Shown here one piece after another: positions 1 through 64,000 of a stretch of DNA of 64,000 nucleotides (positions are counted from its first letter, which is position 1; every line of letters begins with the position of its first letter). This DNA is from Euglena gracilis (lineage: Eukaryota): contig CP154954.1 of the NCBI GenBank assembly GCA_039621445.1, positions 11,278,716 through 11,342,715 of the forward strand, given 5' to 3'. The notes under the pieces are model-generated. The model saw only the letters and a program-made list of their open reading frames with translations. It did not search any database and was not told the DNA's origin. A program made the position numbers and the translations under genes.

Positions 1-708
1 GTCCGGGAAACCCACGTGCGCCCGGAGTGCGGCCCCATTGATGGGGAAAGATACTCGCCGGCGACGCTTTGCGTACTGTGGTATGTTTTTGTTGTTGTTC
101 TTCCCCTGGACAGCTTGACCTGTTGGGTTGTATGCCAAGGGAAAGTTTGCCTGGCGTGAATGTGGGTTGGATCACCAGGAGTTGTTCCCGTCGAGCGCCT
201 GAGGGAAGGGCGTCCGGGGGGGGGGCACGGGTGGAGTCCATGAAGGCCTGGGAGGAGGCCCTTGTTGCCCCCAAGCCCCATGGCGTGGAGTGTGTTGGAT
301 TATCCCTTGGGTGGGGATGACGGAGGCAGATGTCATGTTGTTGCCCATGGTATATGAGGATGGATGCATTGAGTTCGTAGGGGACGGAAGAGAGCGTGGG
401 GGATGGTGGGGGGAAGGTTGGGAAGGGAGAAGTCCTTAGGGGATGCGAAGCGCGTCTGGATGGGCTCCTTTCCTAACCAGTGCGGTATCCTTAATTTTGA
501 CTTCCAATTCCAATGCCCAAATGTAGGAAGGTGAAGGAATGCATTTGGAGAGGGGGGAGAGTGGCAGAAGTGCATTGGGCATCTCCCCATGGATTGGAAG
601 GCGGTTGGAGAAAAAAAGGATTTTTTACCCCCCATTGTTGGCGAGTGGTGTACCTTTGATTTCTTTCCCACAGTGGGTTTCCCATTTACCATTGTTGATT
701 GTTTATCT

Positions 709-805
709 ATTTGGCTGAGTTTGATTCACCATTGGCTGAGTTTGATTCATTATTGGCTGCGAGTTTGATTCATTGTCATTGGTCAAAGTCATTGTCATTG
801 GTCAA
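709..805 (+). promoter_or_regulatory. Short direct repeats rich in ATTGG (reverse CCAAT) upstream of the DIRS gag-like ORF
   Basis: 3x TTGGCT(GC)GAGTTTGATTCA and 2x CATTGTCATTGGTCAA. A promoter role is only inferred from position. Confidence 0.3.
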
Positions 806-1984
806 GACAAGACAATCGACAAAGCGGAAGTTGAAGTTTGCCTAAGGGGAAGACCGCACACCACCTCGAACCTTGAACCTTTCGTCCGTCCCCTCCCCCA
901 AGGTATTGTGCCTAATTTTTTACAAAGGAAAAAAGGGGATATAGAATTTGGAAAGCGCAAGGATTTTCAGTCAATTTTACTGAAAACTTTACTGAAAATG
1001 TCCTCTTTTTCAGATGTGGAGAGGCAAGGGTTGGAGCCGGGGAAGGGGGGGGTATGGGGCCCCGCCCCCTTACGTTGCACAAGCAATGGAGTGGCAAGCG
1101 GCCCAAGACCGAGAAAGGGCGAGGGTGCAAAGGATAGTGACCCAGGTATGTTTGGGGATATGCAAGGGGGGGTATGCATGAAGCCCGAAGGGAATCGTGT
1201 TTCTGTTGGATCCCCTGAAACTGCGGAGGGAAATAAAGATCCTACGCCGCCGGAGGCCCATCCCGGGTTCCCCCTCGGGGGGGCGGACACGGGGTGGGCG
1301 TCCCGCGTGAACAGTGCCTTTTTTCGCCGGAGTTGGCTGATTCCTAATTTGCCCTTCGACACCCAGAAGAAAGGAACTTCAATTCAAGAACCTTGACAGT
1401 TGAACTTGAAAGAGTTACGTCAATCAAATTATCCGGAAGGTGAAGCTCGTAGAGCATATCAAATCAGAAATTGTTGACATTTCAAGACTTCAATGAAAAA
1501 TGCAATTGCCAACACGAAGAAGAGCATCACTGAACAACAAGAAGTTGCCGCCACTACAGCTGGACGACCTGACGGCGCGGTGCAACCCTGGCGATCCGTG
1601 GCTGTCCCATCCCCCCCAGAAAAAGTTTCTAAAAACCCACCCAGTGACAGCCACAGACTTTGGCAGACAGTGGTCAGAAAAACCCGAAGGACACAAAAGC
1701 CAAGACAAATGTCATGCCACTACGGCAAGGGCCATGGAGGCCCATATCCCAGTTACACCAATACATTGTTCAAGCTGGGCCATGGAGGCCACAACAGCAA
1801 GCTGGGCCATGGCGGCCACAACAGCACTGGCCATGGCGGCCGATGGAACAAAGGCCAGGGTGGCCAACAATACCAAGGCCAGGGTGGCCGATTCCATAAA
1901 CAAATGCCCAGTGGCAGGGGCAGGACAGGTCCACAACACCCCCCCAACCAATTCTTCATCACACACCCCATCAGGGGTAAATGA
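773..1984 (+). pseudogene. Probable DIRS gag-like ORF1, disrupted
   Basis: Same-frame ORFs 773-1396 and 1493-1984 separated by TGA stops, upstream of RT. Gly/His-rich tail with 27-bp repeats (KLGHGGHNS). No diagnostic motif. Confidence 0.45.
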
Positions 1985-2233
1985 TGGGCCCCCAGTGGCC
2001 CCCAAGATTTTCAATGGGCATGGCGCCCAAAATCAAAGAGAAATCAATGGGGACTATCAAAAATTCAAGAGGGCCAGTGGGGCCAGAATTATCATCAACA
2101 TCAACAACAATTTCAAGGCCACTGGGGCCATCGAATACCAGAAGGGGAGAACCCCCAGAAGCTAAAAGGCTGTCCCCCAACAGGGGGTTTCAATGTACTG
2201 TGGCAGCCCCAGGAGGATGCCCCCACAGGGGCA

Positions 2234-4094
2234 GTGGAGGACAAGGGGGCAACCCCCCCTCAACTTTCTTTCTCAATGCCCATGGCAGGGGCAAGCCTAA
2301 ACAAGGGGGACACCCAAAAAGGGGCCCCTATGGTATGTCAATCGACAACACCAATGACAAAGTGGAGGACCAGAGAGCCTGTGAGAAGAGCATGCACACC
2401 CCCCCAGCCACCTGTAGAGAATGCTCAATCCCCAGGGGCACCAGGGGTGCAATGTCCAACACCCCCCACCCAGCACCCTAAAAATCATCTAATTTGGAAA
2501 ATAAATTCCATGGAAGAAAAATGGGGTGACACCCCCCTGTACCAGAGACTTCAGAAAAGTCTAAAATGGTGGACAAAAAATGCCACCCCAGCAACATGTC
2601 AATTGATCAAAAATGGAATTCAACCCCCCTGGGTAAATCCCCCAAAATTGTCCACCCACCCAAAACCCAGAGACAATCTGGACCTGAACCAGGCAGAAAA
2701 AATCCTGTTGGATTACGAAAAAACTGGGTCAATAAAACGAGTTTGGGATTCAGAAACCCAGCATTTAATCCCATGGTTTCTAATTTCGAAACCAGAAGGG
2801 GGAACAACCAAATGGAGAATGATCAGCGACTGCAGAGAATTAAATCAGCAGTTCCAAGTAAAACCTTTCAAGCTGGATCATATCCAGCACATTTTTCCAG
2901 TTTTGGAAAAAGGCCACTGGGCAGCAAAAATAGATTTAAAGGATGCCTATTTTAATATTCCAGTGAGCCCAGGCCTAAGGCCTTTTTTGAGACATCAGGT
3001 GGGAAGGTGGGAGGGCAGACCTGGGAACTTCAGACAGGCTGCTTTGGACTAAATGTAATGCCCCAAATTTTCATGTCAGTCATGAAAACTTTCGAAAAGC
3101 TGTGGAGAAAAAGGGGCATCCAGGTGTTTGTTTACCTGGACGACATTTTGCTGGTGGCCCCCACACAAAACAATTTACAAAATCACCTGAACACAATTGT
3201 CAAAGATTTGCTGGATTCTGGGTTCAAAATCAATGTGAAAAAGTCCACCCTCCAGCCCACCCAAGTAGTAACCCATCTGGGTTTTCAACTGAACTTCCAG
3301 GAAGGAAAGCTACAGGTGCCCCCCCAGAAAGTCAAAACTATAAAAAAGGAGCTGGGAAAAATCGTGAAAAAAGATTACATGTCAAAAAGGCAATTGGCTG
3401 CCATTTAGGGCCAAATAAGATGCAATCTAATGGCCCTGCCCTTTTTAAGGGCTTTTACAGACACCCTGGCAAATTTTTTGGTGGCAAGGTCCACAACCCC
3501 CTGGGACTCAAAACACCCCATTTCCCAGGAAATCAAGGCCCAATTAAGGGAAATAAAAATTCTGCTGGACACCTGGGGGGCAGACCCTTCCCCCAAAATG
3601 CAACCAGGGAGTTGCACTCAGACAGCAGCACCCATGCCTGGGGGGGCTAGACATTCGTACTGGAGAAATTGTCCAAGAATTTTGGAGAGGAAACTCCATT
3701 TTACATATCAATGTAAAAGAATTACGTGCAGCCATCAGCACAGTGAAAAGTCTAAGCAGGCCAGGGGAAACGGTGTCCCTTTCAGTAGACAATCAGGTAA
3801 TTTATTATTACCTGACAAAAGGGGGGGGGCAGAAAAGACCCTTTCAACAGCCTTCTAAGGCCGTTTTTCAAATGGTGCATGGAAAACAATTTAAATCTAC
3901 AAGTGAAATGGGTTCCTTCACAGGAGTGCTTAGCAGACCCCATAAGCAGGTGGGAGTCAGACAGGGGGGATTACTCACTGGACCCCCAGCTCTTTCAATG
4001 GCTAAGGCCGCATTTCAAAGATTTCATAAATTTGGAAACAGATTTATTTGCCTCCCCTGGCAACAAAAAACTGTCCAATTTTGTGGCCAGATGG
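2234..4094 (+). pseudogene. DIRS reverse transcriptase - RNase H - N-terminal half of Dam-like methyltransferase (frameshifted)
   Basis: RT motifs KIDLKDAY, FGL..MPQIF, YLDD (3133-3144); RNase H motifs HSDSS, DN, ADPISR; MTase motif DLFAS..N (4041-4055). Stop at 3406-3408 and frameshifts near 3000, 3580 and 3825. Confidence 0.9.
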
Positions 4095-4700
4095 TGTCGG
4101 CTGCCGCTGGCGTCGGCAGCCAAAAATTTCCCAAAAACCCCCGGTAGGAACCACCAGAGAAAGTCAACCGCCACGCGAGTTGAATTGGAACCCCAGCAAA
4201 TTCCAGGAAGAATTTGAGAATTCGAATTGAGAATCACAAGAGCAGAAAAGTCAATTGAGAATTGAACAATCAAAAGGATCAATTCAATTCTTTCAAGAAA
4301 TCAAGGCATTGCTTTCCAACTAGTCCCTACCCACCAACAGCAGGTGAACACAAGGTACCTGCCCATCCTCTCAACAAGGTTTGTCTTGTGCTGCTGGTTT
4401 GCTCACCTAAGTAGGTGGGTTGGTTTGTCTTTGTTGCTTCAGCCTTTCAGTTGAAAAGTTCAAGTTGGAAAATGGGGAAAAACCAACAATGGTGGCAAAA
4501 AAAGATCCTACGCGGGGCAACGGGGGACCCCGGGTCGGGGGGGCACACCTCACCCCCTTTACCGCCTGTTGACATGTTCGAAAATGGGGCACAATTTCAC
4601 AAAGGCCCTGGCCTGAGCCCTCCAGGGCCAGAAAAAAGTGGTTGCAGCCCCAGCGAAACAAGCAGCCCCCCCGGGCGAGCGGGGTCCCCGTCCCCCAACA
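4095..4700 (+). repeat. 5' LTR of non-autonomous element
   Basis: TGTCGG...CCAACA; appears identical to 9280-9885 by eye (offset 5185). Confidence 0.95.
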
Positions 4701-5782
4701 TGGTACGCAGAGGTGGCTTCACTGACTCTGTCAGTGAAGAATTTTTAGATTCCGTTGATGAAAAAGAAATCAAAGAATACTGTGACCAATTCAAATTGTT
4801 GGGAATTGAATTCAGTGATACCCAAACAGAGGAACAAAGAAAAAGGGAGGCTGAAATTCTAGCGTCTCAGAGGGAGTTTTGGAGGCTCAGATGTGAAGCA
4901 GCCATTGGACATTCTCATGGCCCTGATTCATGTTCTCCATGTCAATCTTGTAAAACATCAGGGGTAAGCCCAACAAGTTCACTGCCAAGAGAACCTGAAA
5001 TTAAACCAGAAAGTGTTGACCCTTGTCCAAATGTTTTGCACATAAGAGGTGTGCGGTGTGAATCTGAATCCGGACGGCTGAGTGTCAAATCAGACAGTGT
5101 GGAAACTTCAGAGGTCACAAAACCTGAAACTTTTTATGACCCTTGGGATGAGTGGTGGCAAAAAGTTGAGGCAGGTATCACAGAATTATTTTCAAACACT
5201 TTTTCTCTGAACGAGAGACTGACGAAACTGGAGGAAGTGCCCAGCCAAAGTGAGTCCAGCCACTTGGAGGGACGGATGGCTGAAATTGAAACCCGTCTGA
5301 GAAATTTGGCAGATGGTTTTCATGACCTTTTCACACGAACTTGCAGTGAAATTGAAAATCGTTTTTCTGAAAGCATCCAGTCCCTGTGTGAGAAGGGCGA
5401 GGCTCTGTCAAAACGGCTGGAGAGTGAAGAAAAGATTCTGGAGGAACGGCTGAAAATGCTTGAACTACAAATCGCTGAAAAGTTACAGCCCAGTGAAATA
5501 AAATCACCAAGTCCAGAAAATTTTGTGTCCGTGAACCTGAATTCTGGACATGTCACAAATCTGCAGCCGTCATCAGTGTCTTCTGAAAAATCTTCCTCAG
5601 ATTTTGCCACGCAGCCAAGGAAATTCAGACAAACAAAAAAATTCTGGAGGCCAGCCAAAAGCAGTTGGAACGACTTTCAGTTTTTAAGACCAAGTTGGCA
5701 TCACGATTGGTGGGGTTGGGACTGGCATTTAAATCCCTGGAACAGCTGGGGGTGGTTTCCACCGTATCAATGGTGGTGGTGA
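4415..5782 (+). CDS. Coiled-coil protein with Trp-rich C-terminus (possible Gag-like cargo); start uncertain
   Basis: Open 455-codon frame starting inside the LTR and crossing the PBS. Heptad-like E/L/K region; ends WHHDWWGWDWHLNPWNSWGWFPPYQWWW. Confidence 0.6.
   Translation: MGWFVFVASAFQLKSSSWKMGKNQQWWQKKILRGATGDPGSGGHTSPPLPPVDMFENGAQFHKGPGLSPPGPEKSGCSPSETSSPPGRAGSPSPNMVRRGGFTDSVSEEFLDSVDEKEIKEYCDQFKLLGIEFSDTQTEEQRKREAEILASQREFWRLRCEAAIGHSHGPDSCSPCQSCKTSGVSPTSSLPREPEIKPESVDPCPNVLHIRGVRCESESGRLSVKSDSVETSEVTKPETFYDPWDEWWQKVEAGITELFSNTFSLNERLTKLEEVPSQSESSHLEGRMAEIETRLRNLADGFHDLFTRTCSEIENRFSESIQSLCEKGEALSKRLESEEKILEERLKMLELQIAEKLQPSEIKSPSPENFVSVNLNSGHVTNLQPSSVSSEKSSSDFATQPRKFRQTKKFWRPAKSSWNDFQFLRPSWHHDWWGWDWHLNPWNSWGWFPPYQWWW
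4701..4720 (+). promoter_or_regulatory. Primer binding site (tRNA-iMet-like)
   Basis: TGGTACGCAGAGGTGGCTTC directly after the LTR; resembles the TGGTAGCAGAG PBS of the other elements. Confidence 0.7.
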
Positions 5783-8700
5783 ATTTTCTTTCAGCACAGG
5801 TCTAACCACTGACTGGCACCGCACAGCACTTTACAGATCAGTATGTTTTTGTGGTTTGCTTGTGGCTTTGTGATTGTTTTGTGATACGTTTTTCATGGTG
5901 ATCTGGTGTTGGAGGCAGATGCGTAATCAGCCAGAAGTTTAAATCTGGATTTTCAGTTCACAGAGTTTGGCTTATGAAAAACAGCCAAGTCAAACATTTT
6001 GAATCTGGTTTCTGGGGTGCATGTTTTTCCCCAGTTGCTTTCCACTTAAATGGAGACGCCCAGCCACGATGCTTGGGATTCTCCTAGTGTTCAGGCAGCC
6101 AGATCATAATTTTCAGTTTCAGAGTTTTCAGTTTTCGGTTGTCCCAAATGTCTTTTGGGGTGGGGCACGGTGTTGACATGTGTCATCATCCCAGACGGGG
6201 ACAAATGAGGCATGTCAGGTGGAATTTTGATTTGCGTTTTTTCTGGTCCCTTTTGTCACGGGACAGTTTTTCCAGAGAGAAACTTTACCCCCGGACAGGG
6301 ACATATGTTGGAGAATCGGCACAGTTTTTGTGATTTTTCAGTCCAGTTTCATTGTGGTTTTCGAGTGTGGCAGCCCAGCAGTCCTGTGGAGGTTTCATCT
6401 GGGTTTTTGCCAAATCCTGAGGTAGGGGAGACCTCTGATGGACCACTCGAACCAAAAAGTTTTTGGGAAAGCGCGCAAAGAGGGGTTCCAAGGGTGGGGC
6501 TAGACCCAGGCCAGGAATAAACACCCCTGTGGCCACCCATCCAAGGGCTCAGGAAACAGTTTTCAGTTTTTCAGTCCAAGTGGGAACCAAGGTGGATTAA
6601 CCCAGGAGGAAAATACACCCTGAGGAAAGTTCATTTTTGGGCCATTAAAGGCATCATCAGTGGCATTCAGTTCAGTTTTTCAGTGAAAAAGTCTGTCGAT
6701 CTGTGGGTTGCACTTTCTGCAGCAATTTTTCGGCTGTGGAGTTTGCTTGAGGGAGAAAAACTCAGAAGTGGGGGACGCCTCACAATGCAAAACTCCCAAT
6801 GGTAATTTTTACAGTTTGAGGCTTGCTCACACAGTTTTCGTGTGACCCATTTGATGGATCAAGATCAGATTTTTAAGTGCCGTTTTGGTTCAGAATTCAG
6901 TGGCATTTTCAGGTTCGGTTCTGTAAGAAAATTCAGAAATCTGCCTTGTGTGTTGCCAGTGGTGAATTTGTGCGTGTGTGTTGCCTTGTCATGCAGGTTC
7001 AAGCAGCAATCACGAAACGAAGGAGCAAAGCAGTCAAGTTATCAAGGATTTTGACTGAACTTATTGAATTCAAGGATTTCAACAATTTCAACATGACTTC
7101 AAAGACTGGGATGATGACATGATGACAGTTCAATGAGATGGAGCACAGATTGACAATGACATCAATGGGGACCCATGCAATTGAACTTCGAAAAGCTCAA
7201 AGCTGGGATATGGATTGGTGAATTTCATGTTCTGGCGAGGAGTTTGAGTTTTTTGGACTGCAGTCATCTGGCTGGGGGAGAAGTTTAAGATGGCTGACCT
7301 CCACCAATTGCCCAAACAATGGGCAAAGCCCAGATTCAAACTGGTTGGCAGCTCCCATGGTGCCACGGGCTGAGTTTCAGTTTTCTTGATTCCGAGTGGT
7401 TGGACAGGGTTCGCTCTCCCTCTTCCTGTGTTGCAAAGGGGGGGGGGGCTGTGTGGAGCCCTGTTTTTGTTGGTGTGGTGGATCAAAATCAGTTTTGGCT
7501 TTACGGTTGGAATTTTTTGACTCAGAATTGGATACCCTGTGAGACGTTTGGGTGGGGACAGGAATGCATCATTTTGTGACCGTGACAGTTTTTGGTCACA
7601 CCCCAGATTGTAACGGGGTTTGATGAAATTTCCATTTTTCCCATTTTATTTGTCGAATGGGGATTCTGATTTTGCAGCCAGGAATTTTTAACCCATGGCC
7701 CTCCCCGCACTGGTTGACGGTGGGGGGGGGGGCGGCATTGTGAAGGGCCGTCCTTAGACAGGTGCTGGATTTCAGTTTGATTTCAGTCGGTTTGGATATT
7801 ACGGCCCAGGTTTGATTTTTTTGTTTGGAGGCTGAAGCCAGATTGACCCCCATGGCCCCATGTGACTGGGGGGGGGGGGGCAGCGAAAAATCGCTTTGGC
7901 TGAGAAAATTGGATTTGAATTTTCAGTATTTTTGAGTTTGCCATGTCATTTGACCATGACCCCCATTGCCCTGTGTGATTGGGGGGGGGGGGTGGGGCAG
8001 TGAATTTTAATTGGCAAGCCAGATTTGTTGGTTTTACGGGGCCCCGAGCCGTTTTACGGCTCCAGTGAATCGGTTGGGCCCAGGGTTGAGCTTGATTGGC
8101 CTGGCCCCTCGGTATGCTGCTGGATGTTGCTTCTGTTGGGTTGGTTGCTCTCGGTTGGACTTTGTTTGTTGTACGTGGCAGTTGGAATTCTCGATTGGAT
8201 TTTGTTGAGGGCTTTTGTAGGCCCTGGATTTGTGGGTTGGACTCAGATTTTTTGATTTTTTTGAGGATTTTTTTGAGTTGGAAAAACCTGGGATTTTGAT
8301 AATTTTTCTGGTGGACGACAAAACGAGTTGGGATTTTAGAACTCAGTTTTTTGATTCGGTTTGGATTATGGACATTCGCCAAAGGCATTTTTTTTTTCAT
8401 GGAACACAGCTTGGAGGCATCCGAACTCGGGGGGGGGGACCCTGGACCGGAGATGACCCCTCCTCCGTCCATAGGCCCTGGTGTGGGCCAATGAAAAAAA
8501 AAAAAACCAGCCACGTGGGCACTAAAGCCCTGTGATATAGTGGCTGAGGGCAAATGTGAAGCCCTGTTCTCTTTGCGTTCAAAAAAAAAAAATTCGGCCC
8601 AGTCGTTTTCGGTTGGAATGCATGACAAGGAAGTGAGCGTGCATACACACAAAACACACAACCACACATGCACACGAACCCGCACACCCATTGTACACTA

Positions 8701-9268
8701 TTCCCGCCGTATATAACCGTCTTACCCTCACACCATTGCACCCATTCACCTTCAACCTTTTCCTCACCCTTCTGTCCCGAATTGGAAAGGAATGCCTGGG
8801 TTTCTCTTTTTCTTTCCCCACACAAGTCGTTTTCTGAGGCACTGTTGGCCAAAGTCCCTGATTTTTTTTAAAAAAAAAAAAGTCGAAATCGAATGAAGTC
8901 TCACACAATGAAAGCTGCCAAAAAAAAAAAAGAGAGAAAGGATTTTGACCAAGGGGGGCAGCGTGGGACTTAGGCCTTGGGGTGGAGTGCCCAGAGGTTG
9001 TTTCGTTTGGAATCGTTTTTAGGGGTGGGGGCTGGTCCCCCGAAGACCTGATTTTTCAGAGTCCCCCAAGGTGCCCGATATTATGGCTGGGGGGGGGGGT
9101 CAGACTCGTAACACCGATTTTCAAAAAAAAAAAAAGGACAGGGGCCGTGTCAAAAAAAAAAAAAAAAACACAGAAGTTTCGCCCCCCACAAAAAAAAAAA
9201 TCAATTTCACTCTCCCCGTTTTTGCTCGGAGGGGGGGGGGGCAGAAAAACGGGTCCGACTAACGTCGC

Positions 9269-9279
9269 AAGGGAGGGGG
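9269..9279 (+). promoter_or_regulatory. Polypurine tract
   Basis: AAGGGAGGGGG immediately before the 3' LTR. Confidence 0.85.
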
Positions 9280-9885
9280 TGTCGGCTGCCGCTGGCGTCG
9301 GCAGCCAAAAATTTCCCAAAAACCCCCGGTAGGAACCACCAGAGAAAGTCAACCGCCACGCGAGTTGAATTGGAACCCCAGCAAATTCCAGGAAGAATTT
9401 GAGAATTCGAATTGAGAATCACAAGAGCAGAAAAGTCAATTGAGAATTGAACAATCAAAAGGATCAATTCAATTCTTTCAAGAAATCAAGGCATTGCTTT
9501 CCAACTAGTCCCTACCCACCAACAGCAGGTGAACACAAGGTACCTGCCCATCCTCTCAACAAGGTTTGTCTTGTGCTGCTGGTTTGCTCACCTAAGTAGG
9601 TGGGTTGGTTTGTCTTTGTTGCTTCAGCCTTTCAGTTGAAAAGTTCAAGTTGGAAAATGGGGAAAAACCAACAATGGTGGCAAAAAAAGATCCTACGCGG
9701 GGCAACGGGGGACCCCGGGTCGGGGGGGCACACCTCACCCCCTTTACCGCCTGTTGACATGTTCGAAAATGGGGCACAATTTCACAAAGGCCCTGGCCTG
9801 AGCCCTCCAGGGCCAGAAAAAAGTGGTTGCAGCCCCAGCGAAACAAGCAGCCCCCCCGGGCGAGCGGGGTCCCCGTCCCCCAACA
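9280..9885 (+). repeat. 3' LTR of non-autonomous element
   Basis: Direct repeat of 4095-4700, followed by TSD ATGG. Confidence 0.95.
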
Positions 9886-10267
9886 ATGGCCCCACTGGGA
9901 GGCCAGGGCAGTGGATGCCCTCCAATGTCCCCTGGACAACATGGGGGATCTTTATGCAAACCCCCCTTGGTCAATCATTCAGAAATTTCTCCCACGATTG
10001 AGAATGTTTCCCCAGACCAAAGTTTTGATGGTCACCCCCTTTTGGGATTCAGCCACATGGTGGCCCCAATTAATAAAGATGAAAGTACCAGGGACCCCCT
10101 GCCTGAAAATCACCCCCTACATGGGCATGTTCAAAAACTGCAGGGGGGAAAAAATGCCACCCCCCAGGTGGCCCCTCCTTTGCATGATTTACTCAGGCAA
10201 ATCATGGAGGGGAAACAAATTCAAAATAAAACCATTGACGATTTCCTGGGGAGAAACCCCAGCTTAA
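9886..10267 (+). pseudogene. C-terminal half of DIRS Dam-like N6-adenine methyltransferase
   Basis: Removing the insertion restores in-frame FVARW-PHWEARAVDALQ...YANPPW (NPPW at 9959-9970)...VLMVTPFW...WW. Confidence 0.88.
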
Positions 10268-11391
10268 AGCGTTATCAAAGCGCTTTTACGCTTTTATGGG
10301 TAATCTTGAAAAAAATGGGGGTACCCCCCCCTGAAGCCACAACTGACCAAGTGGCTGACGCTTTGATACAATTGTTTCAATTTTCCAAGTCCCAGGCACG
10401 TAATGCCTACAGTGCAATGCTTTTGATTCCTGGGTTTGGTGGACTGAGATTCCACACCATGTTAGCACCTTACAAGAGACTCTGGAACCAGAATCTGGAA
10501 AAATATGGTGCTTTTTGGGATCCCCTCCCAATCCTCCTGGGGCTGGCCCGAGCCCCCTTTCCCACTGATATTTGTACATTGCGCACACAACTTATTTTTT
10601 GCTCACGAATCCTCTGTTTATACAGAAGCTCAGATTTGGAGAGGATCAAACGAACCACCAGTGTGTTGGGCAAGGCGCCCTACATCAAAATCAGGCGTAA
10701 AGGCCAGAAATTCCATAAGTGGGAAAGAGTTGTGTCCATTCCACAATGCCCCAAAATAAGCCCATTTCATTTCATGATGTCTTATGTTGCAGCAACAAGG
10801 TCATTCGTAAGACCTGGGGGGCCCCTTCTGATTTCACTAAAACCCCCCTTTAAGCCCATAGGTGCAGACACCATTGCTTCCATCACTAAAGAATTCTTGG
10901 CCAAACATGGGGTGCCCCCTCAGGTGTGGGGGGCCCACTCCACCAGAGGGGCAGGAGTTGGTTTACTCAAAAAATTGGGCCTTTCTGCCCAGGAAGTTTG
11001 TGAAATTGGTCAGTGGAGGGGGGTGGAAGCTTTTACAACACATTACCAAAGACTTGGTGCCCAAGGTGCCCTAGAAAATGCCCTGGCCCCCCTAATTTCA
11101 GTGCACAATCTGGCCTCACAAGAGCAAAGTGCGGAGCCCGAGGTGTCTCGTACTCCCTCGAGGAAAACCTACAAGGGAGGAAGGGACACCGAGGGCGAAG
11201 CACAAAGACCTTGTGAGCCCGACCCCCCCACCCGTAAAAGAAAATTTGTGTTCAAAAGCCCTCGGTCAGAGAGTGGGGGCCAGGGGGGGGGGAGGGGGGG
11301 GACACCCCCCAGGGACAAGAAGCCACGTCGCCAAGTCGGAGCAGCATCGTCATCCAACTCCGGCGAGGCGGCACTAAGCGGGACCTCCTAA
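9886..11391 (+). CDS. DIRS tyrosine recombinase (5' part cut off by the LTR insertion)
   Basis: Catalytic set R (YRSSDL), HxxR (HSTR), W (GQW), Y (THYQ). Overlaps the MTase in another frame, as is typical of DIRS. Confidence 0.9.
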   Translation: MAPLGGQGSGCPPMSPGQHGGSLCKPPLVNHSEISPTIENVSPDQSFDGHPLLGFSHMVAPINKDESTRDPLPENHPLHGHVQKLQGGKNATPQVAPPLHDLLRQIMEGKQIQNKTIDDFLGRNPSLKRYQSAFTLLWVILKKMGVPPPEATTDQVADALIQLFQFSKSQARNAYSAMLLIPGFGGLRFHTMLAPYKRLWNQNLEKYGAFWDPLPILLGLARAPFPTDICTLRTQLIFCSRILCLYRSSDLERIKRTTSVLGKAPYIKIRRKGQKFHKWERVVSIPQCPKISPFHFMMSYVAATRSFVRPGGPLLISLKPPFKPIGADTIASITKEFLAKHGVPPQVWGAHSTRGAGVGLLKKLGLSAQEVCEIGQWRGVEAFTTHYQRLGAQGALENALAPLISVHNLASQEQSAEPEVSRTPSRKTYKGGRDTEGEAQRPCEPDPPTRKRKFVFKSPRSESGGQGGGRGGTPPRDKKPRRQVGAASSSNSGEAALSGTS

Positions 11392-11512
11392 CCCAACGCA
11401 CCCAAACAATCCAAACAACACCGCCGGCGAGCAAGGCATGGCCTCACAAGGTCTTTGTGCTTCGCCCTCGGTGTCCCTTCCTCCCTTGTCGGTTTTCCTC
11501 GAGGGAGTACGA
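11148..11512. repeat. 70-bp inverted repeat (11148-11217 vs 11443-11512): internal complementary region and right terminus of DIRS
   Basis: TCGTACTCCCTCGAGG...CCTTGTGAG is the reverse complement of CTCACAAGG...GAGTACGA, with one mismatch. Confidence 0.85.
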
Positions 11513-14500
11513 TTCTTTCCCTAAGTTTCACTCCCTGGAGTGGGTGCACCGGTGGTAGAGGGAGGTTATGGGGGGAATCTTAAGGTGTAAGATAAACGGG
11601 CGACTGCAGTTGCGGTTGTAGGCATGTGCATGATCATTTGCATCCGTGGATGCTTGTCGGGCATGTGAATCTGAGGATGCTTGTAGGGTGCGCATGTGCG
11701 CACGTGTAGGGTGCGCATACTGCGCCTTTGGAAGGATTGGCATTCAACGAGCCGCAAATTTAGTACACAAAGTCGCGAGTCCCGGGACCCCCGGGAAGTG
11801 TGACCCCCAAAAGCCTTTGCTGATAGTGCCCCTGCTGTATTTGTGTGCCTGATTTCTACACGAGTCGCATGCCGCCTTGTGTACAGCAACCGGCTGCAGC
11901 CAATGGATGCCCTGCCCCCCACCTGCGTGGCAGTGTGCCAGGGGTGTTTGGACAAGCTCGAGAGGGCAGAGGCCCAGTGACACTGTCATTTGCGGTGCTG
12001 TCACCTTGACCCTGGCACTAAACTTCACTTCACCGTGACTGACTCTGTGCTTCCCTGTGTGCTGTATGCTCTTTTTTAGTGTGGCCGATGCAAAGTGTGC
12101 AAAGTGTGAGCAACGAGGATTTTGTGTGGATGTGCCTGACGGTTGCCTGAGGGTTGACTGTAAGGTTGCCTTGGGGTTGCCTGAGGTTCGGGCTATGAAC
12201 CTTGGTCTTCGGTTATAGGGCACCATTGGATGGCTCTAGGACGATGCAGGGCGATGCAGGGCGATGCAGAGCGATGCGGGGCCCAAAGGGGTGGGTGACT
12301 GAAGGTGCGTCTGACTACATGGCTTGCTTGTCGTGAAATCAAATAACCTCCTCGCGCGCAAGGGCTTCCGAGAAGAAAGAGGCCTCGTTTTACAGTTTTT
12401 TTTTTGGGTGTGGCCACCATGGCGCATCTGCCGCACATCACGTCGTAGTCCATTGGCAGTGGCTTGTCGGGCATGTGAATCTGAGGATGCTTGTAGGGTG
12501 CGCATGTGCGCACGTAGGGTGCGCATACTGCGCCTTTGGAAGGTGCTGTAACCCCCAAAAGGGACACGCGCAGCTCCCCGCGACAGAAATATACCATCGA
12601 AGATGGTTTGTAGTTCAGCCGCGCCCGCACTTTTGACGATTTTGACCAGCACTTTTTCCGCCATTAGACAATTAGACACAACCAACTCCGGAAAATTAAT
12701 CACTGAAGGGCCTAGCCTTGCCCAAAAGAAATTGGCCTTCGAAAACCCGGAGAGCCAGAGAGGTGTTACCCCAATTCACCCTGCCGTTTTTTTTGTTTTT
12801 CAGTCTATTTCAAATTGCGTGCGGAGATTCTAAAGACTCACAGATCCAAGGTGCCACAGCCATTTTTTCCCCATGCTCCTCGGGGGCTTGCGGCGTAAAC
12901 CCTCGCGCCCCCAAAAATTAACTGTTGGGTGACCAAGCGGCCTCCCCCAACACCTTCGGCAGATTGCCTCCCCCACTTTCCAGGCGGCCAAGCGGTGATG
13001 CCTTTGAGCCTGGAAGGTCTGCCGGCCCAAATGGCCTGACCGAGCGAGGCACTGAAAAAAATCTACGCTTTTCAAATAAGTGTATTTGGACATTTTTGTT
13101 AATCGTGGAGGCGTAATTTGGCCATATCTCTGGCAAGGCGTGGTATTGCGGGGAATGGGGGGGGGGGGGACCGTGGGATAGGACGGTTAATCGGGCTTCA
13201 ATTTTCGGTCCCAGAAGTATACTTTCTTTCACGGAGTTTTTTTGACAATGATTGCGCATTTTTTTTTGCGACCAGATATGGCCAAATTGGCCATCTCCAG
13301 CCGCGGGTGCGCGAAAACCAATTTCAACAGGGCGCTCTAAGGGCTCAATTCAATGTTTGAACTTCTTTTTAAATTTTTGTTAAAAGGTTTTGGAAGAAAA
13401 AAAAAGCGGGCCAAAATTGGCCAAAAAAGCGTGTCAAAAAAAAACGGGCTGAGGAAAGGTGGCGTTGGCCAAAACTTGTTGAGCTCAGACGAGTCCTCCA
13501 AACGCTGGTCGGCCAAATGCCTGGCACCAGAAAATTGGCAGCGGTGGCGTCGAGTGTGTGCGTGCAGACAGTTCCACGATGGTCACCGCTGCTTCTTCTC
13601 TCCGACGAGGCTCTCCATGAAACTGAAGCTGGACATGCTGCCCGTGGCGGCGTGGGCGAAATTGAGGAACGCCGTGGGGACCTCGAGAGAGCGCAGTGGG
13701 GGGACAAGCAGGGCTGGACGGACGGGAAAGCCTGGTGGGGGGTGGTGGACTCCCCCACCAACAGCAGCTCAAATGCAGCCAGCAGCCCAAATTCGGACTG
13801 GGAGCACCCCCCCCCGGGTGGGGGTCGAGTGAAATAAAGTTGTGTCCTGCCCGGCCGGAGGCCGGGCCAGCCGGCCGCCGGCTGGCCAGCCAAATGGGCG
13901 GCCCAGCTCACCTGTCCCTGCATTTTTTTTCGGTAATTCGGCTGTTCCTCCAGTCCCGATCCAGCCTTGATCCAGCTCCGGCTTAAGAAAACCCCTGATA
14001 CCGACCCCTCGGGATTTCAAGAAACGTAAAAGCGATGTACCGACCCGTCATTGTCAATGGGGCATGGACTTGACTTAGGCGGCACATCTCGCACTTAAGC
14101 TTCTTTTCTTTGCCGACGTGCGCAATTGCGCAAATCGACATTTTTTACAATTTTCTTGAAGCGACGAAAGCACCTGGTGAAACAGCAATGTATGAGGTTC
14201 GCAACTCACGATACGGGGTAGGAAACACACAGGTTTCAAGCCATGATCCTAACGAGTGTGAAACATCTGGAGTGGACAGGCTGGTGTTGTTGTCTGTGAA
14301 ACAGGTGGGTTGTACACCCTGGCAGTTGCAATGACGGATTTTGATGTGTCTGTGCTTCCTTTAACTGCAGGGTGATGCACACCTGTTTGAATGCGACCGA
14401 CTTTTTTTGGACAATGCGATGTGCAGGCAAACGGGACGATAATTGTGGCATAAAAAACCAGAACTCTGCCGCTATCAGACGGATCAAAATGTGTGACCAG

Positions 14501-16303
14501 CGACGGAACACTCACATGACACATATTTATGAAATGAGGGTTGATGTGCGCAAATGCGCACACCAACCACATGTGTATTTTGTGTAAATGGTTGGTGTGC
14601 ACATTTGCGCACATCGACCATTTGTGCAATTTGTTGATGGTCGATGTGCGCAAATGCGCACACCAACCACAAAAATAAATAAGTATTCGATGTGTGCATT
14701 GCGCACATAGACCACCTACCCAAAATACACATGTAGTTGGTGCACACCAACGACGTGAAATTTGAGAAATATACTCACATTTTTTGTATGAACCTCACGA
14801 AACAAAACACCTGCCTTTTCTTGAATCTAGAAGGAAAGTTTGTCCAAGGATTTTGAATGGGTACCGATTGCAAGGTGTCACAAAGAACGGTGGCTTGTAA
14901 ATGCTCCTTTATTTGACCTCCAAATTATGGAGTGCTATCACACTGTTTCATCCTTAACAGTTGATGTGCGAACTTGCGCACACCGACCAATGTGGGCACA
15001 TCACTTTGAAGACATTGTGTGGTGACAAAAATTCTGGTTTTTATATTATACAAAACGTGCAGTAGAACTCATTGTATGACTGGGGAAAATTTGTCCTCTC
15101 CAAGGGCAAGTTTGAATGTGTTATCTCCAACCCGTACGACCGATCATTTTCGCGCCATCAATTTGGAAGTTACGCGGGAGGAATTGATGACGCGTAACCG
15201 GCCCAAGACTGCTGGACACTTTTCTTAAAAAAGAACAACGACTTCAAGAATTTCAAAATTACGTGTAACCTTCCTGTTTCCTCGACCGGGAATCTTTTTT
15301 CTGCTATTGCCACAATGATGCCTCGTTTTTTCCTCAGAAAACATGCAACACACCAGTTTTTGTGCACGATATCAGGGTGTTAAATCCCATTTCTTTCACG
15401 CAACCCAACCAGGTGTAAACGTTAACTATTCTCAACTTCAAGGTCAGAGGATTTGTTTTTCGACAATTGGTAATTCTTTCCCGTTTTAGGCACGAATGAT
15501 CCGTTTCGCAAAATTTTAATTTTCATGGCTCTTGGGAGCTATGACCAAAGTGAAATGCAAATTGAAGACCAAAAAGAGGTTAAAAAATCACCCCTTTTGA
15601 ACCCCTTTCCCCTCTCCCCAACACCATTGAAAAAAGCTGTTGAAAAAATAACTGCTGTTATCTGCTAAATTAAAAATTGCAAGGAGCCGGAGCTCCTGCT
15701 CGGGCTCCTCCCCTGTCCGTTTCTGGCTCCTCCTCCCCCTGTCCTGCTCCGGCTCCTCCTCCCGCTCACGCTCATTTTCCGGCCCAAAACAGTTTTTCTG
15801 GGTCCGGGAGGGCTGTCAACCCACTCACTTCCGGTCATTTTTGGGCCAAAAAAGTCGAAACAATCGAAAACATTTTTTGTTCAGAGCACTGCTTTTTGGC
15901 TATCCTGACCCGGAAAAGGTGTATTTTCAGCCACAAATGAGTGTTTCTTCGCCCTGCGGCGCCCTGTTTCGAGCACAGATGTGTACCAGGTGTATGCTTC
16001 TGTCCACTTCCGTTGAGGAAGTTAGGATGGAAATAGATCCTATTAGGATTTCCTAATGGGTGCACCTTCTCTCTCCACAGGTGGTATTCTGTTCTATTCT
16101 TTATTCTGTTTTGTCTTTTCTTTTTCTCCGGACCAGACTTGGATATCCAGTCCGTCCTCCCTGCATTGCTCTGTGCTTTGCTTATTGGGAAGTGGGAAAA
16201 GGGTTTTTCTGTTACTCTGATTTTCAGTTCCCAAGTATGTGTTCAAAGGCGAAAGCGAAGGCTTTTGGGAAGTGGGAAAGGGGAATTTGGAATCAGACGT
16301 ACA
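11513..16303 (+). repeat. Copy 1 (rearranged, partial) of ~4.85-kb repeat unit
   Basis: 11513-11905 and 12772-16303 match copies 2 and 3. Extra sequence at about 11905-12770; about 300 bp missing near 15770. Confidence 0.85.
14540..14990. repeat. Cluster of palindromic GATGTGCGCAAATGCGCACACCAACCAC-type repeats (also about 22320-22760 and 27175-27610)
   Basis: Several direct and inverted imperfect copies in each unit. Confidence 0.7.
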
Positions 16304-16305
16304 CT

Positions 16306-16392
16306 TGGTAGCAGATTGGTTTCAATCCTACACATACTTCACAGAATGAAAGGCTACCAGGTATTACACTTGGTAGCATATTGGTTTGATCC
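16306..16392 (+). promoter_or_regulatory. Tandem pair of tRNA-iMet-like primer binding sites (also 24294/24359 and 29145/29210)
   Basis: TACACT-TGGTAGCAGATTGGTTTCAATCC and TACACT-TGGTAGCATATTGGTTTGATCC, 65 bp apart. Confidence 0.7.
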
Positions 16393-19300
16393 TGGCAGCG
16401 GAGAGCCCCTGCACCGTTATTACACGGTCGCAGCCTCAGCTCCTGGCTTCTAGTCAACGTCTAAGCAGACGAGCAGCCTCCGGAAGGCTCTGTACGTTAT
16501 TACCCGTTACAGCCCCTCTGGTGCCAGCACAACTGCTTAGTTTTGTGGGTTTTTGCTGTTTTTGTCATCAGAAAGAGGCAAAGCAAAGCCCCAACCATCA
16601 ATTCAACTATGCCTTATTACAGGCATCATTGCAAGACCTTGACCAAGAAACAGGGGATTGGAAGATTTTATGTGAAAGTGCTTCCGGTTCCCACGCCGAT
16701 GAGGCACAATTGGTTCAATTGTCAAGGTTGCAACATTTGTCGTCATTGACAGTGGTCGGCGATGAGCCCTCCACATCATTGGCTTCAGAGGCTAATGTGG
16801 CCTCTTCCGCACCCACCTTGCCACAACGGGGGTATTCGCCTCTGTCTGCGGCAATGGTGCAGCAGCGCACACCGGAGAGACCTGTGGTGATTCCGCCACC
16901 GGGCTTCTCTGGTGATGGTGGGCTGAAAACCCCGTGTTTCTTTCAACCACCACCCGTTCTTCCACCGGCAAGCCCTTATAGAGCTTTTCCACCACCACCC
17001 GATCTTGGGTGCTATCCCACACTACCTTGGCAGCCGGAGACTCGCCTAGTGGTACCGGAATTCTCCGGTATGTCCCAACCCCTGGACGGCTATGGGAAGG
17101 GCACTGGGGAGCTCCTCATTGCTGAGGATGTGCAGGATATCGTTGCTCGGCTTCCAGGGGATCACGCCCTTGTGAGGCAGTTCAACCATGTGCAACAATG
17201 TGTTGCAGATTGTGCAACCGCACTCAACAAAGTGCTGCAGTTTGAAGAAGACATCCAAAAACATCTATTCACCAAGGTGGAATACTGCTGGAATTACTTG
17301 CAGGAAGTTGGCAAATATTGCCAGAGGAATTTCGAAAGTGCCGGTATTGACCTTGCAATCTTTCGGGAAACCTTTGACAAAGTGTGCCAACAACTCCCGC
17401 AGAACTTCCGGCTAATTAGTGAATACGTGCATGAAGCGGAAACGCGGAATGACTCCAAGTTTCTGCACTTGCATGACGCACTACGACAGTTCCCGGGACA
17501 AATGGAGTCCTGTTCATCCGCGTTGTTGCATTTGCAACAACAGTTGCAGGCACGAGATTCCTCGTCTGAAACAACAAACAGTGGTGGATTTGTGTCTACG
17601 TACCATTTCCCCACATTGTCCGCAACTTTCCATGAATCGCAACAGCGCATTATGCAATTGTGCGATGGAACGGAAAAGTGTCGGCAATTCCAGTCACAAG
17701 CCAACGAGAATTTTGCTCCCCACACGTATGCGCGGCAGTTGGAGGAGCGACTTTCCCGTTTGGAGCAGAAAACCTGCTATTGTGAGGCAAATCGGGTTGG
17801 ATTATCCAATCTGAGCGCGAAAGTGGCGGAAATAACACAACGGCAGGATTCCCTGCAGTTGCAGTTGCAATCCGACATTGGCGGGATTAACTCGGCCATT
17901 GCGGGTTTGCAACAAAGCTATTCCGCACTTTCCCACCAAGTTCCGGACATAAGCGGCATTCAGACTGGTATTGGGGAACTCCAGACCCGGTATGCATCGG
18001 TGTCTACCAAAGTAACGAAAATGCAGTCTTTACCAGCAGGGTCCAGTTCCCGGATTACCGAGAACCCTGATTTCAAGGCATTTTGTGACAAAATGCTCAC
18101 TGGCAATCAGGAAACCTTTTTTTGTGAATCGGAATGCCCGATCCACGCAAGGTGAGATTATCAAGTTGGATGAGCGAATTTGCGCGTTTTTGGATAAGCC
18201 ACAACCCGGAAATTTGCCTGTGGGTACCACAACCACGTTGTCGGCTAACCGCGCACCGGTTGCACCCAAAACCACACCAACCAAGGTGACACCACCTTTG
18301 CAGATGCTCTCAAGTGCTGTAAAAGCATTAACGGGACAACTCCAATTATTGGATGAGTCTCACGGGAAACTTGTCCAAGATGTTACCGGAATTTCCGAAA
18401 GGGTTCCGCATTTGGATGAATGTTCCCGTTACCGCAAGCGTATTCGCGCTTTGGAGGATGAAGTTGACCGTATATGCGGCCAACTCCAACTCGTTGAGCA
18501 TTTGGAACAAAGTGTGCATGACTTGTCTGTGGGTTTGGATAATGTGTCCAACCAACAGCGGGTTTCACACCGCAATTCGGCAGTATGCATTGCCGAAGCT
18601 GCGCCAAATGTTCCAGATTCGCGTTTCCATAACCTGGCTCTGGGTGCACATGCACCACCACCACCCGTGTCCCGAGTGTCACAATCCGGTATTCCGCGAA
18701 TTGTGCCACCATTGGCCCTGTCCACAACCCAAACCCAGTTTTCGGATGAATTTCCCATTGCGGGAACCGAATTTTCGGAAAACACGGCGATTCCGCCAAG
18801 TCTCCATCAAGAAATCCATCATTCCATGCTTGTGCGTGGAATGAGCCAAACCCGTACACCGGGAGTGGGTCACATGTTGCATGCGCGACATACCCCCACA
18901 CCGGAGAGTCCCCGTTTTCCGGGTGAACAACAGGGTTTGCGACCGGATTTCCGGTACCAGGATTCACCGTCACCAGAAATTTCGCGATTCCGACAGTAAT
19001 CCGGAGAGGATGCGCTTGGTGCTCGAGCGTACCCAGGCCCAAATCTACGGAATACCACCAAGGGTCAACGGGTTCCTCAGAAAGACTTCAAGGGCACCAT
19101 CGCAATCACGAACAAGGTGAAACCCCAATGGGACGGTGATTCAACCACACGGAGACAGTTTTTCCGGGACTCGGAGTACTACTGGGCATTGAAAGGGCCA
19201 ACCCAGGACACAAACCCGGAGATGATCAAGATGAAATTCATCGATTGCCTCCCTAGGGATGAGAAGGAGCGCACCCGACAACTTGTAATTCGCTACCGCG

Positions 19301-19413
19301 TTTCCTTTGATGACCTGGTAGAGCAATTCGCTTCCACCAGTTCGTGTTTGGTCGCTAGGATTACCCTGGAGACCAAGTGGCGGCAATGTACCCCGACCGA
19401 TCGCAAGTGGAAG
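16386..19413 (+). pseudogene. Large coiled-coil Gag-like ORF of gypsy family B, copy 1 (frameshifted, 3' truncated)
   Basis: ORFs 16386-18155, 18085-18999 and 19117-19455 follow the PBS. The near-identical copy at 29225+ continues into zinc knuckles and pol. Confidence 0.75.
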
Positions 19414-19811
19414 CTCCCGCATCGCCCTGCATCGGCGAAGGTGCTTGGCGACTAAGACCCACAAAGCCTACGGTATGTTTGACCCAGCCCGTCGCGGAAG
19501 TTACTTGGACATGGCGCATAGCTGACGTTTTTCTTTGTTTTCTTTAAAACGTTTTTTTTCTCTTAATAAAAAACAAAAGTTACTTAGACATGCGGAAGTT
19601 ACTTAGACATGGCGCATACCTGACGTTTTTCTTTGTTTTCTTTAAAACGTTTTTTGTTTTTTATTAAAAGAAACGTTTTAAAGAAAACAAAGAAAAACGT
19701 CAGCTATGCGCCATGTCCAAGTAACTTCCGCGAAGGGCTGAGTCAAACATACCGTAGGCTTTGTGGGTCCCTGTCGCCAAGCACCTTCGCCGATGCAGGG
19801 CGATGCGGGAG
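19414..19811. repeat. Fold-back: 19414-19576 is an inverted copy of 19654-19811, with a partial duplicate in the loop
   Basis: CTCCCGCATCGCCCTGCATCGGCGAAGG... pairs with ...CCTTCGCCGATGCAGGGCGATGCGGGAG. Confidence 0.9.
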
Positions 19812-22800
19812 TTTTGGAGGCCAAAGGTGATTTGGTGATGCAGGGCGATGTGGGGAGTTTTTTGGATTTTTTGGAAGCGGGGATTTTGGATGGCTGAAGA
19901 GGGGTCCATATTTGGGCCCCTGCTGCGTGGTGCACCCTCCCTCCCCCGCAGACCACTCCAGCCTGCCCTTCATGTCTGCTCGTGCCTCTGCCTCTGCTGT
20001 CGCGCTGGACCTCTGCGTCCCCTCCGGGAGGTGTGTGACTCCCCTGCAGCCGAAGGTATCGTGCCCCTGCTACATACCTGCGTACCGCCTCACATTGGAG
20101 CTTGCTTCGTACCTGGGTCGGCGATGTTCCTCCTTCTTTCCCAAAGCTTCACTCCCTGGAGTGGGTGCACCGGTGGGAGAGGGAGGTTATGGGGGGAATC
20201 TTAAGGTGTAAGATAAACGGGCGACTGCAGTTGCGGTTGTAGGCATGTGCATGATCATTTGCATCCGTGGATGCTTGTCGTGCATGTGAATCTGAAGATG
20301 CTTGTAGGGTGCGCATGTGCGCACGTGTAGGGTGCGCATACTGCGCCTTTGGAAGGATTGGCATCCAACGAGCCGCAAATTTAGTACACAAAGTCGCGAG
20401 TTGGATGTCGAGGAAGGTTGGCTGGAGGCCAAGAAGCGGGACCCCCAGGAAGTGTGACCCCCAAAAGCCTTTGCTGACAGTACCCCTGCTGTATTTGTGT
20501 GCCTGATTTCTACACGAGCCGCATGCCGCCTTGTGTACAGCAAACGGCTGCAGCCAATGGATGCAAATTCACCCCGCCGTTTTTTTTGTTTTTCAGTCTA
20601 TTTCAAATTGCGTGCGGAGATTCTAAAGACTCACAGATCCAACGTGCCACGGCCATTTTCTCCCCATGCTCCTCGGGGGCTTGCGGCGTAAACCTTCGCG
20701 CCCCCAACAATTAACTGTTGGGTGGCCATGCGGCCTCCCCCAATACCTTCGGCAGATTGCCTCCTCCACTTTCCAGGCGGCCAAGCGGTGACGCCTTTGA
20801 GCCTGGAAGGTCTGTCGGCCCAAATGGCCTGACCAAGCGAGGCACTGAAAAAAATCTACGCTTTTAAAATAACTGTATTTGGACATTTTTGTTAATCGTG
20901 GAGGCGTAATTTGGCCATATCTCTGGCAAGGCGTGGTATTGCGGGGAATGGGGGGGGGGAAACCGTGGGATAGGACGGTTAATCGGGCTTCAATTTTCGG
21001 TCCCAGAAGTTCAGTTTCTTTCACGGAATTTTTTTGACAATGATTGCGCATTTTTTTTGCGACCAGATATGGCCAAATTGGCCATCTCCAGCCAGGCGGG
21101 GGGCGAAAACCAATTTGAAAAGGGCGCTCTAAGGGCTCAATTTAATGTTTGAGCTTTTTTTTCAATTTTTGTTGAAAGGTTTTGGAAGAAAAAAAAGCGG
21201 GCCAAAATTGGCCAAAAAAAGCGTGTCAAAAAAAAACGGGCTGAGGAAAGGTGGCGTTGGCCAAAACTTGTTGAGCTCAGACGAGTCCTCCAAACGCTGG
21301 TCGGCCAAATGCCTGGCACCAGAAAATTGGCAGCGGTGGCGTCGAGTGTGTGCGTGCAGACAGTTCCACGATGGTCACCGCTGCTTGTTCTCTCCGACGA
21401 GGCTCTCCATGAAACTGAAGCTGGACATGCTGCCCGTGGCGGCGTGGGCGAAATTGAGGAACGCCGTGGGGACCTCGAGAAAGCGCAGTGGGGGGACAAG
21501 CAGGGCTGGACGGACGGGAAAGCCTGGTGTGGGGGGGTAGACTCCCCCACCACCAGCAGCTCAAATGCAGCCAGCAGCCCAAATTCGGACTGGGAGCACC
21601 CCCCGGGGGGGATCGAGTGAAATAAAGTTGTGTCCTGCCCGGCCGGAGGCCGGCCGCCGGCTGGCCAGCCAAATGGGCTGCCCAGCTCACCTGTCCCTGC
21701 ATTTTTTTCGGTAATTCGGCTGTTCCTCCAGTCCCGATCCAGCCTTGATCCAGCTCCGGCTTAAGAAAACCCCTGATACCGACCTCTCGGGATTTCAAGA
21801 AACGAAAAAGCGATGTACCGACCCGTCATTGTCAATGGGGCAGGGATTTGACTTAGGCGGCACATCTCGCACTTAAGCTTCTTTTCTTTGTCGATGTGCG
21901 CAATTGCGCAAATCGACATTTTTTACAATTTTCTTGAAGCGCCGAAAGCACCTGGTGAAACAGCAATGTATGAGGTTCACACCTCACGATACAGGGTAGG
22001 AAACACACAGGTTTCAAGCCATGATCCTAACGAGTGTGAAACATCTGGAGTGGACAGGCTGGTGTTGTTGTCTGTGAAACAGGTGGGTTGTACACCCTGG
22101 CAGTTGCAATGACGGATTTTGATGTGTCTGTGCTTCCTTTAACTGCAGGGTGATGCACACCTGTTTGAATGCGACCGACGTTTTTGGACAATGCGATGTG
22201 CAGGTAAATGGGACGATAAGTGTGGCATAAAAAACCAGAACTCTGCCGCTATCAGACGGATCAAAATGTGTGACCAGCGATGGAACACTCACATGACACA
22301 TATTTATGAAATGAGGGTTGATGTGCGCAAATGCACACACCAACCACATGTGTACTTTTGTGTAAATGGTTGGTGTGCACATTTGCGCACATCGACCATT
22401 TGTGCAATTTGTTGATGGTCGATGTGCGCAAACGCGCACACCAACCACAAAAATAAATAAGTAGTCGATGTGCGCATTGCGCACATAGACCACCTACATA
22501 AAATACACATGTAGTTGGTGCACACCAACCACGTGAAAGTTGAGAAATATACTCACATTTTTTGTATTACCTCACGAAACAAAACACCTGCCTTTTCCTG
22601 AATCTAGAAGGAAAGTTTGTCCAAGGATTTTGAATGGGTACCGATTGCAATGTGTGACAAAGAATGGTGGCTTGTAAATGCTCCTTCATTTGATCTCCAA
22701 ATTATGGAGTGCTATTCATCCTTAACAGTTGATGTGCGAACTTGCGCACACCGACCAATGTGGGCACATCACTTTTGAAGACATTGTGTGGTGACAAAAA

Positions 22801-24490
22801 TTCTGGTTTTTATATTATACGAAACGTGCAGTAGAACACATTGTATGACTGGAGAAAATTTGTCCTCTCCAAGGGCAAGTTTGAATGTGTTATCTCCAAC
22901 CCGTACGACCGATCATTTTTGCGCCATCAGTTTGGAAGTTACGCGGGAGGAATTGATGACGCGTAACCCCCCCAAGACTGCTGGACACTTTTCTTAAAAA
23001 AGAACAACGACTTCCAGAATTTCAAAATTACGTGTGTGTATTCTTCGTGTTTCCTCGACTGGGAATCATTTTTCCGCTATTGCCACAATGATGCCTCGTT
23101 TTTTCCTCAGAAAACATGCAACGCACCAGTTTTTGTGCACGATATCAGGGTGTTAAATCCCATTTCTTTCACGCAACCCAACCAGGTGTAAACATTAACT
23201 ATTCTCAACTTCAAGGTCAGAGGATTTGATTTTCGACAATTGGTAATTCTTTCCCGTTTTAGGCACGAATGATCCGTTCCGCAAAATTTTAATTTTCATG
23301 GCTCTTGGGAGCTATGACCAAAGTGAAATGCAAATTGAAGACCAAAAAGAGGTTAAAAAATCACCCCTTTTGAACCCCTTTCCCCTCTCCTCAACACCAT
23401 TGAAAAAAAAGGTTAAAAAAAAACTGCTGTTATCTGCTAAATCAAAATTTGTCTCCTCCCCTGTCCGTTTCCGGCTCCTCCTCCCCCTGTCCTGCTCCGG
23501 CTCCTCCTCCCCCTGTCGAAAAAAAATCGAAAAATATTATTTTTACCAGAAACGATGTCTTTGGGCCTCCCGAACCCAGAAAAACTGTTTGGGCCGAAAA
23601 CGAGCGTTTTTCCGACCCGCCAGCGCCCCGTTTTGGACCGCCAACCCATTGTCTGGGTCATTTTTGGGTCACAAAAGCCGAAAAGATAGAAAATTTTGCT
23701 TTTGCCCAACGCGATTTTTTTTGGCGGAAAACGGGGCGCTGGCGGGTGGAAGAACGCTCATTTTCCGGCCCAAAAACAGTTTTTCTGGGTCCGGGAGGGC
23801 TGTCAACCCACTCACTTCCGGTCATTTTTGGGCCAAAAAAGTCGAAACAATCGAAAGCATTTTTTGTTCAGAGCACTGCTTTTTGGCTAGCCTGACCCGG
23901 AAAAGGTGTATTTTCAGCCACAAATGAGTGTTTCTTCCCCCCCCCGGCGCCCTGTTTCGAGCACAGATGTGTACCAGGTGTATGCTTCTGTCCACTTCCG
24001 TTGAGGAAGTTAGGATGGAAGCAGATCCTATTAGGATTTCCTAATGGGTGCCCCTTCTCTCTCCACAGGTGGTATTCTGTTCTATTCTTTATTCTGTTTT
24101 GTCTTTCCTTTTTCTCCGGACCGGACTTGAATATCCAGTCCGTCCTCCCTGCATTTCTCTGTGCTTTGCTTATTGGGAAGTGGGAAAAGGGTTTTTCTGT
24201 TACTCTGATTTTCAGTTCCCAAGTATGTGTTCAAAGGCGAAAGCGAAGGCTTTTGGGAAGTGGGAAAGGGGAATTTGGAATCAGACGTACACTTGGTAGC
24301 AGATTGGTTTCAATCCCACACATACTTCACAGAATGAAAGGCTACCAGGTATTACACTTGGTAGCAGATTGGTTTGATCCTGGCAGCGGAGAGCCCCTGC
24401 ACCGTTATTACACGGTCGCGGCCTCAGGTCCCGGCTTCTAGTCAACGTCTAAGCAGACGAGCAGGCTCCGGAAGGCTCTGTGCGTTATTA
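19655..24490 (+). repeat. Copy 2 of ~4.85-kb repeat unit (putative giant LTR 19655-24291 + PBS + about 200 bp)
   Basis: Same ORF-track peptides recur at offsets of about 4846-4856 in copy 3. Confidence 0.9.
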
Positions 24491-24494
24491 TTAT

Positions 24495-27400
24495 TGTTTT
24501 TTATTAAGAGAAAAAAAACGTTTTAAATAAAATAAAGAAAAACGTCAGCTATGCGCCATGTCCAAGTAACTTCCGCGAAGGGCTGAGTCAAACATACCGT
24601 AGGCTTTGTGGATCCCTGTCGCCAAGCACCTTCGCCGATGCAGGGCGATGCGGGAGTTTTGGAGGCCAAAGGTGTTTTGGTGATGCAGGGCGATGTGGGG
24701 AGTTTTTTTGGTTTTTTTGGAGGCGGGGATTTTGGATGGCTGAAGAGGGGTCCATATTTGGGCCCCTGCTGCGTGGTGCACCCTCCCTCCCCCGCAGACC
24801 ACTCCAGCCTGCCCTTCATGTCTGCCCGTGCCTCTGCCTCTGCTGTCGAGCTGGACCTCTGCGTCCCCTCCGGGAGGTGTGTGACTCCCCTGCAGCCGAA
24901 GGTACCGTGCCCCTGCTACATACCTGCGTACGGCCTCACATTGGAGCTTGCTTCGTACCTGGGTCGGCGATGTTCCTCCTTCTTTCCCTAAGTTTCACTC
25001 CCTGGAGGGGGTGCACCGGTGGGAGAGGGAGGTTATGTGGGGAATCTTAAGGTGTAAGATAAACGGGCGACTGCAGTTGCGGTTGTAGGCATGTGCATGA
25101 TCATTTGCATCCGTGGATGCTTGTCGTGCATGTGAATCTGAAGATGCTTGTAGGGTGCGCATGTGCGCACGTGTAGGGTGCGCATACTGCGCCTTTGGAA
25201 GGATTGGCATCCAACGAGCCGCAAATTTAGTACACAAAGTCGCGAGTTGGATGTCGAGGAAGGTTGGCTGGAGGCCAAGAAGCGGGACCCCCAGGAAGTG
25301 TGACCCCCAAAAGCCTTTGCTGATAGTGCCCCTGCTGTATTTGTGTGCCTGATTTCTACACGAGCCGCATGCCGCCTTGTGTACAGCAAACGGCTGCAGC
25401 CAATGGATGCAAATTCACCCCGCCGTTTTTTTTGTTTTTCAGTCTATTTCAAATTGCGTGCGGAGATTCTAAAGACTCACAGATCCAACGTGCCACGGCC
25501 ATTTTCTCCCCATGCTCCTCGGGGGCTTGCGGCGTAAACCCTCGCGCCCCCAACAATTAACTGTTGGGTGGCCATGCGGCCTCCCCCAACACCTTCGGCA
25601 GATTGCCTCCTCCACTTTCCAGGCGGCCAAGCGGTGACGCCTTTGAGCCTGGAAGGTCTGCCGGCCCAAATGGCCTGACCAAGCGAGGCACTGAAAAAAA
25701 TCTACGCTTTTCAAATAAGTGTATTTGGACATTTTTGGTAATCGTGGAGGCGTAATTTGGCCATATCTCTGGCAAGGCGTGGTATTGCGGGGAATGGGGG
25801 GGGGAACCGTGGGATAGGACGGTTAATCGGGCTTCAATTTTCGGTCCCAGAAGTTCAGTTTCTTTCACGGAATTTTTTTGACAATGATTGCGCATTTTTT
25901 TTGCGACCAGATATGGCCAAATTGGCCATCTCCAGCCAGGCGGGTGCGCGAAAACCAATTTCAACAGGGCGCTCTAAGGGCTCAATTCAATGTTTGAGCT
26001 TTTTTTTTCAATTTTTGTTAAAAGGTTTTGGAAGAAAAAAAAGCGGGCCAAAACTGGCCAAAAAAGCGTGTCAAAAAAAAACGGGCTGAGGAAAGGTGGC
26101 GTTGGCCAAAACTTGTTGAGCTCAGACGAGTCCTCCAAACGCTGGTCGGCCAAAGGCCTGGTACCAAAAAACTGGCAGCGGTGGCGTCGAGTGTGTGCGT
26201 GCAGACAGTTCCACGATGGTCACCGCTGCTTGTTCTCTCCGACGAGGCTCTCCATGAAACTGAAGCTGGACATGCTGCCCGTGGCGGCGTGGGCGAAATT
26301 GAGGAACGCCGTGGGGACCTCGAGAGAGCGCAGTGGGGGGTCAAGCAGGGCTGGACGGACGGGAAAGCCTGGTGGTGGGGGTAGACTCCCCCACCACCAG
26401 CAGCTCAAATGCAGCCAGCAGCCCAAATTCGGACTGGGAGCACCCCCCGGGGGGGGGGGTCGAGTGAAATAAAGTTGTGTCCTGCCCGGCCGGAGGCCGG
26501 GCCAGCCGGCCGCCGGCTGGCCAGCCAAATGGGCTGCCCAGCTCACCTGTCCCTGCATTTTTTTCGGTAATTCGGCTGTTCCTCCAGTCCCGATCCAGCC
26601 TTGATCCAGCTCCGGCTTAAGAAAACCCCTGATACCGACCTCTCGGGATTTCAAGAAACGTAAAAGCGATGTACCGACCCGTCATTGTCAATGGGGCAGG
26701 GATTTGACTTAGGCGGCACATCTCGCACTTAAGCTTCTTTTCTTTGTCGATGTGCGCAATTGCGCAAATCGACATTTTTTACAATTTTCTTGAAGCGCCG
26801 AAAGCACCTGGTGAAACAGCAATGTATGAGGTTCACACCTCACGATACAGGGTAGGAAACACACAGGTTTCAAGCCATGATCCTAAAGAGTGTGAAACAT
26901 CTGGAGTGGACAGGCTGGTGTTGTTGTCTGTGAAACAGGTGGGTTGTACACCCTGGCAGTTGCAATGACGGATTTTGATGTGTCTGTGCTTCCTTTAACT
27001 GCAGGGTGATGCACACCTGTTTGAATGCGACCGACTTTTTTGGACAATGTGATGAGCAGGTAAATGGGACGATAATTGTGGCATAAAAAAACAGAACTCT
27101 GCCGCTATCAGACGGATCAAAATGTGTGACCAGCGATGGAACACTCACATGACACATATTTATGAAATGAGGGTTCATGTGCGCAAATGCGCACACCAAC
27201 CACATGTGTATTTTGTGTAAATGGTTGGTGTGCACATTTGCGCACATCGACCATTTGTGCAATTTGTTGATGGTCGATGTGCGCAAATGCGCACACCAAC
27301 CACAAACATAAATAAGTAGTCGATGTGCGCATTGCGCACATAGACCACCTACATAAAATACACATGTAGTTGGTGCACACCAACCACGTGAAAGTTGAGA

Positions 27401-29142
27401 AATATACTCACATTTTTTGTATTACCTCACGAAACAAAACACCTGCCTTTTCCTGAATCTAGAAGGAAAGTTTGTCCAAGGATTTTGAATGGGTACCGAT
27501 TGCAATGTGTGACAAAGAATGGTGGCTTGTAAATGCTCCTTTATTTGATCTCCAAATTATGGAGTGCTATTCATCCTTAACAGTTGATGTGCGAACTTGC
27601 GCACACCGACCAATGTGGGCACATCACTTTTGAAGACATTGTGTGGTGACAAAAATTCTGGTTTTTATATTATACGAAACGTGCAGTAGAACACATTGTA
27701 TGACTGGAGAAAATTTGTCCTCTCCAAGGGCAAGTTTGAATGTGTTATCTCCAACCCGTACGACCGATCATTTTTGCGCCATCAGTTTGGAAGTTACGCG
27801 GGAGGAATTGATGACGCGTAACCCCCCCAAGGCTGCTGGACACTTTTTTCAAAAAAGAACAACGACTTCCAGAATTTCAAAATTACGTGTGTGTATTCTT
27901 CCTGTTTCCTCGACCGGGAATCATTTTTCCGCTATTGCCACAATGATGCCTCGTTTTTTCCTCAGAAAACATGCAACACACCAGTTTTTGTGCACGATAT
28001 CAGGGTGTTAAATCCCATTTCTTTCACGCAACCCAACCAGGTGTAAACATTAACTATTCTCAACTTCAAGGTCAGAGGATTTGATTTTCGACAATTGGTA
28101 ATTCTTTCCCGTTTTAGGCACGAATGATCCGTTCCGCAAAATTTTAATTTTCATGGCTCTTGGGAGCTATGACCAAAGTGAAATGCAAATTGAAGACCAA
28201 AAAGAGGTTAAAAAATCACCCCTTTTGACCCCTTTCCCATCTCCCCAACACCATTGAAAAAAGCTGTTGAAAAAAAACTGCTGTTATCTGCTAAATCAAA
28301 AATTGTCTCCTCCGCTGTCCGTTTCCGGCTCCTCCTCCCCCTGTCCTGCTCCTGCTCCTCCTCCCCCTGTCGAAAAAAAATCGAAAAATATTATTTTTAC
28401 CCGAAACGATGTCTTTGGGCCTCCCGAACCCAGAAAAACTGTTTGAGCCGAAAACGAGCGTTTTTCCGACCCGCCAGCGCCCCGTTTTGGACCGCCAACC
28501 CATTGTCTGGGTCATTTTCGGGTCACAAAAGCCGAAAAGATAGAAAATTTTGCTTTTGCCCAACGCGATTTTTTTTGGCGGAAAACGGGGCGCTGGCGGG
28601 TGGAAGAACGCTCATTTTCCGGCCCAAAACAGTTTTTCTGGGTCCGGGAGGGCTGTCAACCCACTCACTTCCGGTCATTTTTGGGCCAAAAAAGTCGAAA
28701 CAATCGAAAGCATTTTTTGTTCGGAGCACTGCTTTTTGGCTAGCCTGACCCGGAAAAGGTGTATTTTCAGCCACATATGAGTGTTTCTTCCCCCCCGGCG
28801 CCCTGTTTCGAGCACAGATGTTTACCAGGTGTATGCTTCTGTCCACTTCCGTTGAGGAAGTTAGGATGGAAGCAGATCCTATTAGGATTTCCTAATGGGT
28901 GCCCCTTCTCCCTCCACAGGTGGTATTCTGTTCTATTCTTTATTCTGTTTTGTCTTTCCTTTTTCTCCGGACCGGACTTTAATATCCAGTCCGTCCTCCC
29001 TGCATTTCTCTGTGCTTTGCTTATTGGGAAGTGGGAAAAGGGTTTTTCTGATACTCTGATTTTCAGTTCCCAAGTATGTGTGCCAAGGCGAAAGCGAAGG
29101 CTTTTGGGAAGTGGGAAAGGGGAATTTGGAATCAGACGTACA
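24495..29142 (+). repeat. Copy 3 of ~4.85-kb repeat unit
   Basis: Starts TGTTTTTTATTAAG and ends GTACA, 2 nt before the PBS. Confidence 0.9.
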
Positions 29143-29224
29143 CTTGGTAGCAGATTGGTTTCAATCCTACACATACTTCACAGAATGAAAGGCTACGAGG
29201 TATTACACTTGGTAGCAGATTGGT

Positions 29225-32200
29225 TTGATCCTGGCAGCGGAGAGCCCCTGCACCGTTATTACACGGTCGCGGCCTCAGCTCCTGGCTTCTAGTCAACGTC
29301 TAAGCAGACGAGCAGGCTCCGGAAGGCTCTGTACGTTATTACCCGTTACAGCCCCTCTGGTGCCAGCACAACTGCTTAGTTTTGTGGGTTTTTGCTGTTT
29401 TTGTCATCAGAAAGATGAAAAGCAAGGCCCCAACCATCAATTCAACTATGCCTTATTACAGGCATCATTGCAAGACATTGACCAAGAAACAGGGGATTGG
29501 AAGATTTTATGTGAAAGTGCTTCCGGTTCCCACGCCGATGAGGCACAATTGGTTTAATTGTCAAGGTTGCAACATTTGACGTCATTGACAGTGGTCGACG
29601 ATGAGCCCTCCACATCATTGGCTTCAGAGGCTAATGTGGCCTCTTCCGCACCCACCTTGCCACAACGGGGGTATTCGCCTCTGTCTGCGGCAATGGTGCA
29701 GCAGCGCACACCGGAGAGACCCGTGCTGATTCCGCCACCGGGCTTCTCTGGTGATGGTGGGCTGAAAACCCCGTGTTTCTTTCAACCACCACCCGTTCTT
29801 CCACCGGCAAGCCCTTATAGAGCTTTGCCACCACCACCCGATCTTGGGTGCTATCCCACACTACCTTGGCAGCCGGAGACTCGCCTAGTGGTACCGGAAT
29901 TCTCCGGTATGTCCCAACCCCTGGATGGCTATGGGAAGGGCACTGGGGAGCTCCTCATTGCTGAGGATGTGCAGGATATCGTTGCTCGGCTTCCAGGGGA
30001 TCACGCCCTTGTGAGGCAGTTCAACCATGTGCAACAATGTGTTGCATATTGTGCAACCGCACTCAACAAAGTGCTGCAGTTTGAAGAAGACATCCAAAAA
30101 CATCTCTTCACCAAGGTGGAATACTGCTGGAATTACTTGCAGGAAGTTGGCAAATATTGCCAGAGGAATTTCGAAAGTGCCGGTATTGACCTTGCAATCT
30201 TTCGGGAAACCTTTGACAAAGTGTGCCAACAACTCCCGCAGAACTTCCGGCTAATTAGTGAATACGTGCATGAAGCGGAAACGCGGAATGACTCCAAGTT
30301 TCTGCACTTGCATGACGCACTACGACAGTTCCCGGGACAAATGGAGTCCTGTTTATCCGTTTTGTTGCATTTGCAACAACAGTTGCAGGCACGAGATTCC
30401 TCGTCTGCAACAACAAACAGTGGTGGATTTGTGTCTACGTACCATTTCCCCACATTGTCCGCAACTTTCCATGAATCGCAACAGCACATTATGCAATTGT
30501 GCGATGGAACGGAAAAGTGTCGGCAATTCCAGTCACAAGCCAACGAGAATTTTGCTCCCCACACGTACGCGCGGCAGTTGGAGGAGCGGCTTTCCCGTTT
30601 GGAGCAGAAAACCTGCTATTGTGAGGCAAATCGGGTTGGATTATCCAATCTGAGCGCGAAAGTGGCGGAAATAACACAACGGCAGGATTCCCTGCAGTTG
30701 CAGTTGCAATCCGACATTGGCGGGATTAACTCGGCCATTGCGGGTTTGCAACAAAGCTATTCCGCACTTTCCCACCAAGTTCCGGACAAAAGCGGCATTC
30801 AGACTGGTATTGGGGAACTCCAGACCCCGGTATGCATCGGTGTCTACCAAAGTAACGGAAATGCAGTCTTTACCAGCAGGGTCCAGTTCCCGGATTACCG
30901 AGAACCCTGATTTCAAGGCATTTTGTGACAAAATGCTCACTTGCAATCAGGAAACCTTTTTTTGTGAATCGGAATGCCCGATCCACGCAAGGTGAGATTA
31001 CCAGGTTGGATGAGCGAATTTGCGTGTTTTTGGATAAGCCACAACCCTGAAATTTGCCTGTGGGTACCACAACCGCGTTGTCGGCTAACCGCGCACCGGT
31101 TGCACCCAAAACCACACCAACCAAGGTGACACCACCTTTGCAGATTCTCTCAAATGCTGTAAAAGCATTAACGGGACAACTCCAATTATTGGATGAGTCT
31201 CACGGGAAACTTGTCCAAGATGTTACCGCAATTTCCGAAAGGGTTCCGCATTTGGATGACTTTTCCCGTTACCGCAAGCGTATTCACGCTTTGGAGGATG
31301 AAGTTGACCGTATTTGCGGCCAACTCCAACTCGTTAAGCATTTGGAACAAAGTGTGCATGACTTGTCTGTGGGTTTGGATAATGTGTCAACCAACAGCGG
31401 GTTTCACACCGCAATTCATAGCCTTCAATTTAAACCGGATTTTTCTCGTATCACACGTAAATCGTTGTAACCAAAAAGATCAAACTCTTCGTTTTCTGGG
31501 TTTCCAGCTGATTTTTCTCCCGTTTCATTTGTCAGATCCACTGTCGCAGATTTGGCAGATTAAGCTTGCTGATTTTTCATCACCAAAAACTCAGCCTGAA
31601 ATAAATCCAGCCTTTGTTGCAATTTTTTTCCCGCTCCTGCTGTTCTTTTCGAAGTTCAACGCACTGCTGTTGCAGTAAAACTCCAACCTGCTGGTTCATC
31701 GAGTTTTCCATTTTAGCCCGAATTTTTTCAAGCTTCCCCTCCCTTTCACTCAGCCTCAACCTTTCCTGCAACATTTCACTGATAATGACTTCGGCAGTAT
31801 GCATTGCCGAAGATGCGCCAAATGTTCCAGATTCGCGTTTCCATAACCTGGCTCTGGGTGCACATGCACCACCACCACCCGTGTCCCGAGTGTCACAATC
31901 CGGTAATCCGCGAATTGTGCCACCATTGGCCCTGTTCACAACCCAAACCCAGTTTTCGGATGAATTTCCCATTGCGGGAACCGGATTTTCGGTCTCTACC
32001 AAGAAATCCATCATTCCATGCTTGTGCGTGGAATGAGCCAAACACGTACACCGGGAGTGGGTCACATGTTGCATGCGCGACATACCCCCACACCGGAGAT
32101 TCGCCGTTTTCCGGGTGAACAACAGGGTCTGCGACCGGATTTCCGGTACCAGGATTCACCGTCACCAGAAATTTCGCGATTCCGATAGGAATCCGGAACG

Positions 32201-33504
32201 GATACGCTTGCTGCTCGAGCGTACCCAGGCCCAAATCTACGGAATACCACCGAGGGTCAACGGGTTCCTCAGAAAGACTTCAAGGGAACCATCGCAATTG
32301 CGAACAAGGTGAAACCCCAATGGGACGGTGATCCAACCACACGGAGACAGTTTTTCCGGACTGGAAGTACTACTGGGCATTGAAAGGGCCAACCCAGGAC
32401 ACAAACCCGGAGGTTATCAAGATGAAATTCACCGATTGCCTCCCTATGGATGAGACGGATCGCACCCGACAACTTGTAATTCGCTACCGCGTTTCCTTTG
32501 ATGACCTGGTAGAGCAATGCGCTTCCACCAAGTTCAAGTTTGGTCGCTAAGATTACCCTGGAGACCAAGTGGCGGCAATGTGCTCCACCCGATCGCAAGT
32601 GGAAGTCCATTGACCTTTGATATGCCAAATGGTTAGGACTTGCCGCTGAAGTGGATGAACTGAGTGAAAAGCAAAAGCGCGAACAGTTTGACGCTGTTCT
32701 CATGCATTTCACGCCTAGCCTCATCAAGGATATCCACCGTAAGGAGTTGGCGAGTCATCCAATGACTCTTGACCAACGCTGGAACTCCGTTTCCAAGTAG
32801 TTGAAGCTACCACAGCTTCTTGGTCAGATTCAATCCGCGTATAACGCACACCCAACCGCTGGATTACCCGCTGGTTCGGTGAACGCATTGCAATAATCAC
32901 CGGTTTCACCCACTTCACCTACCACAGGATCGAAAACGCGATATCCGTGTTCTTCGGACCAAGCCACAGATAAAGTGTGCTTTTTGGGACAAATCGGGAC
33001 AAATCGGGACATATGTCTCGGGAATGTCCTAATCCTGAAGCGCGTAAGCGTATTCAGAGTCCGCGAGGCTCGACCTCATCACGACGTTCGGGTTCTTCCG
33101 CATTTCCACGCCAATCGGGCAATTCACGGTCATCGGGTCCCCGTTCCGGTGGTATTAGCCCCCGGATCCCGTTCCGCGATGAGCGGAAACACGGTACCCC
33201 TCGGGGTAGGTCACCCGGTGCCACGTCCAAGAAGCGTGATTCTTATCGCGAGACATCGCGATCGCGTTCGCGAGGCGGATCATCCTCTTCGCGCTCCTCA
33301 TCGGGAAAACCTCGATACACCGGTCATGGTCGACGGGATACCCGTTCACCACGACGGTTTGACGGGAAATTGGGAAACCGATCCCCCCGTTACCCAGAGT
33401 CGCGACACAAATCCCGGTGTTTGCTTTGTGGATCAAGTGATCACCACTCACCTAAATGTCCGGTTCTCGTTCCCCCCGCCCTGGCGAAAGTCATCGCTGT
33501 ATGA
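29225..33504 (+). pseudogene. Gag-like region of gypsy family B, copy 2 (multiple stops and frameshifts)
   Basis: Near-identical to 16386-19413, then continues to GHMSRECP, an RS-rich tract and the CCHC knuckle CLLCGSSDHHSPKC. Confidence 0.8.
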
Positions 33505-36111
33505 ATCGCGGTGACAAGGGTCACTCCTCCAACCGCCATAAAGTCGGTTTCAAGATATCTTGTTTGGAGGATTGGTGGGATTTACCCGCTGATGTACCCC
33601 TATTTGTGGACTTTTGTGGTATATTATTACCACCTGTTAAAGAAATCATTTTTCGCGTTTGTTTCTTCGACGCATTCGGAATACTTGATTTGCGTGTGCC
33701 AAGACACCTTGGTACCAATGGGGATGCCACACCCTCAACGCAGATTTCTGCGGTCATTGAGAGTGCGGACCAACACCCCAAGTCTGCTGACTATTGTTCG
33801 CGAATTACTCGTGACTTCCATGGTGTACTGGATAACCCAGTTTACGCCTGCGACATCGACCCCGTGATTCGCGGTCCGTTCTGTGTTTGCAAAATCGTGC
33901 TCAAGGATGGCGCTAAGCCCATGCACCGGAAATTCTTCCGTTGTTCGTGTGATCAACGAGATGATTGAGAAGCTCATCCAGCGGAAGTGGATTATCCCTT
34001 CTAAGAGCGAATGGACATCACAAGCCTTTGTGGTGCCCAAACCCGCTAACCAGTCTGGTCAGAAGAAGTGGAGACTGGTGCTGGATTACCTGTACCTGAA
34101 CTCCCAAACGAAGGATGACCCCTTCTTGTTACCGCTGATCGAGGATTTGATCACGACACAATCGGATAACCGGTTGTGCTCAATCTTTGATCTGGAGGAC
34201 GGTTCCCATCAGATGCATTTGCATCCTGATTCGCCACCGTACACGGCATTCGTGACATCCAACGGTGTGCACCAATGGACGGTACTCCCCATGGGTGTTA
34301 AGAATGGCCAAGCCATGTTTCAACATATGATCCACTGGGTTTTGCGTGATTTACCGTTTGCTCTGGTCTACATCGATGATGTACTGGTGGGAACCCAACC
34401 GCCATCCGCGAAATCGGGCGAGGATATCCTCGAACCACATTATCGCGATGTGCGGGCGGTATTATCCGCGTTCAAAAAGCATTTGCTTTTTGTGAAGGGT
34501 TCCAAAATGCACCTGTTTTCAAAATTATTAAGTTTTGCGGGCACATCCTGAGCAACGGGCAGCGTAAAGCTGCACCCAGTAAGATGGAGGCCATTAAGAA
34601 ATGGACTCCTGAGGTCATCAAGAACTTAACGCATTTAAAAGTATTTTTGGGATTAGCCCAATACTACACGATTTACATGAAAGATTTAGCGAAAATCGCG
34701 GTACCCCTAACCCGACAACTCAAAAATCGGACACCCGATAACGCGAAAGTCATCTGGGATGACCAAATGCGCGAGGCCTTGAAAAAAATCAAGGACTTGC
34801 TCTTCGAAAACGCGGTTCTCGATATCGCGGATCCATACAAACGGTATGTCCTGGAAGTCGACAGCAGCGATTACGCTGTTGGCGGAGTTCTTAGCCAGCA
34901 TAATACGGCAAATAAACTCCGACCTGTGGCTTTCTTCAGCAGGAAGCTACAGGGCGACAACGGGAAAGGACAGGTTAAATGGAGCATTCGCGAAAAGGAG
35001 ACATATGCAATTGTGCTCATTCTCCAGAAATTCCGCAGCTGGATAGCCAGCAGCTTGGTCCAGATACTCATGTTGACGGATCATGAGAGCCTTCAACACT
35101 GGCATACCGAGGACAAGGTATACCTAAACAAGGCCATGTCATCAGTGGGCAGAAGATGCCGATGGCATGAGTTCTTGAAACAGTTTAACCCGGTGGTTAT
35201 ATATACCCCAGGTCACACGCAAAAAGTTGCGGATCCTCTCAGCCGAGCCCCCTGGTATTATCCTTGGAACCCGGATGAGGGTGATGCGACTTTTCATGGC
35301 AGCCGTGAGGCTGACCAGTTCGCATGTCGATCAAACGCTGCGGACAACATGCTCGATTCCCTACCCGTTTCCCGGGTATATCGCAGCATCGCCATTTCAC
35401 CATTGCGTGGAAAGCGCCGGCGTGGACGCACTGCCGGACCCCGTCGCATTACGCGTACGGAAACTCCTACCCCCGTGTTTTTCCGGAATGGGATTATTCG
35501 CGTGACCCTATATTATAGTACCATTGTGAATAGACTTCGTAATGGTGAATCCATAGAGAATTACTCTCTATCACCATTGCGCCTTATTTTCCGGAATGAT
35601 TCTGGTTATTAATATTGTATACCCAAAGACCTGGTTGATGATGTTATTTTGAGCTATCGCAACCATGGTCACCCTGGGGCCCCAAAACTTCTTTCACTGG
35701 TGGGCCGCACGTATTGCACAACCCTGAGTGAAAAAGATATATATTCGCGCTGTTTGCGAATTTCGCAACGGTGCCAAATTTGCCAGGCTGTGAAACCGCG
35801 CAGAGGTACCCCCCTGGTACGATGGACTTTTTCCCCGTACCACCAGACATTTTTACGTCCGTCTGCATGTATTTTCTCGAACTTGAACCTTGCAAAGGAT
35901 CAGTTGACAAAATTTACGATTACCTTTTTGTTGTCGTCTGTCGGCTGAGTGGGTACATAGTAGCCTTTCCATGCCGGAAAGCAGGGTTGACAGCCCAGAT
36001 TTCGGCATCTACATTCCTGGAAAAAATGTATCCGCTTAATTTGTTTACCGAACGAAATCGTGAGTGATAAAGATCACTTGATCTCTTCGCAGTTTTCCAC
36101 AAATTTGTGCG
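33500..36111 (+). pseudogene. Ty3/gypsy pol remnant: RT, RNase H, N-terminal integrase; truncated at 36111
   Basis: WRLVLDY, IFDLEDG, PMGVKNG, YIDD (34369-34380); LEVDSSDYAVGGVL, EKETYAI, TDH, ADPLSR; HGHPG...CQIC. No protease motif seen. Confidence 0.9.
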
Positions 36112-36929
36112 TCCCGTGGGCTGGGTCGCCTGGGCTGTGGTGTAAGGTTCTCCGTAGTCCTGTCGTGCTTCAGGGTGGCAGGTAATACTGCCACACCTGC
36201 TGGGGGCTCACCGGGTAATTCCGGGGTTGCCACCCGCAGCTGAGGCTGGTACAGATAGTATGGGGTGTATCCACGGCGCTGAATGGCAGCCAGAGAGGCG
36301 TAATTCCTCGTCCGGTGCTCTTCAGACGTAAATACTGGCTCCTGCAGGAAGTGCCGAGCAAGCTCATCCTGATCGGTTCCCGGAGGTGCCATGTGGTAGT
36401 AGGGAGCCTCCGGCCCACGGGGGATATCCCCGGTCTGGACAGGAGGTGCACTGGGCGGTCGGGCTGCCGCACGGTGGGGATGTTCATCCTCCACCACTAT
36501 GGGCTCCACCTGCCGCGGTGGCTCAACGCCAGGGGCAGGGCGGACTGGTGATGCCTGTAGCATCCAGTGCATGAACATGTGTTGGACGTATGCCTCAGGG
36601 GGCACGTCCGACTGTCCGGCTGGGAGCACGCGTGCGCCGCGCGGGTAATCCGCGTGCGTCGCGTACTGCGAGACAAATTGCTCCGCTGGCGGCTCACGCG
36701 GCGGCATTCGCTGCGGCCAGGGCGGGCGAGCAAAAATTATCGTCATCCCAGGTGGGACATGCGCAGCCTCACCTACCGGTGGGGGGGTGTGCTCACGCAT
36801 ATGCACGGTGTGCGATCCCACCAGCGTCTGCGTTTGCAGCATGGGCGGCACATACACGCCCAGGTCCATCACTGTCTCGCCAGGCTCGAATCCGGAATCG
36901 GATGCCGACGAGAAATACCGTCTCCCTGT
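36112..36929 (-). pseudogene. 3' part of the post-chromodomain ORF of the minus-strand gypsy element
   Basis: Joins in frame with ORF 50769-51584 (...GQALMT-GRRYFSS...) once 36930-50773 is removed. Confidence 0.7.
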
Positions 36930-37591
36930 TGTGCGCGGTCCGAGGGTGCCCGCCCCAAGGGGGGGTCCCAAGCGGGCCCAAAGGGGCCACGAAGGGCCGC
37001 GAGGGGGCTCCAAGGTCCCCAAGGGCCTTTTGAGGCCCCACTGGCCCCCAAGGGGGCCCCACAGTCCATTTTGACCAAGCCAAGGAGGGGGCAGTTGGAG
37101 GGGGCCAACAGGCAAACCCCAAGGGGATGCGCAAGCCCTGCTGGGCTTTGCGCAAGCATGCGCACCCCCTTGGTGGGCGCTTGGGATGGCGCAATTCATT
37201 AAGAATTGCGCAGAGTATACCAAGTAGCCCCCCCCCAGCTGTAGCCCCCCTCCAATTGTACATTTTCTGTTCACAGGGCTCTGTTTACACTCTGTTTTAT
37301 TTGTCATTTGGCATTCAATTGTGTTTGCATTTGCAACAATCAAACAATTCAAGCAAACAAGTTCAAGTCATTGATTATTATTGATTATTCATTCAAGTTC
37401 AATTGACTGGACCTCAAAAGTATGTCATTTTCAACATCACCATCCTCAGCAACACCCACCCCTACCCCATTTTTCCTCCAAGGGGAAAACCACCACCAGG
37501 TGGGCCCGATGGGCTCAAATTTAAACGATCCTACGCGGGTTGCGCCGCCAGGGGTCCCTTCACAGGGACCTCAGGAGGGGCGACCCCTACA
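36930..37591 (+). repeat. 5' LTR
   Basis: TGTGCGCGG...CCCTACA; only a handful of differences from 50113-50773. Confidence 0.95.
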
Positions 37592-40500
37592 TGGTAGCAG
37601 AGGGGGGTTTGAGCCCTCTGGGCTCACACTAGGTGAGCCTGGGGAACTCCCAGATTACCAAGAGGAGGAAGACGACACCAGCCACAGCCATGGCAGCCCC
37701 AGCCATTACAGCCAGGGCCAACAGCTTCTGGCCATTGCCGGGCATGCCCAGCCGGACCCCCAGCAACCAGAACCATCTGGGTCCGGCATGGCATTGCCCA
37801 GCAGCCTGGGACTGCTCTCTGGCATGCCCAGCCTGGTCATGCCGGAGTTTGTGCATGACATGACCAGGCAGGTCATGTGGCAATTCGCCATGCGGGGGAA
37901 GATCAAAGAAGAAGAGCAGGAACCAGAAGAAGAAGATGAAGAAGAATTTTCAAACCAGACCCAGCCACTCCTACTGCAGGCGGGGCCCTGGCAGAACCCT
38001 GGGGATGCCGGGCCAGCACACGCGCCGGTGGGCCATGTCGGGTCTGAGCATTTCCCAGCCGGACCCGACCATTGCTCGCTGGTGCATGCCGGGCCAGGGC
38101 ATGATGGGCCCCAAGGACATGCCCCAGACGGAACCATTCAATGGCAGCTGCAGGAGCTGCCCCCAGCAGGGGAAATGGTGGAGGACGAGGACCAGACGGC
38201 CCAGGGGGGGTTGGTGCCAGAACAGAGCCCGAAGGGGAGGCACCCCCCGCACCCCCCCCAGAGGCTGTGGGAGGAGGCGGAGGCATAGGCCGCTGCCTCG
38301 GTGGTTTTGGGGCAGGAGATCCAGCGGTTGGACGGTTGGGTTGGCGACCTGCAAAGTCGGCTTGCTGAAGCGGGGGCCACCACAGCTGCTTCAGTTAGCC
38401 GCCTGGAGCAGTTGGTGTCCCTGCAGTTTCAGCGGGTCACGGAAAACTTTCAAGGAGTGGTGGAGCAAATGGAAAGGACCCAGGCTGGGCTAGCGTCCCA
38501 GCTCGCCGAAAACTTTCAGAAACTGCAGGATAAACAAATGCAAAATTTTGCTGGGGGGATGACAGCCCTCAGCGAGCTGGTGACCAGCCGGCTGAGCGAA
38601 GGCCTCGGGACGGTGGCCCAACTAGCCCAGCGGGTCCAGGGGCTCGAGGCCATCGCCAGCCAGGGTCACCAGCCAGCTTAAGGGCAGGGGTTCAACGAGG
38701 CGATGGCTGGGCGGGTGAAAAATTTTGAGGAGCTGCTCATCACCTCCGTCCGGACGACGGAGGAGGTGATGAGGAGCCAGGAGCTGGCCAGCGGGCGGCA
38801 GCAGGCCCAGGCCGAGGCCCTGGACCAAAAATTAAACCAGCTGACGGGTGAACTCGGGGGGCTGCGAGAAAGAAATGCAGGGATTGCACAGGCCCTGCAA
38901 AATTTTCGAGCAGAGCTGGACGGACAGGCCACAGCCATCGCCGAACAACAAGGGACCATAAGGGAAGACATAAGGGAGCTAAGGGCCAGGGCTGAGGGGC
39001 AGGGCCACAGCCTGCAGGAGCTGTGGGCCGAGGTCACCACCCACGGGCAGGTGATCCAGGCCCACAACGCCCTGCTCACGGAGGTGGACTCAACAATGAG
39101 GGGGACACCAAAGGAAAACGCCGAAATAAAGAATCGGCTTTCCGTTTTGGAAAACAAAATCGAAAATTTTGAAAAATTTTGCCCCCCCATCCAGGAGCTA
39201 CCAGGGCCACCCAGAGGAGTGGGGCCGGAGAGCGAGGACCCCCGAGGCCCCGAAGCCAGAGTGCCCCCGGCAAACACAGACCCCCAGACCCAGTCCACGC
39301 CGGGGGCCCAGATGGCCAATGGCTCGGGTGCCGCGGGGGGCGATATGCCTCCTGGCCCCCAGCAACAGCTACCAGCCCATCCCAGTCTGTTGGGAGACAA
39401 GGGGCCTGTGGCCCCCCAGGGGCTCTCTGCTGGCCCCAGCAGCCGGGCAGCGGAGACAGCAGCCCAAACACCCGGGGAAGTGGTATCCCCGGGCCCAGCT
39501 TCTGTGACTGCAGTTTTTCCCAGTGGGTTTTCGGGTTCTGGCCCCAAGAGGGGCAGGGTCCTGTCTCCCAGTGTTGTCCCTGGTTCTTCGGCAGGGGGGA
39601 GGGCAGCACCCCCAGCCAGTGGGGGTCCTTCGGCACCAAGGGGCAGCCAGTCCCAGAGCCCCATGGCTGCGGGGGGCAGCCTGCCCCAGGGCCCCACAGC
39701 TGCGGGGGGCAGCCAGCCCCAGGGTCCCATGGCTGCGGGGGGCAGTCTGGTCCAGGTCCCCGCTGCTGGAGGGACCCCAGCTGCCCAGACACCAGGCATG
39801 TTTGGGTGCCAGGGGGTGGATTGGGAGGAAGCGGAACGCCAGATTAAAGCGCACGGATTATTTAATTTTTGGCCAGGTTGGGAGCACAGGAGCAGCAGCA
39901 ACAGTCTCAGCGAAATTCACGAACGACGGAACAGTCCAGCACAGCGGAACCACAGGCAGCAGGCACAGCAGATCTACAGGGCCAGGGCAGGGATCAACCA
40001 AGGGTGAAATCAGCCGAGCACCAGTGGCCCCCCCAGCCCCGTGGGTTTCCCGCAGGAGGGGAGTTCACGGGGGCAATGGACCCCTTCGCCTGGGCCCCTG
40101 GGGCTGGGGCAGCATCGTGCAGCGCTGCCCCTCTGGCCTTCGGGTCCCAGGACACGGGAGCCTGGGTCCGGGGGGTCCAGGCAGCTCCGGTCCACGTGGT
40201 GCCAGCAGCCCCCAGCCCAGCAGCCAGCATGTTTTTGGGGCCGCTGGCGACACTACTCGCCAAAGACCTTGTAAAACCAGAGCTGAAAGGGGATTTTCAT
40301 GATTTTGCAGTAAAATTTCAGCTTTACATGCAGCAGGTTTCCATGGGACAGCCAGTGGGGCAGGAATTTAAAATGCTTGTTCTGACCGGCTGCCTGGACC
40401 ACAGCAGCCGGCTGGAACTCCAGCGGCGACAGGAGATGGGGGAACGGGTCAGGTTCCAGGATTTCTGGAACTGGCTGGCCCAGAAATACGGCGGTGACAT

Positions 40501-41572
40501 CCAGGCCTCGCTGCATGAGCAGCTCAGGGCCCTCAGGCCGGCAAACGCGGGCAAATTAACCCTCCCAGCGTGGCGTGAATATGAAAGTCAGTTTAAATTA
40601 ATTTTCTGCCGGATGGAAAACCCCTCTGAAGAGGAAGCACAGGCCTTGGTTTTACAGCAGCTCCCGGATTCCATGCGTAGGGCAATAATCAGGGAGCAGA
40701 CCCGAAAAAATCAGGATGCGCCCACAGTGCGGCTGTGGCACATCCCTGGGTTGACGGCGGAAAAGGCAACACAGCTCGCCCAGGAGGCTGTGGGTGAGGG
40801 GGAGCCGGTGACAGTCAGGGCACACCGGGACTCCTTCCTCATCAAGCTCTACAGCCGGCGGGCGCTGGAGAGGCTGATGATGAGGAACGGGGCCACGCTG
40901 CAGGGGGGCAATACAGTGAAAATAACCCCCCACGAAACAAAGCTGGGATTGGAAGAAGTTTTTCGACACGCTGAAAATGAGCTGCGGTGCCAGGAACGGT
41001 CTGACAGCTATGGCCGTTCTTGGGGTGGACGGGGGGTCACAGCCCACCAGGAGGACCACTGGGCTGGGGGCCTTGACAATTTGTTAGTCTCTGAGGTAAA
41101 ATCCCAGGAAGCCAGGCCAGCCCAGCCCCAGAAAACGGTTTCACAGCCAGCTGAGGGAGGAGCAAAGGCAGGACCCCCCAAAGGCCCTGAGGGGCCACAG
41201 GACAGGCAATCACGGCACCGGGGCGGGTCTCCTGGAAAGGGACGGGAGGGACGCAGGTCACCCAGCCCGGGGCAAAAGGGGAAGGGGTTCGGCAAGGGAG
41301 CTGGCAAGGGCTGCTCAGAGTTTCGCCCAGCCAGGTCCCCAACCCCTCACCCAGCCACCAACAGGGAACAAACCCCCCCGAGGAGCCCCCGGAGTGGCCC
41401 CTCGGTGGACCAGCCCTGCAGCCAGTGCGGGGCCACAGATCACTGGTCTCGGGAATGCCCAGGAAAGAAGTGTTATGAGTGCGGGAAAACGGGACATCTG
41501 GCACGACAGTGCTGGTGGAGAAAGGGAAAGGGGAAGGGGGCGTCCACACCCCCACGGCGGGGGAGTGCCTGA
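37509..41572 (+). pseudogene. gag: Very long gag (acidic, coiled-coil, Pro/Gly-rich, capsid-like, two CCHC knuckles)
   Basis: ORFs 37422-38288, 38301-38681 and 38703-40007 share one frame broken by single stops. Frameshift near 39870 into 39869-41572 with CSQCGATDHWSREC and CYECGKTGHLARQC. Start uncertain. Confidence 0.8.
37592..37611 (+). promoter_or_regulatory. Primer binding site, tRNA-iMet
   Basis: TGGTAGCAGAGGGGGGTTTG directly after the LTR. Confidence 0.85.
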
Positions 41573-41859
41573 AAAAGCGGGGGCCAGAAGCGAGGGGACG
41601 GGGGCCCAGGGTGCTCCCAGCACGGCCCTCGGAAGGGGGGTAAGGAACAGGCTCACGGAGAGGGTTGGGTTTTGGTCAAGGGAAGGTCCAAAGGCAGATC
41701 CGGACCTGAACCTGCACGGTCCCCCCAGCCCCCCCTGACTGAGACACGAAAAGGGGCTGGGGGGGCCAGCAGGCCCTCTCATTCGACTCTGCCAACCCCT
41801 GGTCTGCGCTTTTCACCAGTGAGGGCAGCCCAGGGGGGGGCTCGGGTCAGAATTCAGGC

Positions 41860-44800
41860 ATGGGACAAAGGGAGAAGGGACACAAGGCGGCTGGCCCTCC
41901 GCAGCAAGCCGCCCAGGGGTCTTCGGGTTCCAGCACACCCGGTCTACCGCAGATCACAACACCAGGAAGGGAGGGGAAAAACACAAAACAAAAAAATGAA
42001 AAAGAAAAAAACAAAACGCTCTCACAGGCGTCAATCAGGGGGGCAGCGAGGGAGGTCATTAACGTTCCTCAAACCAGCAAAGGCACGGATGAAACCGCCC
42101 CCAGCACGGAAAGGGATTCAGGTTTTTCGATTCGCCAGGTGAGGTGCGTCAGGACCGCACCTTCCACCTCAGCCCCCACGCCACAGCCAGCCCCAGCACC
42201 ACTCCCAGCCCGTTCCTCAGGGTTTGGGAGGTCGCCCTCCTGGTGGATCTCCCAGGACTACCACGTCCGGGAGGAGTACGTCAGGGACGTACTCCGCCGC
42301 CTGGGGGTCCAGCCGGAGGTCGACGCCTTTTCTGCCAAAGAAAACCGCAGGTTTGTCCGCTGGTGGGGGCCAGGGAGTGGGGAAGGGGAAGATGCCTTCA
42401 AACAGGACTGGGGCAGGGAGGTTTTGTGGATCAACCCACCTTATAAAAAAATACAGGAGGTTCTCGAAAAAATCAGGAGGGATCAGGCCCATGCCATCCT
42501 GGTGATCCCCAGGTGGCCGGGGCGGCGTTGGTACAGGGAGGCCAGGGGCTTGGCAGTGCGCCAAGTCACGTTCCCTCAGGGAACACGATTTTTTGGCAGA
42601 GGGGAGGAGTTGTGCCGGGGGACCAAGTGGCCCATCACAGCCTTTTTGCTGTGTGGGCATCCAGACCGGTGCACGCTGGAGGAGGTGACACGAAGGGGGA
42701 GGGAGAAAAAAACCAGGTTCGGGACACATTTTTCAGGGCCACCCCCAGGGACCGGGGGGGCCACAGGGGAGGTCAAGCCGGCACACCTGGGGCAGGTGGG
42801 GAGAGCGGACCAGCCCAGGCGGATGCTGGACCTGTTCTGCGGGACAGGTTCAGTGGGGGACGTCTACCGCAGCCTGGGTTACCAGGTCACGTCGGTGGAC
42901 GTGGACCCCAGGTGGCGGCCAGACATTTGTGTTGACGTCTTAAAATGGAATTTTAAAAAACAGTTCCAGCCTGGGGATTTTGAGGTGGTGGTGTGCGGGG
43001 TCCCCTGCACCGAATTCAGCCTGGCCCTGACCACCAGGGAACGGGATTTAAAATTGGCTGATCGGCTGGTGCAGCGGGCCCTGGCCATCATCAGATACCT
43101 CCGCCCACGGCGGTGGTGGCTGGAAAACCCCCGGTACGGTTACCTGCGGACCCGCAGGTACATGGCAGGGATCCCACACGTGGACGTGGATTACTGCCAG
43201 TACGCTGACTGGGGCTACCAGAAGCCCACCAGGATATGGGGCAGCCCCCATGTCCTGGGTCTCCGGCCACGGGTGTGTGACGGCCGGACCTGCACCAACC
43301 TGGAAAGCCCAGTACCTGAGGGGGGACGAAAGGGACGGCACAAGATTCGGCTCAGCAGCAAACACCAAAACCTGCCCAGGCACCTGAAATATCGGATCCC
43401 AGAGGCGCTCATCCGTGACCTGGCCACAGCACCAGCACCGGAGGCCCACGCTGCCGGGTCTCCGGAGCCAGAGCGGGACCCCCAGACAGAGCGAGGGGTG
43501 CCCTCGGTCTTGCTCCGTGAGGTGGGTCAGGGTGCCAGTGAACGGCAGCTGCTGATGCGGGTGCAGGCCAGGGGGCCAGACGGACAGACCCACTTCATCA
43601 ACGCCCTCATTGACACAGGGGCAGAGGTGAACCTGGTCCGAAGAGGCATGCTACCCAGCACATACCTCCTGCCTGCCCCCAAGCCCCTGTCCCTGGTGAC
43701 GGCTAGTGGAGCCAAGATGGAAGGGGGGGAACGTGAGGCAACCCTGGGCCTGGTCCTCCGGCGGGAGGGGGGCCTGGGTCAGGGGGAAGGGGCCCTGTGG
43801 ACGGCCCCAGCCTCCTTCTATGAGGCAGACATCCACGTGGAGGCCATCATCGGCTTTCCGTGGCTGGAGGAAAACCAGCTCGGGGTGTTTCCACATCTCC
43901 GAGCCTTGGTATTGAGGGGAGAGCAGGTGGTCCTCCTTCGGGGACACGACGCGGAGGGTGAGCAAGTTCAGCCAGCAGCCCACAAAAAGGCACAAAAGCG
44001 AGTGAGATACCTGAAAATGGTGGAAAAAGTCAGAGCACTGCGGCTTGCTTTGCCAGAGGCAGCCCTGGGGGAGGACACCGAGGAGCCTGAGTGGGAGGAA
44101 AACCCCCTGCACGAGGATGAGGCGACCCAGGAGACAGTGGCCAAGGAACTCCTGCGGGCAGCCCGGGAGGTCGAAGCACGGGCAGCCCAAGGGGTCATCC
44201 TTGTTCCCGAAGGGGAACAGGTGACCAGCCAGCGGGCTGAGGAGCTCCGGGCAGCCCTCCGGAGGGACTTCGAGGGGGAGGTTCTCCGAGACAGGATTTG
44301 GGGGGAAAGAATCGTTCGGGGGCCCCTGGGGGAAGGGAAAATCGAATTAAAACCGGGATCTGTGGCAAAGAAACAGAGGCCCATCCACCTGACGGGGGAG
44401 AGGCACAGGGCCTTGTGTGACCTAGTGGATGAGTGGGTTCGGGACAAGAAGGTGGAGGAGGGGGTGCCAAGTGCCTGGAGCAGCCCCACATTCGTGGTGG
44501 CCAAGAAACAGGGGAAGTGGCGTGGGGTTGTGGATTTCCGGGCATTAAACGAGGCCACAGTGACGGATGCTTACCCCCTCCCCAGGATTGAAGACATCCT
44601 GGTGAACCAGGGACGGAGGTACCTGTTCTCCGTCCTTGATCTCAAGGATGCCTTCCATCAGGTGCCCCTGCACGAAGACTCACGCCCATACACCTGCTGC
44701 AGCACCCCCCGAGGGTCCAAGCAGTGGTGTGTGGTCGTGATGGGCCTGAAAAATGGAGTGGCCATTTTTCAGCGGGTGATCGACTACTCGCTGAGGGATG

Positions 44801-47800
44801 TGGCTGATGTCGCCAACCCATATGTTGACGACATCATCGTGGGGACCGAGTGGTGTGGCACGGAGGAAGCTACCCTGGAGGCACACGACCAGGACATAAG
44901 GCGAGTGTTGGGGGCACTGCGGGAACACCGCCTGGTCGTGGACAAAAACAAGTGCCGCTTCTTCGTAAGAGAAGTGGAGTTCTGTGGCCACATCCTGGGG
45001 GGAGGAAAACGGAGGCCAGCCCGGACAAACTCATGGCGCTGGAGAAGTGGGAGGAGCCCCGCACGATCACAGCCCTCAGGGGCTTTCTGGGCTTCACCAA
45101 CTACTACTCCAGCTACGTGAAGGAGTATGCCCGGTATGCAGCCCCCCTGATGGAACTCCTCAAGGTGGGACGTGTGGAAGGGAAAAAAGGCAGCAAAAAA
45201 CCTGTGAAATTCGGCCAAACGGAACGGGAGGCCTTCACCGCCCTGAAGCAGGAGCTCCTCCGGGGATTGGAGCTCCACACCATCAACCCGGACCAGCCAT
45301 TCATTCTCCGGGTTGATGCGAGCGACAAGGCGGTGGGGGCAGCCCTGGAACAGTTTTTGGAGCCAACAGAGGGGATGCCCACAGCCGTGGAAGCCACTAC
45401 ACGGAAAACCGTGCCTGTGGCCTTCTGCTCCAGGAAACTCACGGCTGGACAGGTGAAAAGCTGGTCTCCGCGAGAGAAGGAGACCTACGCCATCATCCTG
45501 GCCCTCCAGAAATGGGCCTCCTACATCGGCCTGCAGCCGGTGTTGGTCCTCACGGACCACAAGTCCCTGGAGGCCTTGGCCAAGGAAACCCTGGACACGC
45601 CCAGCGGACCTGCGGGAAGGCGGGGACGCTGGCATGAAATGTTCTCCCGGTTTGACCTTCACGTGGTCTACATCCCGGGAAAGGAAAACGTGGTGGCGGA
45701 TGCCCTCAGCAGGTGGGCATATCCTGCCTCCAAGGCATTTGCCGACATCAGCCTCCACGGGAGCGAGGAGGATGATGAGGCAATGAGGGCCATGATCGAA
45801 GAAGAACGGAGGGAAGAGCGGGAATGCGGGACACCGCACGGAGGGGAGGAACTCCACGTGGCGGTAACAACACGCAGCGGGAGAGACACATCGCAGGCGG
45901 AACGGGCAGCACAGCACAAACCTGGCCCCAGCCCCACAGAGGGGGAGGGGGCTGAGGATTCAGTGCCAGGGGGCCCTGGCCCTGACCCCACAGGGGGGGA
46001 GGGGCCTGTGGACGCCCCCTCGGGAGATTCGGGTCCCATCCTCGCGGGAGGGGAGGGGCCTGGGGTACCTGGGTTGGACACGCGGGAGACACGAGGTTCC
46101 CCACGTGCCCATCTTTTCGTGGATGAATTCGGGAATGAACAGCCGGCAAGAAGGGGGGGGACCTGAGGAACACCAACCAGGGCGAAGAGTTCTGAGTGAG
46201 GACCTGCAGCCAAACCCCCTCATCGATGATCCCCACGGGGGGGATCTCGGGGAACCTGTGGGGGAACCAATTTCACTTTCTCCAGACACGGGGGTGCACA
46301 CCCAGGAGGAGGTGGAGGAGGATCCCACCATCCCAGTGATGGAAAGGGATTGGTCTCGGGCATACGGGACATGCCCGGTGTGGGGGCCTATTTATGCAAG
46401 TGTGCAGGCCCCTGCGGGAGATTGGCCTGAGGGAGTCCGTTTGTACGGGGACAAAATGTACACGGACGGGCTCCTCTGCGTGCCCACCAGCCTGATGGGG
46501 CTCGTGGTCCGGGCCCACCACGGGGACGCGGGCCACCCGGGAGCCTCCAGGCTCTGGCATCAAATGGGGCGGTGGTACAGGTTCGCAGATCCAAGGGGGG
46601 CAGAGAAAATCACCCAAGGCATCCAGCGGCAATGTGAAATCTGCCAAGCCTGTGACCCCTCTCGAGCACCTTTCAAGTGTGCTCTCGAAGCCACCCCTGT
46701 GCCACCGTTCCTCATGGACAGTGTGGCAGTGGACCTGTTCGCCATGCCTGAGGTGACCCACGAGGGCCAGGTGTATGATTATCTGGCCCTGTGCGTGGAC
46801 CGTGAGAGTGGGTGGACAGTGGCCACCCCCCACAAGTACAAGGGCCTGACAGCTGAGGTGGTGGCCAAGGCCATGTTCCGCCACTGGGACATGTTCGGGG
46901 TGCCCTCTGTGGTGACCTCGGACCGTGGCCCCCACTTCGCTTCGGCTTGGTGGCAAACAACGTGTGCCGCCATGGGGGTGAGGCGTGCCTACAGGCAGGC
47001 CTACCACCACCAGGCCAACGGTCGGGCAGAGGTGGCAGGCCAACGGGTGATGAACACCCTGTCCAAGCTCATCGCTGACCTGTCGGTGAAGGAGGCCTCA
47101 TGGGTGGTGCTGTTACCCAAGGCCCTCCGGCACCTGCACGATGTGCCAGGGGAGTCCGGCTTGTCGCCCTACGAGGTGGTCTTCGGGCGACACCGGCCAC
47201 TCCAAGGCCTGCCCCACCAGCCCCCACGAGAGGCCGAGGGGGCAGCCGACTTCATGGCACGGATGCGGGCTATGGACGAGAAGGTGGCCTCAACCTTGAA
47301 TGCCTTGCACGCCAAACGGTGGGCTTCCATCAACGCCAAGAGAAGGGACCCACCTCCCCTGGAGGTCGGTGCCAAGGTGTGGTACCGTCACGAGACACAT
47401 CCGGGCACGGACAAGTTGGCCACCAAGTGGAAAAGGGGGACTGTGGTGGCCCGCCGGGGTCGCCACTCCTATGTGGTGGAGTTGGCCCCGGGGGCCCGCG
47501 AAAAGACACACCGGAGCCAACTCAAGCTCCACGCGGAGGACGAGTTTTCCACCGACCCCCTCCCACTGTTCTATTTCAACGACAAGGCGGCCCCCCTAGA
47601 GGTGGGACCGGATGAGTGGGTGGTGGAGGAGATTGTGAGCAGCCGGAACCACCCGGAAACGGGGGTCCCGGAATTTCAGGTGAGGTGGAAAAATTGGGAT
47701 CCGACGGATCTCCAATGGCTGCCTTGGTCGGATTTCTTCCCCTCCTACAACGAGGATGTGGTGGATTATTGTGCAGCCAAGGGGATTCCGTTGGAGGTGG

Positions 47801-48471
47801 TGGTATTTCTCCGCCCCGGGAAGAGGGGGGGGCGGGACGGGGTCAATAAGGGGGGAGAGGGGCAGGAGGTGGAGGCGAGGGGACGGCGGGTGCGGGGATT
47901 GTGGTGGTGGCGGAGCACACGCACATCCTTCGCTCTTGTGCGTAGGATGCAGCGCTACGTGCCCCGTCGCCCCTACGTCCCTGGACCTCTCCCCGTCGCC
48001 CCCCCGCCACCATCGGCCGCCGAGGCGGAGGCCGCCCTCCTCACCCTCTTGCCCGCCCCCAAGCGCCCACGCCTGGACACCCCCGCGGAACCTCCCCAGC
48101 CGGCCGACTCCCCCCGACCACCGTCCCCCACACGCCCGGAGGACCTCTGCTCCCTGCTGGCCTACCTCGAGGGGCTGGCGCCGGAGGTGGAGCACCTCCG
48201 GAGCGTGGTGGGGCGGTTGGTGGGCGAGGGAGCGCCGCAGCGGGTGGATGCGGAGGTGCAGGCAGAGGCGCCTGGCGAAGGGGACGACCAGGGGAGCGAG
48301 GAGGAGGCAAGCGAGTCCGGGTCGTTGGACCTCCTCGCCGCGGCTGCCACGGCCGGGGACCCCGAGGCCGAGGACGCCGAGGGGGACCAGGTCGGGGAGC
48401 CCGGCGGGGTGCTCCAACTGCTCCTCGCGGAGTTCGAGCCCTTGTGGCCCGGCTCCGATGAGGACCCCTAA
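41860..48471 (+). CDS. pol: Pol polyprotein: N6-MTase - C5-MTase - protease - RT - RNase H - integrase - chromodomain - C-terminal extension (two apparent frameshifts, near 45020 and 46155)
   Basis: DTG 43612-43620; LDLKDAF; YVDD 44821-44832; RVDASD, EKETYAI, TDH, ADALSR; HHCC, D 46732, D 46921, NGRAE; chromodomain from 47611. Confidence 0.92.
42256..42660 (+). other. Dam-like (DIRS-type) amino-methyltransferase domain in Pol
   Basis: DY...EVDAFS..EN...DAFKQDW...WINPPY (NPPY 42433-42444)...AILVIPRW...WY; colinear with the DIRS MTase in this window. Confidence 0.88.
42823..43425 (+). other. C5-cytosine methyltransferase-like domain in Pol
   Basis: Motif I LDLFCGTG, II SVD, III VDV, IV GVPCTEFS (PC 43003-43008), VI LENP (ENP 43123-43131), VIII-like QKPTRIW, X-like RIPEALIRDL. 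Confidence 0.85.
47611..47780 (+). other. Chromodomain
   Basis: EWVVEEIV...EFQVRWKNW...QWLPWSDF. Confidence 0.8.
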
Positions 48472-50101
48472 GCCCCCCCCCCCGCCGACCCAGACGTAGC
48501 CTGGGCCGGCTTACCTGTGGAGGCTAGCCCACCGGAGGGGGGGGGCAGAAAATGGGGTTGGTGCGGAAAACCTTGGAGGGACCGAGCTGATTTCCTTTGT
48601 TTGTTGTTGTTGTTGTGTTTTGCAGGTTCAATCTCAATTTCAATTTCAGCGAAGTCAACCCACAGTGCCCCTTGGCTACGGGCGAGGGGGCCAGGAGGGG
48701 CGACGGGACGCCCCGGTGGGGCGAGGAGGCCACAGGAGCACACCGGGGGGGGGTCCCAAGGGTTGAGGGGGCCCACAGCCCCCCCAAGGCTGGCCTCGCC
48801 CACCACCCGCGGCCCACATAGCGCCCCGAGGGGCAAGCGCCACACGAGATGAGGCGCCCACGCGCCGCACATGCACCACACCGCACGGTGCGGCGCCCGA
48901 GGGGCCCACAGGGGGTCCACAGGCGCCTGCGGGCCCGAGGGCCAACAGGGCCACGGAGGCCCAACGGGTGCCTCGAGCCCCCGGGTGTGCATTATTTTTT
49001 TCCTGTTTTTTGAGCCCTTCAAGTGTTCGGTCGATCTCCATTTCATTTTCGTGTAGCGTTGTCATTAGGCGGTGGGGGTGCCCGTGGCCAAGTTGGCTCC
49101 GGGGGGGGGGGCACCTGCCCATTTTGTTCAATTTGGTTGGCCACACCCCTCTTCAGCCCACCGTGCCGAGGGAGGGGGGGGGGGCGCCTGCCAATTCTTC
49201 CCGATTTTGACGGTTGGCTACCCCCCTCATCGGCCCACCGCGCCGAAGGAGGGGGGGGGGGCGCCTGCCAATTTTTGACCGTTTTTTTTTACGGTCGTCC
49301 ACACCCCTCCTCGGCCCACAATGCCGGGGGAGGGGGGGGGGCGCCTGCCGCTTTTCCACCAATTTTACCAATTTAAAAAAAATACACCCCGTCGGCCAAT
49401 TTTTGAAGCTAACCACGCCGGGGGGGGCAAACTCCAACCCCCCTCCACACCGGAGAGAGCGGGGGGGGGGGGCAGCCCCCCCCCCCTCTCAAGAGGACGG
49501 GCCCCAGCCAAGGCGGCCCGGCTCGCAACGCGGAGGGGGGGGCAGCCCCGACCCCCTACACGGGGGGGGGGGCAGCCCCCTCCTCCAAGGAACGGGCCCC
49601 ACCCAAGGCGCCTCCCCGGCGCCCCCTCCAGCACGCACCCCTGCCCCAGGGGGCCTTTGGCCCCGGGATACCGGGCAAGGCGGGGCGGCCCTGCTGGGTT
49701 GGTCAAATATTTCCTTCTCAACATGCAGGAGCTTTCCACCCCGGGCCAAGCGGGGCCTGGGGGGGGAATCACAATTACACATTGGCATCGAGTGTTGCGG
49801 GGGGGGGGCATTCCGCCCCTACCCATGGGCCAAGAAGGCTCACGGGACCGGAGGGGGAGCGGAGGGGCCCCAAGCGGTGCCTCCCCGGGTCACGAGCCCG
49901 GAGGCGCCCGTCCCCCTTCTCGCCCTCCCTTGTACCTCCTCCCCGACAGCACGCGCCACACACGGCACGTGGCGCCACCGCTTGTGCGTTTCAACAAGAA
50001 AAAAATACATTTTTTTCGCAGGCCCTAAAGCAAAAAGGGGGGGGAGGGTGGCACCTCGGACCGGCAAAGGAGTCGAATTTAAATTGCACGGCAATTTTTC
50101 T

Positions 50102-50112
50102 GAGGAGGGGAG
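50102..50112 (+). promoter_or_regulatory. Polypurine tract
   Basis: GAGGAGGGGAG immediately before the 3' LTR. Confidence 0.85.
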
Positions 50113-50773
50113 TGTGCGCGGTCCGAGGGTGCCCGCCCCAAGGGGGGGTCTCAAGCGGGCCCAAAGGGGCCACGAAGGGCCGCGAGGGGGCTCCAAGGTC
50201 CCCAAGGGCCTTTTGAGGCCCCACTGGCCCCCAAGGGGGCCCCACAGTCCATTTTGACCAAGCCAAGGAGGGGGCAGTTGGAGGGGGCCAACAGGCAACC
50301 CCCAAGGGGATGCGCAAGCCCTGCTGGGCTTTGCGCAAGCATGCGCACCCCCTTGGTGGTCGCTTGGGATGGCGCAATTCATTAAGAATTGCACAGAGTA
50401 TACCAAGTAGCCCCCCCCAGCTGTAGCCCCCCTCCAATTGTACATTTTCTGTTCACAGGGCTCTGTTTACACTCTGTTTTATTTGTCATTTGGCATTCAA
50501 TTGTGTTTGCATTTGCAACAATCAAACAATTCAAGCAAACAAGTTCAAGTCATTGATTATTATTGATTATTCATTCAAGTTCAATTGACTGGACCTCAAA
50601 AGTATGTCATTTTCAACATCACCATCCTCAGCAACACCCACCCCTACCCCATTTTTCCTCCAAGGGGAAAACCCCCACCAGGTGGGCCCGATGGGCTCAA
50701 ATTTAAACGATCCTACGCGGGTTGCGCCGCCAGGGGTCCCTTCACAGGGACCTCAGGAGCGGCGACCCCTACA
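50113..50773 (+). repeat. 3' LTR
   Basis: Direct repeat of 36930-37591. Confidence 0.95.
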
Positions 50774-53700
50774 CCGTCATCAGGGCTTGACCACAGGGAC
50801 ACCACTGAGCCACAGGCGTGTTGGCTACCACCAACAACTGAGCACAGTATGCATCCCAAAGGGCTTGCATAAAGGGCTCCGTTGGGGGGGGTGCGCACAT
50901 ACGCATTGCCTGCTCCAACGTCTCCGTAGTGCGGAAGATCATCTCTCCTGCATACGGGGGCAGACGCAGTCTGCGCTGGACTGGTGGCTGGGGTGCCGGC
51001 TGCTGGACGGCAGATTGATCTGGTACCGCATATGCGGACCGGCTGCTGGTAGCCGCGGCGAATACCGGGGTTGAAACCCTCTCAGCACGTGGGGCACCCG
51101 GAATCGGGGCCTCAGCATACTGAGGGTACTGGAGGTATGGCGACAGAAGGGGCTGGGCCCGGCCCACGGTGTGAGACCTTGTTCCATGGTCCAGGTCCGC
51201 GCCCAGGCAGCATGATGCTACCCGAACAACGAATGCAAGGGAAACCTTGTTGTCATTCGGTTTGAGTTCCGGCGCACGGAAAAAGAAGGCTTCTATCTTA
51301 ATCAAAAACTCTGTGAGAAAGACAGAAGATGAACTGCAGGGGGGGTATAAACGCGAAACACTCACATAAAACACACATGTTCCCAAACAGAAATTGTTTA
51401 AGAAAGTGTTTATGTTTATGTCTATGTTATTGCGCTTGTTACACAGCTTCCAATCCTGCTGGATATATCCAACGAAACTGGATGCTGGCTCCCAAGTGTC
51501 CTCCTCTGTCCCGTACTCTTTCCAGCGAACTTTCCAGTAGTGCACACCCCTGTCGACCTTGTGGTCGATTATCTTATCGACCACAAATCCGTCCGTTTCA
51601 GGTAGTCTGGAACGGGGCTTGAAATATAGGCAGTGATAGCTTTTCCGTCCGGGGGGCTTAGGTACGGTTTGAAGTCGTCCATATGGACGTCCTCAATCCC
51701 GTTGGGCAAGGCAACTTTATATCGCCCGCTACTACCTAACCTCTCCAATATTTCGCATGGGCCGAGCAAAAGAGGATCTAGATTGGAAGATTGCATGCGG
51801 GTGCGGTTATTCCGTACCTACACGCGGTCACCTGGAGTATACACAGGTGTGTTTAAGTTTGTAAAAACATTTCCGTTTGTTGGAATGAATTTCTGTGATA
51901 CGTGATTGGACTGCAGAGCGGAGTGATTCCACTTCTGCAAACCACGTTTCACAGCTGACGCTACTTCGGGCGGGTCTCTCCGAGGGGATATCCCCGATGG
52001 CCGGAGGGTCTCGTCCGAAAACAATTTTGTACGGTGGGTGTGGTAATACCAACCCTGGCAAGGTATTGATGTAAAATAAACACCAATGAAGAACGGATAG
52101 CCAATTCTTACCCGAGTCAGCCAGTGAAAGGCGAAGCATATTGACAACGGATTTCACGGCTGCCTCGGCTCTACCATTGCCTTTCGGACGGTATATAATA
52201 GAAAAATTCTGCTCAATGCCGTGTAAACCGCACAAATTTGTGAAAAACCGCGAAGAGATCAAGTGATCTTGATCACTCACGATTTCGTTCGGTAAACCCA
52301 TTAAGCAGATACATTTTTTCCAGGAATATGGACGCCAAAGTCTGGGCTGTCAACCCTGCTTTCCGGCATGGAATGGCTACTATGTACCCACTCAGCCGAC
52401 AGACGACAACAAAAGAGTAATCGTAAATTTTGTCAACTGATCCTTTGCAAGGTTCAAGTTCGAGAAAATCCATGCAGAGGGACGTAAAAATGTCTGGTGG
52501 TACGGGGAAAATGTCCATCGTACCAGGGGGGTACCTCTGCGCGGTTTCACAGCCTGGCAAATTTGGCACCGTTGCGAAATTCGCAAACAGCGCGAATATA
52601 AATATTTTTCACTCAGGATTGTGCAATACGTGCGGCCCACCAGTGAAAGAGGTTTGGGGGCCCCAGGGTGACCATGGATGCGATAGCTAAAAATCACATC
52701 ATCAACCAGGTCTTGGGGTATACAATATTAATAACCAGAATCATTCCGGAAAATAAGGCGCAATGGTGATAGAGAGTAATTCTCTATGGATTCACCATTA
52801 CGAAGTCTATTCACAATGGTACTATAATATAGGGTCACGCGAATAAGCCCACTCGCGGAAAAACACGGGGGTAGGAGTTTCCGTACGCGTAATGCGACGG
52901 GGTCCGGCAGTGCGTCCACGCCGGCGCCTTCCACGCAATGGTGAAATGGCGATGCTGCGATATACCCGGGAAACGGGTAGGAATCGAGCATGTTGTCCGC
53001 AGCGTCTGATCGACGTGCGAACTGGTCAGCCTCATGGCTGCCATGAAAAGTCGCATTACCCTCATCCGGGTTCCCAGGATAATACCAGGGGGCTCGGCTG
53101 AGAGGATCCGCAACTTGTTGCGTGTGACCTGGGGTATATATAGCCACCAGGTTAAACTGGCTCAAGAACTCATGCCATCGTCATCTTCTGCCCACTGATG
53201 ACATGGCCTTGTTTAGGTATAAGGCTTGCAAACTATGTTGCAGGTTGGAGAAAATCGCTTCATTGCGGGATTGTGTTTCACACATGGCTTCGCTCACCTT
53301 TTGGAAGTGTTGTGGCAAATGTACCTGCAAATGTGTGTCCAAACCTTGGCGCAAAGTTGCTAGGTCCGCATTGGTGGATTGAAAATTTGTTGGCAATATT
53401 CACCAACATCACGCACATAACTCCAAAGGTAATTCAGCTTGTGTTCCACAACCTTTTGGTTGTTTTCATCTAAATCCAAAACCTTGTTAAGTGTCAATGC
53501 GGAATCCGCCACACAAGTGTGGACATGGGAGATTTGCCGCGTTAGAGGGTGATCCACAGGAAGATTTGCGACTATGCGCTGAATCACGGTAATGGGTTGA
53601 GGGGAAATATTTTCCAACTCTTCCGCATCACTGCTCATAGATTATGTGGGACTTGTATAAGCCGGTACTGTCAAACGCTTCTCCGGGTGCCATGGCAATT

Positions 53701-54770
53701 CCGGAAAAGAACCCGTATCGGTCGGTGCGGGCAATTGTCCTATCGGACTTGTGGGGGGAAGCATAGGGGGGTGTTGAAAGAAACATGGTGTTTCTAACCC
53801 ACCCTCAACAAAAAGTTGCCTTAGCGTATCCGCCTCAGAGTCAAATGTGCCTATCGGCACTAGTGCGAGATCTCGCCGGGGGGAATGGGTTTTTAGCCGA
53901 TCGGTTTTCAAACAAAAGGGGTTGTGCCTGTTGTGCATTGGGTTGCTCTGTAGAGCTTGGCACCGATAGGTGTGGGGGTGCCCATTGGGCGGTGGAAGGA
54001 TTACTCGACACAGACACCGATAGGTGTGACACACGCGGGGAAGCAGGATTACCTTTGAAATGAGTCAATGCTTGTGTACCACTATGGGGTTGTGAATGCT
54101 CATTAGACCTGGACAATGATTCCGCAGGTACAAGTCCACGAAGTGAACGAATCAATGCCGCACAATCAATGGGCGTTGTGCTCTGCATTTTTAAAGGAAA
54201 AATGCAAAAACCAATTGTGAATTGTGGTGTAAAATGCAGAAACAAGTGCAAAAAGAGGGAAAAGTATAAAAATTAAGCAGGGACCCGAACTCTGAGGTTT
54301 GAAGCAGTGTATACTGCGAACCGTCAGAGAACGTGTCCGTGCGTACGGCTTTGGCCGGAAACGGCTTGTAGTGCCTGTGATCGCCTATAGGCGGGGTGCC
54401 ACACGACCGTTTGCGGTCAAAAGGATCGAAAACCTAAACTGCTACCAAGTGTACGCCCAACCTTTCCTCGCTTTCGCCCTTTGGTGCGCAAAAAGAGGTA
54501 AAAGTTGGAGTAACAGGAAAAATTGAAAAGAATAATATAAAAGTTGTTCGCCCTTTTCCCTAATTAAGAGGCAGAGCACAAGGCAGGGGAGAAGCCCTAT
54601 GGGCTACGACAAGGAAAAGTGCCAAGTGACTTGGCTGCCCTTTCAGGACGTCAAATGAGAAAAATCAAACTTGGAAATCAAGTCTTGAATGAAACATTAG
54701 AATGAAATAAAATACCACCTGTGGAGAGGAGAACCAGAATAAGGATTAGGTATTCCTAATTCAGGCCGTT
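50774..54770 (-). mobile_element. Internally deleted gypsy element related to family B (LTR end, PBS, Gag N-terminus fused to RNase H end, integrase, chromodomain)
   Basis: PBS TGGTAGCAG at 54447-54423; GGLETPCFFQHPP matches family B Gag; junction at about 53221; IVSDQD...NGRAE integrase; chromodomain VDKIIDHK...YWKVRWKEY...DTWEP. Confidence 0.88.
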
Positions 54771-55159
54771 GGCCATCTGTAGGATGGCTGGTACACAGTT
54801 AGGCACTCTGCTAAAATCCTGGGAAGCAGCAGTTTTCAATGCTCAGGTCCATCAAGAAACATTTACTCCGACTCCGGCCCAGGGCCTTTGCAGGCCACTC
54901 AAGGTTGGGTTTTGGGTTTTGGGTCCCCCCCCAAAATTTTGTTTTTTGGGTACCCCCCAAAAAAACACCAAAAATTTGTTTTTTTGGGACCCCCTCTTTG
55001 AAAAATTTTACCCCTAACCCCTAACTACCTAAAAAGGCCGCTTTTGGCCAAGAAAAGCTATTTTTTCAAAATTTTCTGCGCCTGTGGCGCCAAATAGTAT
55101 ATCTCACCCCCCTCTGGGCCCTCCGGGGGAGTCCGGCTGGACCCACCCCGGGTAATCCC

Positions 55160-55235
55160 TGGGGCTGCAGCCGGGATCGAACCACCAACCCCGCGTGCAA
55201 AGCAGGATTCCTGTCCAACACGTCCAAACGGATGG
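55160..55235 (-). pseudogene. tRNA-Ala(TGC)-like remnant or SINE head
   Basis: CTGC-TTTGCAC-GCGG anticodon arm, GGTTCGATCCC T-loop and ...GCAGCCCCA end. The 5' half does not form an acceptor stem. Confidence 0.4.
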
Positions 55236-55433
55236 AAGCGCACCGGGGGGGGGGGCAGTGCTTATACAAGGCCAGTGTTTATACACCGGGGGGGGGGGGA
55301 TGGTCCAACAAAATTGTGGATTCTGATAAGGGGTGACCGTTGGAATCCAGACTGTTACAGGGTTATTTTCGGAGGGAAAATCATGCCCTCCAGAATTGTG
55401 GCCTCTGATTGGGGGGGGCAGGGGTGTGATCAT

Positions 55434-55823
55434 TGTAAACCCTCCCCCAAAATAATCCCCCCCAAATAATACCCCCCCCCCTCGGGGTACGACTTCTGGC
55501 CACCAAAATAATACCCCCCTCCCCCAGTTTCGGGCCGAAAGCCCGGATTTTTGACCTGAAAATGTAGGTAAAAATCACAATCTCTGACAATAAATTACGA
55601 AGAAAAATCGATTTTTCTGGATTACCTGGCCTCCAAGAAATGCTAAATTTCATGAGAAAGTACAAAAAAAATGATCCCAAAGAGGGGTTTTGGCACTATT
55701 TTTGCTCCTACGGAACTTCGAAAATTTTCGAAAATTTTTGGGAAATAATACCCCCCCCCCTCGGGCAGGGACTTCGGGCGGAAAAAAAAATACCCCGGGG
55801 GGGTATTATTTGGGGGTTTTACA
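55434..55823. mobile_element. MITE-like element
   Basis: Imperfect TIRs TGTAAA...CCCCCAAAATAAT / ATTATTTGGGGGTTTTACA with internal AAATAATACCCCCC repeats. Confidence 0.5.
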
Positions 55824-56755
55824 TGTCTCGAACAGAAAATTGCATTTTGGGGCATTTTGAAAAGCCTTGTGGGCCCAAAAAGTTTCAGGATCCAAAATTG
55901 TACTAACTACTACTAAACTAACTAATTGTACTAACTAAACTAACTGGACTAACTGGGCGGGGGATGGTCTGACTACTGAAAAGTAAACCGCCAGAAAGTG
56001 TTTCAAGCAGGCGGGGAGTGTTCAGGACAACTCTGAGCGACAGCCCCTTCGTGACTTTGCGGATGTCGACCATTGTTTCCCATGGTTTTCTCTCATCGTC
56101 AATGGAGACCCAAAAATTTGATTTTTGGGTACCCCCCCAAAATTTTTTGGCCGATTTTGGGACCCCCCCAAAAATACAAAAACAAAACCCAACCTTGGGC
56201 CACTGGAGCAAAATGATGTAATAGGTCGAAATGGTGTCCCAGGGGGGCCTTTGCAGGCCCATGGTCTTTGCAGGACACTGGGGTAAAATGGTGTCACAGG
56301 GAAGTTGGGGTAGCAAAATGTTTTTGAACGAAAAGGTATCAGCAGGTGAACTGAGTTTTCTTTGTGGACACAGGTTTACATTGGAACTTTCAAACAAAGC
56401 AACAGTAAATGCACAGAAATGGAATGCAAATAGGTTCCAGGTGACAAAGGGGGACAGACAACCGATGTTGGTGCAACCAGTGGCCCAAAAACTGGTAAAG
56501 AGAAACAGAATTGGGAAATGATGTCTGATAGATGATGTGAGACAACTGGGGTGAAGATGGAAGACACCTTTTGAAAACAATCTGGGGGGTTGGTGGAAGA
56601 TGTCAGCAACAAAAGGTCTCTTTGCATGCAAATGGAAAGACTGATGTAGGGTTGGTTGTGAGAAGGGTGGGTATGAGAAGAATGCAGGAGACTTTTCAAA
56701 GCCAGAGATTGGTTGGATCCATGGTGGGTTTGCAGTGGTTGGACATGGTAAAAGG

Positions 56756-57194
56756 GGCAGCATGAACATTGCACTGTGCATAGCAGCAGTCTGCAGAATG
56801 TACAATGTCATGCTAGATAGTACTTTTCCATGTTCTGCAACACAAATTGTAGAATTGCGAATAGCCTATCCTTTCTCGGGTTTGCCTCCCTGCCTGTCGG
56901 CCTAATTAAACCCTCACGTGGGAACAGAACCAGGAGTGGAACAAAAAAAAAGGTCTTTCACTTAACTATTAGTTTTTGGTGCCTTTGGGCTTATGCAGAG
57001 CACAAGGCAAACCATGTGTTATTTTGGAACTTCAGTTCCAGTGGACTTCTCCTATCGGAGTTCAAATCTTCAAATCTTGGTTTGCCCTTTCAGGCCAATG
57101 AAGCGTGAAGCAAAATAATACCACTTGTGAATAGGGAGGCAAATACGAAATAGGATAGGCTATTCCTAATTCTGCAATTTGTGTTGCAGAGCAT
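56756..57194. mobile_element. Fold-back / MITE-like element with ~135-bp TIRs; right TIR split by the non-LTR insertion and completed at 62542-62625
   Basis: 56830-56891 pairs with 57133-57193, and 56756-56839 pairs with 62542-62625. Confidence 0.7.
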
Positions 57195-57201
57195 CACAAG
57201 C

Positions 57202-57227
57202 ACTTTCTGAGTGTCTATTTTTTTTCG
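57202..57227 (+). ncRNA. Euglenid spliced-leader exon (exon only; no GT donor or SL intron follows)
   Basis: ACTTTCTGAGTGTCTATTTTTTTTCG, matching the Euglena gracilis 26-nt SL as I recall it. Confidence 0.85.
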
Positions 57228-57539
57228 TCTCCACATGAACATGTCTGACAAGCGGGCGGGTGGCCCGTAAAAGTTCACTGCAGACCCCCAAGGAGACGAA
57301 GTTTACAATCAACAATTGTCAAGTTGGTTTGATTGCTGCAGTTTCTGCTGTTCATCTCTGGAGTCAGCCTTCTTCGTGGAGAGCAAGGTCCATTGATTGC
57401 AGGGTGAGATTCAGCCACCCAGCAGCAGCACATCGACTCAAGCCCTGGGAAATCCAGCCCCAGGGGTGAGATTCAGCCACCCAGCATCAGTACATCGACA
57501 TCTGCGATCCAAGTCCTGGGAGATCCAGCCCCAGGAGAA

Positions 57540-60500
57540 TTGTTCACCATGGAGCCCAAGGAACTGAAGCAAAATGCAGCAGAGGTCGAGCCCATAATGG
57601 CTCCCACTACAGCTGCAGCAGGCACAGCCACTACAACCACAATTTGCCCAATCATGCTGAACATTCTGATCATCAATGTTGTCTTGGCCCATGTGTTTTG
57701 CATTTCCCAAATTCAAATTCACATGGTGGAAGGGAAAAACATGCAGCGGGCTTCAAACAGCCAGCAGCATTTGTCAGCCAAGAATTTACAGCAGGGTGAG
57801 ACCCAGCCACCCAGCACCACAGACCCCAGACATTACATCTTTGTACCTGGCCCTGGGACATCCTGTGCACCCAGTTCCCCCCCAGAAGAATCTTCCCCAG
57901 TCTGCCCTGGAGAGTTGGCCCAGGAATTCAGCCCTGTCGTGCCCGCCCAGGGATTCAGCCCCTCAGCAACAGCCCGGGAGCCCAACCCTGGAGTACCTGC
58001 TCAGCATTCCACCCCCTTATTGCCAACGGGGGGGGCAACCCCTGAGGGGTCAACCCAGAACTTCAGCCCCGGAGGTTCAACCCAGCAGGAGGTGAGTCAG
58101 ACGTTCGGCCTGCAGTGTCAATGCTATAATCCTGCTGCACTCGATGTCAAAACTTTCCAACTCAAGCTGTCTGCCTTCCTGCTCCGCTTCTCCTCAACGC
58201 AGCATTTGACAGACATTGGACCAAAAGCCCCCATTCAACAACCATCCAGCCGTCAGCATTGCACAGGGGATTTGGCAGACGTTGCAGCCGGCCCTGAAAG
58301 ATCCAACCCCTGCCAACAACCTTGTGCATCAGCTTTGGCGGGCATCGAGTCAGCAGCCCCCAATGGTCAACAGGGTGAGATTCAGCCACCCAGCAGACAG
58401 CACAGCCACAAAACAAGGACCCGGACATACAACCGCTCACCTGCTTCTGCCGCACACCCTGACCAGACGCAAAAAACAGGCCAGACAGTCGACATTGCCT
58501 CACGCCATGTTCCTGGAGCAAAAAAGCCATGTCTCTTCTCGGCACTAAGGAATTCCTTGGCCTTAAGCTACCACTGCCGGTCGGGCAGAGGTGACGACAT
58601 CCTGACATCGGGCGACGTGGAAGCAAACCCGGGACCCACCCCCCTGGCGGATCCGCCGACGGGATCCATGGATATCGACCTGACTACGGACCCCACAAGA
58701 GCGGTGGGGTTCCTACTGGCCACAACGCCGGTGCCCCCTTCCGCTCTAGGCCCACTCGAGGAGACCTCGACGCAGGACGCCCGGGACCTTCAACAACTTC
58801 TGCAGACCCTCCTTAGCCGACCACCACCGGAAGCCGCTCTCCCCATTGATGGTCCCAGAGCCACGACCCGCGCCCCTTCACAGCCTTGGGGAATTTCCGA
58901 TCGAGGGCCCGGACTGACGGGTAGAGGCGGGCTCCCCAGTTGCGGTGATATTGAGGAAAACCCGGGCCCGAGAACAGGGTGGCCAAAAAGAGGCCGAAAA
59001 CACAGCCGGCCGGCTCAAAACATTGATACCGGGGCTTGCTTGGGGCCAGAGATCTCGGTGGCCATTGACGTTGATGACGCGGCCCCTGCCCCGGCGGCGT
59101 CGTCCGCTCCTTTGCAGGGGGCGATGGACACCGATGGACCCACTTTGCCTTTCGTACCCGGATGCCGACGGGAAGGAACTCCCCTTTCTCAGCCCTGCCC
59201 TTTGCTCGAGCCGACCTGGGACGCCATTTCGCATGACCTCAGGGGGACCATCGCTCACATCCCGCGGGGTGCGGTGCAGGCGGTGGCTCAAATGTACGCA
59301 ATTCTACTGAGAGACTACAACCAGCGCCCCTCGTGGGAGTCGTTGCACGCGCTGTGGTGTATGCCGAAGGCGGTGCTGGCACCCTTGGCACGCGCCGGCA
59401 GAAACCATTGGGCACAACTAGGGAAAGCCATCGGAACCAGGGCACGCGCCTATCTCCTGCAACCAGTCGCAACCTCTTGGCAGCAGTCACAAAAGCCGGC
59501 CGCAAACCCTGTTTCCTCGGTGTCCACACGCTCCGCCGCAAGCAGAGCGGAAGAGGTCCAGACGGAACGCTTCATCCGCCGGATGGAAACGTTGGTGGCC
59601 AGAGGGGCTGTGGGGAAGGCCTGCCAGTTGCTCCTCTCCGAAGGAGTGCAGGACGCGGCTCATCCCGCCGTGCGTGAGAGATTACACCGGATGCACCCAA
59701 CAGAGGCGGAACCCGGAAGGGGATCCACTTCGAGGTGGAAACCACTATCACGCAGCGACGATGTGGGAGACGACCGCCGTATGGTGAAACATGCAGTACG
59801 TAGCTTCGGCCCGGAGTCTGCAGCAGGCCCCTCAGGACTTCGGCCTGAGCACCTGAAGGCCTTGCTCAGCGACGAGGCCGGGGGCTCGGCAGAGGATGTC
59901 CTGGATGAGTTGACGGAGTTTGTCTTCGGGTGCGTGCTTGGGGGAATCCCCAATGGGGCAGCACAAGTGATGTGTGCTGCACGCCTGACCCCCCTCCGAA
60001 AAACCAAAACCGGGACAGGGGCACCCACAGACCCCGTGGGCAAGACATCCCCAGAAGACGAGGGCACTCGGCCCATCGCAGCTGGGGAAACCCTGCGCCG
60101 CCTGGTGGCGAAAGTGCTAATGTGCCACCCGGAGGTCCGTCGGTCCCTGGCCACAGCCCTACCTCAGCAACTGGGAGTGGGCGTACCTGATGCATGCGCT
60201 CTGATAGGAATGGGTATCCAGCAGCTAGTGGACGGCCTGTCTCATGTTGGAAAGACAGATTGGGGACTGCTCCAGCTGGATTTTTCAAACGCATTCAACT
60301 GCATCTCTCGAGAAAATTTGCTGGCAGAAGTCGCGGAGCGATGCCCCCCGCTGCTTCCATGGTTGGAGAGTTGTTACGCCCGCCATTCTCAGTTGTATCT
60401 CGGAAAAACATCACTCCGAAGCAAGTCCGGTGTGCAGCAAGGGGACCCGTGTGGCCCGGCTGCCTTTGCCCTCGGCATACAGTCCCTCTTGGACAAGCTG

Positions 60501-62126
60501 CAAGGTATCGTGGGCTGGCAAGCCTGGTACCTCGATGATGCCCACATCATGGGCACGCCGGAACAGCTCGAAAGGGCAGTACGGCTGATCCTGAACGAGG
60601 GACCACAGATTGGTGTGGGACTCAACCTGACAAAGTGCAAACTCTGGGGGCCTGCATTTGTTGCTCGTGGAGAAGGCCTGCTTCAGGGCATCCCAGTGGA
60701 ACCTTTCACACCCGGCTCTGGCATCCGTGCGCTAGGAGTGCCCGTCTGCCACCCGGCAGGACGCCCGGACTTTGCCACTGTCCTTTGGGAGGAGCGCCTC
60801 TCGGGAGTCCGGAAAGCGTGCGACCTGCTGCAATTGCTGCCGTCGCCGCACCTACAGTTCACGGTGCTCAGGCAATGCCTTGATGCATGCAAAGTAAACG
60901 ACCTGCTTCGAACCACACACCTCTCGGGAGCCAAGGCGCCATGCCATTCCTTTGCCACTCTCCTTCGGGACACAATGTCCGTCATCACCGCTCGCCCGCT
61001 GGATGATAAACAGTGGGCACAAGCCTCCCTGCCAGTCCGCCTGGGGGGGCTCGGGATCCGAGACCCAGAGGTATCCAGAGCACCGGCAAGGTGGGCGGCC
61101 ATCCTTGACTTCCTCTCACGAGCGGATAGCACTCTGTGCCTACCCGAGGGTTGCCCCCAGCTCCCACGGGATTACGGAGAGACGGGCTTGGTGGTCTCGG
61201 GCCTTACCAAAGGGGTGGCGCCTGTGGGTGACCTCCTAACGGACCCAAGCAAGGTGAGTTCCTTGTCTCCCTCAATGGTGAGACAAAAGTGGTGGACAGA
61301 TGAGGTCCTCAAGGTCCGGGCGGACCTGCTTTTGGCTGGCCTTGTTGGAAATGACGCGGTCCGTTTCGCATGCCAGCGGAGGCCGCACGCCATGGCGTGG
61401 GCAGCGGTCAACCCCTCTGCCCCCCTGAAGACCCTCATCCCACCGGCAGAATTCAGAGCCCTGACTCAGTGGTCATTGGGATGCCAAGTTTGCCCCACAA
61501 CGACAGATGGCTCCTTGCCGGAATGTCCCCGTTGCCACCAACAAATGGATGTTGGAGGAAACCACCTTGTCTGCTGCCCCAAAAACAACACTTTGCGGCG
61601 ACATGGTGCCCTCCAGACGTTCGTTTTGGACCTGGCGAGAAGGGCCGGTTTCATGGCTCGACGAGAAGAGGTGGCTGACAACCGGACAAGACCCGGAGAT
61701 GTCTTCATCACGAGGTTCGACGCGGACGGACCTGCAGCAGTGGATGTCACGGTCCGCCACCCGTTGCAACCAGCAAACCCGGTCTCCTCAAAGGACGCCT
61801 TAGCACGGTGGCACGAACTACAAAAGGGAGACAAAGAACGCAAGTATGCAGCCACCTGCGAACGGCTGGGATGGACGTTCATCCCGTTTGTGGTTGATTG
61901 CTTCGGAGGGATGGGGGAGCGAGCGGCAGGATTCATATCCAAGTGCCTCCGCACTGTGTTGGCGCAGACCGATGTTCCTCAACGACGATCGTCAGAGGCC
62001 ACGGTATGGCAAGCGCTGAGTCTAACGTTGGCCAGGGAATTGGCTCGCCAGCTGGCTTGGGGGGCAGTGGCGGAGCCATCAGGCGACGTTGATCTCACTA
62101 CCCACACCCCATATGCCACGGAGTAA
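57540..62126 (+). CDS. Non-LTR polyprotein: low-complexity N-terminus, two 2A-like motifs, RT, CCHC finger, restriction-like endonuclease (first ATG 57549)
   Basis: SAAGPSG, RPIAAGETLRRL, LDFSNAFN, GVQQGDP, YLDD; CPRC...HLVCC, RH, RPGD, AVDVTV, KERKY, FIPFVVDCFG. Intact 1528 codons. Confidence 0.95.
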   Translation: MFTMEPKELKQNAAEVEPIMAPTTAAAGTATTTTICPIMLNILIINVVLAHVFCISQIQIHMVEGKNMQRASNSQQHLSAKNLQQGETQPPSTTDPRHYIFVPGPGTSCAPSSPPEESSPVCPGELAQEFSPVVPAQGFSPSATAREPNPGVPAQHSTPLLPTGGATPEGSTQNFSPGGSTQQEVSQTFGLQCQCYNPAALDVKTFQLKLSAFLLRFSSTQHLTDIGPKAPIQQPSSRQHCTGDLADVAAGPERSNPCQQPCASALAGIESAAPNGQQGEIQPPSRQHSHKTRTRTYNRSPASAAHPDQTQKTGQTVDIASRHVPGAKKPCLFSALRNSLALSYHCRSGRGDDILTSGDVEANPGPTPLADPPTGSMDIDLTTDPTRAVGFLLATTPVPPSALGPLEETSTQDARDLQQLLQTLLSRPPPEAALPIDGPRATTRAPSQPWGISDRGPGLTGRGGLPSCGDIEENPGPRTGWPKRGRKHSRPAQNIDTGACLGPEISVAIDVDDAAPAPAASSAPLQGAMDTDGPTLPFVPGCRREGTPLSQPCPLLEPTWDAISHDLRGTIAHIPRGAVQAVAQMYAILLRDYNQRPSWESLHALWCMPKAVLAPLARAGRNHWAQLGKAIGTRARAYLLQPVATSWQQSQKPAANPVSSVSTRSAASRAEEVQTERFIRRMETLVARGAVGKACQLLLSEGVQDAAHPAVRERLHRMHPTEAEPGRGSTSRWKPLSRSDDVGDDRRMVKHAVRSFGPESAAGPSGLRPEHLKALLSDEAGGSAEDVLDELTEFVFGCVLGGIPNGAAQVMCAARLTPLRKTKTGTGAPTDPVGKTSPEDEGTRPIAAGETLRRLVAKVLMCHPEVRRSLATALPQQLGVGVPDACALIGMGIQQLVDGLSHVGKTDWGLLQLDFSNAFNCISRENLLAEVAERCPPLLPWLESCYARHSQLYLGKTSLRSKSGVQQGDPCGPAAFALGIQSLLDKLQGIVGWQAWYLDDAHIMGTPEQLERAVRLILNEGPQIGVGLNLTKCKLWGPAFVARGEGLLQGIPVEPFTPGSGIRALGVPVCHPAGRPDFATVLWEERLSGVRKACDLLQLLPSPHLQFTVLRQCLDACKVNDLLRTTHLSGAKAPCHSFATLLRDTMSVITARPLDDKQWAQASLPVRLGGLGIRDPEVSRAPARWAAILDFLSRADSTLCLPEGCPQLPRDYGETGLVVSGLTKGVAPVGDLLTDPSKVSSLSPSMVRQKWWTDEVLKVRADLLLAGLVGNDAVRFACQRRPHAMAWAAVNPSAPLKTLIPPAEFRALTQWSLGCQVCPTTTDGSLPECPRCHQQMDVGGNHLVCCPKNNTLRRHGALQTFVLDLARRAGFMARREEVADNRTRPGDVFITRFDADGPAAVDVTVRHPLQPANPVSSKDALARWHELQKGDKERKYAATCERLGWTFIPFVVDCFGGMGERAAGFISKCLRTVLAQTDVPQRRSSEATVWQALSLTLARELARQLAWGAVAEPSGDVDLTTHTPYATE
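58614..58637 (+). other. 2A-like ribosomal skipping motif 1 (GRGDDILTSG-DVEANPGP)
   Basis: Exact D(V/I)ExNPGP consensus, in frame. Confidence 0.85.
58947..58970 (+). other. 2A-like ribosomal skipping motif 2 (GRGGLPSCG-DIEENPGP)
   Basis: Exact consensus, in frame; close to T2A (EGRGSLLTCGDVEENPGP). Confidence 0.85.
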
Positions 62127-62625
62127 AAAAGGGGGGGTCAGGGCGAACACCATGTAAACACCTGCGGCCGCTGAGGCCAAGCCAGGCAGCCTACACCGGC
62201 CACCAAGGGCCGGTATTATTGGCTTTGTCCCGATGACACAACATGGTAAGCACACCTGAGAGAAAGCCGAAAGGCCAGACGAACCCGAAACCTCCATTGA
62301 GCACACCGGGGAACAGCCTGCCCCCAACAAGGCCACCCCACCCCGCCTGCTCCCTGCCACCTCACCCCTCGGGCCCTGGCCCCCACATGGCCGATTCTGG
62401 GTTCACCTGACCACCTTACCCTGAGACTGTCGCTTCTGTACATAGCCTTACCCCCTGAACACGTCAAATCCAGTAGGCAGTGCCACTGGTCGGTGGACTT
62501 GGTTCGCCCCACCACCGTAGCGTAGTTTAACCCCGACTTTCTGCAGAGCATGGAATAGTACTATCTAGCATGACGTTGTACATTCTGCAGACTACTTCTA
62601 TGCATAGTGTCATGTTCGTGCTGCC

Positions 62626-63101
62626 TGGTACACAGTGTGCAGTGATTGGGGGGTCAATGTTGGAGGGGGCCTTTTCAGGCCCATAGCCTTTTTTTGCCAC
62701 TGGCTGGTTTGTGGGGGCCTTTTCAGGCCAAAAGACTGGGGGGGCCTTTTCTGGCCCGGTGGCTGGAGGGGCCTTTTCAGGCCCATTAGCAGGACCAGGG
62801 CCTTTTCAGGCAAGAGGCCCGGTTGAGGGGGCCTTTTCATGCCCAATACAGCACATAGAAGCAAGACCAAAAAGGGCTGAGAAGGCCAAGAACTTCAACC
62901 GCACGTTGAACTGCTCGAGCTGGAGTTCTTGTATGTCTTGTCTTGAGCTTGTACTTGTGCTTGACTTCTATTTCTGCCTGCACCAGCAGGACTTCTTCTG
63001 CCTGCACCAGCAGGACTTGTAAGTAACTTCGATGATATTTGAACTCTTAACTTGGATATTGACCCCACCTGGGGCTTTCAATTGTCCGCCATGTATTATG
63101 T
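62626..63101 (-). mobile_element. 5' fragment of a second SL-linked element (KRPPQ repeat ORF 62610-62870)
   Basis: Follows the minus-strand SL copy. Its start CACATAATACATGGCGGACAA resembles CACATGAACATGTCTGACAA after the plus-strand SL. Confidence 0.5.
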
Positions 63102-63125
63102 GAAAAAAATAGACACTCAGAAAGT
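63102..63125 (-). ncRNA. Second SL exon copy (7 T, lacks final G)
   Basis: ACTTTCTGAGTGTCTATTTTTTTC, preceded by CACAAGC like the first copy. Confidence 0.8.
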
Positions 63126-63127
63126 GC

Positions 63128-63546
63128 TTGTGGAGCTACACTCCGCCATGGGACACTAGCCCTAGGGTTCGCCTTGCCTCAGCTCCTGACGCTTGGCGAT
63201 GGTGTGCTTGATAGGGGTGGCTTGTCCTGGCGCCGAAGTGGAAATCAGCAACCAGAGGCTTGACCCTGGCGTGCCTGATGGGTAAGGGCCGGTGAACCAT
63301 CGGTTCACCAGCGGTTGCCTACCTGACCTGTCACGATTAAACCATTGCGGCTTTGGCCGAGCAGTAACACTAATCGGAACTTCCCGCCGTACGGCGGCCA
63401 TTCCTGACTGGCAGCCCCGCAAACCATGGTTGGTTCAAGTCCTGTGCACTCCCGACTTGAAGTTTAGCTTATAGGGACTCGAACCCGCGCGTCCAGAAGA
63501 TTGCACCGATCGCAGCCGGCCATATGTCTGGTGGATTAACACAGGA
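63128..63546 (-). mobile_element. 419-bp non-coding SINE-like insert between SL-derived 13-bp direct repeats
   Basis: GCACTTTCTGAGT at 63559-63547 and 63127-63115; B-box-like GGTTCGAGTCC at 63485-63475. Confidence 0.55.
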
Positions 63547-63559
63547 ACTCAGAAAGTGC

Positions 63560-64000
63560 ATGAAAAACGCGGTGGTGGGGCGAACCGAATCCACCGACCA
63601 CTGGCACAGCCTACTGGGTTTGAGTGTGCAGGAGAGAGGGAGGCTATATACAGATAGGGAAGCCCCATGGATACTCAGAGGGGTTACAATGCCCCCCATA
63701 TTGTACCCCCCCATAATGTACCCCCCATGGGGTACCCCCCCACCATGGACCATGACCTTGGCCCCGCCCATATTGTACCCCCCCCCATAATGTACCTCCC
63801 CGCCAGAAAATGGCTCCCAGGGGGGTACAATATGGGGGGGGCATGGTAAGCAGAGGCTGAGGGCGGTTTGGTTGCCGTGGACCCCGGGGGAGCGAGTGGC
63901 GGGGGTGTGTAGGGCAAGGCTGGTCGAGGTTCAGGGCGGCTCCTCTCATTCGATTGGTTCGAGTATTGGGGAGATGTGGTGGCGGTGCGTGGCTGCGGTT
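63560..64000 (-). mobile_element. 3' UTR of another CRE-like copy, running off the window end
   Basis: 63560-63656 is a diverged inverted copy of about 62432-62530 and abuts SL nt 1-11. Confidence 0.7.
63687..63846. mobile_element. 160-bp MITE with TA target duplication
   Basis: TIRs C(A/C)ATGCCCCCC..ATATTGTACCCCC flanked by TA on both sides; internal repeats of the same motif. Confidence 0.65.

Follow-up and report, generated by a model that had tools for sequence, protein, structure and literature searches.

The locus analysed here lies in a 64,000-nucleotide stretch of Euglena gracilis contig CP154954.1 (hereafter the window, whose first letter is position 1), and it raises the question of whether the single ORF of an RLE-type non-LTR retrotransposon can give several proteins by means of 2A/StopGo peptides. 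In published descriptions, the older RLE-type elements encode a single multifunctional protein that stays undivided, and the 2A/StopGo peptides of retrotransposons are documented in the same sources for AP-endonuclease (APE)-type LINEs (PMC3708506, PMC3894237). The reading that we favor, with a probability of about 0.72, is that the window holds an intact RLE-type copy whose single ORF is a StopGo polyprotein, the skipping being predicted from the peptides that the ORF encodes.

Extent and copy number of the element

The element and its main parts were delimited as follows.

57201..62518, + strand: whole element, ~5.3 kb, an intact member of a non-LTR retrotransposon family with a very high copy number
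57201..57548, + strand: 5' UTR, with two adjacent related units of ~62-71 nt (57402-57535); ATG within CACCATGG
57549..62126, + strand: single ORF of 1525 codons plus stop (ATG 57549, stop 62124-62126)
62127..62518, + strand: 3' UTR, whose terminal 55 nt (62464-62518) greatly exceed the rest in abundance and are common to other repeats

Head-to-tail junctions in contigs of DNA runs joined 62517/62518 to 57201-57218, and the 5' end of the element is approximate (57190-57218). Beyond 62518 the contig ends were diverse (88 contigs in run X1 and 45 in run X14, agreement ~0.35), and the word depth across the element climbed from 5' to 3'. A total of 5297 family contigs in X1 and 2168 in X14 matched the element. 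The window copy, intact and probably recently active, is a member of a 5'-truncated family (~5.3 kb) that is very abundant. Among the 40 best-supported of the 382 places at which it varied from other copies in contigs of public runs, 34 were inside the ORF, 24 of them synonymous and 10 non-synonymous. RNA contigs covered the 2A region at a depth of 0-3.5 in X15, only guessed to be an RNA run, and of 0 in X16; contig-based cover of this kind is uninformative on expression.

No long direct terminal repeats were found around the element by the repeat search, and the Rfam scan of the window returned no family and no rRNA. The related 62-71-nt units of the 5' UTR correspond to repeat families D3 and D11; their number differs between copies, as seen from the contig joints 57437>57510, 57383>57510, and 57537>57399, and Tandem Repeats Finder reported no array on 57100-58700. 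At the other end, the 3'-most bin reached a depth of 529330 in X1, versus 60000-88000 immediately upstream, and 67 contigs diverged ahead of 62464. The 54-nt tail has an inverted copy at 63570-63623 (repeat I3), and the predicted RNA fold of the 3' tail was no better than that of shuffles (z 0.56). Inverted repeats I1-I4 surround the element and look like pieces of other copies or of other repeats.

The RT-RLE protein and the class of the element

The enzymatic part of the ORF includes the following features.

58968..62123, + strand: predicted product 3, the RT-RLE protein, 1052 aa, pI 8.65, N-terminus PRTGWPKRGRK
60207..60647, + strand: RT core, Pfam RVT_1 (ORF aa 887-1033), E 3.9e-12, 46.7 bits versus a cut-off of 29.6
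61524..61577, + strand: CCHC zinc knuckle (C1326, C1329, H1339, C1343), invariant or nearly so in the 13-row alignment A1
61665..61835, + strand: PD-(D/E)xK nuclease core (E1373, R1381-P-G-D1384, D1399-V-T-V, K1429)

RVT_1 was the sole Pfam match in the ORF. The motif YLDD lies at 60528-60539, and in the 13-row alignment D996 and D997 were invariant, while E1373, R1381, D1399, and K1429 were invariant or nearly so. In a weak second stretch, HMMER paired RPGD...DVTVRH with KPD...DVTVRY of an R2 protein, and the nuclease region lies within the R2 structural alignment of the whole-product model. Pfam searches of the ORF with E up to 0.1 gave no Exo_endo_phos-type match, the signature of an AP-endonuclease. 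A search of the protein Atlas returned RVT_1 clusters only.

Modelled by AF2 with the 13-row alignment, product 3 reached a pLDDT of 82.6 and a pTM of 0.81, with the initial ~70 residues disordered and the region N-terminal of the RT helical or disordered. The seven best Foldseek chains were all R2 proteins (E 9.6e-23 to 2.9e-18, 928-1016 alignment columns), and the VIA comparison with R2 gave Z values of 20.4-21.4 over 713-785 aligned residues, reaching model residue 1041-1045. The closest folds were those of R2 and LINE-1 ORF2p, and the sole PDB sequence match was an R2 protein (E 0.012); identity to the R2 structures was 14-16%. As modelled, the fold of product 3 is R2-like over its whole length at the level of architecture. 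The basic start of this protein had been described as NLS/AT-hook-like by the first-pass annotation; it is not kept in relatives and lies in the segment modelled as disordered.

The element is an RLE-type non-LTR retrotransposon. The non-LTR nature is indicated by RVT_1 with YLDD, the absence of LTRs in the repeat search, the 5'-to-3' depth gradient, and the diverse 3' flanks; the RLE type by the CCHC knuckle and PD-(D/E)xK core C-terminal to the RT, with no AP-endonuclease found. Together with the R2-like fold, this agrees with the original assignment to RLE-type elements. The accompanying label "CRE-like" is not supported: no spliced-leader target was seen, no Rfam family was found in the window, and the 3' flanks are diverse. 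RLE-type groups comprise CRE, R2, R4, NeSL, and HERO (PMC4640811). The R2 clade was rejected on the lack of an N-terminal zinc-finger/Myb Pfam match (E up to 0.1), the lack of rRNA in the window, and the diverse flanks. NeSL/Utopia is not supported, as neither an N-terminal zinc finger nor an Ulp1-like protease was found in the ORF and no U2 or spliced-leader target was seen. Dualen/RandI, which needs APE and RLE, was rejected too, the former not being found in the ORF. Diverse flanks are compatible with HERO, whose members are mostly non-target-specific, HERO itself being defined by RT phylogeny.

Two 2A peptides in the ORF

Both peptides precede the RT-RLE protein.

58581-58637, + strand: 2A-1, SGRGDDILTSGDVEANPGP, i.e. 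SGRGDDILTSGDVEANPG then P, in the ORF frame
58917-58970, + strand: 2A-2, TGRGGLPSCGDIEENPGP, i.e. TGRGGLPSCGDIEENPG then P, in the ORF frame

The final prolines are 111 codons apart, and the 1525-codon ORF, whose frame is already open from 57408, runs on past each of them. The first-pass annotation had claimed two StopGo peptides in one frame at this spacing and products of 362, 111, and 1052 aa, the last starting with PRTGWPKRGRK: both peptides were located, 58560-58970 encloses them, and the three lengths were reproduced. The class-A core D(V/I)ExNPG-P is complete at both sites (GDVEANPGP and GDIEENPGP), and so is the GRG-x5/6-GD pattern of the clade described below. The core of T2A is GDVEENPGP, and in T2A, a peptide of Thosea asigna virus, GRG likewise precedes the core.

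That the motifs arose by chance, or came with an unrelated virus-derived insert, is refuted. NPGP alone can arise randomly (0.023 expected in the ORF, and at least two in 3/20000 shuffles of it), but the expected number of D[VI]ExNPGP motifs, given the ORF composition, is 4.9e-6 in the ORF and 4e-4 in the six frames of the window. Scanning these six frames gave five NPGP, with the D[VI]E context only at 2A-1 and 2A-2. Moreover, both motifs share the reading frame of the RT, peptides of this type occur in seven relatives (2A-1 is 63-76% identical to the 2A peptides of P0002 and P0003), and no viral domain was found in the ORF by Pfam.

The viral cores GDVE[ES]NPGP and GDIEKNPGP are given as 94-99% active, and GDIEENPGP is listed for Avisivirus (PMC8623073). 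The core alone is inactive, and ~10 upstream residues matter (Odon 2013, PMC3708506). The upstream context reads ...DDILTS... in 2A-1 and ...GLPSC... in 2A-2, and where the latter has Leu-Pro, the 10 canonical (D[VI]ExNPGP) peptides of GRG type in relatives show Leu-Leu, Leu-Phe, or Leu-Met without exception. The skipping efficiency of 2A-2 may be low, because the upstream context matters and Leu-Pro replaces these pairs. Among retroelement contigs, highly active 2As were reported in only 43/580 (bioRxiv 10.64898/2026.09.24.754024).

The two predicted upstream products

Skipping at both sites would release two products ahead of the enzyme.

57549..58634, + strand: predicted product 1, 362 aa, pI 6.6, ending in 2A-1
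58635..58967, + strand: predicted product 2, 111 aa, pI 4.2, Pro/Leu/Thr-rich, ending in 2A-2

Product 1 is rich in Pro, Ala, Ser, and Gln, has a hydrophobic helix at ~aa 29-60, and gave no Pfam match. Product 2 has no Pfam domain either, and 3/4 of its listed differences to other copies are synonymous. Its interpretation as a duplicate of the N-terminal linker of the RT protein was rejected, as no significant similarity was found; the comparison with the post-2A segments of relatives also gave none. No homologue of product 1, or of the N-terminal 473 aa as a whole, was found among proteins of 260-828 aa, the size range covered. Single-sequence AF2 models had a mean pLDDT of 43.5 for product 1 (above 70 only in the helix 29-82) and a low pLDDT for product 2, values that prove neither disorder nor lack of a fold. 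In the lineage of the window copy, two fast-evolving segments make up the cargo, and in these models both look mostly unfolded. The two pieces had been termed ORF1-like products, a description that finds no backing in a Pfam domain, a homologue of 260-828 aa, or a confident fold.

Conservation of the 2A arrangement among relatives

NPGP was present in 11/176 relatives. Among those at >=300 bits (BLASTP) with at least 20 aa visible upstream, 6/9 had it, and one further relative, P0043, starts within a 2A; carriers were 2/35 at 200-300 bits and 0/39 among distant metagenome loci whose upstream frame is open. Multiple sites occur in several relatives, with three in P0002, three in P0003, four in P0007, and two in P0040.

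In a 91-row RT-RLE tree (FastTree, with local SH-like support, and with several long branches and composition outliers flagged), 8/8 GRG-type carriers fell inside one 14-row clade with a support of 95, and the trait needed two changes of state. Branch lengths in the clade are 0.2-1.1 changes per column, and therefore the 2A trait outlived deep divergence. Conservation of the motifs among family members, on which the first-pass annotation had staked its reading, was found within the element's own clade. The trait is not universal there: P0032, P0034, and P0006 have visible upstream sequence without a 2A, one sub-clade has lost it entirely, and P0035 has decaying variants with HPGP.

In six of the seven carrying relatives (P0002, P0003, P0035, P0040, P0041, and P0043) the last 2A is ~30 aa or less from the same place, just ahead of the RT protein, and 2A-2 corresponds to it in position. 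The 2A arrangement is an inherited, lineage trait, and its positional conservation across relatives of 33-50% identity argues for selection.

The sequence between the peptides behaves differently. The N-terminal part of the window ORF matched P0002 or P0003 at the 2A peptides alone; therefore, the connector is kept and the modules change. The first module of P0003 (aa 40-101) matched SLBP_RNA_bind above the cut-off (E 2e-13), an SLBP-type RNA-binding module in first place that the window copy does not have. Dam-like methyltransferase matches lie between two 2As in P0002 and P0003, and an NPPF/NPPY motif occurs in P0035, P0040, and P0041; a Dam-like module stands ahead of the RT in all five, and is absent from the window copy. 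The distant relative P0008 had a weak Peptidase_C48 match (E 0.0016, below the cut-off) and no 2A.

Proposed mechanism and alternative explanations

From these patterns we infer the skipping and how efficient it is, the place where translation starts, and whatever function the two upstream pieces may have. Translation would initiate at ATG 57549. At each ...D(V/I)ExNPG-P, the nascent peptide in the exit tunnel would prevent the Gly-Pro bond, the chain would be freed, and the ribosome would resume from the proline. Three proteins would be obtained from a single mRNA: the leader of 362 aa and an acidic, proline-rich piece of 111 aa, each with a 2A tail, and the RT-CCHC-RLE enzyme of 1052 aa, whose N-terminal proline would be free. 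Since a fraction of the ribosomes would fall off at a 2A, every site should reduce the yield of what is encoded after it, and therefore we propose that the RT-RLE enzyme would be the least abundant product, a scarcity that would parallel that of ORF2p versus ORF1p in two-ORF LINEs. In relatives, GRG-type 2As join varied cargo (SLBP-like RNA-binding, Dam-like methyltransferase) to the conserved RT-RLE.

The same peptides could be mainly translational attenuators that keep the RT-RLE scarce, with separation being secondary. This reading, which differs from the StopGo polyprotein in emphasis, is unlikely in our judgement. It would fit the upstream pieces of the window copy, which look functionless, and published measurements: the "reduced abundance" class accounts for 59% of ORF2p- and 70% of ORF1p-associated 2A-like peptides tested (bioRxiv 10.64898/2026.06.17.732966), and expression behind a 2A, in the second position of 2A constructs, was ~70% lower (PMC5438344). 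However, the 2As of relatives delimit real domains (SLBP-like, Dam-like), which is sensible only if separate proteins are wanted, and the cores are canonical and belong to a type for which high activity is listed in viruses (PMC8623073).

A distinctly improbable alternative is that only 2A-2 matters and that active copies initiate translation at a later codon, such as the Met in ...TGSMDIDL... immediately behind 2A-1. The initial 362 codons would then be a 5' leader, not a product, and would owe their open frame to descent from repeated leader units. Indeed, a 36-nt unit is common to the leader and the untranslated 5' repeats (D3: 57402, 57464, 57794, 58373), the initial 300 nt of the leader have a G+C of 0.49 versus ~0.6, DNA depth is lowest over it, and, as stated above, it lacks a homologue among proteins of 260-828 aa and a confident fold. 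Several features speak against this: the 362 codons contain no stop, versus 9 and 7 in the other frames, ATG 57549 has a strong context (CACCATGG), and the leader indels listed for other copies (of 3 and 12 nt, besides a +1/-1 pair of matching depth) preserve the frame. Furthermore, 2A-1 is a complete canonical motif, whose persistence in a non-coding leader would have no explanation. Less credible still is that both motifs are nonworking inherited relics within a single 1525-aa protein. The proline of 2A-2 at the conserved Leu-Leu position, the total loss of the 2A in one sub-clade, and the HPGP variants of P0035, a change known to lower activity (Odon 2013, PMC3708506), would agree with decay. 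Nevertheless, every GD(V/I)ExNPGP position is intact in both cores, though copies differ at 382 variant places, the context of 2A-1 is standard, and the position is conserved across the 33-50% identical relatives. The StopGo polyprotein is the reading that we retain.

Significance

In the RLE-type lineage described here, the single ORF consists of modules strung together by 2As, an arrangement kept across relatives of 33-50% identity. If the peptides work, they would offer single-ORF LINEs a way to get, from a single mRNA, both a partner that binds RNA and an enzyme in small amounts, would supply natural T2A-like variants in differing contexts for the study of upstream residues, and would serve as a marker to follow module capture by retroelements. 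The weight of the finding is limited by the fact that 2A in retroelements is already known as a general phenomenon: hundreds of 2A-bearing, mostly non-LTR-like contigs have been described, with nucleases unclassified (bioRxiv 10.64898/2026.09.24.754024).

A broader interpretation, which we put forward tentatively and with the odds against it, is that this is a lineage of RLE LINEs with a T2A-class peptide as the standard connector of modules that are gained, swapped, and lost and, at the same time, that the near-identity of this connector to the 2A of insect tetraviruses derives from retroelement-virus exchange and not from convergence. If this were true, the modules would be an SLBP-like RNA binder, a Dam-like methyltransferase, and orphan segments, with the RT-RLE unchanged, and the element would represent a polycistronic cassette on one eukaryotic mRNA.

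Comparison with known systems

In APE-type L1Tc/ingi elements of trypanosomes, 2A-like peptides were reportedly described by Heras in 2006. They are also present in the animal APE-type elements Rex1, L2, Crack, and CR1 (Odon 2013, PMC3708506; Luke 2013, PMC3894237), where the proposed role is to part the leader from the enzyme and to tune the enzyme level. As in the window element, an in-frame GD(V/I)ExNPGP is found towards the N-terminus of a single RT ORF. The APE-type LINEs differ in their N-terminal AP-endonuclease and, as described, their one 2A, whereas the window element has a C-terminal PD-(D/E)xK RLE and two sites, up to four in relatives, that delimit exchangeable modules.

The ORF2p of Dualen/RandI of Haematococcus lacustris also has 2A-like peptides ahead of a LINE enzyme (bioRxiv 10.64898/2026.06.17.732966); there, the protist/alga N-terminal cargo consists of deubiquitinases and PPR. 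Dualen elements carry an RLE too (PMC4640811, PMC3708506), but they also have an APE, which was not found in the window element. The first-pass annotation knew of no tandem 2A pair in an RLE-clade element, and our literature search returned no 2A report for an RLE-only element, with the qualification that the supplementary lists of two 2026 preprints may contain members of the clade.

The R2 protein (PDB 9nl3, 8gh6, 9nl2, 9dou, 8ibw-z) was the best structural match to the entire 1052-aa product, and shares with it the order of N-terminal extension, RT, linker, CCHC, and RLE. It differs at the sequence level (14-16% identity), and the window ORF has no detected zinc-finger/Myb, no rDNA target, and diverse flanks. 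No 2A was reported in R2 in the literature searched. NeSL/Utopia elements resemble the window element in being RLE-type with a single ORF and a possible polyprotein-splitting device ahead of the RT; this device is a protease in the former and a skipping peptide in the latter, and NeSL/Utopia insertion is target-specific (spliced leader, U2), in contrast to the diverse flanks seen here.

Several NPGP per ORF are known from RNA viruses, with three 2As in the Providence virus polyprotein (PMC8623073) and multiple 2A-NPGP in picornaviruses (PMC11512398). Their cores are of the GDVE[ES]NPGP/GDIEENPGP type, as in the window ORF, although the latter belongs to a chromosomal retroelement without any other viral domain. 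Finally, SymbioLINE-Dnmt and the DIRS elements with Dam-like methyltransferases (de Mendoza 2018, PMC5890265) have a DNA or RNA methyltransferase module ahead of the RT, as do the relatives of the window element listed above. In the systems described there, the methyltransferase is encoded as an ORF1 of its own or within Pol, whereas in the relatives of the window element it is joined to the RT-RLE via a 2A.

Two in-frame 2A peptides in a single ORF

The non-LTR retrotransposon copy studied here (the element) has one ORF, with the following features (window positions unless stated).

57549-62126, plus strand: ORF of 1525 codons, from the ATG at 57549 to the stop at 62124-62126; frame open from 57408
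58581-58637, plus strand: first StopGo peptide (2A-1), SGRGDDILTSGDVEANPGP
58917-58970, plus strand: second StopGo peptide (2A-2), TGRGGLPSCGDIEENPGP
ORF aa 887-1033, plus strand: RVT_1 domain (E 3.9e-12), the sole Pfam match in the ORF

The first-pass annotation had proposed two in-frame T2A-like peptides 111 codons apart, and translation of 58500-59030 in its frame returned both letter for letter, with 111 codons between their final prolines. The product sizes that it had predicted if both sites skip were also reproduced from the ORF: 362, 111, and 1052 aa, with pI values of 6.6, 4.2, and 8.65, respectively. The two motifs are not a product of chance. Indeed, given the ORF's own composition, D[VI]ExNPGP is expected 4.9e-6 times per ORF and 4e-4 times over the six frames of the window, and at least two NPGP occurred in 3 of 20,000 ORF shuffles. 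The six-frame scan of the window found five NPGP, and an acidic context only in 2A-1 and 2A-2.

The protein after 2A-2

Searching Pfam at E up to 0.1, we found no AP-endonuclease (APE), zinc-finger, or Myb domain in the ORF. In the alignment of its last 1056 aa with relatives (13 sequences), YLDD, C1326, C1329, H1339, C1343, E1373, R1381, D1399, and K1429 were invariant or nearly so; the CCHC set followed by the E/R/D/K residues indicates a zinc knuckle and then a PD-(D/E)xK nuclease. Among solved structures, the sequence search matched R2 retrotransposon proteins only (E 0.012), with a weak second stretch in the R2 nuclease (RPGD...DVTVRH aligned to KPD...DVTVRY).

The alignment-based AlphaFold2 model of the 1052-aa RT protein had a pLDDT of 82.6 and a pTM of 0.81, its first ~70 residues not being confident. 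With this model, the top seven Foldseek chains were all R2 (928-1016 alignment columns, E 9.6e-23 to 2.9e-18); human LINE-1 ORF2p ranked below them (E 4.3e-15 and weaker). A second structural aligner gave its top Z to LINE-1 ORF2p (24.3; 562 residues, model 94-845, the RT part) and 20.4-21.4 to R2, over 713-785 residues reaching model residue 1041-1045 and thus including the C-terminal nuclease. On the basis of the alignment residues and of the R2 matches in sequence and fold, the product after 2A-2 is a predicted R2-like RT-CCHC-RLE enzyme. The annotation's reading of the ORF as RLE-type therefore holds, given the CCHC plus PD-(D/E)xK layout, the R2 fold match, and the lack of a detectable AP-endonuclease.

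Conservation of the 2A peptides among relatives

With the RT-RLE part as query, the word-indexed search retrieved 28 relatives; the exhaustive search retrieved 10,829 representatives at E up to 0.001, including 802 at up to 1e-30. The three long relatives nearest to the window were P0002 and P0003 (49-50% identity) and P0007 (34%), with three, three, and four NPGP sites. Overall, NPGP was present in 11/176 relatives. Restricted to relatives in which 20 or more residues are visible upstream of the point equal to the first residue of the window RT protein, the count was 10/53 overall, with 6/9 at 300 BLASTP bits or more and 2/35 at 200-300 bits. The called protein P0043 starts within a 2A (MSLLSCGDVEANPGP) and is a seventh carrier at 300 bits or more. 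Close carriers have in common the pattern (S/T)GRG-x5/6-GD(V/I)ExNPGP.

In the FastTree phylogeny of the window and 90 relatives spanning RT to RLE (86 partial rows, P0120 among them, were excluded), all eight GRG-type carriers fell in one 14-row clade (local support 95), and two state changes, one gain and one loss, are enough to explain the trait. In the sub-clade without 2A (P0032/P0034/P0006), a Cys/His-rich segment is fused straight to the RT protein. Three other clade members begin too late to show the site. The last 2A lies within ~30 residues of the place of 2A-2 in P0002, P0003, P0035, P0040, P0041, and P0043, and 400 residues upstream of it in P0007. P0035 additionally has two N-to-H variants (HPGP), a change reported to reduce 2A activity (Odon 2013, PMC3708506).

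Among 80 distant relatives from metagenome DNA (25-34% identity), none of the 39 with the frame open at least 20 codons further upstream had an in-frame NPGP. Together with the carriers of the 14-row clade, this indicates by sequence comparison that the trait is old and conserved within one clade rather than in the wider family. Thus, the conservation across family members that the annotation had proposed to check exists within the element's own clade, both on the 91-row tree and in the positional count.

Four more distant RT-RLE relatives (P0120, P0121, P0162, and P0175; 173-239 BLASTP bits) have NPGP with an unlike upstream, e.g., ...RDLTHDGDVEPNPGP and ...LLLLQSGIHPNPGP. The last three fall outside the GRG clade, and P0120 is absent from the tree. 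These peptides hint at independent 2A gains in RLE-type elements.

Modules between the 2A peptides

A BLASTP comparison of the window frame (its N-terminal 520 residues) with P0002 and P0003 aligned only the 2A peptides. P0003 has an SLBP-type RNA-binding domain ahead of its first 2A (aa 40-101, E 2e-13, above the Pfam cut-off) and a Dam-like match between the second and third (aa 463-509); P0002 has the same build with weaker matches. In P0035, P0040, and P0041, a Dam-like module with an NPPF motif precedes the 2As. By homology, the pieces set off by the 2As of relatives are real domains.

Pfam matched neither the 362-aa nor the 111-aa piece of the window copy, a search of proteins 260-828 aa long returned no homologue of them, and they did not resemble what follows the 2As in relatives. 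Their single-sequence model had a mean pLDDT of 43.5, exceeding 70 only in a long helix (29-82) that includes a hydrophobic stretch. The suggestion of ORF1-like products consequently suits some relatives, where the first module is RNA-binding by homology, and is not supported for the window copy.

The element, its family, and its surroundings

The window holds one copy of the element, which is a very abundant repeat in public DNA runs: 5,297 contigs matched it in X1 and 2,168 in X14, which comes from a second organism. Summed word depth in X1 rose from ~1800-3400 at 57558-58273 to 60000-88000 at 61500-62200, the 5'-truncation pattern of LINEs. Contigs leaving the window sequence right after 62518 into dissimilar DNA (88 in X1, 45 in X14) and head-to-tail joints of 62517/62518 to 57201-57218 in some contigs set the element's bounds at ~57201-62518. 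The diverse flanks argue against one fixed target site.

57402-57535, plus strand: two adjacent, related 5' UTR units of 62-71 nt, differing in number between copies
62464-62518, plus strand: element tail (last 54-55 nt), several-fold commoner than the remainder in DNA runs (X1 depth 529330 versus 60000-88000)

The 5' unit joints among copies are skips of 72 or 126 nt, or of 139 nt backwards; the arrangement resembles monomer-type LINE promoters. Pieces of the unit (36 nt) also occur at 57794 and 58373, in frame in the 362-aa leader as GEIQPPS/GETQPPS. The tail has an inverted copy at 63570-63623, 67 X1 contigs diverge just ahead of 62464, and nothing special was found in the 3' tail RNA fold; the tail seems to be shared with other, perhaps non-autonomous, repeats.

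Among the 40 best-supported of 382 variant rows, 34 fall in the ORF, 24 of them synonymous. The leader indels listed from other copies are of 3 nt, of 12 nt, and one +1/-1 pair of equal depth. The first 362 codons have no stop in the ORF frame (9 and 7 in the other two), and the start ATG lies in the context CACCATGG. Taken together, these observations fit a family with past activity and with selection on its ORF. RNA support is thin: near-identical contigs in X16, a leaf-litter metatranscriptome, cover only parts of 59392-62560, and in X15, a run guessed to be RNA, depth across the 2A region is 0-3.5.

The window appears to be made up wholly of repeats and transposons, as follows.

1985-3052: RT fragment
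34380-35612: RNase H
38000-50500, plus strand: Ty3/gypsy-like LTR retrotransposon (G+C ~0.62) with zinc knuckle, RT, RNase H, integrase, and chromodomain
39866-41572, 41743-45120, 44829-46166, 45868-48471, plus strand: ORFs of the LTR element
aa 184-307 of the Pol-like ORF 41743-45120, plus strand: Dam-like NPPY methyltransferase module
56756-56839/62542-62625, 56830-56891/57133-57194, 57190-57224/63103-63137: inverted repeats around the element (35-84 nt, 87-94% complementarity)
62659-62851 and 56237-56267, 63692-63842 and 55443-55816: short motifs, dispersed or in tandem, on both sides of the element, with 6 copies of GGGGGCCTTTTCAGGCCC and 8 of CCCCCCATATTGTACCCCCCC-type units

The inverted repeats probably derive from pieces of further copies and of unrelated repeats; 63103-63137 is an inverted copy of the element's own 5' end. 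The Dam-like module of the LTR element is homologous to that of the 2A clade (35% identity, 127 residues, E 2e-18) and is followed by a stretch resembling C5 DNA methylases, with a weak score (PF00145, E 0.0086, below cut-off). A module of this kind would occur in the LTR element and the LINE clade alike; Gypsy elements of a charophyte with Dnmt3, and DIRS elements with Dam-like enzymes, are described in PMC5890265.

Probable StopGo activity and alternative explanations

We consider 2A-1 and 2A-2 to be probable working StopGo sites (probability about 0.72), because their cores are complete, their place is kept across deep divergence while the surroundings change, and folded domains are bounded by them in relatives. 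Skipping at both would yield three separate chains, with product dosage dropping along the ORF site by site. Cores of this type are listed as 90-99% active in viruses (PMC8623073), and constructs showed a ~70% drop behind a 2A (PMC5438344). A weak point of the StopGo reading is Leu-Pro in 2A-2, since in the ten canonical GRG-type peptides of relatives the residue after Leu is Leu, Phe, or Met.

Two 2026 preprints also weigh against it: highly active 2A was seen in only 43/580 screened retroelement contigs (bioRxiv 10.64898/2026.09.24.754024), and many eukaryotic 2A-like peptides are argued to chiefly lower protein abundance (bioRxiv 10.64898/2026.06.17.732966). That attenuation, instead of separation, is the main effect here is nevertheless rather unlikely in our estimate, the bounded domains of relatives favoring separation. 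Still less probable is a downstream translation start, which would leave only 2A-2 relevant; the upstream pieces, matching no domain, speak for it, and the leader frame, open from the ATG, speaks against it. Of these three rivals, inherited relics are the least probable: the HPGP variants of P0035 speak for them, and the complete cores at a kept place speak for working sites.

Comparison with known systems

Among APE-type non-LTR elements, 2A peptides are well documented in L1Tc/ingi, Rex1, L2, Crack, and CR1 (PMC3708506, PMC3894237), and 2A-like peptides are reported in Haematococcus Dualen/RandI ORF2p and in a Symbiodinium ORF2p (bioRxiv 10.64898/2026.06.17.732966). Dualen/RandI has RLE plus APE, whereas in the window element RLE was found and no APE. 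As many as three 2A instances per eukaryotic gene were counted in a 2025 survey (Cell Rep 2025), and a September 2026 preprint describes 330 class-A 2A contigs of reverse-transcribing elements, mostly "non-LTR-like", their nuclease not being classified (bioRxiv 10.64898/2026.09.24.754024). Our full-text literature search for papers on 2A that also deal with the restriction-like endonuclease of non-LTR elements returned none with both, although synonyms may escape it.

What appears to be new is the use of 2A recoding by a LINE lineage that is R2-like and RLE-only, with several peptides per ORF as predicted module connectors. This brings a known recoding device into RLE-type LINEs and reveals a modular multi-2A lineage. 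The finding is genuine and makes biological sense, with a predicted function, within a general 2A phenomenon already well known; overall, the first-pass observation stands and its interpretation does so in part.

The element departs from R2, CRE, NeSL/Utopia, and Dualen in a tested defining feature of each (DNA-binding domains, target, or APE); the initial label "CRE-like" is not supported by the target feature. Membership in HERO would be compatible with the data, HERO being mostly not target-specific, as with the element's diverse flanks. One distant relative has a weak C48 match and no 2A. NeSL and Utopia-1_TSP have a Ulp1-like protease ahead of RT (PMC4640811), which is the nearest functional parallel to 2A among RLE elements.
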